From positions 14,996,861 through 15,060,860 of the forward strand of contig OZ316892.1 in assembly GCA_973895155.1 (NCBI GenBank): DNA of 64,000 nt. The letters run 5' to 3'. The position numbers were made by a program, and so were the translations under genes. Under the pieces are notes generated by a model that did not search any database, was not told the DNA's origin, and worked only from the letters and a program-made list of their open reading frames with translations. The first letter of the stretch is position 1, and each line of letters opens with the position of its first letter. Of the stretch, positions 1-64,000 are shown in pieces. The stretch is from Marsupella aquatica. Its lineage: Eukaryota > Plantae > Marchantiophyta.

Positions 1-752
1 AAGGGCAGAGGGGAGGTCAAATAACCCTTGGGAGCTTTTAGAACGTCCATTCATTCCAATTACTAAAGAATACCAGGTTCGTGACCGAACGTTTGTGGTC
101 ACAATAGGCTGAAGATACAGTTTGTGACATTTCTGTTTTGACCATACAATGCACTACTTCTGAGAATCCGTTTTGGGCCCCTTCGGGTCCCCATCACAAC
201 AACTGAACAAAGTTCAGCCAACAATGCACATCCACAAATGCCTGTGCTTCAGAAAGAAACAGAAATAGGAGATATAAAATGCACATATCACAGATGCCTG
301 TGCTTCTGCACGAAACAGAAATGGAAGACACCACATGAAGGCAACATTCTTAGGAATTCAACATCTTAACATCTATGTAGTGGTGATACAACACTCTGGA
401 ATGTGAGCTACTGTCAAGGACAAGCGGCAGGTGAAGATGAGCTTCTCGCTGTAGTCAAAGCGTCGATATCTTTACACGAGACTATTGACAAATGTCTTTA
501 CATGAGACCATCGGCAAATGTCTAAACCTTGTTCTCAACAGATTACTAGGCTTCTGCGGCGACAGCGTTTCTCAAAACTTGTACCCTCTTTACTGACCAG
601 TGAGGGTGGCCTCTGTCTGCAAAGATGGCTTGTGGCTTATGGGGGGCTTGCTCCCGTTGAAAACAGTGGAAACCGTAAAACTCCTGCATAATAGCTCATA
701 ATAGCTGCATAATAGCTGCCCCACCTCTTTAAGTCAACAAAGATAACGACGC

Positions 753-2873
753 TTATCTCAGGGATGAAGGAGGAGGTTGAGGAGCAGTCCGAGCTAAACT
801 CATCCACGCGATAATCCCAATGCTCAATACAACCCAGCCCATGACATCATATTTGAAGTCGTTATCCTTCTTTTTCTTCTTTGAAACCTGTTTCAGAGGG
901 CCGAGGACAACTAATTCAGCATACATGAGAGCCTTTGCCAGCAGCCAAAAAGAATTTTTCACCATAAGATTTTTCGCTATTGACAATAGTATCCACTATT
1001 TACAATTGGGGACTGATTTGACAGGCATGTGCAAAAAAGAGGACATATCGCGGACATACTTTCGAGGCTCCTGCGCCCGAGGCACTCCCGCCACCAGCAA
1101 TTACTTGTTGTGAGGCCAACTGCCGCTGTAACTCTTGGTGCAGTGAAGGTGCCTGCCAGCGGAAGTAGTCTATAGTTAGTGACTTTTAGACGTAACGATC
1201 CACAATATAAATTGAAAACAAGCGCCAAGAAGGCAACCATGACGGACACTATAGTGAACGGACAGAAGGAGCATTTGCTGACAAAAGTACCTTTGTAGTC
1301 ATTTCAAGGGCTTTCTGATAGAGATCATTATCAGGTTCCTGCACAACATGCCAGAGAACATTGTAACAACTGCCCAGAAGTCAACCGCGAAACCTTCGCC
1401 ACGTAAACGTTTGAATGACTAGACCCCTGACGAGATTTCTTTCAAATCGACTCCTAAATACGTCTTAAGCATCTCTCCATATCATGGCAGTCTACAAAAC
1501 AGCTGCATCTCGTAGTTCTATTAGTTGAATACTATGAGCTTTACAATTCATCTGGGAAATCTTTTCCAACTTTTTATGCTTAGAGCGGATGCGTACGCGA
1601 TCATCAAGATTTCACTGATGAGAGGGAAAATAGAACAAAGGTTTAGACCATGACTCGACCTCGTGTAAACACTCGAAGGGTTGGATCTCACGTTATTAAG
1701 CTCACTTGTCTGGATCGCTGCTAAAGACGACTTGGAGTTGACACGTTATTATGACACCCTAATGCAAGCATGACTGACTTTTCCACATACCTCCTCCAGC
1801 GCCATTTGGAAGCATTTAGCGGCTTTCTTGAAAAATTCATTGGATTTATCTGTTTCCGTAACCAGAAATCCTTGAGATGTGTGCGCATTGCCTAAGCACC
1901 AGAGTGTATCATGTTTCCTCGGATTAATTCTGAGCGCTTCTTCCAATTTGGACACCGCCTCTAAAGCAAAACGGAGGGGATAAAGTGGTCAGGAGGGACC
2001 CGAAAAAATACAACTCATGGAATGATATACCACAACCGTTTCCATTTCCCCGATAATGAACGTCAAGAAAAGCAGAGGTTCGCCTATGGCTAATCGTTAC
2101 CAACTGACATAACCGCAGATCGACACGTACTTTTGCAAACAGCGTGGGTTCAAACGCCCTATCACATTCTCGAAAGAATTCTAGCCAGCTCAAGCAGGAG
2201 ATTCTCAGTCATTCGGACAATAGCTTCTACTAATATTGTGCAAGAGCCAATTCTGTCTACATGACCTACAAGAAGAGAACAACATGCACAAAGCCCACAC
2301 GAAAGAAGGAAACGGAATAAAACCTTGAACCATGTCGGCTGAATCTTGACCCTGGCGAAAGTGCGCTAACTCCAACAATGCTCCTCCCCATCGCGTCAAA
2401 TTCTGTGAAACAAAATGAAACGCTCGACGAGCTGAAAACACTAAGCAGAAGACAGCCTAAAAATCAAGGTACCTTCTGTCATTCGGAAACCGTACCATAC
2501 ATCGAGATAACAAAATTTCTGCCCAAATCTAAAAACTCAAGAGTCGAAACTGCGCAGATCCCGAGTCATCACTCCACCACTAAGTGTTCTTCTACCGTCC
2601 GTCACAATTGCCACAAATAACACCTCACGCCCATGACGAAATCTTCCAGCGTCTACGCAAACTTCTAGCAACGATTAGTGCGTCATTTGGCTCGCCTATT
2701 TGCCAACGTCCTGCCAGCGACTAGAAACGCAAAATTATACAGAGGAGGGACGAAGCAATGTGAGGACTCACGTCGGGATCGGTGGGCGACCGCAAGTAAT
2801 CCGACGCGGCCTTCTCCCGCGTTTGCTCGAAGAACATGAGCCTCTCCAGTTCCTCCCGCGGTATGGAGTCCAT
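753..2873 (-). CDS. TOM20: Plant-type mitochondrial import receptor TOM20 (6 exons, ~208 aa)
   Basis: GT-AG exons read from the sequence: 2772-2873 ([22 protein letters not shown]), 2324-2402 ([15 protein letters not shown]), 1791-1960 ([26 protein letters not shown]), 1291-1338 ([16 protein letters not shown]), 1060-1152 ([12 protein letters not shown]), 753-887 ([27 protein letters not shown]-terminal membrane anchor). The exons sum to 627 nt in frame. Confidence 0.95.
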
Positions 2874-3974
2874 TGTGGTATCACTCGACCTGAGCACGTC
2901 GAACTTCTCTGCCTCCGAACTCAAGATGGAGATTGACAAATGGAGAACCGATCCTGCACTAGGATTGTAGTATGTCTCCCAGCCTCGAGTTTACTACGAG
3001 CCTCTCGACAATCTCCTTCGTCAAGAGAGTGTAGTGTTGAAACAGACCCACAAATCTGCTCCAGTTTATGTCCATGACTCTCCTAGTCTCATACCCTAAT
3101 CTGACTTTTCCTTGCCTACGTGTCACTGCTACCACTGCCCTTGCACTCCAATAATAGCAAAAGTCCTGCTCTCTCAAACTGAAACCTCCATGGACCCAAA
3201 CGTTTGACAAATTGCCAAGATGGACCAGCACAACCCAGATGGAGTACAAAAAATAATTCTTTGTACTCAGAAAGCACTATTCTTTTGTAAAAAAAATAGT
3301 AATTCTGGTCAGTGACCTGGTCTGCCCAGGCTGCAAGGTTCATGGGAGTGGATCCAAGCAACAACACGTACTTCCCCTGTTCCCCTCGGGCATCCTCGGT
3401 TCTTCATTTGAGGGCAGCCTGCCTGCAAAGCTGGGATACCTGTTTCATCGTCCCTCAAACGCGGCTTGACCCGGTCGGGACTTGAGGACTCCTAGAATGA
3501 GAGTGACCCTGCCATCCACTCCCAAATCTAAAACTTGAGGGCTGCCCTCAAGTGATGAAAGACCAAGATTACCTCCAAGAGTTTAGGAGATTTGAGGGTA
3601 GGGACCATAAACCTGGTTTGAGGGGTGATGAAATAGAGCCCTATTGTTAGAATGGAAAACTTGTAATACTTTAGACCTAGGTTCCATGGATGTGGCAAAG
3701 CAGGTACTAGGGGCTCCAAACATGTAAGGTCAAATGATATGGTGCAAGGTTGCAGCAGATATGGAGGGTGATAGAATATATACATACAAGGGCACAGCTA
3801 GGCTACCCAAATAATGTACAGTAATTGCACCAACCTTTGTATATTAACATTAAGATGACATTCATAATAGGGTGGGAGGCGGGATACCCAACCCCCCCTG
3901 CCCATTGTACATCGCTTTTAGGGGGCATTATGTGTGAATCAGGTGAGATGCGTCTTACTCAAGGAAGTGTTGGT

Positions 3975-4309
3975 TGTTAAGTAAAACGTCTATTACTCAT
4001 AAGACAGCATGCACAAGTACAACATTCACCAAATGCACAAGTAATTGACAGAGTATATGTGCGATTCATCTCACTAGAAACACACAAGAGAATTTTATTG
4101 AATTCTAAGTTTTGTATTCATATCTAGTCTCCACGGTCTAAGCTCTTCCTATCTCCTAACTGATTTCATAACAATGAGCCTAAGTTCCACTCACTAACTA
4201 AGTCCTCATAGTGTAGTAGTTGCATATTTAAGTGTAACCAAACACTTGACAATGGCTCGACAAGTTACGGTTACAAAGTAACTCTAGACCTAACAATAAA
4301 CATCTAACA
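3975..4309. mobile_element. Solo LTR related to the Copia LTR at 44399-44742
   Basis: TGTTA...TAACA termini with an exact 5-bp TSD TTGGT (3970-3974 and 4310-4314). Shares AACACACAAGAG, AAGCTCTTC, AATGAGCCTAAGTTCCAC, CTAAGTCCT and ATCTAACA with the LTR at 44399-44742. Confidence 0.85.
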
Positions 4310-4969
4310 TTGGTTATCTCCTTGGACCTTGGTTGGCCCCTTTGAGACCTTAATTGAACCCTCTCTTCTGCCTGGCACAAGTCCCTTGGGAACCTTGATA
4401 GTATTTCCCCTTGTGGGCTACCGTAAAGTATTGCATACCCAATTGCATGCTCCAGCCGAGGATGATCTTATTTTTTACTCCATGGCAAAAAAGACCTATT
4501 ATACTTTGAAACATTTTGAGGCAAGCAAAGTCTACTGTAGGCTTGGTTAGTTTAATTTGGGGCATTACATCACATCCTTACTTTTCTCCAGGTGACAATT
4601 AAAGAGCTTGATTGTAGCATGCCCAAAGCCTGAGGATACTATCCAGACAGAGTCTTGGTGAATAGTGGAAGTAGCCCCAAAAGCCCAAAACATTCATAAC
4701 TTTCATTTCTTTCAAGGCATTATTGCTTGAAGCAAATATCATTGTCTTTAGTTTGATTATGCATTGCGGACTAAGAACCCATAGGGAGCAAGTTCCAATA
4801 GATTGAAGATTGGTGTTGGATTGAAGGGATTCCTCTTGTTCTCAGCCACTTAGGGGTGATAAAAATTGTGATTTGCAACTTTCGGTGAAGATTGGTAGTC
4901 CCTAGATCAAGATATCAAAAACCATCCAAGGAGTAGACAACACCAAGACAGGGTCATATCTTTGGATCT

Positions 4970-5240
4970 GATCTTGCTGTGTTATCTTGGACATAACAGA
5001 ATATCTGGGATGCTAGGGAGGGAGTGTGTTGTGAAAGTTTAAGGGAACACATAGCTTCTTACAAACAGACCTTATGGCAGATTGACTTGAAAATTATTAG
5101 GTGTACAAAGATCTTGCTCTGTTATCTTGGACATAACATAATATCTGGGATGCTAGGGAGGAAGTGTGTTGTGAAAGTTTGAGGGAACACATAGCTTCTT
5201 ACAAACAGACCTTATGGCAGATTGACTGGAAAATTATTAG
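4970..5240. repeat. Near-identical tandem duplication, ~140-bp period, 2 copies
   Basis: GATCTTGCT.TGTTATCTTGGACATAACA...GAAAATTATTAG at 4970-5100 and again at 5110-5240. Confidence 0.9.
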
Positions 5241-7251
5241 AACATAAAAGTTAGAAGCTAAGCTTTTTCATGCCTAGAATACTAGAAAATGGCGCTTTGA
5301 TAGACCACAGAGAAACTGAAGCACATATGGACCTTTATGTTTAAGTATCAAAGATAGCTCCTAACAACTTTTGGAGAGAGTAAAGTATGGACAGTGAGTG
5401 ATGGAATGGTTGCTAGAAATTCATAATCAATTCTTTGTGAAAACTTGTTGGAAAGATCATTCCAACCTGCTTCTGATGGGCCCAAGAAGAGCCAGTTCGG
5501 AAACATGGAAAAGGAATATATTGAAAGTCAAAGTTTGCCATTGGAAACTTTTTGAAATGTGAATGGTGTCAAGAGTGAAATCCCAAAAGGTGTCACGATC
5601 CACGAGGGGTGCATGCTTCAGGGCTTGGTCCATGGGAGCATCACTTTCTAGACCACAACATTGGAAAGATGTTCACATCATCTGCAAAAAAACCTGCATA
5701 GAAGGTCTGAGATTATTATTTGTTTAGATAGCACATTTCCTTAGTTAAAATGCTCACATTTTGTTGGCTGTAAAAATGTATGTTATCTATTGGTCAGGAG
5801 CAGTTAGGTCGAATATTGTGGTTCATTGGAACATTCATGTATACAGTATTACTAGTCACCTCAATACGTAGACTTTCCTACTATATCCCACAAAATTGTT
5901 GTAATCAAGTGGATCCCAAAGTTGAAAGATCACCAAACCTTGTCCATAGCTTAAGAGAAATTAATTCCCCAGCAAAGTGAGGGCTCTAGATAGATAGTAG
6001 TGCTGTCTAACCTTTAGTACGCAGGGGAAAACAAAGGGTGATAGGGGAACTTTATTAGTGACAGGGGAAATGCCAGGTTAATCAAAATGTCCAGGTGAAA
6101 TGGGTATATATTATTGTGTATCATGAATAAGAAACCAGGGTCCACTTTTCACCTTGCCTTGCCAAGACTAACATACTTTAACTTTTCATTGAAAAGTATA
6201 ATAAGATAATCCAGATACTATTGATCTCACTGCTTAATAAGCAAGGAAGGCGAGAGCTGGAAAAACCAGTGAAGTGTGAAGTGTGAGACTTCTTTCTGAG
6301 CACGTGAAGTATGTGTCTCTGCCTTTTGGAATTCCCGGTATTATTCTATTCTTATTACTTTCACTAGGAGCAATGAAATGTCCTTAAAATCCTCGATAAA
6401 TCATCTGACGGGCTAGAGTCGTCACTCCTACTTCTTACTTTGCACGAATGAAAAAGCGGAGGAGGGAAAGAAAAGAAGCCCCGATGGCATGGATTTGAAT
6501 GTTGACGAGTAATACATGGACCAATGTAAGTTAGATGGACCGTCCTAAAGCCTCCGTTTAAACTCATATAGTATCTTTCACGTGTCTCAATGTTTCCAGT
6601 CCTGAATGATGTCTTCTGCGCTCCTCTCCACAAGTCGAGTCGTAAAGAACTCTCGTGCTGTTCTCGAGCTTTCAGTTCGGTCGTGGAGAAAGGCCGGTCG
6701 CCATAAGTCCTTGCTGCCCCGCCCTCCCCTCTGGTGTGAGCTCTGTCACTTCTCACTGCAGACTTGGAAATCTTTTCCTACCTTTTTGGATCCCGCGAGA
6801 TTTTTTTCAATGTTTCTCGTTGGTGCTGGGAGCCTGATCTTCCATCGTTGTTAGCCCAGGAGAAAGACGCGATCACGGACACCCGTTCTCTCCATGAATT
6901 CCAGCATCAGGTGTAGACATTCTTTTGTTGATCCTTGTACTACTTCGTGTTACTGAGCGAGAACAATGTGCAGTACTCGGAGCCTAGTGTTGCAAGTTGA
7001 GGGAAGGTTTGGGACAGTGCTTTTCAGAATTATGGCGATCCACGACCAGTAGACGAAGTCCTTGGTTCGGCGCTTCACAACAGTGGATTCTCTTTCAAAG
7101 TAGGAGCTGCAGGTTTACATATCTGACGGCATTGTGGCTGACCTGGTTACTGACAAGAGAAATTATTTACTTTCATGAACTTGGCCAAAATGGAACCGCC
7201 ATCACAGCAATTGTTTCGTACCTTGTAGTATTGAATCCTTGTATCATTTCC

Positions 7252-10200
7252 ATGGGTACTGCATCAGCTCGTGTGGTCGTTTGGCGGAGTTTCTCTTCTG
7301 GAGCCTTACGGGGATCGAAGGGTCAGCAGCAGGTGAGTACTGATGTGACTAGAGGTTGCATCCTCCAGCTAAATTATGGTAGAGACCTACGCAAGTTACC
7401 TTTAGCAGGCATGGCTGTTCACCGAGCTTGTAAACTAAAATTGTGTGGAGGAAAGCGGGAGAGTTTGACGGATTTGCTCAATAAAACATTGATACGAAGG
7501 ACGAAGTATCTCAACGCCTCTGGATCTCTAGGGCAATTACAGCTTTGGAGTGTCGGATTCATTTCTCCATTACCACAGCGCAGATTGGTGGTCCCTGTTG
7601 TCTGTAATGCTCACAGCTTTTCCGCGGCTAATCACGGTCAAAACGGGGGAGCATTCGAGAAACACGCGGATATACCCGGTGCAGCAGCTGGAGGGGAGAA
7701 GAATCTTTTCGGTAGGGCGGATCGGTTGGATGTATTTTATGCCCAATTAGTGGGAATTCTAAGGGTAATTCTGTCCTTTTTGCCGCACGGAAGCTGGTGG
7801 GATGTCGGTGACGAGGAATTCGATCAGGAAAATACGACTTCGATCACTTTCAAGGATGCAATGTTGCGGCTTTGGGTGCTCATTTCTCCCGACAAATTAG
7901 TCATCGTGACGGCATTCATTGCCCTCGTCATCGCAGCTGTAAGTTTCGTGGAAAATTTGGTCGTCCATAAAGGATGTGATTGCGTAGCAGCACGGAAACA
8001 ATGGAAGGGGAGAATGCATCTAGCCCTGGTTTCTAACCAAGCGTTTGATATTGCCGTGCTCGTATGTTCACGATACCGTCGCGGGGCTATAGGTCTCAGG
8101 CTTCTTCGTGGTTTTAAAAGGAGTGTCGTAGCTCGAACTCATTTTCTCTCTACCCGTTCTTCCAGTTATCAGAGGTCACGATTCCACATTTCGTAGCAGC
8201 GACAATATTCGCAGCTCAAAGTGGATTGACGGAACAGTTTTACAGTAATGCAAAACTATTAGCTGCCATGAGCTGCACTTATGGTCTCTTCAGGTGAGTC
8301 AATAATTCGAGAGTAGGTAGCATCTTTGATCATTTTGCAGTTTGAAGACTCCTCATCAGCCACCGATGGATATATCCGAAGGTTGTTGCGTTTGCTCCTC
8401 CTGATGTAGCCTCAATTCAGGGTTTATACATATTTTTTCCCTACAGACTTTCACGTCCTGAGCCTTTGAATTGTCGTGAATCTTGGATACAGTGGGCTGC
8501 GTGGTGGATGTTTCGCAATTGCCAATCAAATATTGGTGAGATCAATGTTCGCTTTTATGGCAATTATGTCTGGTACATCTCTTCGTAGCTCAGTTTATCA
8601 CCTCCTTTATGTAGTGCTTGTGGTCTTAAGTTCATGATGTATTGGTGTAGAATCATCTCGTGGCTAACATCTTTACCTTTACACGGGTTAGGTCGTCAGT
8701 AAGACGCGCCTGAATTCCTTACTCAAGATTAAAGCAGAGAAAAACTCTGAAGATCTTCGTGGAATATCGGTGTTGTTGTAGATGAGGAGAATGAGGGAGA
8801 AACTTTTTACAAATTTGCTGAACCAGGTGTGGATCTCTACGAAACATTGAGATCAATGCCAATTATTATCGCCGATTATTAGTCTCAACTCAGTCAGAAG
8901 CTTTGAGATGTGTGCAATTGCCGAGAACAGAAAATATTGGCTTGTGCAACTAGTGGTTGTTCCCAATTCAAGACGTCAATAGACTAGTTATTGACAAGGA
9001 ATGGAAGCTTGTGTTCTCTAGAACGGTGATGTTTTCAATTATTTGTGTTATGGTGCGGTCTTCCGATCAGCTGGTTTGCTTGTTCCAAGGAAACTAGACG
9101 GTTAATATATCTCTTGCGGGTTATTTCCAGGACATTGTATTCTTTGACACAGAAGCAGTTGGAGCATTGACTAGCAGACTTGGGTCAGACTGCCAACAAG
9201 TTTCCCGCATAATTGGGAATGATCTCAATGTGATGTTTCGAAATGGTTTGCAGGTACTGTCTTATCATCTTGGGTTGCCTCTTGCTACGGGAATCAGGGA
9301 TCCAATAAAATTATTTCGGGACAGCCATTTTCCGGTTGTAGCATTTCGTACTGTTAGTTCATTAATCTGAGTGGCACCAGTATTGGCCAAGCAATCACTT
9401 CGATAGCTTTTCTCACTAGTAGAGCCACTTTGCTGAATGCTTAGAAGGTTGGTGCATAAAACTTTTAGTTAATCCAGTAGTCAGTTTTGAGTGATACCAG
9501 TGACATATAGTCGCTATTGCAATATTTCATCGAACGAGTGTTTTGCAAAGTGTTGAATGGGTGGGTATTGAAGCCCTTATGTTTTAAATGATGTAGGGTA
9601 TTGGAGCATTTGCCTATCTGATGACACTATCCTGGCAGCTGGCTCTCACTACTTTCACCATATGTAGTTTGATGTGGTCAATCATGAGGTTTTACGGAAG
9701 GTATACCTTTCCCTGATTCTTGTTTCGAGTGTTGAGGTCTCAGACTTCGTTCTGAACAGTAGAGCCTGAGCTATGTAAGTTTCCGAGGGGAGATCTAATA
9801 ATGATTGTGGTGTCGCGGTTAAACAGTGAAATCTGTTCCCAGATCTACTCAAGGGGAAGTTGTTAGGCCTTGTGTACGATCCCTATAGAGGTATATAAAT
9901 GTAAAGTTTCCTGTACGGATGTGTCTAGTGATCAGTCTTTGATCGTTCTTAATCTCCTCTGTGAAATTGCTATTGTACTTATATACATAAGATTGCAGTA
10001 GACATCCTGGAAGACATGAATACTGTGAATTTTTAGAGAATTTCGTGTCAATCCAAAATTGTGCACGAAGTGTGACGGAAACTTTCTGTGAGAGTCGTTC
10101 CCTAGGGCTGCACTCATTTTCTTGCAGGGTGGTCACATTCTTTACGCTTTATTTTACACTCACGCGTTGCTTGAGCATCGGAGTAGTATCCCATTTGCTC

Positions 10201-13200
10201 TTATGTGTGTCTCCAGAGGGTTAAGATCGAAATAAACATTCAAGGTTTTTGAGAAATATATAGACGTTATGACTGGGTGTTCCTTTCTCTCTTAAACTAC
10301 TTAATGAGACCATAGTGTAGTTACTGATGTAGTTTTGGTCCCTCTGACAGCTACCAGAAAAGCACAGCCAAAGCAGCTCAAGAATCTATAGCTTTAGCCA
10401 ACGAGGTAAGGGACACTCGCTCTACGGTAGTAATGTGATAGAAGAAACGAAGTTTTGCGTGTGTTGTAGAGATTGAATGGTAGCAAGAACTGATTATTTT
10501 TTGGTACATAAATTTACGAGGGACGAACTATCCAGGCATTTTCGGTAGCTGTCAGAAGTGCTGTACGAAGGGGTTCTCTTGCTTTGTGTAATATGTATAC
10601 ACTCAAGTGGGGATTTAATCGAAAATTGGGGTAGCAGAGTGAAATCGTTTGAGTTGTTCATTCGTGTTTCAAATTTTGAGCAAGAAAATCATTTGGAAAT
10701 GCATTGTGCAATGTTGTCGGTGTCAGGTTGCAGAGGAGACCTTCTCTCTTGCAAGGGTTGTACGAACATTTGGCACGGAAGAGGAAGAAGTTTTCAGGTA
10801 GCATTGATTCATATCGGTTAATTTGATAACCTGAGATTTTGACAACCTTGTTACATACAGCAAAGGACAGTCCTAATTTGTGGATTGTTTCAGGATATCT
10901 TGTTGGCTTGAAGCATACACTTAATCAACCCAACTCGCATGTTTTATGTGCAGGTACTCCAAGTGGTGCAAAAAGTTATTTCAAATCAATTTTCGACAGA
11001 ATGTTGCTTATGGTTTCTGGACATGGAGTTCAAATACGCTCTACAATGCAACTCAGGTGTTACTTCTGTGGATAAGGCAGATGTGAAAGCGAGGCATAAC
11101 TAGCTGCAACTCAAAAAGAGCAGAGAACTAAATCTACAAATTACTCTGCAACTACTTACTGAAGCTGTTAGATGTATGTAGAATTGACATAGATGAAAGT
11201 GTGCCAAGTCAGTACGCCAAATCATTAGAGGCTATCTACTTCAGTAGAATGGCGAATCTCAAAGCTGGGTCCTTATGTCCAAGGGTTGTTCTTGTAGGTT
11301 GTTGCCTTGCTGATAGGAGGAGGTTACGTCATGGCAGGCTTGATAACTGCGGAGCAGCTTACCAAGTTTGTTTTATATTCGGAGTGGGTTGTGCACTCAA
11401 CATGGTGGGTCGGAGATCACTGGGCTTCCTTGATGCAGGCTATTGGTGCCAGTGAGAAGGTCTTCAATCTCCTCGACCTACCTCCAAGTCAGCAGCTTGT
11501 ATCAAAAGGTGAGTAGAGAAATCATGCTTACAATTCGATGTCGAACTCAGGTTGCAAAACTTTTCATTTTCAAATGATCCAAAAGCCTCTGCAAGATGAG
11601 AAAAGAAGTTCTTACCTTGCAGATTCATGCTGTGAAGCCTTTACATTTCGTAGACTGCCTTATTGGATTCTACGATCCCCTCATTTCTCTCCAGGACATA
11701 AGGTCTTTGGCCAACGAGGTTGCAGACGTTGTAGAATGAGATCTGTCTACTTGATTATTGAATTACCTCTCAAGGTCTTGTGCTCCCTGACTTTGAAATT
11801 AGAAGTTTCGAGTTTCTGAGGCCCACTTCCTTTTGTTGGACAGGATGCACACTCCCTAAAGTGAAAGGGAGAATTCAGTTCAATGATATCTGGTTTTCCT
11901 ATCCTGCAAGGCCTCAGGTGCGAAAGACAGTTGTTTCTGTGTTTCTCATCCCTTTTTCCATGAATCTCAAAGTATATGGTTCTAGTGATACCTTTTTTGC
12001 AAGGGCCCTTGATTGGATCTGAAATTTATATTTTATCCAAGTTTCATGAACACGCATGACTACCTTTAAGTTGGCCTTTGAATGCCGTTTTGGCTCCTCA
12101 AATTTCATTCTCGTTATACGGTGGGTAATAAATGAATCAGCTCGACTGGGCTAATAACCGTTTCTTTTTATGTTGGTGTATTTCAGGTCCCAATACTGCG
12201 CAATGTAAATTTATCCATTTTTCCTGGTGAAGTTGTTGCCGTGGTAACTTTCTGACAAAATCCTATTTCTGGATCTGTTCTTAGCACAACGGCGAACTTG
12301 AGATTTTTTGGTGATGTAGAAAAAGCAGAGGTTTTTGTTGGAACAGTTTAGGGAGGCATCAGGGATCTTGAAGACTTTCTCATATTCACTACAGTTCCTC
12401 CTTCATGTCGCAATAGTTATGCTCTATGGTTGGGGTCAGTTTTTTTTATTGAAGACTGATTTTTCAGTGTTGCTTCTTTTAAATAATGTCAGTCCCTTGT
12501 TGGTAAGCTTTTGGTTGATCTTTTCGCTGGATATGGATAGGTTGGCTTAAGTGGCAGTGGAAAGAGTACAATTGTTGCTTTGCTGCTGCGACTCTATGAG
12601 CCCTCTCGAGGCCAGGTGTGGCTAGTTTTATGCTGGAAATGTTTTTCTCTCTCGTTCTTGCAGCAGAATTGTTAATTTTTCAGTTTGGATGGTACATTCG
12701 ATTAGGACACTCTTTAAAGGTCATATGTGGAGCTGGTATCTACAGGCATTTTTAGATTTGTCCATACTACAAATATATTTTATTGAAACCGAAGTTTGTG
12801 TGAAGCTTGTCTTTTGAAGCATAATACCATCCAGTCCTTTGTAGTTCAGTTGCATACCTGATTGTTACAGAAAATGTGGAAAACTCGTTTCAGGTCATGA
12901 TAGACGGTGTTCCTCTCACTGATCTTGATATTCGATGGTTCAGGCGCCAGCTTGGAGTCGTGAGTCAGGTGACTATCTCCCATAGTTCCGGGTTCCGGGT
13001 TCCGTCATTTCTGCTTGTCTCACCGGAATATATGTATACTCTCTCGTGTTCATTAAAATACGGCTCTGTTCATTGCATTCTTGCAATTACCATTGGGGGA
13101 ATAGCTAGTGCCCCAAACCAGGATTGTTGACTTGGGTCTGGGCCCTCTTGTCTCGGAGTGTTGAGAAACTCCACTTCGCCTGATTTACTGGACCGTTCTG

Positions 13201-14273
13201 TTGAGTGAACCATCTGTTTGTGAGTTCCATGCAGAAACTTAAGTAAGGCCCTGACTTGCTTGACCTGTCATTACTGTAGGAGCCTCGTCTCTTCAGCATG
13301 GATGTAGCTTCCAACATATCCTACGGATGTGCGGGAACAACACAAGCTGAAATTGAAAAGGCGGCGAAGCAGGCAAATGCTCATGACTTTATAATGGCTC
13401 TGCCCGACGGCTATAGAACTGTTGTGGATAACGTCCGTCTTAGTGGTGGACAAAAACAGCGAATTGCTATTGCCCGTGCTTTGCTGAGAAACCCAGCAAT
13501 ATTGATCTTGGATGAGGCAACCAGTGCGCTCGATTCTGAGAGTGAACACCTTGTGCAGGTGGGTGGCACTCACTCCACAGGCAAAACTTTATGTTCATGG
13601 AAGAAAATCATTGCGTTTCAATCTCTCATTTAATTGCAGGACTTTTCATTTCTTACACTGTCTGATACAGAAAGCTTTGGATCAAGCAATGCGTGGAGAT
13701 GGCAATCAGCGGCGAACTGTTCTCGTCATTGCTCACAGGTGATTTTTATGTCTGTTCTGCTGAGTAAAATAATACCGCTCTAATTGGAACTATGAGCATA
13801 TTGGTCAGGGCATGCATAAGACCAACAAGTATAATTTGTATCAATGAATAATCCTCAAGTTTCTGTTGCTACCGTCGTTTTTTTCCCGGTAGTTAATATT
13901 GTACACAGGTCATAAGTGGTCTGAAGTTCTATCAACAATTGACATTCCTGCTAATGGACTGTGTAACGATGACAGGTTATCAACAATACGAGCCGCCAAC
14001 AGAATTGTAGTCATGCGTCAAGGGCAGATTGCAGAGGTTAGTCCAATATACCTGCCGCGTAATTGCCTGGGGCAATGCCATAAGGGTAGCTTGCTTTTCA
14101 TTTACTTTTTCTTACCATTAATTGTTTGTCAAAGCTTGCTTTCCATAACTGCTGATGCCTTGGGTTTCTCGGTCCTGCAGATGGGCAGCCACGATGAATT
14201 ACTTAGATTAAATGGAGACTATGCGCGGTTGACAAAACGACAAGTAAACACTCTTCCTCAAGGCAGCAGCTGA
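7252..14273 (+). CDS. ABCB26: Half-size ABC transporter, subfamily B (ABCB26/TAP1-like), probably plastid-targeted, ~18 exons
   Basis: Ser/Arg-rich N-terminal extension from ATG 7252 (start inferred). TMD exons ([76 protein letters not shown]). Walker A GLSGSGKS (~12544), Q-loop GVVSQ, signature [14 protein letters not shown], Walker [14 protein letters not shown]-loop VIAHRLST, stop at 14273. Confidence 0.9.
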
Positions 14274-17200
14274 GAATTTATTCTGGCCGGAAGTCTTTTC
14301 CCACAGCCAATAACCCATGTGTATTTCCATACCGAGTAATAGCTGATTCATGATGACAGCACTCGGCATCAAAAGTACTGTGGGAGATATGGTAGCGAAT
14401 TCTATGGTACAGTGTCAACACAAGGGCTTGAGACCGATGACCCATATTGCTGCAAAGAATGAAAGCTACTGGGGACGATTTGTCAGAAGCAATAGAGACT
14501 CCTTGTACGCGCCCTTCTTATTGGAAAGGATAACTGATTGATTGAGGGCAGTCATGGTCATGAATAAGTTGAGACTGGATCGCTCCAATCAACAGAAGCT
14601 GAAAGGCTGTTTCTATAGTCGTTCGAATTTCGATTGTATTTGCAGCTCCGTCTTCTCCAAATCAATTTTCCACTGTCTGAAGGTATGGTTTAAGCACGCG
14701 AAAAATGACTCACCGTTTTCTGCGGCCCAATCCTTAGTTGAGTCCAGCGCAAGATCATTATCTCTTGGGTGGAAGCAGATGTGGTTACTATATTTCTGTT
14801 GAAGCTACCATGTTCGAGGAAGGAAAGCAAATCTGATTTGAGAGGCTCGATCACGATCTCTTGCGTGGCAGCACACATGGTTACTCTGCTCTCGTGTGCT
14901 CTCGTGTTCTGTGAAGCGCAGTAAGTACGGTTTTGGCAAGTGCATCGCTAGAAGGTCTTTAAAACAGTTTAGGTCACTAACCAGCCCTTCAACACTGAAG
15001 TTCTGGAAGAGAGTATCGCTCTAATTTTTAACAATAGCTCCATGACCAAATACCTCTCCACTCTCTAAATATTTCAGGGACCACTATAATAATCACACTT
15101 GCCTTACCCTAGTCTCCAGTTACCCAAGCTGTAGAGATCACATGCCTGGAAACCCCAGGTGATCTATTTTCTTTGTATGTCGGGAAACCCATAGTGAAAT
15201 GTTTCCTTTGTATATCTGTAGGTGGTAAGGAGCCATTACCCCCCTGCCAGCTTGGCCTGGGGTTACACATAGCCACTTGGGGGCAATCCCCCACCCCCCG
15301 GCTCACCTTGGATAAACCTCTCCTATAGTTTTCTCTTTGTATTTCTATGGATAATCCCCTGCCTGGTCAAGGGGTACAAGGGTTAGCGCAATTCCACATT
15401 CCTCGCATATTCCAAAAGCCCCTCCGGACCGTGGGTTTCCTATACAAAGAACATCCCTGTCCTCTTTAAACAATTTTCCCTTCTAGCCTCCTCTTTCCTT
15501 CAAAATTAGCATGCTTCCCCTGGTAAATTTAATTATTGAGAAGTCGAATGCGTGACCTTCCCTGTAACTTTCATTTGTCGTTTTCGTTATCTACTATTAT
15601 TTATTAAACAGACAGGTTTGTCAATGTTTGCCTATGAGGTCAAAGAGTGTTGTCCCTAGAGGATGGGTTGTATACTGATGAGCTGTGTTCAGTTGGAGGT
15701 AGTTGGGTGGAGAGAAAGCTTTAGTGCCCCCGTAGTTATCTGGAGCTTTGCCGATTTCTTGACCATATATGTACAGTACCAATTATTGTAGCTAAATTGA
15801 ACGGAAAATGATACTAGGATTTATCGTAATGTGTAACCATGCATGCAGCCAGGATACACCCCAAGAAAACGATGTAAGGATAGATCGTAGTGTGGGACCG
15901 TGTAAACGGCACAGACCTAGCGATTATTTAGACCCAAAAGCATAACCCACTTTTCTGTGTGGACTACCTCAAATTCTCAATTCACTATCTCGCACTGCAC
16001 GCAGAAGCAAATGTAGTTTTCGAGAAACTGTGAATCTGGCTTCCTTCCTCCATTCCAACTTATTAGAATGTGAGGCTATTTCAAATTTGAGTTTTATTTG
16101 CCCTGCCATTAGTTTTCAGTGTCTTCATTTCGCACATGGAATTGAAGACACTTTGATCTGATGGGTCGAATTCGACTCAAACTTCATATATCGTCTCTTC
16201 CTCTCACGTTCAATCAAGTAATGGCTGAAGGTATTTGCAAGCTAGAGGATCCATCAAGTTGACACTGGAGATTCCACTGTCACCTTTTGCGCAACCAATG
16301 TATACAATGCAAAAAACTTCGATATTGAACATCCTTCCAAGATTGAACATCTTCGATCGATTCGCTTGAGCATCAGCTACCGTTGGACTTTCCCTTCCTC
16401 GCATACACAATGTCTTCCAAGATTGTAACTCACAATACGTCGTATTGTTCGACCATTGCATACGTAAGAACATCCGACGCTTACCTCTAGAAAAACATTT
16501 GCTGAGAATGATGGCCCACTTTTCGTACTCAAGTCAAAATCTTGTTGCTACTGGTAGTAGTAGTCTTAGTCTCAGAAATTCAGGCTGAATAAGAGCCCAC
16601 AGTTTACAAGAACCCCCATGCACTCGAGCCTTTTCTCCAGGAAGTAATACAACCCCTCACCCCCACAGCATGGTACAACGTAACCTTCAGTCTCTTTGAA
16701 AAATCAAAACATTGTTTTTCAAAAGAGTATTCCCAATGAGCGACTGACCTCCTTCCACAAGTGAAAAAAAGTTGCATCCTATATACATTTCAATGCTCCG
16801 CTGCACCCCAGTCAACCGAAAACTGTGCATCCAATCTGCAAAGGGGAAAGGAACTAGAAGTGAGTTTGTTTCTTTGGTCACGAACTGTGAAAGTCGACCA
16901 ACCCTCTTCTAATTTTCAGCTGTAGTTTCAGCTTTCGTTGTTGCTAGAGCATTATATTTAAGACCATTCCCTAAGGATGTTTGATTGCGCTACCATCTGC
17001 TTGTCACTTACGGACTCGGCGAGAAATAATTGACCCTATAGTAACCCTTCTTCAAAGGCGAGAAATTTCGTAGTCTACCAAATGTTGTTGTATAAGACTT
17101 ATTTTGTATTTCAGAGTAGATACCTACGAATACCAACAGGAGTTAATGAGGACCTGCAGACAAACCGACTGGTAAAGTCTTGCACACAAGTGGTAGAATT

Positions 17201-17474
17201 ACCTTTCTTGTGACTAACGAGGTCTTGACGGCCGAGGCCAATATTTACCCATTAGTTGTGCTTCGCAGGCTTCGCTCCCAAATTCTTTGGTTTAGGTATT
17301 TGCTTCTACACTGGAGTTGCAGCAGAAACACTCGTCTTGACCGATGTCCCTCTCGAACCAACTGCAGGTAGCACCATCTCCACATATTAGAGTCTAACAA
17401 GAAACAAGCAGAAGCAAAGTTCCAGGAAGACTTACAAGGGATGAAAGCGAACTTTGAATATATGCATTGAGATA

Positions 17475-20400
17475 TCAAGGAAACGTACCCTGTGAGAAAT
17501 TTTCTATGAACCTATGGTTCACGTCCGACTGATTCGCCGGGTTCGAGATACTTGATTGCTTCATTTGGCGGGCTTTTCGCGCAGAGGACATTACTCTCTT
17601 CATGGCTTCATAACACACCAGAAACACAGCTGAGGCTGGAACCTGTGAAAAAAACACAACGGATGAGGTGAAAAACAAACAGCTACTCAAAACAGCAAAA
17701 CATTCGAAAAGCAGCATACAGTTCCAAGAAAGTATCTAAACCCTGGCAAGCCCAACCGTATGTGCACGGCCTCAGGAATAATGCGAAGAACTAATCGAAT
17801 GACGATAGAGACTAATCAGTCAACAGTCAAGTTCCATACTCTCTAGTGCACAATACAAACTCATCCTAACAAACATATAAATGGTGAGAGGGGACGAAAC
17901 TGCTCATATTTAGTTTAACATCCTTAGAATGAGCCATTTGCAGTAGAATAACTAAACTATCAGGAGACAACAGTGAACAGCCAGTGAGGGAACGTAAAAC
18001 AAGCAGTGGGTACCTTGTAAAGAACACGAGGTGCCATCCCTCGCGTAAACCCCATGAAACCCTGCAGTCGTCATCGCAGAAATTTCAGTTCTTGTGAACA
18101 GAATTATGGGACAGATTTGTTTTTAGAGGACAAGATTAAAACGCTGTCATTCAAAGTTATTGTTAATCCATAACTATGTTCGAGAAGACTGACTTCTGTC
18201 TTGAGCAAGCTGCAATGCAGTACAGCTGGAAAGTACTTCAACAACCCTAGGTGGGGAAAGGACGAAGGCAAAATACCTCTTCAATGCAGATCTGTTTCAC
18301 AGTAGAGCCAAGCCCCGTATAAGCTACTGACCCTGGTGGGGTCTGTGTCATAATTCTAGTCTTCACCACATCCAAAGGAGTTGTCAAACTACTAGCCACA
18401 GCTCCAGCAATCTGCAATGGAAGACCCAACAAAAGGCGTCATGAAAGTCTTCCAATTAAATCTGGTAAAATGCCATCTCAATTCAGATCTTCAATGAACC
18501 TCATTTCTCCAAAGAAAGCTCCTGTATAGCGTTCCACACAATACCGGCTAATTTCCTTCACTTTCGAGATTGTCCTTCTGCCACTTGGACATGCCAAGCC
18601 CTACAGCTACGACCTAACCCTAGATCGTGGATAAAATCCACCGCGAACACATACAAGCTCAAATCGACGTCAAATCGATGAGTTAGGATTCATTCTATTG
18701 CCTTGAAGATAAAAAAGAATAGTCTTTGCTGCCTTTCCTATGCACTTTTAGCTATCTCCAACGTAAAACCTCGTCACAATGCCGTGAACACTTTCATTCT
18801 GGGTGTACAAGGAAGAAGGAAAAAGCGCGGTGCGGGTAGCCCAGCAGCTTTTGGACAATGATATCCAAGGAGTATATTTTGAATGAAGAGTCAGTAGCAA
18901 ATACAACTGACGTTTGTGTCGTGGCACTTACTGCTCCCATCCATAAGTCGTTCACGAGATCTTTCCCTCTTTTGGATTCTTCACTTTTGCTTCTGCGGGC
19001 GCGAAGCTTTTGTCTTTCCTTTTTCAGAACCTCAAACGTAAGGAACTGAAGTGCGGAATATGGAACGTCTCTTAGTACCTGCTCACACATGATGAACCGT
19101 CCGATACATTAAATATAATACAAAGGAACGTTTAATATTCAAAGCCCTGGCTAGAAATGATGGAATTGCATCAGGTAATTGGGTCGATCCCCAGTGAACC
19201 AGATCACTCTTTTCTTGCAAGTCACAGACAAAACAAACACTAAAATCGCTTGCGCATGACTTTGATTGTACACCCAGATGCCCTATCAATTAGGAACGCA
19301 AGATGAACTTCCTGTCTGCAAGTCCGAAGCAAATTGGGTTCAGAATAGGCGGAGTCTTCTGGACAAGATCACATACCATTGCAGTATATCCCCTATAGAA
19401 ACCCGTCAGACCATCTCTAGCGTATACAGCTTTTATCGCGCCAAGGACATCCCTGACAAAATTAAGGGGTCTTAATTTTAGCTCCAACTGCTCGCACAAA
19501 AATAACCACAAATCCCAAGGACATGGCTGGCTAGCCAAAGGGAATTCCCTCAAATTCGCATGAAAATAGTCATTTATATTTAGTGCTTCAGAGCCTCCCC
19601 AAAGTTCACCAAGACTACCTGTAAATCCCGGCTTGCACGCGTTGCTTGATAATCTCCGGGGGTACCCTTACAACACTAGCTGCAATGTTGCCAAACGCAG
19701 CTGCCAGCACCGGAGCAACAGTCTTTAACGGTAATGTGCTATCCACTGAAGCTTTCTCAATCCAATTCTTAGAAAACTCGTAACCTGCAGCAAATACAGC
19801 TGAGGAAGGAGCTGAGACAGCTATCGATGCCAGGAAGCCAGTGTACAATGCTCCAAATCCTCTATTTTTCACCAACCCCACCATGCACTGCACCAAGTTG
19901 GTGTAGTTTCCCCGCACCTCTCTAGCTGCCTGGAGGAAAACCAGAGGATGTGTTTCAGATGAACCGTCATTCAGAAGTGAAAAGGAGAAAACCCAGAGTA
20001 CCCGATACTGTAACCCTCGCTTCCGATCGCTATACAAAGAAAGGCAGCAAATTGTGATGAAAAATGAGTCTAGAAATCTTGGACAACTCCAGCTTCAAGA
20101 GTGAGTCCACGATAGCAGGTCACCAGACCAGGAGTCTGCCTGTGCTTAGGGAACGAGCTAGAAACTGGCATAAGTTGTAATATCTGAGAGTTTTCCTAAT
20201 TTTGCTACATATTGACCTGGATGAAATTACAGGGGTAGTGAGAGGAGCTCAAATCAAACGTAGGAAACCATCGTCAGAAGTGAAGCTGCCCGAAGGCCTT
20301 ACCAAACTGGAACCTACGACGTTGCTAAATTCAGTCACACTTAGTGAGTTACCCATTGTGGATGGTTAATATTTGCAGTCCCACGCTCTGTCAATTAATG

Positions 20401-20671
20401 TACGCACAAAAGTACTCCACACTCTGCTACAAGTAAGGGCCCTGTAGTAGGTTGTGAAAAATGCAGGCACACAAGCTATACGGTTGAAATCATAACGGGA
20501 TATTACCTGTAAGAGTGTCTTTGATGTATCGAAGGGCTGCAAAATTATTTTGGAACACAGTGAGGCAGACGCTCCTGAAACGAAATTGTCAGCCCAGTCT
20601 CCAGCTTTGCCTACTACCACGGTAGCCTCGTTTGCCCTCCCACTCACCACCATCTGACCACCATTCCCCAT
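17475..20671 (-). CDS. Mitochondrial carrier family protein, S-adenosylmethionine-carrier-like
   Basis: Three PX[DE]XX[KR] repeats: PFDTSK, PPEIIK, PLDVVK, plus VLRDVPYSALQF and VPASAVFLVCYE. Exons 20507-20671, 19619-19929, 19377-19452, 18932-19078, 18277-18411, 18014-18061, 17475-17642. An upstream exon is possible because CAG lies just before ATG 20671. Confidence 0.88.
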
Positions 20672-21825
20672 CCTGGCTTGACTCCGGAGAGAGATGCGTT
20701 CCTATGCTATGCACACAATTGGGTCATAACCAAACCCAACTCCACAAATCAATTGTTCCCGATCTAATTTTTCAACGGATACCAATGCACTCCAATTTAA
20801 GCACCTCTTCAATGAGGACAGCTCAGAAGTGGATAATAATGTGCACACTAAAGGACTGCGCACCGCATCCACCCCGAGTGGCCCAATCAAACCGATCTAA
20901 TGAAAGCCTTTGCTCTTAGGGACACTCCCGCCCAGGAAGCTGAACTTGCCGCAAAAACATATTCATTGACAGATACACCCTGCAATTTAATCTTGCCGGA
21001 TTCCACCCTGCTCTGCCTCTTGTGCATAGCCCTCGCTCAACGAAGGACGGAACAGCACGCTGTCGTTGGAGTCCCGTTAAGATGTCTCGTTCGAGATTCT
21101 TTAACGCCCACACACCGAACGTACTGGCCTCGAGCTTTAGTCGCTGACGCATGTAAACCCCGACCCCCAACCTCCGTCTCCACCTCACACACTCCGCTTC
21201 ACGCACTATACGTTTGCTAACAACCGCACAGAAGACGAAACCATTCCACGAAGCTCGGAACCGCCACACCCTCGACGCGGTGAAGTACAGTAGTACTCTC
21301 TATTGATACAATCTCCCTCACTCTCTTTCATCATCACATTTTTACGGAAGAGATCGCATTTTTACGAAAGAGATCGCTGTCGCTGGAGTCAAGAATGGAC
21401 ATCAAATCCGAATTTCCTTGCCCAAACAGAAAGCTGACCTGAAGGTCTTGTTTAGTCACTAACGCCCATGTCTCTCTCACTCCCCATCCATCTCCACTCC
21501 AGAATTCAAACGCACAACATTGGCTAAAAAACCTCCGCAGACCAGACAATTCTAAAAAACTCGGAAGGGTCAGTCACACCGCCAATACTGCAAAAGTACA
21601 ACAGCGCTCTCCTTCGATTTGGCGATTTGCGTCCCTCTCTCTCTCTCTCACACATTGTCAGGCAGTGCAATAATTCGAAATGGAACTCTCCTTTGATTGG
21701 ACTCTTTTGGTGTAACGGCAAATGGTGCGTCTGCCAAATCTCTGAACCTCAACTCTGGTCAGTGCAGAGCAATTTCTGCGGTGCAAAAAAACACTGGTTC
21801 TCTTCAATCTCTTCGAGAAGGACTG

Positions 21826-21892
21826 GAGAGAGAGAGAGAGAGTGAGAGAAGAGAGAGAGAGAGAGTGAGAGAAGAGAGAGAGAAAGAGAGAA
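21826..21892. repeat. Imperfect (GA)n microsatellite upstream of the carrier gene
   Basis: GAGAGAGAGAGAGAGAGTGAGAGAAGAGAGAG... It reads CT-rich on the gene strand, as is common in plant 5' UTR and promoter regions. Confidence 0.9.
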
Positions 21893-23269
21893 ACACAGGA
21901 GGGCGGGCCGGTTTTGAAAGAACTTCTGGGGAGCGAATATCTTACTGACTCTTCGCATATTCAGACACCGACTTCCCGTATATTCATCGTCTTAGAGGGT
22001 ATATTCTCATCCGTGTACCCGCATAAAGACCATGCGTGCATGGCTTTCATACCCGCGAATGAGAGATACATTGCATCCATCCTCACATCGGTTTGGGCCA
22101 CATGCCGTCCGCGGATTGGATCACCACTGCACTGGACTCGACAATAATGATTCGCTGACGAGAAAGTCCGTTTCCACGAATTTTACTCTAAACGCCACAG
22201 GATAGCATTTCAAAGCTGGCAATTTCATAGCTAGACCGAAACTCTCTAGTTCAAAAGTTATGGACTACCAAATTTTGAATAATTTTTTGCTACCAGAATC
22301 ATTAGTTATTGTAGAAGCTAAGTAAAGAAAAAACAAAAAAATGCATACAATCCAGCATGAAAGAATTATGGCAAATCTAGTGTTTTCAGTTGATACATCT
22401 AAAAACCCCAGCCTTTTATCAACACTTCTTTATCTTATCTCAATTAAACATTATAATAGCTGACCCCACCCATTCTGGATGGTAGCATGTTTACCAAATG
22501 TCATATGGGTGGGAAGAATCAGGGCAGTTTGTAGAAGATATGTTTTTTTGGTTACCATTTGGTCTGCCAAACACAACTACCTTATTACCTGTTCTTTGAA
22601 TGCGAATAGTGGGGAGTGCCATGAAAATGTCACCAAACTATATTCTTATTTGTATTTTTTGAAGGTTAATGAAATGATAAAAAAATCATCATGCATGTAG
22701 TCACCTTAATAATCATATATAACATACTATTTTTTATGCACATCCCTCTCTAAAACCTACAAATTAAAAAAAAAACATGTTTCCTGTCACTCAATTATGC
22801 TTGGACTCTATGATGCATGGGGTGGTCGTTATCTCGCATCTCCAATTTCTATAGGCAACGCACGGGTTAAATAACATGACCACAACTATTGTATGGTCAA
22901 GATCACACATAACATGTCTCGACAACAACATCACAAAGTTTATTATTTTTTGCCTTGCCTTTGCAGCTTTTCTCACCTCCACATATTTTTCTAATATTTA
23001 CATATAGATCTCTCCTCAACATTTTTTCCTTGCCTTGACATCTTTTTCTTATTTCACCAGTTTTTTCCAATGTTGACACCTTTACTTCACCATGACATCT
23101 TTTTCTCACTTCAAGATCTTCTTTTTCTCATCTTTACATCTTTTCCTCACCTTGAGATCTTTTCCTCACCTCAAGATATTTTCCTCACCTTGAGATCTTT
23201 TCCCACCTCGACATACATCTTATCTTTTTCTCATTTTGCCATCATTTTCTCATCTTGCCATCTTTATCT

Positions 23270-24625
23270 AACCGACTTATCAGAGCTGGTCGGGTCAAGG
23301 GGAAATGGGTCGGGCTCAAGGACGACCGTCCGGACCTCCGGATGGACTTTGAGTTTTGAGGGCTTGAGGGTGAGCTCCTCTTGGGCCCAAGGCCCATGGA
23401 GTTGACGCCATGGGCAACGGACGCTTGGGGCGCAAGTTATCGCCCGATCTGGGTTGGGCCAATCGAGGGCCCCGAGCGGCGATGAGACCTGAGGGCCTGG
23501 GCATGAGCACTGGATCGGCCCGATCACAACGGGCTAAGGCACTCCGCTTGCGGATGCCTAACGAGAAAGTTATGGGCGTTTCCAGTTGATGGCGCGCCCA
23601 TTACGCGCAATAGGTTCCGGGTTGGGGGCCAAATGTTTAGGGACCAGAGCTGGTCCGGGGGTGGCAGGTCTCCAGAAGCATATATAAGGGGAGTGATGTC
23701 TCCTTGGGGACTAAGGGCGAGCCGAAGTCGTGAGCCGCGGCGATCGCGACACTAACGGAAACCGACAAACGGAAATGGCGATATCTTCCCAACGGGAAGT
23801 TCGTCGGAGGACTTCTTGGGTGCGTTGGAAAGCTCTCAAGGAGGGCTATGCCCTCCTGAGCTCAGCTGGGTCTGGGGGCACTTTGGGTTCTTGGGGTTTG
23901 CGAGTGTTAACTTGCCCGCTTGCCAAATCCTGCCTAACAGCAGCCAAGCCGCGTTTAGTCTCCCAAGGGAGCTTGCATTGGGGAGGCAAGGCCAAGTAGG
24001 TATGGAGGTTAAGTTCCAAGTGTGCTCGGTCCCTAGACCGTCAGTGGGGCGAGTCAGAAGTTGGTTGCTAGAGGCGGGGTCATTCTGGTCCTAGCGTGTT
24101 GGGACAAGGCAGGGCCATTCTGGTCCCAGCATGTTGGGACAAGCTTGGGACAAGCTTTAGGACAAGCTACGCTAATTGGGCCATGAGCATGTTCTGGGGT
24201 CAGGGCGGTCAGTTGGTGATAGATAGGTACGAGGGGGAACCCGGGCCGTGCCTAAGGAAGGAGCTGTTCTGGATGAACAGTGGGCGTGGGTTCTGGTTCC
24301 AGCTTATGGCATCGAGAGGACCTATCGCTGACCTATTTACCAACGTCTATTAAACTTGAGTTAGGATGCTAGACTTGGTAAGTTCTAGATCCTGAAGGGT
24401 TACTTACCGAGGTGCTTGGTTGCTGGTGCAGACAATGAGGACCGTTGAGTAGCGGTCGTGTAGGAGAGCAGGTGCGACTTCGTATGGGAAAGGCTGTTGG
24501 TGGTGCAAGGGGCACTAGGGTGCTTGCTCGAGGTATTCCGTGGAGGCGTTCAGGCACCAGGGGCACTTAGGCGTGAGTGTTGAGATTGGTGAGGGCGTTG
24601 GGTGACAAGGTCCACCACTGTGACA
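23270..24625 (+). mobile_element. GC-rich LTR-like fragment, probably a truncated Gypsy-type LTR
   Basis: Abrupt GC-rich block inside low-complexity TC-rich DNA, with TATA-like CATATATAAGGGG near 23679 and a ...TGTGACA end at 24625. No matching left terminus or TSD was seen. Confidence 0.4.
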
Positions 24626-24648
24626 CTACATTTTGTTTCTTCACATTC

Positions 24649-24950
24649 AACATCTTGGGTGACACAACAGTTTCTTTCTTAACGACATCTTGGGCGACAA
24701 CACATTCATCTTTTTTTTTAGAAAGCATCTTGGGCAACACAACATATTTATTCTTAATGACATCTTCGGGGACACCTACATCTTTTTTTCTTATCGACAT
24801 CTTAGAGGACACGGCATTTTTTTTCATAACCCGACATCTTGGGCGACATGACATCTTTTTCTTAACAACATCTTGGGCAAGACGACATATTATTTTCTTA
24901 ATGATATCTTGGGCAACACTACATCTTTTTTTCGTCATGACATCTTTTGT
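24649..24950. repeat. Degenerate ~36-bp minisatellite (about 8-9 units)
   Basis: Recurring ACATCTTGGGCRACAC...TTTTTCTTAAYG units. Confidence 0.8.
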
Positions 24951-27344
24951 GCAACACATGGGTATTGAGCTAGTGTTTCTATGAAATGCTTTGACATTGG
25001 ACTTGGCAACAACATGATCGCAATAGCCTTGTAGCCACAACACCCTCCTGACTTGAATGATTGCATCACCATAATGACAACATGATTGCATGAGATTTCT
25101 AAACATCTTTCTTACCTTGCTTGCATTCTCTACTTTTCTTTGGCTCACAATCATTTTTTTCCTCACCTCAACATTTTTGCTCACTTATTGCCTCATTACA
25201 ATATCTAAACTTGCCTCAACATCTTTGCCTGGTCATCTTTGCCTCACCTCAACATATTTGCCTTATCTTAACTTCTTTTTCTCACCTTCACAACTTTCTC
25301 TTCTCGATCTCTTTTTCTCACCTTCACAACTTTCTCTTCTCGATCTCTTTTTCTCTCCTCTATATCTTTTTCTCCCCTTAAAGTCTGTCTCTTTCCATGA
25401 CGTCTATTTCTCACCACCACATCTTCTATGTGTATTTCTCACAACAATTTCTCACCACCAAATCTTCTGTGTGTATTTCTCACAACATCTTCTATGTAAC
25501 ACATGAGCATTGTGCTAGTATAGCATACCTTGAAATACTTGTGATGATGTGGTCCAAATAAAAAGTATTCGCAATAAGCTAATGATGGCTGATTGCAATT
25601 CTGAATAAAACTCATCTTTTCCTTACCGTAGATGGTGACTAAACATCCAAAATTTACTGCTGACAGCTCATCATCCAAGTCTTCAAAACGCAGGTTGTCC
25701 CAAATCTATGTCTAAATCCCACTTCCACCTTAGGGATGAACATTACATATCCATCTCTACTGGTACAATCACAACATGGTCATTATTTTTTTCGAAGTCA
25801 AAACTCTCCTAGATTGGGGTACCTACATGATCAACGTGCAGAGGATTATGTATTACGGTTCCTACTCGAGCTTTGCTAGTAAGTGGTGAGTACCATCACC
25901 ACTCGTCAAACCCCTTTCCAGTCCATTTTCCACCCCACCCTCAACGTTAGCTGTGCCCGCATGGTCACGGTCTAGAGTGAAGCCTTTACCGTAGCTTTTG
26001 TTTGAGAATGATTAGATGAATACATTTGCAAACCTGCAATCAACTGTAGGAAGAGATGTTGCTTTGGGCTCTCCCATACCTTTGCTGTCAGTATTAGAAG
26101 CGAAGCAACCTCCTCCTAACTTGGATCGTAGCTTCATCGTGCTTGAATGGCTAAGCCGTTTGTAAGGAGATACGTTGCCAAAGTACGAATGGAACTGAAA
26201 GTCTTTTCCACTAAACTTGTGGTGGCAGCATTCTTCCTACAATCTTGAATTTCTAAAAATCTCTCACCTACAATATTTTTAGGTTCTACTGTAAATAATC
26301 CACCAGAAAGCTCGGAGGTCCAGAAAGAACTAAGATATAGGTTTCCTAATCGAGACCTTGAAAACTAAACAACATTTTGTCAGGACTCTAGTGACTTGTA
26401 GGTACAATTTTGGAGACAATTCTTTGTGCCCCTACCTAAATTTGAGGGACCCATTGACGGAGGAGATAAAGTCTCAAATGACTTGAACCCCAAACTTTAC
26501 TAATCCAGATTTCTAGGATCCTTGCTTAAAGTTTGTGTGCTTTAGGTAACATTCACATCCGTAATTGCTATCCCAAACCCCTCTATGGAAGTGCCAAAGC
26601 ATCTGTCCTCTGTTACTACTGATTCAAGAGGTTGCAAATCACAAAGGGTTGTCTGCAGACTGAACCTTCTTGAATCGACCGGAGAAAGATGTTTTTTCCA
26701 TTCCCAGACTTTTGCTATCGATGTTGAAAGAGATCGAACCTCCTCATTCCTCACTTGGTCGGTCTCTGTAAAGAAAGTGCATCAACGTTTTAATGTACGA
26801 CCAAGAAAACTCTTTGGGTTAACTTTTGCAAAATCACTGCACTCCTTGGAAAACGTTCTGCAAGAGGCTTGCTCCCACGGACCCAAAGAGCTTAATTTAC
26901 TCCAACCCAAAGGTAATTGGAACAGAGATTAGGAAATGGGGGTCATGCTTCCACTTCTCAATCATATCACAACTTATCAGCGCCTTCAGCTAGCCGTCAA
27001 CTCAACTGTAAAACAAGATGACATGGCTTCAGTCTGCGTTGCCCAAAAACTGTTGACATAACATTAGCTGGTTTCCCGCCTTGCTAACTAAGCAAAAATC
27101 CCCCCACCAGCCAATATTTCTCAAACGATTCTCAGAATCAAACACGTGATAAACCCAAAACGTTATTTCAGATTTATAATGGATTGACATAGAAAACCAT
27201 GACAGCTGTCCGCAAACTCGGAAGTTTGAATTAGCAACGTGGAGAAATTAGAAATACAACCGAGACTTCGACTTACCCTAGTTCCACCTGGATCCCACGT
27301 GCTCGCGTGTATATTTCCCAGAAAATTTTCCCGATAACTATCGT

Positions 27345-30579
<3,235 letters not shown>

Positions 30580-31082
30580 GTAGAAGGCTTGCTGTTGGCT
30601 CTATGCTAGAAGTACTACTCAAGCCGCGAAATTAGTTCCCCATAATTTGATTTGATTTTCCCCACATTTGTCTGAACTACATTTTAAAAATATTCTTTGC
30701 TGAATAGTGAAAACGAACAGATTCATCATTGGGACCCGCTACAGTCTTGTACTCAGTACTCTGTATCCCTGGATGGGTTATGGTGAGCCACATAATAGTC
30801 TTGTTACTGTGGCATGATCTAACAATAGAACAAAACCACACCAGGGTAATCTTTTGTGGCATGATCTAACAATAGAACAAAAGGCTCCACACCAGTGTCA
30901 TCTTTAAAGTTTTTACTTATCGGCCAGAGTGGCCTGTGTGTGTGAAGGTAAAGATGTTAGGAAAATTCTTTACCTGATTATTCTCAAATTATTTCCTGAC
31001 CCTTAGACCTCCCCCCTTGGGACCTCCCTAGATTTAAGGAGGGCATTTAGATTCTGGCCAATGGGGCCTATGACTATGTAGG

Positions 31083-31318
31083 AAACCTGATGGAACCTTA
31101 TCGGCTCATATAGCACACATACCAAACATATGGATCTAGATAGTACGATACACTCTAACACTACCTAGAATGGTGTGACAGCTGTCGTGTGCACACACAT
31201 CGCTACACAACATACATCGCTTGTCACATACATCCAAACATAGTCACACTGCCACATCACAAACACAGGAGAATGGAATACAAGTGGAACTCATGTCCAC
31301 ACATGTCCAAAACCCACA
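31083..31318 (-). repeat. Remnant of the Gypsy 3' LTR (outer part missing)
   Basis: Minus strand: PPT-like TAGGGGGGCG (31321-31330) followed by TGTGGG at 31318. Segment 31083-31180 matches 40145-40242. Boundary inferred. Confidence 0.65.
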
Positions 31319-31493
31319 ATCGCCCCCCTAGCTGGGAGTAAGGTCCCCTAACTCTAGCTAGCCATGAGTTCTACAAGGTTGATATACACCTTTTTAGGTG
31401 TGAAGATCAGGAGGCCAGGTGCAAGTGAGCCCCATCGATCACCTACCTACAATCCATATCTGCCAAGAGAACACAAATGATAACTAGTCGGCT

Positions 31494-31634
31494 TCACCGA
31501 CACTGAGGACACAACCATGATCCACTAGGAATCACCTGCAATGGTGGTGTCAAACATGACATGTGTCATCCTCTAGAACACTTATCACAAATCAACATAG
31601 TAACTGCTCCCTGAACAGATCCACACAACATACA
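31494..31634 (-). pseudogene. PHD finger (C4HC3) at the C-terminus of the Gypsy integrase
   Basis: CMLCGSVQGAVTMLICDKCSRG*HMSCLTPPLQVIPSGSWLCPQCR. All 8 ligands and the conserved W are present, with one in-frame TGA where TGG (W) is expected. Same frame as the integrase. Confidence 0.9.
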
Positions 31635-34522
31635 TTTCAAGCCAGCACGAACATGTGCCAAGCTTGGATCTATTGTACCATCAATGTTGGGAAGGTGACA
31701 TGGTACACAGTTGCACACATGATCCTTCCAAACCATACCATCGCGTCCCTCCAACATCAGGACACCAGAAGGCAACACTTCACGCACACGTAAGATTGTC
31801 CGGCCTGCGGTCACATCAAGTGTTGTGGGTGCTGTCTGCTGCAAATAAACATAATCACCAGGATGAAATCATCGAATGCTTGCACGGTAACCTCCTCCAT
31901 GAATAGTGGCATACCTCAAAATATCACGATGTTGGGCAATGGCAAGCTTGTCAAAAGCCATGGGCATCACTCTCTGAAATACCCGTGCTCTCTCTGAACA
32001 CACCTTGACCCAAACATCAGGATCATCCAAGTTCACAACTGGTGCAGCATCACGATGAATAGCTGCTGGCAAATCTGGCTCTCTACCATAGAGCAAAAAG
32101 TAAGATGAGAAGGATGCAAGTGATGCTTGCCGACTGAAATGATAGCCCATAGCTAACCAAGGTAGCTGGAGATCCCAATCTCCCAGATGACCAACCTGCA
32201 AGCCATACTTACGCAATCCTCTCTTCACAGTTTGCACAACTCTCTCAGCTAATCCATCTGTCCTAGGATGATCATGAGAGGTAGTACGATGATCAATCAA
32301 AGCTTGTTCACACAAACTCTCAAACTCTCCACGGAACTCAGTTCCCTGATTAGTCAACACCTCAGCTGGTGCTCCAAAATGACTGAGTCCGCGATCCAAA
32401 AATGTAGCAGCAACTCCTCCACTGGCTTTATCTGGCAACGCCACTAGCTCAATCCACTTGGAGAAGTGCTCCACCATAACCAAAACATACCGATTATGGC
32501 GTTGGATAAGAGGTAATGGACCAGCAAAATCCAAACTCCAACGATATCCCAAACCCATGATTGGTAACGGGTGCAACTGGGGAGTGGGAGCATTAAATGA
32601 TGCTCTCACTCTATCGCATACCACACACTTAGCTATCAACTACTAGACATGAGTGTGCATACCACGCCACCAATACTGTGTCTGCAACAAGCTATAAGTG
32701 CGCTTCACACCAAAGTGTCCCAACTCCTCGTGTGCATGTCGCACCAAATGTACTCGTTGTGATGGTTTTGGTACCACCAACACCCTATCATCATGCAGTA
32801 CTCTCAAAAGATGGTTTCCCTTCCATCGAAACCTCTTGGCTCTTTGTAGAACCCTATCACGTTCTTTGGCATCAACACTGCCAACAATAGAACCACTACG
32901 CAGATATTCCAATACTCTCACATCATTGTAAATATCTTGCTGTCCAAAAGTTACCTCACCAACATCCACATCTGAAGACTCATCATCCACTCCATCCAAT
33001 GAGGTAGAGTCCACAGATCCACTGTATGCTGGCACCCAACAAAGAAAGGCAGATGCATGTCATCCTGGCACCATCTCCTTATCTGACTCATCATGCCATC
33101 TGGCTCCAGTCTCATCCTGCTGACTGGTACATGGATTGCGGCTTAATCCATCTACATCCAAGTTCAATTTTCCAGGCCTATGCACCACCTGGAAATCATA
33201 CTCCTGTAACAACAATGCCCATCGTGCAAGCTTCCCTGTAAGCTTGTCAGACTCCATTAACCACTTAAGAGGCTGATGATCCACTCAAGGTGAAGGGGTT
33301 ACCAAACAAGTAGCAACGAAAGTGTGCAACAGCCCACACTGCTGCCAAACACTCTCCCTCATAAGAGCTATACTTAGCCTCTGCTGAATTGTTTGATCTA
33401 CTGGCATAAGCCACAACAAACTCATTCCCCTTGTCATCATTCTGAGTCAGCACTGCTCCAAGTCCTACTCCACTCCAATCAGTGTGTAGCTGAAATGGGT
33501 CTTCTCAAAATAGGGGATGATGCCAACCTTTGCTTCAACTCCTGAAAGGCATGCTCCTGGTCATCACCCCAAATCCATTCCTGATCCAACTTAGTGAGTA
33601 TGGTCAAAGGTTTAGCAAGCTGGCTAAATCCTTTAACATACCTCCTGTAGTAGCTCGCCAATCCCAAGAATGCACGAACTCTACTCACATCAGTAGGACA
33701 AGGAATTTGTGTAATGGCCTCCACTTTAGTCTGTTGTACACCCAATCCCCCTGGGTATATAGTGTGGCCCAAATACTCAATCTGGTCTTGGAAGAACTTG
33801 CACTTGCTAGGATGGAGCTTCAACCCATGTGCTCTCAATCTCTCCAACACAATCTGCAAGTGCTGCTGATGTTCTTCTACAGTAGAAGAATAGACCAAAA
33901 TATCATCAATATAACATCTGACAAAATCCAAACCTGCAAGGATTCGATCCATGACTCTCTGGAACTCAGCTGGTGCATTCTTCAACCCAAATGGTAAGAA
34001 TAACCACTGATACAAACAATCTTTGCCATAAGAATCAATTCCCCAGAATGTTGTCTTGGACCTGTCAGCATGCCTAATTGGAAGCTGATGGTACCCTGCC
34101 CTCAAATCCAATGAACTGAAAACCTTTGCATGCCCCACAGCATCAAAGATCTCCTCAGGTGTGGGCATGGCATATCTATCAGATTTTGTCTGGCGATTAA
34201 TGGGTCTGTAATCACCACACATGCGCCTATTTGTGTAATTGCCATGCAGATCCTTCTTGGCTGGCATCACTGTGGCAGATGCATACTCCCCATATGAAAT
34301 CTCCACCAATCCAGCCTCCAACAAATCTTGAGTTCTGCTTTGAATCAGAGCTCTCTCCATGTCACTGTAACGGTATGGCCTACGAAAGATTGGCGCATCA
34401 CTAGCCAATTCAATCTGAATACCAGGACCCTTTAATGTCCCCAAATCTTTCATGCTAAATGCAAAACAATTCCAGTAACTCTTCAAAAATCGATGCATGC
34501 GACGTCTCTCCTCCCCTGTCAA
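31635..34522 (-). pseudogene. Gypsy RT, RNase H and integrase, disrupted
   Basis: ORF pieces 33479-34522 (RT), 33265-33453 and 33060-33284 (RNase H, two frameshifts), 32643-33035 (integrase Zn-finger His half), 31869-32639 (core, with TDQG changed to TNQG), 31566-31844 (C-terminal part). Several in-frame stops. Confidence 0.92.
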
Positions 34523-34603
34523 CTTAGGGCCAAGCTATGGTTCCCAACTCTCCACCAAATCCCTAATATCTCTTTGTAGGGTAGAAGAGATAGCCGATGA
34601 TTG

Positions 34604-35890
34604 CTATTTAGCAATAGATTGAGCAGTCCCTTCCTGCTCAACAATCTGTCCAACCTTGGCCAATCCTGCCATAGGTCCATGGACTGTCTGCTCACCCCCA
34701 GCTGTGGTCAGTACTGTCTCAGTGGACCACAAGCTCACCAAGGGACAATCAGTAATTCCAGCAGAGCGCATCCGCAACTGTTCAGCTACTCCCAAGCTGA
34801 TAATCCAAGTCAAACAATTCAGGTCCATTGCTTGACCAAGAACCTGACGCCGTAAACCCTCTGACATAGAGGCAACTGCAGCGGTGCCAGTCAAAAATCC
34901 CATAGCACGCTCTCTCTCATCAGCAGTAGGTTCCACTAACTGCTGGAGAGTTGTGTCCCACACAAGTCCAGGGCCACCTGCTCTGAATGCATATGAAGCA
35001 GAGTGGCTTACAAGAGTGGGTAATGCACAACGTGGGCACCCAACTGCATTGACCATTGCCAATGGAGGTCTATCAGGTTGGGTCACACCCTGTGCACGAT
35101 GCCTTGGATCCAAAATATCATCCACCACTAAGGCTGGTGAGCGTGGAATGCTGTCAAATGCGCGCTTCAGCACCTCACATGGGATCAAATTAGTCCACCA
35201 CAAGCGTGGACAATGTGCACGAGAACCCACACGTGCAGCATCCAATAACATAGCAGGTCCAATCCAAGACCTCACCTGATGAACACTGGCAACAATCCGA
35301 CTACGATCATCACCTAACAATGGCACATTCTCCAAAATGTATGCTGGAGACTGTGTCTGATGTAGCTGGAGATTACGCAGCACCCATAACATCTCCCAAA
35401 ACAATGCAAAGCGTGGATCATGAAGTCCATGCCCAACGCCAGCTCTAGATTGGCCCTGACATGGCCAACCAGCAATCACCAAATCAATGGGGCCAACACG
35501 ATGCAGATGATCTGCCCCCAGCAATGAAATATCAGCAGGTAGTGCATGCTGATAACCACGAACAGCATCCACTGGCAGCAACTGTGGATATCTATCCACC
35601 AACATAGCCACATGTCGCAATGAGACCCTCCGTGCTGTCTCATCTGACTCCACATACAAATAACGACGCACAGGAATTCCTGCCTGAAGAATAGCAGCCA
35701 ATCCAGTGCTAATCCCACCAAAAAGATCCAACAAACAAATACCCTCCGGTGGATACTGCCAAGCAATAGGAGTGGTATCCAATGGTGAAAGAGTCACAGG
35801 TCCATCTACAAGAGGCTGCTCTGCTCCTGACTGTGGTGTAAAAGCATGACGCCATGCATCATGTACCAATCGTGCTGCTGTCTGTGGCAA
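34604..35890 (-). pseudogene. C5 DNA cytosine methyltransferase domain inside the Gypsy polyprotein
   Basis: Motif I LLDLFGGISTG, II YLYVE, III PADI, IV IDLVIAGWPCQGQSRAG, V LHDPRFALFWE, VI YILENV, VIII RAHCPRLWWTN, IX EPTADERERAMGF, X RRQVLGQAMD, in non-permuted order. The core domain spans about 34800-35740 and has no introns. Confidence 0.92.
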
Positions 35891-35905
35891 GGCCTGTGCA
35901 GTGCC

Positions 35906-38404
35906 TCACACTGGTGGCACAACACTGCCAACAGGTAATCCTCGCATGATGTGCTCCTTATGAGACTCCTCCAATGGTGGAACATCTGCTGCATGCGCAT
36001 TACCCTCAATCAAATCATCAGGTCCAGCAATTAGACTAGTGAATGCTGCCAAAGACAATGGTGTGGATTTAGGGCCTCCCACAGGTCCACTAAATCTCAT
36101 TGGCAATTTTCTCAATCGAGCATCTCCTGACTGCCAATCAGGTCTATATGACACTGATTCCTCCCAAAAATCAAGAATAAATCCCATGGGGTAGAGCACT
36201 ATACATCCCACCAACACATCATATGACTCTGCCTTAGTTAGAATAGCTCGCGCCTGTATCTGTGAGCTATCTGTGGTATGACCTTCTTGAATCCTCAAAT
36301 CAAGAGGTCTCTTGGTAATGTGCTATGTAGGTGTAGGTCCCCCTAATGAAGTCTGAATGGGAAAGGGACAATCCTCCAAATCCTCTGGACGCATTCCCAA
36401 TCCACGTATGGCAGATTTTCCCAACATCAAGGGTTGAGCACCAGTATCCAGTAACACCCTCTTTGGCTGGTATACTGCTCCAGAAGGCCCAACTAATCGG
36501 AAGATACCACTCCGATTATCCAATGATACAACACTAGGTTTAAACCTAGTCCTCTCAAATGCAGGGCGTGCTGATAAATCCACCAACCTCGCTGCTGCTG
36601 CATGCCATGTCTCACTAGTAGCAGTAGATGGCATGGTCTTCATTGCATCAACACTGCAAGTTGCTTCTCCATGGGAAGCAACCACTGGAGTGTCCTCACA
36701 GAGTGTAGCTGCCAATCTGAACACTTCTGCAGGACCAACTCCCAAGTTCAGCATGTCTGTCGCTGAAAATAATGGGGCGCGTACCATGGCAATAGCCGCC
36801 CCCAGCAAGGTACCTGTCATCCCTGCTACATCACTACCTGATTCTGCCAACTTACTCACATCAGGATTTGTCCAAACCGGGTTCATAGAGGTAGTCTGAA
36901 CTGTCTCTGACAATGTAAAAGACTGAGGAAGCTTTGTCTGCCGACGTGCATCCCCCCTTTGTGGATCTAACTCCACTACTGCTCCTCGGGGCTCAAGAGC
37001 TTTGGCTGCCCCACGTGTCAAAGCTACCAATGCATCAATATGTGTAGTGCCACACATGAATCCCATGGTGGCAAGGTCTCCATCAGCTCCATAAGATGTG
37101 GAAGGACCATGGGATGTGGAAGGTCCATAGGATGTTGATGCCCCATCACCAGAAGTAGGTCTCACCTGGGAACTAGCCATGGCAGCTAGCTGTTGCTCCA
37201 ATTGAGCAATCTTAGCATCCTTTGGATCTATGGTTACAGCAGGGGCAGCGTCACCTCCTTGTCTCCTTGCATGTGGCATGCCACGACCACGTCCACCGCC
37301 TCTACCTCCTCCTCCTCTTCCCTGATCATGTGTACGGGATCCTCCTCTCCGTAACTCAGGATGGAGTGAGAAACACCTATCCTTGGTGTGTCTAGGAGCT
37401 CCACAGTGATCACACTATCGCTGATCAGGCGCTGATGCTCCCCCTGATCCTCTATGATCTGGGCAATATCTCTGTGCATGATCCCTACCACAGGTCCAAC
37501 ATCTTGATTGCTGTCCAGCATAAGAGGGCACAGGTCTCTGGCTGGTAGACTCTCGTGCAGTAGGCTTCTTCCTCTGGCTCTTCCGTGCAGTAGGCTGTGG
37601 TGTGGATGTGGATGCAACCTTTGGTGCTTCCTTGGCAAATCCAGAAGTCACCACCTTCTCATTCACCATATTGAGCTCAATGCGCTCAGAAAGTGTAAAA
37701 ACAACTGCTAATGTGGGATCTGCATCCCTAAGCAGAGTGACATCTCTCACTCTGCGTCGCAATTCTCTGTCCAGAATTGCATACCAAAATTGGACTGCTT
37801 GAGCCTCTGTCACTCCCTTGGTGACAGTGATCAATCTGCGCATACGAGTGTATGCCTCACGTAGACTCTCTTCAATCTTGCGCTGGAACTCCTGAAGACC
37901 CTTCAACTTATTAGTTCTTACACCCTGATATTTTTGCTTCAGTACCTCAAAGAATTCCACCACAAGATTAAATACTGGCGCAACTCCAGTTTCTGTCACA
38001 ATCACACCGGCAGGAGTAGCGGTGGATGTTGCTGGAGTGCTGCTGGTGGATGGTGTGCCACTCTGGCTAGTGTTGCTAGAAGAAGCAACACCTGTGGTAA
38101 TGGGTTGGGCAGCCGCACTAGTGCCATAGGTGATGGACACGTAATTAGGCGACCAATGTTGCCTCCATGCCTCAATCTCAACCAAATGAGCCTTCCAAAA
38201 CTCATGGTAGTCATCCATGGGTGGCCCCTCCAAATGCTGAAATAATCCCTTCCATGCCATGAAAGGGGTAAACAATGTGGCGTTACGCAATGTCTGCATA
38301 TCTCACCACGTATCAAACTCCTGGATGAAGTCATCCAGATAAATCGTGTCAACTGCATCAGAGTATCGTTGTGGGCCCTTTGTAGCCCCGTACATCTCGT
38401 CCAT
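35906..38404 (-). pseudogene. Gypsy Gag and aspartic protease, disrupted by point stops
   Basis: ORF pieces 38303-38596, 37415-38299, 36323-37279 and 35906-36298 are all in one frame. Two Zn knuckles, an RG-rich linker and the DTG protease motif. First ATG after the LTR is at 38404. Confidence 0.85.
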
Positions 38405-38584
38405 ATCCCACAACAAAGGTGCAACCACCTGATGATGAGGAGAACTGGTCACTGAGTCCTCATCAGAATCACTGTCTGAAGTTGCACTGCTGACTGCTAC
38501 CAATGCCGCTGGCCGAAACTGTGCCCCACTCCGAGTGAAATCGGTCCGTCGTCCATCGGGTAATCCAGCAGCACCAGAAGAATC

Positions 38585-40242
38585 TGTGGTGACCAATCCT
38601 AACCTAATCTATGTGCTAACCCTAAGGGCAATCTATCCCTATCAGCACCACAAGCACTCACCATGGTGTGTTGAGCATCACTCCAACATCACAAGGAGAG
38701 AAATACACAGCACACTAAAATGTCCAGTTGCAAACCCGGATCACTCCTATGGAATCAAGCGCCCACACCGAACCAACATGGCGCATAAACAGGAAACAAG
38801 TGTGGAGAGGATCCAATCAACAAGAATAGTTAAACACTAACTCTCCACACCAAGAGTGATCACACATTGATCAAACAAATATTCATAATGTTCAATGAAA
38901 GGCCTTCATAATAGGCTTCATGATTTCTCAACGTTATAGATGAGAAACCATGCACAATTGGTTCAATCTGTGTATTTAGATGAACTCAGAACTATCAAAA
39001 ACCTCTAAAGAGCCTCTGATTTGGCCCGAAATAAGGTTCTAAGCAAATCGGAAAGTGTATAAAACTCCCTGGCGCTTGAATCTAAACAACAAGTTGTGAA
39101 AACTTGTGTGTACACAAGGTGGGATGAGAACTTGCCAGTTAAGTGCTTGCGGTTGGGAATAGCCCCGGGATGGGTGACCTCCTCGCACTCGATCTCGTGC
39201 CTCCCCTTTGCGCTCACGACCCGGAATAGCCCCGGGATGGGTGACCTCGACCTCGCGCCTGCTTGCGCTTGCGATGGGTGACTTTGCGCTCACGACCCGG
39301 AATAGCCCCGGGATGGGTGACCTCGACCTCGCGCCTGCTTGCGCTCGCGATGGGTGACTTTGCGCTCGCGGTTGGGAGCACTTTCGGGGTGGGTGACCTC
39401 ACGCGTTGCCTTATGCGCGCACAGTTGTGTGTGTACACAAAACATAAGTTGTTGGGCTCAGAAATGGCAACATTTGCCACTTGAAAGCAGTGATTTCCTT
39501 CACAAAAACGGCAAGTCGATGGCTCTTGACCTCTGCAAACCTGTCGCGCATGGTTCTAGGATATTTCACGAGCGTCCCTTGACAATAAAACGCTGCGAGC
39601 ACTCAAAATTCCAACAGATCTGTCCACAAAACAGCAGTGCGATACAAGCAGCAACCTTCGGCCATCTCTTTCCAGATCCAGATCTAGACTCCGACTCAAT
39701 CCAGATCCAGATCCAACAACGTTCAAGCTTGGCTAGAACCAGATCAAATAGCAACAGAGTACTCAAACAATAGAACCAACGATTCAAGAAACATGAATTC
39801 GCGTCAAACACAAATCCAATTGATTCAAGCTACCACGAACCGTCACCGTCAACGACAAACTCAGACTGAGCTTCTGTCCGCACAACAGAGTTTGAAGCTC
39901 ATGATCTTTCAATGTAATCTCCATACAATCGGCACAACAATCCCGGTCAACAATACCCCATCGATCCCGCACCGATCCGATCACACACGTATGTCAAGCC
40001 AACGCACCTTGCACTACTCAAGGAATCCACGTTACACAAGCGGAGCTCACAGCCACCATAGCCACTCAAGCTCCTCTCTCTCCAAGGCTCAACATTGAAA
40101 GATGACCTTTCAATGCCTCACAAGTGAGAAGTACCCTCTCACACAAACCTGACAAAACCTTATCGGCTCATATAACACACATACCAAACATACGGATCTA
40201 GATAGTACGATACACTCTAACACTACCTAGAATGGTGTGACA
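38585..40242 (-). repeat. Gypsy 5' LTR (first ~138 bp missing)
   Basis: Ends ...CACCACA at 38585 on the minus strand, inverted-complementary to the TGTGG start at 31318. Shares 98 bp with the left LTR remnant, is non-coding and contains a CpG-rich tandem array. Boundaries inferred. Confidence 0.6.
39157..39400. repeat. CpG-rich tandem array (~67-76 bp period, 3+ units) inside the Gypsy LTR
   Basis: GAATAGCCCCGGGATGGGTGACCTC recurs at about 39157, 39224 and 39300, with a partial fourth unit. Confidence 0.9.
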
Positions 40243-43200
40243 TCTTCCCCTCAACCCGGTCCGGGATGGGAGATTTCCACTTGTCAATATGGGAGTCCTG
40301 AGAACTCTTCCCCTCCTTTGATGATCTGGACTCATTAAAGGACACATCTCTACTGACAATTAGCCTACAGGTTACTGGATCCCATAACCTATAACCCTTC
40401 ACACCTTTCTGATAGCCAAGGAAAATGCACTTCTTCAACTTGGACTCCAGCTTGGATCGAAGCTGGGAAGGTGTAAGCACATAAGCATCACATCCAAAAA
40501 TCCTCAGATGTGAATAATCTGCTGGACGCCCGTACCTCATTTCAAATGGCATCTTGACTCCAATAGAACTGGATGGAGAAAAATTTATCAAATAAGCTAT
40601 AGTATTGACAGCTTCAGCCCAAAACTCATGTGATAAGCATGATTGACTCAACATACTCCTTGAGCGGTCCAATAGTGTTCGGTTGAGTCTCTCAAAAACA
40701 CCATTCTGTTGAGGAGTATAACTTGTTGTGAGATGGCGGGTAATCCCCTACTTCTTACAATACGTTCCAAATTCCCCGGAATTGTATTCACCGCCGTTAT
40801 CCGATCAAAGATATTTCACCTTGTTACTAGTCTGATTCTCAACTTGAGCTTTCCACTCCTTAAAAGTGGTAAAAATATCAGACTTATTGTGTAGAAAGTA
40901 TATCCACACATACTTTGAGTAATCGTCTATGAACGTGACATAGTATAACCGTCTAGAATGTGAGGGAGTAGGGGCTGGACCCCACACATCACTATGTACA
41001 TACTCAAGTACCTCCTTGCTGGTGTGAGTTCCAATTCCGAAGGGTTTCCTGTGCTGCTTCCCTAGCACACAGTGCTCACAAAATTCCAACTTACAAGATT
41101 GCAAATTAGAAAGTAATCATTTCTTCTGAAGAATAACCAAACCTTTTTCACTCATGTGGCCCAAACGGAAGTGCCACAGCCGGGCCGTCTCCTCATGAGA
41201 TAAGATTACATTGGCTTCATCACAAACTACACTGCCCTCCAAAACGTATAGATTGCTATGTCTCTTTCCCTTCAATACAATTTTAGTATTAGTTAAAACC
41301 TAAAGGACACCATTAGCAGAACTCCACTGATAGCCATTTGCTTCTAAAACTCCAAGTGAAATGAGATTTTTCATCATGCTGGGAATATGTTTCACATTCC
41401 TCAACGTTCTTATAGCACCATCAAACATCTAAAATCTTACAGATCCAAGTCCAACAACTTGACATGGGATTCCATTTCTCATCAACACTGACCCGTTGGA
41501 AACCGTGTAAGAACTGAAAAAATCTCTCCTAGAGCAAATGTGAAAAGTACATGCACTATCTAGAATCCAATCATCACTACCTGGATTTGACACTACGTTG
41601 AGAGCATAACCTTGACATCACAATATGTCATCATCATAGAGTAAATCTACCTCATGCGAGCTCGATGCCGTGTTAGCAGATGCAGTAGGGACCTTTACTC
41701 AATAATCTCTTTTCATGTGGCCAGGCTTGCCACAATTCCAACATGCAAGAGGCTTCCTCTCTTGCGATTTCCCTCTGGATTTAGATCTCCCTAGTGATGT
41801 AGATCTAAACCTGTTCTGTCCATTTGAGCGCTGCGCTGCGCTGCTCTCCCACGGTTCACATTCAGCGTAGTGCCAGAAGAAGATGCTGTCTATGATTGAC
41901 CCAACTTCTTCTGAGCATCATCAAACAGCAAGGAGCTCACCACCTCATTATACGAAATGGACTTCAGATCTCTATACAAGAGCACCTATTTCAAGCCCTG
42001 ATATGACGACGGTAAGGAGCTTAGCAGAAGCAAGGCCTTATCCTCATCTTCAACTCCTTTTCCCAGGTTTGACAAATCCACCGCTAGACTGTTAAACTCA
42101 TCCAGGTGATCCTGCATCTTGCTCCCTTCCTTGAGCCTGAGGCTCATCAAGAGAGACTTCTTGTACAGCCGGTCTGACGCATCTTCCCGGTAGTACTTCT
42201 CTCTAAGGGCCTTGAACAGTGACACGCAATCTGCATAATCATCCAGCTGCTTGATGATGTGCGGCTTGAGATATAGCATCACTGCGTTGACAACAATCAC
42301 TTGCTCTTGTCTCCACTATCTCACAAAAATCTCCTCCTCTCCATCATACTGCTCTTGCGAAGAAAGCAGATGAGCTAAGCCCATGGCCCGAAGGACACCC
42401 TTCACTTGCTTCTCCCACAGCAAGTAATCAGTACGACCATCGTACTTCTCCACCTCAAACTTCACTCCTCCAAATCTAGCCATCTCCCTCTTCTTTCCAA
42501 CTACCGATAGCTCTGGTAGTAACACAACTTCCTCCACTACACGCCGCACCGGTGATCGTACCGGTGATACTAGTTCTTCCTCAAACAGTAGCAGCTCCTC
42601 CTCAGACTCTCCGTCTGACCATCGCGATCCTGAAGCTCCACCGACGCCAATTCTTCGAGTATCCTCCGAGTCACTCATATGAAACAGTCACGAAAACACG
42701 TCTTTTTTCGAAACTTCTCACAAAACTCAAAACTCAACACCGCCGCGTAGCCCACAAAGCTAGGAGTCCAGTACTGAAAGCCAAAATAAAAATAAAAATT
42801 TGACGGAAAAGTTATTCAAATTTCGGTCGGGGTGGGTAAAACCTTGGGAAATTCCCCCGTTTTGGACCACCTCAGAGAATAACCAAAATACCCAGTACAA
42901 CCCATCGTCGGAATTGTGATGTGATCGATGCGCCGCGTTGCTAACTCCAGTGGCAACGTCCTTGCCGAAAAAGAACCAAAAAAGTTACCGTTCTGCGGAC
43001 GGAATCTTTGTTGGACGGCCAAAAAATAGCTCTCTATTTCTTGGGAATATTCCCGCACAATACAACAAGTCTCACAGGGGACCGTTCCCCTTGTCGGAGC
43101 GGTTAAAATGGAGGGCGGCAGGCCCGGCTCCAAGGACAACCAAAGGAGAGGAAAAAAGCTATAAACTGAAACTACAGGTATGACAAAAAGGCGCATCCGC

Positions 43201-44742
43201 GTATGGGCGATGCGAGGCGGGCCAGGGAGTATTACCGTATCGGGCCGAGCATATACAAAGGAAAAACAAGGAAAAAGGAAATTTAACAGCACCCTAAAGG
43301 GTGTGCAAAGGCCCCTTAAAACTAAATACACCCTGTATGGGGCCGCGTACGTGGACGGGACCGAAGGGGGTATGGCAGGGCCTGTACCCGGGCGGCTGCA
43401 TACGCAGCCGCGTATTCGCAAAAGGGCCGGAGGGAGGAATGGGGCGGGACCGGCAGCATGCCCGGAAGGAGTCGGGGCCGTGAGGGCGCGAGCCGGCGTC
43501 TCGCGAAGGCAGGGACGTCGGACGAGAGGGGAGGTGAAGGCCGGGGCGTGCGCCGGCCGGCGCTGCGGACCCCGCCTGAAAATTGGGGTGCGGGGGGAAG
43601 AGGGGGGACGCGAAGTGAATACACGGGGGCGGGAGGTGGTGTGTGGGTACACACACAAGGGCCCAATAAAACCCCCCTTAAAGCGAAAAAGCTCCCCTAG
43701 AAAAAAAAGAATGTAAAACTCACTTGAAAAGCCGCTGTTTCCAACGAGAAATGTGAACGCCGCCGACGGAAAAAGTTGCCAAATTGTACTGGCACAGTCT
43801 GCAGCTCTAGCAGAGTAAAAAATTTCCGCCGCGTCGCCTTCACTCCGCATCAAGTGCCAATCCCGGGCTCAAAACGACCGCCTCGCCGCGATCAAACCGT
43901 TGAGCCGTAGCACTTCACGTTTCTTCCACCGAGTCGGACGTCATGAAGAGAAATCCGGTTCAGATGTGAACAAGCTCCATAGCTTGTGAAAAAACCTGAA
44001 TGCCTCCGTCACTCATCACGTCTCACTCGGTAACAACTCGACAGCAATCCAGCTACCGAAACGACCAGATCGCTTCAACCTTCAACTTGAGCTATAATGT
44101 GCGATCCCTCTCGCACAGCATAACTCATACCGTTGAAAAATGCGAACTCTGGTCTCTCCCCCAAAAAGCCGTCAAACACGAATAAACCCTAAACGATGCA
44201 AACTTCAATTCCTCCGCACCACGGATACCGATCAGCGAATTCTAACCACCGTTAGAAAGCCCTCTCACTAACCTACCCGCTCAGCCACACACATTCGAGT
44301 TTCATGCGACGAAACTCCGAATGTACCATCAACAATGAACGCTGGAAAAACCGTCATGAAAAAACCTCGTCACCTCCCAGGCATGCTCTGATACCACTTG
44401 TTGAGCATAGACAACATTCGTAACAATAAGCCCATGAACCATCCAACGCACAATAGTCGACACAGAGAGATACGTGGTTCACCTCCACATGAGGCTACGT
44501 CCACGGGAACACACAAGAGCTTTACTGCACTCTAGGCCGACCGGCCATCCCAAGCATCCAGAGCACAAGCTCTTCTTATCTCTCAACTAGCTCCGTAATA
44601 ATGAGCCTAAGTTCCACCAGGGTCTGGCATCAACCCTGGCTATATACACAACAGCACTACCGCTAACATTAGCTAAGTCCTAACCCGAGTTAGACTAACT
44701 GTGGTTAGCTCATGAGTCACAAGACTAGAGCAATATCTAACA
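40243..44742 (-). mobile_element. 3'-truncated Ty1/Copia retrotransposon (LTR, PBS, gag, PR, INT; RT/RH/3' LTR absent)
   Basis: LTR 44399-44742 (TG...CA). Gag from 42678 (VEKYDGRTDYLLW), knuckle CWNCGKPGHMKRDY, protease WILDSACTFH, LWHFRLGHMSEKG, integrase YVHSDVWGP, FWAEAVNT and KKCIFLGY. The PR-INT order marks it as Copia. Many stops; homology ends at 40243. Confidence 0.92.
44385..44396 (-). other. Primer binding site for initiator tRNA-Met
   Basis: TGGTATCAGAGC on the minus strand, 2 nt from the LTR end at 44399. Confidence 0.9.
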
Positions 44743-45759
44743 GTTGTTGCCCATGTACCGGGCTATGCTCTGCATGGTTGAGGATGTTGGTTTGAGGTAC
44801 TCTATACAAATTCCACTTTGTGACCCTCCTACAAAGTTTACTGAAAAGGTTTGCTAGGCTTCAGTTCCTTTGTTATAGTGGGGACTTTTGGGCTTTTTGG
44901 CTCCTTCCCCATAGTGGGGACTCGTGGGCCCTTTGGTATTCCGGGGATCTTACAATGCTTTCTATCCTTTATAGGATTTCATGCCTTTGGGGCAATGTCT
45001 CCCCTTTTTGACTGTTTATTTTTTGTTATTTGGCATTATGATATGGATGTGACTTTTGACCTGAGGTCTAGTGAGATTTGGGAGTCTTGTTTGCTACATC
45101 AAGGAAGGAGTGAGGTGAGGAGGACACAGGTGGGACACAGGACGAAGGAAGAAGGGAGGCTAGGAGGACACAAGGTTCCTCGTAAGGTGGGGTGGACAAG
45201 AGGATTTATTTATTTATAATAAGGGGCAAGGGTACAAGTAGTACGTATCAGTGTACAGTAGCTTCGTTAGCATCCTCACTCTTCACTCCACGATTGGACT
45301 TCTTTGGCGAGGACGGCCCCCTTCCCTCCCCCCGCCCTTTTCAAAAGAGAATGTTCTGTTTCCAGCTTTGCTAGTCTCCGGTACTCTTGATTGCATTTGG
45401 TCGTGTTGGCATTCACCATCGAGCCTGGGCCTTCTACTTCTAACGCCTCGAGTCGATGCCGGGTGCTCACTGTGGAGGATGGATGGGGCGCAGCAGCAGA
45501 GGGAGAAGCGAGCGCACATGGGAATGACGGAAGGAAAAGCTTTCGAGTCCGAGGAGAGGATGGGATTCTAGTTCTAGTTCTAGGTATAATAATATTTGCG
45601 AACGTCGACGGACAGGGCAGTTTTTGTGTGGATCGGTGCACGATGCTATGCGTTTGATGGGATCCTGGGGTCGAGGCAGCGGTGGAACTGAAGACGGAGG
45701 GGTCGAGCTTGGTGCCTGGAAGGAGGGACCATTGCTCTGGAGAGACGTGACCGGCAGCC

Positions 45760-48700
45760 ATGAGCCCTGTAGATGGCGGTTCCACTCGGTCGAAGGGTCG
45801 GAAACAGCGGCAAAATGGTGCCACCAACGCCATCGACGAAATTCTGAGGTCTTACGAACTCTTTACACTCATGTCGTCTTCCTCCTGTTCTGCAGTGTCC
45901 TTTGTCATTCGAAGATTTGGTTGTGACACTGCTATAATGGGGAGAAGTTTATACATCGGAGAGCAATTTGCCATCACAGATGGAAGATCCCTCCCTGCAG
46001 CTTGTGTTGTAGTCGAAGGACACGAACCGTTGGATAGTTGTCGAAAGATGGCCGAACAAATGCAGTGGACTCACTCTTGAATGTCAAGTATTAACATGAA
46101 ATATTTTCTCTGAATATCCAAGTTTTGGAAACAGCTCATTTAATGGTCATTTTGTGCCAATGCCAATTTCATGAACTGGCCACAGTGAGTCTTGTGTTGA
46201 TTGATATGATGGAAGTGTCAAGGGCTTTATGTTAGTTGGTTTTGTAAATTCTGTTTTTTTCAGTCAATGGTTGGAATACTCTGTCAGGACCCATTCGTTG
46301 GTATAGGGTTCGATATACAATATTCAAGATAGATTTGTAGGTATGCTTTCCTGAGATGAAACGTACCGGATTTTGGGGCAGGCGCATACATTCAACTCGT
46401 CACATTACTCCTCAAGATATTGTCCAGCTGTATCATTTGGACAAGCCCCATTGCACCGGCTGCCGAGGGAATACTAAAGACTCTCCGAATTGTTTTTGTG
46501 GACTGGTGCCTCCACCTACTGGTGTTCGCAAGCAAGGTCTTTGGCGAAAAGCAGCTGACATTCTTGAAGAATTGGGGCCAGATCCTTCTGAGTGTCTTCG
46601 CATTTCTCAAAACTCTCCAGCTGGACTGACGAACCTAGGTGCAACATGTTACGTCAACAGTGTTCTTCAATGTCTTTTTATGAATATAGCGTTTCGTGAA
46701 GGGTTATTTGCCGCAGAGGCAGACCTTGTGAAGCATCAGCCTGTTCTTCATCAGCTTAGTCGACTTTTTGCCGAATTACATTCCGGAAAGAAAAGCGCTG
46801 TTGACTCTGCTCCGTTCGCGAGTACTTTGGAGTTAGACAACGCAGTTCAGCAGGATGGCCAAGAATTTCTGAAGCTATTACTTACATTACTGGAGCGCGT
46901 GCTGGGGTTATCCCAAAATTCCAGGGCTCGAAATTTGGTTCAAAATGTATTTCGTGGAACATTTTCTTATGTGACAAAGTGAGTACCCTTTATTTAGGTT
47001 TTCCTAACATGTTATGGAAGAGATTAGGAGCTCCGAACTTTCCACCTCCTTCCCACTAGCGTACGGAAATCTTCCCTTCTGCAGTCGCCTTTCTCCATGC
47101 AACTCCATTCCGTTTTCCGTTTTCTGTGATATATCCTTCACATTGTGAAACATAGGGTCCGAGTAGAGAAGGAATCCTCGGCAGTATCAGCCACTGGATG
47201 CCCTAAATTGTGATGCCATTTTGTCTAGCTGTTTGAGTTGTGTGTTATGCCTACAAATTTCCGACCTTAAATATGAAATATTGTGCCTAAAATCCTTCTT
47301 CCTGATTGATCGTATGGTGATTTTTCTTGGAAGATGCTGCAAGTGTGGACAGGAATCAGATGCCTCCAAAGATGCAGTCGACTTTTATGAACTGGAGTTA
47401 AATGTGAAAGGTTTCGCAGGCCTTTATGAAAGCCTTCAAAACTATCTCAGTGAGGAGAATTTGCGAGGGGAGAATCAATATAGTTGTGAATCATGCAAGA
47501 TGCGAGTGGATGCAACACATAGTATGAAGTTGCGTTCTCTTCCACCAGTTTTAAATTTCCAACTCAAACGATTTGTCTTTAATGCCAAGGTAGAGAAATT
47601 TTTGGATCACCTTTTGAGTTGATTGTGGATTTTTGACTTTCTACACACTCCTCTTTTTCGCTTTTTGTGGTCAGCCGGCATTAATATTTGTTGTTTATCC
47701 ATTTATTGCTCTAGTTTGCAAATCCTAACTGCCGAGTCTTCTTTTCACAGACAGCAACAAAGAAGAAGGTTACATCCAAATTCAGCTTTCCTCGAAGTTT
47801 AGACATGGGTGCTCTGCTCAGTGCTTCTCCCTCGACTGAAGATGCTTCTTTTCCTTACGATCTTTCTGCTATCTTAGTGCACAAAGGTACTATGGTTAAT
47901 AGTGGGCACTATGTGGCTCATATTAAGGACGAGCGGACTGGAGAGTGGTGGCGGTTTGATGATGAACAAGTCAGCAGCCTTGGATCTCACCCTCTTGGCG
48001 AGGTTAGTGGAGCTACCCCAAACAAAGATTTGCGTTCAGGGAATCAAGTCACTGCAACCAGCCAGTCAGACATGAGTATGAACGACAATGGAGAGGAACA
48101 AATTACAGAAGGTTTGGGAGGAGATCGTTGTCGTACTCCAGCAGCTTCTCCGCGACCGTCAAGTAGAAAATGTTCGGATATGCTAACCTCGGCTGATGCT
48201 TATATGCTTATGTACAGTCGTAGAGGGCACTCTTCCTGTACATTGCGGGGAAACTCTTGTGAAGATGCGCAAAACGTAGAAGCAGATACTGCCGTTTTCA
48301 GGGAGTTTTCATTACCAGAACAATATCGATCTGAGGTAGAAGAAATGAATCAAAGTTTTGAAAGCAAATGCCGGAGATATAATCAGCGAAAGGAACAATT
48401 GCAAGTCAAGATCGCAGAGCGGAGAGCCGAGGTCAGGAGAGTACTCGCTGATGCTCCTGTCAGAAAGTTGGAAGATCCATCCTTTTGGATCTCCAGCGAC
48501 TGGCTACGTTCGTGGGCAGATTCTGTGGAGCCTCCGTAAGTCCAGCAACTCTGAGCTTGTTAAAGTGATTTAAAACGTAATCCCTTTTGATTTAGTTTTG
48601 CACTTGTGTCTGGAATGTGATGGACATGAGTGTTTGCAGCATTTGATAGAACTGGAATTTGCTTTGCGAAGGATTGGTTCAGCATATCGGTGCTCCTTTG

Positions 48701-51700
48701 TTATCACCATGTCTGATGGTCGCTGTGTTTCTTTTATAGTACTTAAGTGGCTCCTCGTACATATCTGCTGTAGCTTGCCCGTTCCCTTCTATCCATTCTG
48801 AACTGCCCCCATCCTGCATGATGAAGATGAGATATGGCCCATTTTTTTTCGGTGGGAGTCGTTTTCATAGAGTAGCAAAATATGAGTGGGACAGAGACAG
48901 CCTGACTTGACTAATTTTCTAGTCAATCAATCGCAGCCTTGCCATCACAAATGCTTCACTGCTTTGTCATCACCAAAAGGTGCCTCCCAGTAATGTTCAC
49001 CTGTTCAAGGGTATCTCTCAACGGGCCTGGGACTATCTACTTCTTAAGGTTAGTTATCTTACGAACTTTCCCTTCTGAAGTGTGCAATGGTAGATATTGT
49101 GACGGTGCAGGCAGTAGTTACGGTTCAAACATATATATGTGCTCATTTGGGAATGGCCTATGCTTTCCAAAAGTTTGAATATATGTCGTGAACTCTTATT
49201 GAATTTGTAGAACTTATCATGTTTGAACCAACTCAAAAGACCGAATTCTTCTCTCAAACAAGCCAAAGTAGCAACGCCACAAGAGTTGAAAGATTAGTGA
49301 CATTCTGCTGTTGAAGTTTAGTGAAAGCATAAGTAGCACTAACGGCTTTTTTGAGACCTTTCATTCTTTACTGTTTCTGCCAAATAGATTTCACTGACTG
49401 ACCGTTCCCATTGTGTACTTATTTCATCGCTGGATTGGTGCAGTATAAAGGGGGCCTTGTCTTATCTGAAAAGGACCACTGTGTTGAGTGTATATTGGCG
49501 GAAGCCAAGGTTGCAGCGTCTGCTGATATATATCGAGATCAAAGAGCTGACATGCAGGAAATTGTAGATGGTGTGTTAACCGGTCGCAGGGAACTTGAAG
49601 GGACCCTTTATTTCGTCTCTAAGACATGGCAAGTATTCCTTTTGAGCCCGACATGAAAAGTGTACTCATGGTCTTTAAATAATGTGTGTGCCCTCTAGGA
49701 AATGCAAAGCGCAATTGCTGATTTTTCGATTCCTCACAGCTCGGAAAATTTATTCGGTGGAGTGGTTGAACTTCAGCTTTTCAACTTTAACTTGGTAAAA
49801 CGTTTCTACACTATGTAACTCCTAGAACTAGGCAATCTTTGCTTTTTTTTGCAGGAGATGTCCGCTCTAAAGTGCCTGTGCTAACCTGTCCATTATTCTC
49901 TCTCGATGGAAAATTACAGGTTAATGCAGTGGGCCCGCCGCAAGGCTACTGGTGCACCATCGGAGGCGGATGCCAGTCCCACAGCTGCCTTGCGATGTCT
50001 GCATGGTGGGTTACTGCCAGAACAAGCCCCTGGAGCCAAGCGCCAGCTTATACCTGAAAGGGCTTGGGAATATTTCTATCAAAATGCGGTCCAAGTGGAA
50101 GGGGCTGATCCGAAGGGACATATACCTTTTCGAGAGGATTCTGAACCTTGTATAATCTGTCAGTCAGAGTTTGAAAAAGTCGCATCGAAACGTGAAGGTC
50201 TAAGGTGCGTCCTTCTCTTTCCTTGCACCTATTTAGTTTGGTAAGTAACATTTCAACACTTGCCTCCCCTTCCTTTCATCGCTTCCACCCTCGTCATATT
50301 TTGGACTTGCAAACAGTGCACAGAAGCAAATGGGAGTTAACAATGGGCCCTACTCTCTTGACGCCATCAGATAAGACTTCGAAAGGAAAAGCTCAGTGCA
50401 GGAGAGCAATGTCGAAAATTATGCTCGTCTATTTACACTGGGTGTTATTCCTCAGTTGGTCCCTCATGACGCTTTCGCATCTGTCAATCACTTAGACAGC
50501 AATTCAGCTGAGAAGAAACTTTGTAAATGTTATCCTTGCCGTCTACTTTTTCTCTGACAGAGTTGTTACTAAACGCGGGGATAAAGCTTTTTAACAGCAA
50601 GTCCATCTATAAAGTGTACTTTCTCTAGTTATTCTTGCCACCTGGACAATGCCAGTTTTTTAAAGGGGTATTGCTTAATTCTTCTATAGCTCCTGAATCT
50701 TAGGTCCCCTCGTATCTCTACCGTGCTGGGGCAGGCGGACCTCCAAACGTGCTGAAACTTTAGATAGTTTGAAGTAAACCTTGAACCCTGTTCCGTACTC
50801 AACAGTTCAGGCACCATAAAACCATCTATGATGCTTTGCTTCCACCTATTGTTGGAGCGTTTCCTTGCAAGTCAAGTTAAGGGCAGCATTTGTAAATATG
50901 TGCCCTTTCTGATGTCATACAGAGAGTCTCAACACTCATTATTTTTCTCTCTCCAGGCCATTGAAGTGGCGTGACTCTAGAGCTTTTTCCGGAACAGTTG
51001 ATGTGACCTCTTTTTGCGTTTCATGGATGGCAGTATATTGTGCCAGGTAGAGCACTCTTTGTTGGGCCTGGATAAAGTAGAGACATGATGGTGACTTCCA
51101 AATTTACTCCATTTTGACTGAAATGGTTTGTAGCCTACTATGAACTCAAATTTTCAATTGGCCACTAGTAAAACTCTTGCCTACAACGGTTTACGGGACG
51201 AGATTTTTTATTCCCCAACAGCTCGGCAAACAGAAGCGATAATTTCTTAACCGAATTTACTTGGCTCGGCAGAGAATCTCCCGTCCGATGTTGATCCTAG
51301 TTGTAGCTTCCTTTGCGGGGTGTGTCGGTTTCTAATGTGTGTCTCCCACAATCTTCGGTTGTCTAAATGACTTCGGTTGAAATGCGTCTTTCAACTTCAG
51401 TACAAGAGGTCCTCTTCCAGACGTTACTAAACTAAAGATCAACATATTCCACTAGCAATCCTTGCAGGCTGTCTTTTCTCCGTTGAGTTTACATACCATG
51501 CAGTCACTCAAAATACATTTCCTTTTTTCTCTGTAATCTTGAGGACGATTGACAGTGTATGTCAATGCCAAGTTTGTCTGTGGTTACTATGTTTCCAAGA
51601 CTGATAATTTCGATTCAAGTGACTTGAGCTCCGGAAGGTGGTCTGAGATTCAAAGCTTCGATGGACTGATCGGAAAGTCTGGATGATCACCTTTACTGTT

Positions 51701-54700
51701 GGCTTTTGCCCTCGTTTCTTTGGCAAGAATTCCAGTAAAGTAGAACAAGGATCTCCCACATTCTCCCCATAAATTATTACCTAGTCGGTGTAAAAGAGCA
51801 CAGTTTAGGTTTAGCTCCTGATATTCCTATGAGGTCTCTGTTTTCGAAGTTATTGGTCCAACGATTCTTTGTTTACAAACTACCCAATTTTAATTTTTCT
51901 TTGGAATACTTTGCATTTCTCAATTTCCATTTCTGCACTGCTAAACATAAAGACTGTCATACAAATTCATGTTCTTTGAAAACACTTGTTCTCGCTTCTT
52001 TCGTGAAAAAAGCTGAAGTTGTTTTCTACGTGGAATGTTCAGGGCCACGAAAATGGAACAACGTATGAAATATGAAGCATTGTATGCTGGAAGAGCTGGG
52101 GTGGTGTCTCCAGGCGGAACATATTACCTTGTTCCAACCCTTTGGCTAAATCGATGGAGATCTTATCTTGGCGCCAGTGGCAAAAACTTGCTTGACGTGG
52201 ATGAGCCAGATGGACTGGAAGGTCTCATCCTTTCTCTGCTTTGCTCGAAGGTGCTGGTCTTGTCACTTGCTAAATTGCCAGTTCAAGTCTTCTAAACTTT
52301 GGCCCCAACTATTACTTACTGTCATCAGAAAGCCGTAGCGAAGCTCGTTTACTTTTAGAAATGAAATGATTCGTCGAGTTGGATTCTGTGAGGTACTCCT
52401 ATTGAGAATGAAATCGGAAGTTTTATGTAGAAGGCATATCCAGATTAGTGTGGGATTCTCATTTGTTGTTCAGTTCGATGATCGATAATATTCTAAACAG
52501 AAATTGAAATTGAAAGAGCACTATGAAACACACTTGTTCAAAATGCAGAAAGTTCACAGTAAGTGCTTGGCATATTGTTATGGGTTAGGCCAATTTCTCT
52601 AGTCACTCCAAGTTCCCACCGGAAAATGGTTTGAGTTTCAAGCAAATATTTCCGAACCCTGGGTTGATTGTTCCTATCTGTAACTACGTATTGGTAATCA
52701 AACATCTTAATATCGTTTTAAAAATCAAAACAAAGATATCTTAATTGGTTTTTGGTCTTTTTTCGACATGTTTTCCCCACATATTTTGCATCTCAAGGTT
52801 GTTCGGTCGGTACTGAAAGCGAATCGTCAGACTCAGGCAATTATCATTAGACAAGTGTGTAAGTTACTGTTGTCTAAATCGATCTATCACTTTCACACAT
52901 TCGAAGTGTTTTCGCGAGTATGAAAAACTGGATTTGGCTGACACCTTTTGCAGCACGAACGCATGCTATTCAAGCCACCCACGCTGGCCAGATCCAGGAG
53001 AGGGGAGCTCATCCAGAGCATTGGCAATGTGAGTTGTAAATAGAAGCTGGGAAGTCCTGAATTTAAGTCTTAAGGCATGTTCGATTTCGATTTTGGATAG
53101 AGCTACAACTTGAATTTTTTTAGCAATATTGTTGAGTTTTTCTTCTTCTCCGTGTTTTTTGAAGTGAGACCTGTCCAGCAAGTTTTCGTTTGTTGGAAAG
53201 CCACGGTCAGATGCGTTTCCTGACTGCATTCTCCGTTGGACAGTACAACTTATTTCATTGTAATGAGCTTCAGGCAAAGCGAAGGTTTTCACTGCTGCGG
53301 TTTATAATTGAATGTTGGTCCTGCAGGAGGATGTCTTCACTATCATTTCCAAAGATGATTGGGTCAGCCTTTGCCTCCAATGGGATGTGGATCCTCAAAA
53401 GGGAATAAAGGCACATTTGGACTGCCCATCTGATTTGAACCTTAATCAGAGCATCCTCACAGAAAATGTTGATAGGAAAGTGTTTTGTGATAGTCCATCC
53501 AATGCGAGGCATGGCAGCCTTCGGGACATGGCGGTGGGCAATTTAGATGAGATGGATCAGAGACAAGAAGACGTTCCTACTTTGCAAACTGAACCAGAAG
53601 TAAGTTGAAGGTTAAGATCACATGCATTTGACAGCAAGCATCGGTGAATCTCTTTACCGCTGCTCCTCAATCATGTTTGGTAAACTTCCAGAGGAGCTTG
53701 CACAACACAACTGATTTTTACTAATTTGTCTTATTGGAAACAGATATGTCACGAGTGTATAGAGGAACGAGAAGAACATGAGTTGCTCAGCAAACTGCAC
53801 TACACGAGTGGGGAGATATCAGTGGATCTTGTGGTTGGGAAAGGGCCTCCTCCATCACTCTTGGCTGCTAGTCGAGTGCTGGAAAGCGATCGCCGTACCT
53901 CCAAGCGTGCAAGACGTGCCTCTTCTAATTCAGGGGGACGAGTCCTGTTGAAAGTGTCAGGAGAGACTACCGTATTTCAGTTGAAGTTGCAAATCTGGGA
54001 GTCCCTCATGGTATGGCTGAAGCTCGTGTCTCTTCACTGAGGTTTTGCAAGAAAATTCTGTAAAGTATTTGCTGAAGAAATTGATCGGTGTATGCGTACA
54101 AGTTTAATATCTATGATGCTGTAAATCTTGCGACACTAATCTGCAATTTAAAATTTGGTATGCGCCTGTAGATTGTAAGGGAGAATCAGAAAGTTCACTT
54201 TGGTAAAACGGAGTTGCTGGATGAGTCTGCAACATTGGCTAGTCTCAACATTCTCCCAGGATCACAGTTATGGGTTATGGATAGTGGCCAGCACGAGAAT
54301 CGGGATATTGCAGGTATGATAATTTGTTTTCAGTTATCTGTATTGTGAATTCCGTGGTTGAACATTGTTTCGTTTCCCAGGATATCTCATTGTAATGGAA
54401 GCAAATGGACGTTCCTGCTTTCTGTGTGATGTGCATGTCCTACCTACTGGGAGCGGAGGTTTACCAGTCAATATGACGTTTTGGATACCCAATTCGTCCA
54501 AGATACGACCGATTCAATGGAAAATTGGACTGATGTTCTCAATTATGGAAAATTTTGCAGATGAGTTGCCTGCTGATTTGGGTCGTGCAGAAACTGAAGA
54601 AGGTTTCAGGGGGACCCGCTTGATGATGGGATTACCCAATATTTCCGATCCACTGTCAGGTATGGAACAGGTGGCGGCTGCTCTTCATCGGAGTGAGATT

Positions 54701-54892
54701 AGTGAGCAAAAGGATATCAATACACCTCCAAAGTTGTGGGTGCCCATGAGCTTTGGTTTCCCAAGAGGGGGCTTCACAAATCAAGTCCACAATGGAGACT
54801 TGGTGATGGAAGACCAAAATGGACGTCAAGACATGGTTGACCATAACTCAGTGGACGAGGCAAGGGACAGTAAAGGTGATCCCTGTCTATAA
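45760..54892 (+). CDS. UBP26: Ubiquitin carboxyl-terminal hydrolase 26 (USP48-like: USP, DUSP and C-terminal UBL domains), 13 exons
   Basis: Exons 45760-45848, 46382-46978 (NCFCGLVPP, Cys box [23 protein letters not shown]), 47334-47589, 47751-48535 (His box [30 protein letters not shown]), 48937-49048, 49444-49628, 49920-50204, 52043-52250, 52954-53028, 53327-53599, 53744-54010, 54172-54313, 54561-54892 (EEGFRGT). Confidence 0.93.
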
Positions 54893-57800
54893 CAGTTGTT
54901 GTTCTTGCATAAATTAGTGCTAGTACATAACCATGTCCTTGTGGCACAGATCTTAATGCTGGATCCACGGAATATGTAGGTGAGGAATTTGTTCTCGCGT
55001 AACGCAACTAAGTGTTACTGGACAGGAATGAGAGGAACGTGGTTGCGTTAGAGTAACATCCGAAAGGCTTAACAGTGATTCATTCAATTAGTTCTCATGT
55101 AGGCGATGGCGAAAGTAAAAGAAAAAACGTGTCCAAAGATAGAGCGCAGTAGAATTGGACTCAAAAGTCTGAAGCCTTGATCAGTGGGTTCCACTCCCCT
55201 AGCTCCTTAGCTTGTAGATTGGAATTGGACAACGTTACATTGTCGAATGACTTAATAAACTGTATTCTAGGTATCAATTCTGATCAGATTTTGTCGGACC
55301 TAGTTCCAGCGTCGGAAGGTTTCAATACGGATTATCTAATTTATTGAATGGTTTGGTATAATTCCAGTTCTTGTTGCACTTGAACGGTCCAGTTCCACAT
55401 GAACTCAGTAAGTATTGACGGGGAGCTCTAGGCTTCTGGGGAAGCTTTCCAAGCCAGATGTCTCTGACCTGTATCCATTTGGAGTTTCAAAGTTGCAAGG
55501 GACATCTGATACTGGAACGGCCTCGAAGACACTGCTAGAGTCTCAAGGTCTGACTCAGCACTCCTAACAGGGCTAAGCTGATATTTTTTCGGAGTGCAAC
55601 TGAAAAGTAATTGTGTGGGGGGGGGGGCAGGTTGTGGGGTGGTGCCAGAGGGCACGTCGCGTCCCCTTGAGATGGACTAAGAGAGACAAATAGGTTGATG
55701 TTACTCGATGGCCTAACTTCAGATCTCCAGTCTTACTAGGTTAAGACCCTATTGGGATCGCCAAGTTGGGTCTATAGTGTTCAGCGAGTCTAGAGGTTTA
55801 CAACGTAGGTAGGGTCACAGGTGCAATGACTTTAACTACTTTTCCCTGAAAGTAAAATGTAAAGATCACTAGTCACGGCTCTGGTTACTCTCACAGCTTC
55901 TGCATGTAACTTAAATGCAAAAATGACTCGCATCTTTTTCATTATCGTGAGATGGCTATTTATCTCTCTGACCGTAGTAGGTGGCTTTAGTGCCGTATTT
56001 TGCCTTCAATGATTCTCGTATGCTTAGGAATTGATAGGATATCCAGCCTGTACTTCTCAACTCTAAATCATTCAGTGAGATTGACCAATCCTTAGATTGG
56101 TCTTGATTGTGGAACAGCGTGTTCGTTGTAGCTTTCTAGTTTCCTGCTTGGTATTCTACTCTTCCCATTTTAAAGTTCCTCATATCAGTACTACATTTGT
56201 TGTCCCTTACAGATGCCAGAAGAATAACCTCGTCTATCAGTAGCAGTAGGATAGTTCTGCTCATGGCTAGTTCTGCTCATGGCTCGCCTAGTTTTCTGCG
56301 ACAAGTCATTGCGTAATGCCTACTTTAGAACCTACAGCCTTGAGACGTCCTCCCCTTCTGGTTCTTTCACTTGCGGTTCCATTGTAGAAACATTTCTCAG
56401 GACTTTCATTCGATATGGCCGTGCGGTCTAATGATGAGCTTTCGCCGTTAGTAACCAATGTTTCATGACTTTTGTAAGTCTTAGATAGCTAGATAGCCGG
56501 TCTATTGCTCATAAAATGTTTCGGATTCGGTGTTGTGCTGCAGGAAAATTTTCTGTAGTAAACTCCAAGGGAAGTGAAGGTGGGTGTGAAGATTTGGGCT
56601 GTTCCAATGGAGTGGCCGCTCCATGAGTCCCTGTGAAATGTTGTGGGCAGTTTCCATTAGACCAAATTGTGATGTTGCAGCCCACATTTCTGAATGTGCA
56701 GCCTAGAAAAGGGATTTGGAAATCCATTGCTCGCATTTCCGTTAGATTTTAAATATTTCCGTTGAAAAGGAAGTCGAGAGGCCTGAAGGTGGTTTTGCTA
56801 CGAGTTTTACAGAGCCCTCAAAACCAAAAGCCTTCGCGAGTTTCCAGCAAGCATATGGCATTGAGATCGGCTGAGTCTCAAAATCTCATTGTTTTTGCTT
56901 GGAAGCACCAAAAGATTTAGAGTCTATAAATTTGGATATTTTGATCCTATCAGATCTAATGGCGATGACGATCGTCTTGTAACATGTTGGAATCGGTTGA
57001 ATAATTTTCAATGACAATCTCAGATATCGAAATGTTTTCAGAGCATACGGTGCCCGGAGAACGGAACATGAACGGGGCCTCAGTCTTCGCAGTACAGCCT
57101 TCCTGAGTTGAAGCATTGTGAGAAATGGAAACAACGTAAAGAATTCTAGGTCAGCAATTGTTGTTTCTTTGCAGCCCCCGTGATTGAAACCTGAAATATT
57201 CCTCGTGTAACTCCGAATGTCATCATCACATGTCCTAATCTTCCCCGTCCACCGTCGTTTGTAATGCTTCCTATCTTCGTATGATTCGTGCTGGCCAAAC
57301 TTCCCAGCAGTTGTGGAAAGGGCCAGCTTTGTAACTTTCCTTTCAGAACCTCCCATTAGTGGTTACAGTTGTGACCGGATTAGGCTGTCACCATTGCACC
57401 ACAAATTCCGATTCCAACCCCAACTCTGTAGGGAAGGACTGCCTTGTGCTTTAACAGTATTTTTGCACGGCCCCAGGTTCTGGAGAGTTGTCTAACGTAA
57501 GCTCACAGGTGCTTCTAACCCTTACAGCACAAAAGTAACATTATCTGCGTGGAGTTGTTCAATTCTCGAAGTTCAGCTTCATTCTAAAATTGCTCATTCA
57601 ATTGTTGATGCAGTTGCACATTTGAGTCTTGTTCGTTCCTGTCCTGAGTAAAGCCATGACTTCGTTACTAGATTCTCAAAGTACAGCTTCATTTTGAAAA
57701 GTTCAGTCAATTATTATTAACAATGAACATATGAGTCTGCCATTAGAGCGATAATCTGAGGGCGCAAATGTTGTTTGTGAGGAAGGTTCAGGTGGTTCTT

Positions 57801-59415
57801 GTAAATGCTTTGTTCGGAGGTAGGGGAGTTGAACAAAGAACAGCGTCAGAGGAAACCATGAAAGGAACTTGACACCCCCTCCCCCCCATTTCTCCTTCAG
57901 CACAACAAACAAACAAAACACAGGTCGTGGGTGTGAGCTTGAAGTTTAGTATTCAGCACTCCCGGTAACTTTCCCAAATTTTGAAATGCAGGCCACTAGT
58001 CAATTTGTGGTCCCAAAGTGGAATGGCAAAGATTGGACATAGTAGGAGAATTCGAAATCCTTCAACAATACTGAGATTGGCGTCAAAATGTTGCACTGTT
58101 CGCACGGTTAGGAAGACCACAACTTGTAGTTTGGCACAGTATGCTGCAGCCCTGTGGTTCATTTTCCTGAAGAAACTTCTAGTTTGAACTGATAGTCTAG
58201 ATTCTCTGCCAGGGCAACAAAGCTACGGCCCGTCAGTGTATCATCAATGACAATCAATACTAACATCTCCCTCTAGAGTGGCTTGCTGATGTTACCACAG
58301 GAGAGTGCATCTTCTACTACTGCTATCATAACTCTCGCTTTAAGTCTCGACTGTGGCACAAACATGTGAGAGGCAAGGAAGGCTACCAGCGAATGATACA
58401 TTTTTAGAGCAAAGCGGCTGATGACGACCGCTTGGTACGAGCTCGCTCTCTATTTCCGGAGTAAGGAGGGCTCCGATGATCCATGTCTATCTACCGAGAG
58501 CTCAAGGCATAGATGGCAAGATTGGGGCCAACATGAATGCAATTGAAGATGGCGGAAAGAGATGAAAGAGAGCGGTTTACAATACCTCAAAAAGACGAGA
58601 CAATCTGAAAGCTCAGCGTCAGCTCCGGCAATGTAACGAACTCCATACCAAGCCGATCCATGACTACTGTATCGGCTTGCGTGAATGTTACCAAACAAAT
58701 GCCATTGGTTGTTGACGTGGTCATGGTGATACTCTGGGGTATGATTTATCTAGTGAGGGCACAGCAACACGATCACACCACGAGGAAATGTGAATACCGC
58801 AGTTTTCCAAAACGCCAACCTGTTTTACACTCACCGCTGTCCTGACCGACTCTAACGCAGTGCATATTTGAATTGCTGGCTTGAAATGTTCTGTACGCTA
58901 GAACGATCTTGACCTAGATACTTTTTTGAAGACCTCGAAGAGTGGATACAAGGAGAGCAGACGTGAGCCCACGAACTTCTACGCGAAAACATGTCGAGCT
59001 TTGCTGGTGCATTTGGTCTATTTAATGCCAATGGCCCTTCTTGAGGAGTTTCTGAGCTTCATATGAACCAAATTGAGGGAAGAATGATAACTACCTCACC
59101 CTCGCACGAGAGAAGTCACGTAATCAATCTACCGCAGTTGACCTTTGACCTTTGACCAATGCTATGGTTTTAAAGAGAGACATGGACACACATTACGACC
59201 ATGCTGCGGGTGTAACATGCTTGAAGAGACCAACCACTGACAAGAGGTGAGGAAAAATACGTCTCAGAAAATGCATCTTCATATCCAAGATTAGGGCATA
59301 TCTCGCGAAACTTTGACCACATTTTGTTGCACATGAAACCGAGGCTCGGAAAAAGCACCGGGATGAGGTTTGCAAGCAAGGCTGACGGAGGACATTGCGA
59401 TACTTAGCCGCTACT

Positions 59416-61305
59416 TTACTTTCGTCGTCTCTTCGGAAAACCAGCTGTGCTGTCTTCTATCTCACTCTTGGCCTCTAAATCGGATGTCGCCCTTATAATC
59501 ATCTCCATTTTCCGCCGATACTCGTCATGTTCTTCCCCGTCTTGAAGTTTTGAATAACTAATAATTCTCCCGTTTGCTTGAGTCCCACTTTCATCTGAGA
59601 AATTGCTACCACCAGCACAGTGAGTGTCTACCAGTTCTTCGGGTATGTCTAAGCCAGGGTACAGCATCCTGAAGTTTCCCGTACTCAACCCGAACTTGTT
59701 GGCGTAGGATAGGAATGTTTCTCGTGCCGTGCTGCCACCTAGTGTTTGCGCTCGTTTTTGAAGGTCGGCATGAAAAGCATCAAATCTCATCCTCATTGTG
59801 TCCGACAAATTAAGCAGGTGCCACCCATTGCGGCCTCCAGCAACGTGCCATTCCCGCAACAACTCCCGCACGACATTCTTCGCCCTTTGGATTTCAGCAT
59901 TCGCTCGACTATCTTCGATGACCATAGCATCCTTCTCCGTTCGCTGTCTCGTGTGGCCAACTTCAGTCATACCAGTGCGAATTCCAACTGGCGGCAACCG
60001 CCCGAAATATTGGTATAAAAGATCAGGAAATGGCTTCCGACACATGCAAATTACACTGGCTGCAAAATGCTTCCAGAAGCAATGCACGTGATACTGACAC
60101 TTGCAAAATCCAAGAGTCACGGTTGGAAGCACGGTGAGATCTTCTTGGCACAGGGAGCAACTCAAAGCTGACGCGATACGATCCCTTGTCTGCTGCAGCT
60201 CGGAGATCTGCGCTTGCAGCACCTCTGTCGAACTTACTTCAGCTGCGATCCTTTGGTTTTTCTCAATCTCTAACGCAGTCCTCAATTGCGCAATCTCCTC
60301 GCGATCACGGCATCCTTCAATGTGCATCTTCGTCAAATCGTCTTGCCTATTAGATTCAACTGCCATCCTCATACACTTCTCTTTCTCTAACTCAGTTTTC
60401 AACCGCAAAATCTCCTCGCGATCGTGAAATGCTTCGCTACGCATCCTGTTTAGATCATCCTGCCTCGTGATTGTAAGACCAGCCTCGTACAAGACACGTA
60501 TTCCTCCAAGTAAATTTGTTTTGGTTTCTTCATTTTCATCGACTGCCAAAGTAGCTGTTGTACCTTGCTGGTGCCCGTCAGTGCCGCCTCGTTTGCCCCC
60601 GGTGCCTTGGACCTTTGAAATAGGTGATGTGCCACGCCTTCTCCTCCTCCTCTCTTCCCGGAGGTGCTTCCTCGAATCAACAACACCATCACTCGTCCCA
60701 GCATTAATGGCCTCACGGGTCACTCGTTGCTCTGATACCAATCGTGAAGATACATCCACCGTTTCCCAATCTATATGGATGCCTTTCCTCTCGAACCACA
60801 ACATCCTCATGAAGTTCCTCCGCAACTGATTAAATTTCACACCACCTTCTCTCCCTCCCTTGCACATGTTCCTCCACCGTCTCCAGTTCTTCTTCATCCA
60901 AGGATCCGTGCAGTGAAGCTCGATATTGAACTTACCTGAATCCCAAGCTCGTTGGCTCATGCCTGGACCGAACAAAGGTTTCAGGCAATCTTGGTTATAA
61001 GGAAGTTTCATAGCGTCCTCAAAAGCCAAAGGTCTTCTAGTCGTCTCCAACTTAACGCGAGATGGAGGCAAGTCATTCTCTACACACATCATCGCCAGTT
61101 CCTCGACTCCTTCGTCCCCTTGTGAGGGAGATGGATCCGAAGGCAAAATTTGCTCCGCACTTCCATATGGGTCTTTCACGGACTGGATGGTATCGCTGAT
61201 TTCCTGTCGGGTGGCTAGTCTTGCTGTCTCATTAAGTCCGGGAGTAGACTCCCGGCTAGCCTCTTCCATTCCGGACATTGAAACATTTTCACTGGAGCCA
61301 GCCAT
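59416..61305 (-). CDS. Intronless 629-aa protein with coiled coil and RING-like Zn finger; function unknown
   Basis: Uninterrupted ATG-to-stop ORF. Basic NLS-like RRRRRR, a duplicated 39-aa helical unit (RQDDL...), then CSLC...CKCQYHVHC...CMC, and a C-terminal PKRRRK. Confidence 0.7.
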   Translation of the reverse strand: MAGSSENVSMSGMEEASRESTPGLNETARLATRQEISDTIQSVKDPYGSAEQILPSDPSPSQGDEGVEELAMMCVENDLPPSRVKLETTRRPLAFEDAMKLPYNQDCLKPLFGPGMSQRAWDSGKFNIELHCTDPWMKKNWRRWRNMCKGGREGGVKFNQLRRNFMRMLWFERKGIHIDWETVDVSSRLVSEQRVTREAINAGTSDGVVDSRKHLREERRRRRRGTSPISKVQGTGGKRGGTDGHQQGTTATLAVDENEETKTNLLGGIRVLYEAGLTITRQDDLNRMRSEAFHDREEILRLKTELEKEKCMRMAVESNRQDDLTKMHIEGCRDREEIAQLRTALEIEKNQRIAAEVSSTEVLQAQISELQQTRDRIASALSCSLCQEDLTVLPTVTLGFCKCQYHVHCFWKHFAASVICMCRKPFPDLLYQYFGRLPPVGIRTGMTEVGHTRQRTEKDAMVIEDSRANAEIQRAKNVVRELLREWHVAGGRNGWHLLNLSDTMRMRFDAFHADLQKRAQTLGGSTARETFLSYANKFGLSTGNFRMLYPGLDIPEELVDTHCAGGSNFSDESGTQANGRIISYSKLQDGEEHDEYRRKMEMIIRATSDLEAKSEIEDSTAGFPKRRRK

Positions 61306-63521
61306 TGCTCCAAGAAAAATTAGAACAGCGCTAAACTTTGGTCATCGACCCGCATAGAGAGTAATCGCAGGAAGTAAGCGATCACCTCTTTGCAGTTCGT
61401 CGACTGATCTTGCGATAAGATCGGTAATTGCCAACTCCCGGAAAATTTCATATAGGGATAAGCCCCGAACTAAGAACACCGGAAAGGCCAGCACACGTAG
61501 CCATTCAAGAAAACTTATTTCATGGAAGATTGAGGCGCCTCCTCCACAATACTAGACTTTATTTACGGGTACATTTGCTCCAGACTGGCCGAGGTGGGAG
61601 CTCGTCTGCTGAAGATTTGAGGCCTGAACAAATCCAAAAAAACACATCAATTAACAGCACTACAGTCGTGATGCAAATCAGAACATATAAAACAGAAAAT
61701 AGGGTTTGCTAACATGTCGTATCTTCTAAAGAGGACAGAGCAATCCAAACAGAGTGATCGAATCACAGTAGGTATTTGAAAGCTCCAAAGTTGGTGTTCC
61801 TGACGCACACGAAAGGAAATCGCACATACTCTCTGATCCAACTGTCTGTCAAATGAGAAAGAAAAGAAGACCACTATTATCAAACTACATCTACCGCTTA
61901 GAGCTTTCTAAGTGCAAAAACAGCACACATACATCCCTACTGCCATAACGTCTCTCTGCTTAGATAAGGTAGTCAATGGCGACCGCTCAGATGGCAAACA
62001 CAATCGCAGTCAAGGCCAGGTCCACTACCGTCTTGTTCTGCATTCTTGCAACTCTCTGAGCCAATAGGAATCTAAGAACCCCACCAGAAGTGATTTAAGC
62101 AACAGATACTAAGTCATCGTCCTAACATAAAATCATCAGCTTCAACTATCACCAGAACATGCAATACTGCAACAACTCCAACTCGTCTAGCTCAATAGCA
62201 GGTGATGGACCATAGACAAGCCTGATCTCCTGTTGAGACCAGAAAACGAGATCGAAAACGGACGAGAGAAGAGATGACAAAAATTGAGTTACTGCAAATC
62301 AATGCCTATTAATACCAACGAACAAAGTAATAATAACAATGAAGAAATTTCTTGACTCTTCATTAGAATACTAATCAAGGAATTGGTTGACTCTTCACAC
62401 CAAAAGGTGAAACTAAAACTTAAACTCCTTGCTTGCCAACAAAAGATGCAGAACAGAACATGATTGATTCACTCCTACTGCTGGACGAGAACTGAAGAAT
62501 ACCTCGGTTCCTTCTTTCTTTACATAGAAACGTAAATTCATAGACTGAGAGACGTGTAGAGTATAGACACCCCAGAACACAGAAAAAATGAACAACAACA
62601 TAGGCCAACCATCAAGTGGATTCGATTTCCATCATCCCAACACGATCCAGCTTGTATATAATCTTTACCCACGATACCTCAACCCGCACTCAGGAGAAGT
62701 GACAATTCCTTGTTTCAACAACGATGTCAAAGCAAACAAAAAGGCATTCATCCTATCAACCACGGAGGACCGACCTCAACAGTGAGCGAAGAAGGGCAAG
62801 AAAACCCATCCCAGCGACCAGCCGCAACACAAGATGTCCCACAGATTTTCCGAGCATCGAGACGGGAAAAAGCATGAGGAATGATAGAACAAGGGCCAAA
62901 CCTGGATCTCTGCCACTCCGAATCGCAGCCAATCGACGGCATAGCGCCGTATTCTTAAAAAATCAAAGAATTGCCAGAACAGTAGTGACGCAGGTACAAA
63001 CTCTTTCGCGGGAAGTAGTACTGTGCCTACCACTGTCGTCAGTCATGAGATCGCCGCAGCATATACACTTCGTCATACATACTTCTTGCCTCAAATCTTG
63101 CCGGAGAAGTGAGAGAGAAGAGCCCCTGAAGGGGCCAAGGCAGAGAACACAAAAATCGACAGCCAGCAGCAGCAAGTCTGGTTCTGGGCGAGCATCTTAT
63201 GATCAACACAGTTGAGGAGCTCGTCAGTACTCAACCGGACTCGGATTCCTGCATCTTTCTCAACAGCTTCATTGATTAAAGAAGTACGCCACTCGACGGT
63301 CTCGGACGATGAGCGGGGCCGGGCAGGTCTTCCGCTGGAGAGCGCCATGCCACGGCGCCCTCAAGAAAATGTGTGATTTGACAGCCATCGCTGTCGACCC
63401 GTATAGGTAAGTTTGCTAGGACAGGTCTCATGTTCAATTGATTCCCCGTCCTCGCACACAGGGCGCGGAGAACATTCCCACCACTCTACATTAGCCTCAA
63501 TGCCCGAGCTCTGCTGCTCGT

Positions 63522-63772
63522 TAATAGATGGTGACTACTAACAATGTTTGTTTCCAATTCCACCCTTGAGCATAAGTGTGCCCCTAATATATGGTGACTA
63601 CTAACAATGTTTGTTTCCAATTCCGCCCTTGAGCATAAGTGTGCCCCTCATAGATGGTGACTACTAATTATGTTTGTTTCCAATTCCACCCCTGAGCATA
63701 AGTGTGCCCCTAATAGATGGTGACTACTAATAATGTTTGTTTCCAAGTCCACCCTTGAGCATAAGTGTGCCC
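63522..63772. repeat. Tandem repeat, 4 x 63 bp
   Basis: Units start at 63522, 63585, 63648 and 63711: TAATAGATGGTGACTACTAACAATGTTTGTTTCCAATTCCACCCTTGAGCATAAGTGTGCCCC. Confidence 0.95.
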
Positions 63773-64000
63773 TCCTATATTCTGTAGTAGTAATCATTTC
63801 TAGTACACTCTCCTATTCTCCTATTCTCATAATCTGGTGCCTGCAAATATATAGCAGTAGTCAAATTCCAGACAGGATTTTGGGTACGATAACCAAGATC
63901 AGGGCAGGGTCTTAGAATGCAAGCCTGCTGCCTGAATGTTGAAAAAAAGCTTACCGCCTGCTGCGAGTCAGTTTATTCTCACATTCCGGACGTACTCTTA

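Follow-up and report, generated by a model that had tools for sequence, protein, structure and literature searches.

A decayed Ty3/Gypsy element of a leafy liverwort carries a DNMT3-type DNA methyltransferase ahead of a conserved stop codon

The window, i.e. the whole stretch of DNA analysed here, covers 64,000 nucleotides. Positions 31083..40242 on its minus strand are a decayed Ty3/Gypsy element of a leafy liverwort which carries its own DNA methyltransferase; this copy is dead. The initial annotation had proposed a land-plant host, and a neighbouring UBP26 exon agrees with this, being 88% identical to Calypogeia fissa and 54% to Marchantia and Riccia. Immediately outside the element lies a Copia fragment with gag and integrase (40243..42315, minus strand; PF14223, PF00665 and PF25597), which is likely the site of the element's insertion.

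Translation of the minus strand places the Gag, protease, methyltransferase and RT pieces in one shared frame, interrupted by six stops at 38305, 37417, 36325, 35908, 34606 and 34537. The order Gag-PR-RT-RNaseH-INT was confirmed using translation, Pfam and aligned relatives. The earlier description of one frame broken by stops holds from Gag to RT; past RT the copy in the window has two frameshifts and further stops. All features that follow are on the minus strand unless stated otherwise. A leader with a 76-bp tandem repeat (39156..39400) is followed by Gag (37373..38404), recognised from its translation, with two zinc knuckles and decay stops at 38305 and 37417; its true start may lie upstream of the annotated 38404. 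The aspartic protease (36130..36480) has its DTG at 36448 and one decay stop at 36325, and was assigned from aligned relatives together with a weak PF13650 match, under the cut-off. The whole first frame is 55% identical to the Marchantia protein P0001.

Between the protease and RT lies a DNMT3-type C5 cytosine methyltransferase domain of 322 amino acids (34802..35767), with PC at 35464-35459 and ENV at 35332, assigned by Pfam, PDB and fold searches. The frame 34604-35905 matches the PF00145 profile (E 2.3e-8, 34.3 bits, Pfam cut-off 22), in agreement with the C5-MTase class read from the motifs at the outset. The translation contains FGG, WPCQ, ENV, RLWWTN, ERERAMGF and LGQAM in unpermuted order, and the intronless domain with PCQ and ENV between protease and RT is as first described. 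In the PDB sequence search DNMT3A/B/C scored best (E 3e-9), while DRM reached 6e-3 or weaker and HhaI 0.45. An AlphaFold model built from a 93-sequence alignment had a pLDDT of 95.6; an earlier model from 19 sequences (pLDDT 50.7) was left out of the results. The 33 rows listed by the fold search with this model were all DNMT3A/B/C, at 20-22% identity and with a best E of 4.8e-19. The DNMT3-like assignment made from the motifs is thus upheld by the unpermuted order and the best PDB and fold matches, and a DRM, CMT or MET1 identity was rejected, since permuted motifs and chromo or BAH domains are absent and the PDB matches are weak.

The catalytic Cys is present in 40/40 loci and the Glu of ENV in 39/40; the corresponding counts for 92 diverse proteins are 90 and 91. 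Both Arg of H-R-x-R, together with the catalytic Cys and Glu, are conserved in 87-91 of these 92 relatives. In the window copy the first Arg (35212) is replaced by Cys, Arg being found in 87/92.

The reverse transcriptase (33482..34534; PF00078, E 1.4e-34) has YIDD at about 33913 and is in frame with the stop at 34606. RNase H (33180..33490) was recovered by three-frame translation over frameshifts near 33480 and 33281; at 33281, contigs of other copies have an insertion. The integrase (31635..33059) comprises an H2C2 zinc finger (PF17921, E 5e-11), a core (PF00665, E 1.5e-11) and a C-terminal part, and contains decay stops. At its C-terminus a Cys/His pattern defines a PHD finger (31494..31634) with one internal decay stop; the Marchantia relative P0158 matches PF00628 (E 4.4e-9).

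The ends are built from split repeats. The 5' repeat A1 (39915..40242, about 330 bp) starts with TGTCA and was delimited by its match to A2 and by the joint 31319-39915, which fixes its end and occurs in contigs from 4/4 runs. Inspection by eye revealed no tRNA primer site downstream of A1. At the other end, a polypurine tract (31320..31333), whose G run also precedes B in relatives, is followed by repeat B1 (31183..31319; 72% to the B repeat of L068, E 2.9e-6), at both borders of which contigs show a joint and loose ends. A 10-bp palindrome (31177..31186, no strand) spans the B1-A2 junction and is also found in L005, L013 and L068. Repeat A2 (31083..31180), recognised from its match to A1, is cut after about 100 bp; the remainder of A2 and B2 are missing, and the 3' end is lost. 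A 101-bp repeat (31083-31183 and 40145-40245, 94% identity) was considered as an LTR and rejected, as it is the A half of a split direct repeat.

Relatives end in A...B-A-B or in A...B alone, the latter possibly through assembly collapse, and do not carry the two identical LTRs that define Ty3/Gypsy elements. Their insertions have TG..CA ends and target duplications: of 8 insertions with both ends, 6 show an exact 4-bp duplication, one has a single mismatch and one an eroded 5' end. A two-LTR-circle model was discarded, since it predicts A-B-A 5' ends and none occurs among the 5' A repeats examined. DIRS elements of the PAT/Ngaro type have split direct repeats A...B-A-B and a tyrosine recombinase. 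The A...B-A-B ends are shared with the present family, which differs in having a DDE integrase, TG..CA ends and 4-bp target duplications, and no tyrosine recombinase. Troyka, described in the accessible part of PMC12440569 with CG..CG ends and a 3-bp duplication and from animals only, was rejected, as the relatives here have TG..CA and 4 bp.

The family is widespread in liverworts and peat mosses. A protein search gave 66 long relatives, of which 15 are named Marchantia and one Sphagnum, together with 173 shorter ones; the 120 of the latter that were listed include Calypogeia, Sphagnum, Riccia and Marchantia. Members from Closterium and Klebsormidium were also found. An alignment-based metagenome scan added 80 loci with the same domain order and spacing, where a single-protein scan gave none. 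Among viral contigs, 15 weak, partial matches (26-43% identity) do not indicate a viral source. For the window against the main clade, dN/dS is 0.175 for the methyltransferase (38 pairs), 0.21 for Gag, 0.11 for RT and 0.10 for integrase, all between subfamilies where dS is near saturation; inside the main clade it is 0.42-0.57, values to be expected of copies in decay. The RT and methyltransferase trees are congruent and split in the same way by architecture (64 rows, unrooted). In a quick unrooted tree with an open base, a 96% branch separates the rows of the window, Klebsormidium and Closterium from the RT-first group. The domain is fused to RT with no stop in the related elements P0204 and P0227, and lies between RNase H and integrase in further ones.

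The Gag-protease-methyltransferase frame ends at 34598..34606 with UAG followed by CAA-UCA, a CAR-YYA context. Stop plus CAA was found in 51/51 loci having both the domain and an RT start (50 in register, one shifted by one base), although these are mostly copies of one family and some represent one insertion present in several assemblies, which leaves four independent lineages. By comparison, CAR lies 3' of 44/902 ordinary premature stops. In the four divergent lineages the frame is kept over linkers of 267, 324, 366 and 444 nt. The exact motif varies: the L057 lineage has the stop without it, and the main clade has CAA-CCC in place of CAR-YYA. P0067, the closest relative (80%), is open at two other window stops and terminates at that of 34606, and first-frame proteins of Marchantia, Calypogeia and Klebsormidium terminate 14-87 residues past the domain. 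When the window frame was aligned directly, just 15/39 loci showed a stop at 34606 or no more than 3 residues away from it, because the linkers vary in length and align badly. Two parts of the initial annotation are not supported, namely that all stops are decay and that the enzyme is simply a domain of a single polyprotein with RT and integrase; the stop that parts the enzyme from RT is a conserved one, which assigns the enzyme to the Gag-protease frame. On the 3' side of the stop, a long stem is predicted in all four lineages (z-scores -0.55 to -2.13; -0.65 to -2.84 against synonymous recodings of 14 sequences; covariation -0.31 kcal/mol). This is a weak hint of RNA structure and was not counted as evidence. 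One contig in run X1 omits the whole domain (joint 34674-35965).

In-frame stops parting two frames are used by read-through elements such as Moloney MLV (gag-pol) and SIRE1 (pol-env), and CAR-YYA is the tobacco mosaic virus signal, according to the part of PMC2194720 available to us. The putative read-through stop described here shares this arrangement and context and differs in position, after protease and methyltransferase and before RT.

The nearest published element is KnitGypsy-Dnmt3 of Klebsormidium nitens (de Mendoza et al. 2018, PMC5890265), and the initial annotation had correctly cited Klebsormidium as a precedent. The sections of that paper available to us describe Gypsy domains, an intronless unpermuted DNMT3, DIRS-like repeats and Ka/Ks below 0.2. 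An intronless DNMT3 inside a Gypsy element and DIRS-like split repeats are likewise found here, as is a ratio below 0.2 (between subfamilies, with dS near saturation). The host here is a land plant, whereas the same sections treat the capture as specific to the K. nitens lineage, with a species table that lacks Marchantia and Sphagnum, and do not mention a PHD finger. They also put the enzyme in the Pol frame, in contrast to the conserved stop before RT here. The K. nitens protein GAQ93235.1 (P0275), which we take to be a KnitGypsy-Dnmt3 copy, has the order Gag-protease-methyltransferase (35% over 324 residues, E 8e-54) and terminates 14 residues past the domain; the published Pol wording may therefore cover the same layout. 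SymbioDIRS-Dnmt3 and SymbioLINE-Dnmt, in the same source, are retrotransposon-borne C5 methyltransferases of other retrotransposon classes, the SymbioDIRS enzymes methylating CG de novo. EpiLTRs, as far as the accessible text of bioRxiv 10.64898/2026.05.21.726589 goes, also carry a C5 methyltransferase on a retrotransposon, which is DNMT4-related with DAM and chromodomain, unlike the DNMT3 here; that text has a single mention of 'streptophytes (Gypsy-DNMT3)', with no land-plant example found. The novelty claimed initially stands in part: our literature search found no land-plant report of such an element, but KnitGypsy-Dnmt3 was already published with similar repeats, which makes the present element a variant of a published kind. 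New beyond the initial annotation are the conserved stop with CAA, the split repeats with 4-bp duplications and the PHD finger at the integrase end.

The reading that we favour, with some confidence, is a dead bryophyte Gypsy copy with a Gag-protease-DNMT3 frame closed by a conserved, likely leaky stop, its capsid-level enzyme likely having methylated new cDNA. Ribosomes would occasionally read through the stop at 34606 into RT, RNase H and integrase-PHD, a step that we hold to be quite probable. Being ahead of the stop in the Gag frame, the enzyme would be produced in the amounts of the capsid protein, and in this respect the stop gives a clear prediction of enzyme dosage; the stop-less fusions and the RNase H-integrase placement elsewhere mean that not every lineage requires such dosage. 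The protease would free the enzyme inside the particle. For de novo methylation of new cDNA, likely at CG, before or at integration, we consider the case evenly balanced; copies methylated in this way would arrive pre-silenced or resemble host DNA. The PHD finger may direct integration by reading histone H3, and the split repeats may serve to restore the ends, the palindromic B-A junction being a putative attachment site of the integrase.

Other explanations were weighed against this reading. Capture of a host DNMT3 cDNA by the window copy alone, or a nested insertion in it, is regarded as refuted: no supporting point was found, the same order and spacing recur in 80 loci and the domain in Marchantia, Riccia, Calypogeia, Sphagnum, Closterium and Klebsormidium, the RT and methyltransferase trees agree, and a dN/dS of 0.18 for the methyltransferase, not near 1, points to a native domain under purifying selection, as the initial annotation supposed. 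It is unlikely, though conceivable, that the same enzyme and family make RT-integrase separately by re-initiation, an internal promoter or splicing. The main clade has an in-frame ATG two codons past the stop, a promoter lies at the gag-pol junction of Candida Tca2 (from the available part of PMC2194720) and six plant gene models link the domain to RT. That ATG is, however, missing from the window, L003 and L057, and the frame is maintained over four linker lengths. The six models bypass the stop at six different points and not at one splice site, so their joins look like predicted introns, and conserved splicing over the stop is unlikely.

The enzyme could also act in trans on host chromatin or integrated copies, for self-limiting silencing or insertion-site marking, and not on particle cDNA; we hold this to be doubtful, if less so than separate synthesis. 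Abundant enzyme from the first frame would make this feasible, roles of such kind were raised in the 2018 discussion (PMC5890265, in the portion available), and CG observed/expected is lowest in the element, at 0.33, with 0.46 for the Copia fragment and 0.66 for the remainder of the window. On the other side, the Gag fusion would place the enzyme in the particle, and host MET1 explains the CG loss equally well, with a single control element for comparison. Retention of the domain for DNA, RNA or SAM binding, or for RNA methylation, is improbable. The identity to DNMT3 is just 20-22%, and no methylation was obtained with the Klebsormidium domain in yeast, in a test that its authors call inconclusive; yet the catalytic Cys, Glu and both Arg are kept in the diverse relatives as given above, and the related Symbiodinium DIRS enzymes methylate CG (both experiments as given in the available text of PMC5890265).

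Why a transposon carries an enzyme that silences it has been an open question since 2018, with one Gypsy enzyme tested and no result. A wider proposal, put forward tentatively, is a streptophyte-wide lineage that packs active DNMT3 at capsid stoichiometry via a leaky stop and integrates pre-methylated cDNA without true LTRs, through a palindromic split-repeat junction and aimed by the PHD finger; Marchantia copies might then contribute de novo methylation that has gone unrecognised, in addition to that by the host enzymes; a Marchantia methylome paper counts five host methyltransferases. The text of a plant LTR reference survey mentions neither methyltransferase, PHD nor Marchantia, and LTR finders would likely miss the family because its ends are split. 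Members with open first frames occur in the genetic model Marchantia polymorpha, for which methylation mutants exist; they are annotated there as hypothetical proteins and allow direct tests of activity, read-through and cDNA methylation.

The retrotransposon lies on the minus strand (31083-40242), and its translation gives one frame with six stops, holding Gag, protease, a methyltransferase domain of 322 residues and reverse transcriptase (RT), followed by RNase H, integrase and a C-terminal PHD finger. The initial annotation of Gag, protease, methyltransferase and RT in one frame interrupted by stops was right; the stop at 34606 is conserved, and the region from RNase H onwards, including integrase, is spread over two frameshifts. 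The window copy is dead, since it carries decay stops and frameshifts, has lost its 3' end, and has Cys in place of a methyltransferase arginine retained by 87 of 92 diverse relatives.

Every part of the element is represented among the contigs of four public runs (25,525, 11,607, 8,408 and 923 contigs, including those of the adjoining Copia piece). Contigs from other copies are much sparser over the leader (38900-39870), where a 76-bp tandem repeat is found, than over the coding part, and the leader is thus variable among copies. A single contig of one run, X1, jumps 34674-35965 and lacks the whole methyltransferase domain, so a deletion derivative exists.

The domain had been proposed as a C5 methyltransferase resembling DNMT3 rather than DRM, and sequence, profile and fold matches agree. 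PF00145 was matched above the Pfam cut-off (E 2.3e-8), and the nearest solved structures by sequence were DNMT3A/B/C (E 3e-9 for the single sequence, 2e-10 by profile), with DRM weaker (6e-3 and 6e-6, respectively). The structure predicted from a 93-sequence input had a pLDDT of 95.6, and each of the 33 Foldseek matches listed for it is a DNMT3 structure.

Relatives carrying the domain were found widely, and a one-off capture is not what we see. A search for long proteins gave 66 matches, naming Marchantia in 15 and Sphagnum fallax in 1. The best 120 of 173 near-length matches include Calypogeia (5), Marchantia (5), Sphagnum (3), Riccia (1) and one protein labelled bacterial from a metagenome bin, with no vascular plant names among these 120. 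A profile search gave 372 clusters with E < 1e-30; names checked for 30 proteins include Closterium (5), Klebsormidium nitens (1) and Marchantia (1). A metagenome contig scan gave 128 relatives, the best 80 of which were analysed as loci, and the order Gag-protease-methyltransferase-RT-integrase-PHD is kept wherever the pieces are present. The main clade of these loci is taken as peat-moss DNA because its linker is the same as in the Sphagnum fallax protein P0034.

The family member P0094 carries the annotation of a bacterial DNA cytosine methyltransferase from a metagenome bin; its 2.4-kb contig is likely plant DNA put in the wrong bin. Six Closterium proteins (P0237, P0239, P0246, P0252, P0277, P0491) place the protease-methyltransferase architecture in zygnematophyte algae too; some Closterium gene models stop after the domain and others continue into RT. 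Locus L080 also contains, in opposite orientation at 2549-3441 (minus strand), another element with methyltransferase and RT that is only distantly related (38% identity).

The enzyme had been described as a domain of a single polyprotein with RT and integrase, a reading that the sequences do not support: a stop followed by CAA stands 21 codons ahead of RT in 51 of 51 loci in which domain and RT start are both present (in the other 29 of 80 the RT start is beyond the contig, deleted or unmatched). The window has TAG CAA TCA at 34606-34598, after the methyltransferase domain, in agreement with the CAR-YYA motif that signals read-through in tobacco mosaic virus (PMC2194720). The contexts are TAG-CAACCC in 31 loci, TAA-CAACCC in 16, and TAG-CAACCA (L003), TAA-CAACCA, TAG-CAACTC and a base-shifted one in one each; ordinary premature stops are followed by CAR in 44 of 902 cases. 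The 51 loci are kin copies, and the independent lineages are four: the window, the main clade, L003 and L057, the last having its stop at the corresponding site, its context being one position off the motif. Linker lengths are 267, 324, 366 and 444 nt, each of which preserves the frame. When the window frame was aligned directly, only 15 of 39 loci showed a stop at or close to 34606, owing to poor alignment of the linkers; for the other five window stops, a stop recurs at the matching position in 0, 0, 0, 4 and 0 of 36-68 loci.

The closest relative, P0067, with 80% identity, terminates at the residue where the window has its stop. From domain to protein end there are 85 residues in the Marchantia proteins P0001 and P0002, 91-176 in a further clade and 14 in the Klebsormidium protein, and in six plant gene models where the domain is fused to RT, the stop is bypassed at a point that differs from model to model. 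Some relatives (P0204, P0227) have no stop between methyltransferase and RT. From these sequences we infer a first frame of Gag-protease-DNMT3, with rarer read-through giving RT-RNaseH-integrase-PHD.

Selection was estimated by the Nei-Gojobori method on loci whose domain was nearly complete and unbroken (40, 20, 22 and 17 of 80 for methyltransferase, Gag, RT and integrase). Between window and main clade, dN/dS was 0.175 for the methyltransferase (38 pairs), 0.21 for Gag, 0.11 for RT and 0.10 for integrase, at a dS near saturation (1.5-1.9); among main-clade copies it was 0.42-0.57. A large group of Gypsy polyproteins (P0037, P0041, P0052, P0208, P0281 and about 45 more), likely from algae, has the order RT-RNaseH-DNMT-integrase-PHD, which gives the enzyme an alternative site, between RNase H and integrase. 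This group forms a separate side in both RT and methyltransferase trees (FastTree, 64 elements with both domains, unrooted and built without host DNMT3), each of which explains the three architectures by two changes.

The terminal repeat of the relatives is split into two parts, with A at the 5' end and a polypurine tract followed by B-A-B at the 3' end, complete in L013, L040, L068 and L080 and truncated at the edge of the contig in L005. Other relatives have a single B there, which may come from B-B recombination or assembly collapse; four of these (L030, L033, L039, L047), with only A at 5' and one B at 3' and no terminal repeat, are flanked by 4-bp duplications. Among eight insertions with both ends, the 4-bp target duplication is exact in six, has one mismatch in one, and the 5' end of the last is eroded. 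The window copy retains A1, the polypurine tract, B1, the palindrome seen at the B-A junction of relatives, and 100 bp of A2, and the A-B joint of other copies was found in 4 of 4 public runs. The palindromic junction is a candidate attachment site for the DDE integrase.

Most likely the methyltransferase would be produced together with Gag and enter the particle in many copies, be cut free by the element protease, and methylate new cDNA, which would then be inserted already marked; the PHD finger may steer targeting. The CG ratio is 0.33 in the element, 0.46 in the Copia piece and 0.66 in the rest of the window, with CHG about 1.0 throughout, and this depletion is consistent with strong CG methylation by the element or by the host. 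In the portions of PMC5890265 consulted, Symbiodinium DIRS enzymes methylate CG, and the Klebsormidium domain is inactive in yeast, as is human DNMT3B.

The window family is real and is probably a land-plant branch of the Klebsormidium-type DNMT3 Gypsy. The same portions describe KnitGypsy-Dnmt3 of Klebsormidium nitens as having DIRS-like repeats with Gypsy domains, and the window family is likewise a split-repeat Gypsy; the species table has Physcomitrella and Selaginella, without Marchantia or Sphagnum. A 2026 preprint (bioRxiv 10.64898/2026.05.21.726589) mentions 'streptophytes (Gypsy-DNMT3)' once in the text available. Within the partial texts searched, outside subscription journals and Repbase, only these two sources have Gypsy-DNMT3, and no such element was seen in the sections covered of PMC6317226, PMC10508981, PMC6453930, PMC8226300, PMC5784723 and PMC11982613. 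The same texts, KnitGypsy domain map excepted, gave no description of the recoding site, split ends or PHD finger of the land-plant branch.

The host is a leafy liverwort: the UBP26 exon beside the element is closest to Calypogeia fissa (88%), with Marchantia and Riccia at 54% and all others at or below 52% (best 120 of 170 matches). A TGS1-like host gene (28768-30600, minus strand), encoding a WW domain and part of an RNA-cap methyltransferase, begins about 500 bp beyond the cut 3' end of the element. The Copia fragment (40243-42315) is broken inside its integrase, and because its RT half is missing beyond the far side of the Gypsy, one deletion likely took that half together with the Gypsy 3' end. 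Open frames of 641 aa (59416-61341, minus strand), 402 aa (6988-8196, plus strand) and 350 aa (42816-43868, minus strand) have no Pfam match, and tandem arrays of 63 bp and 140 bp lie at 63461-63835 and 4970-5240, respectively.
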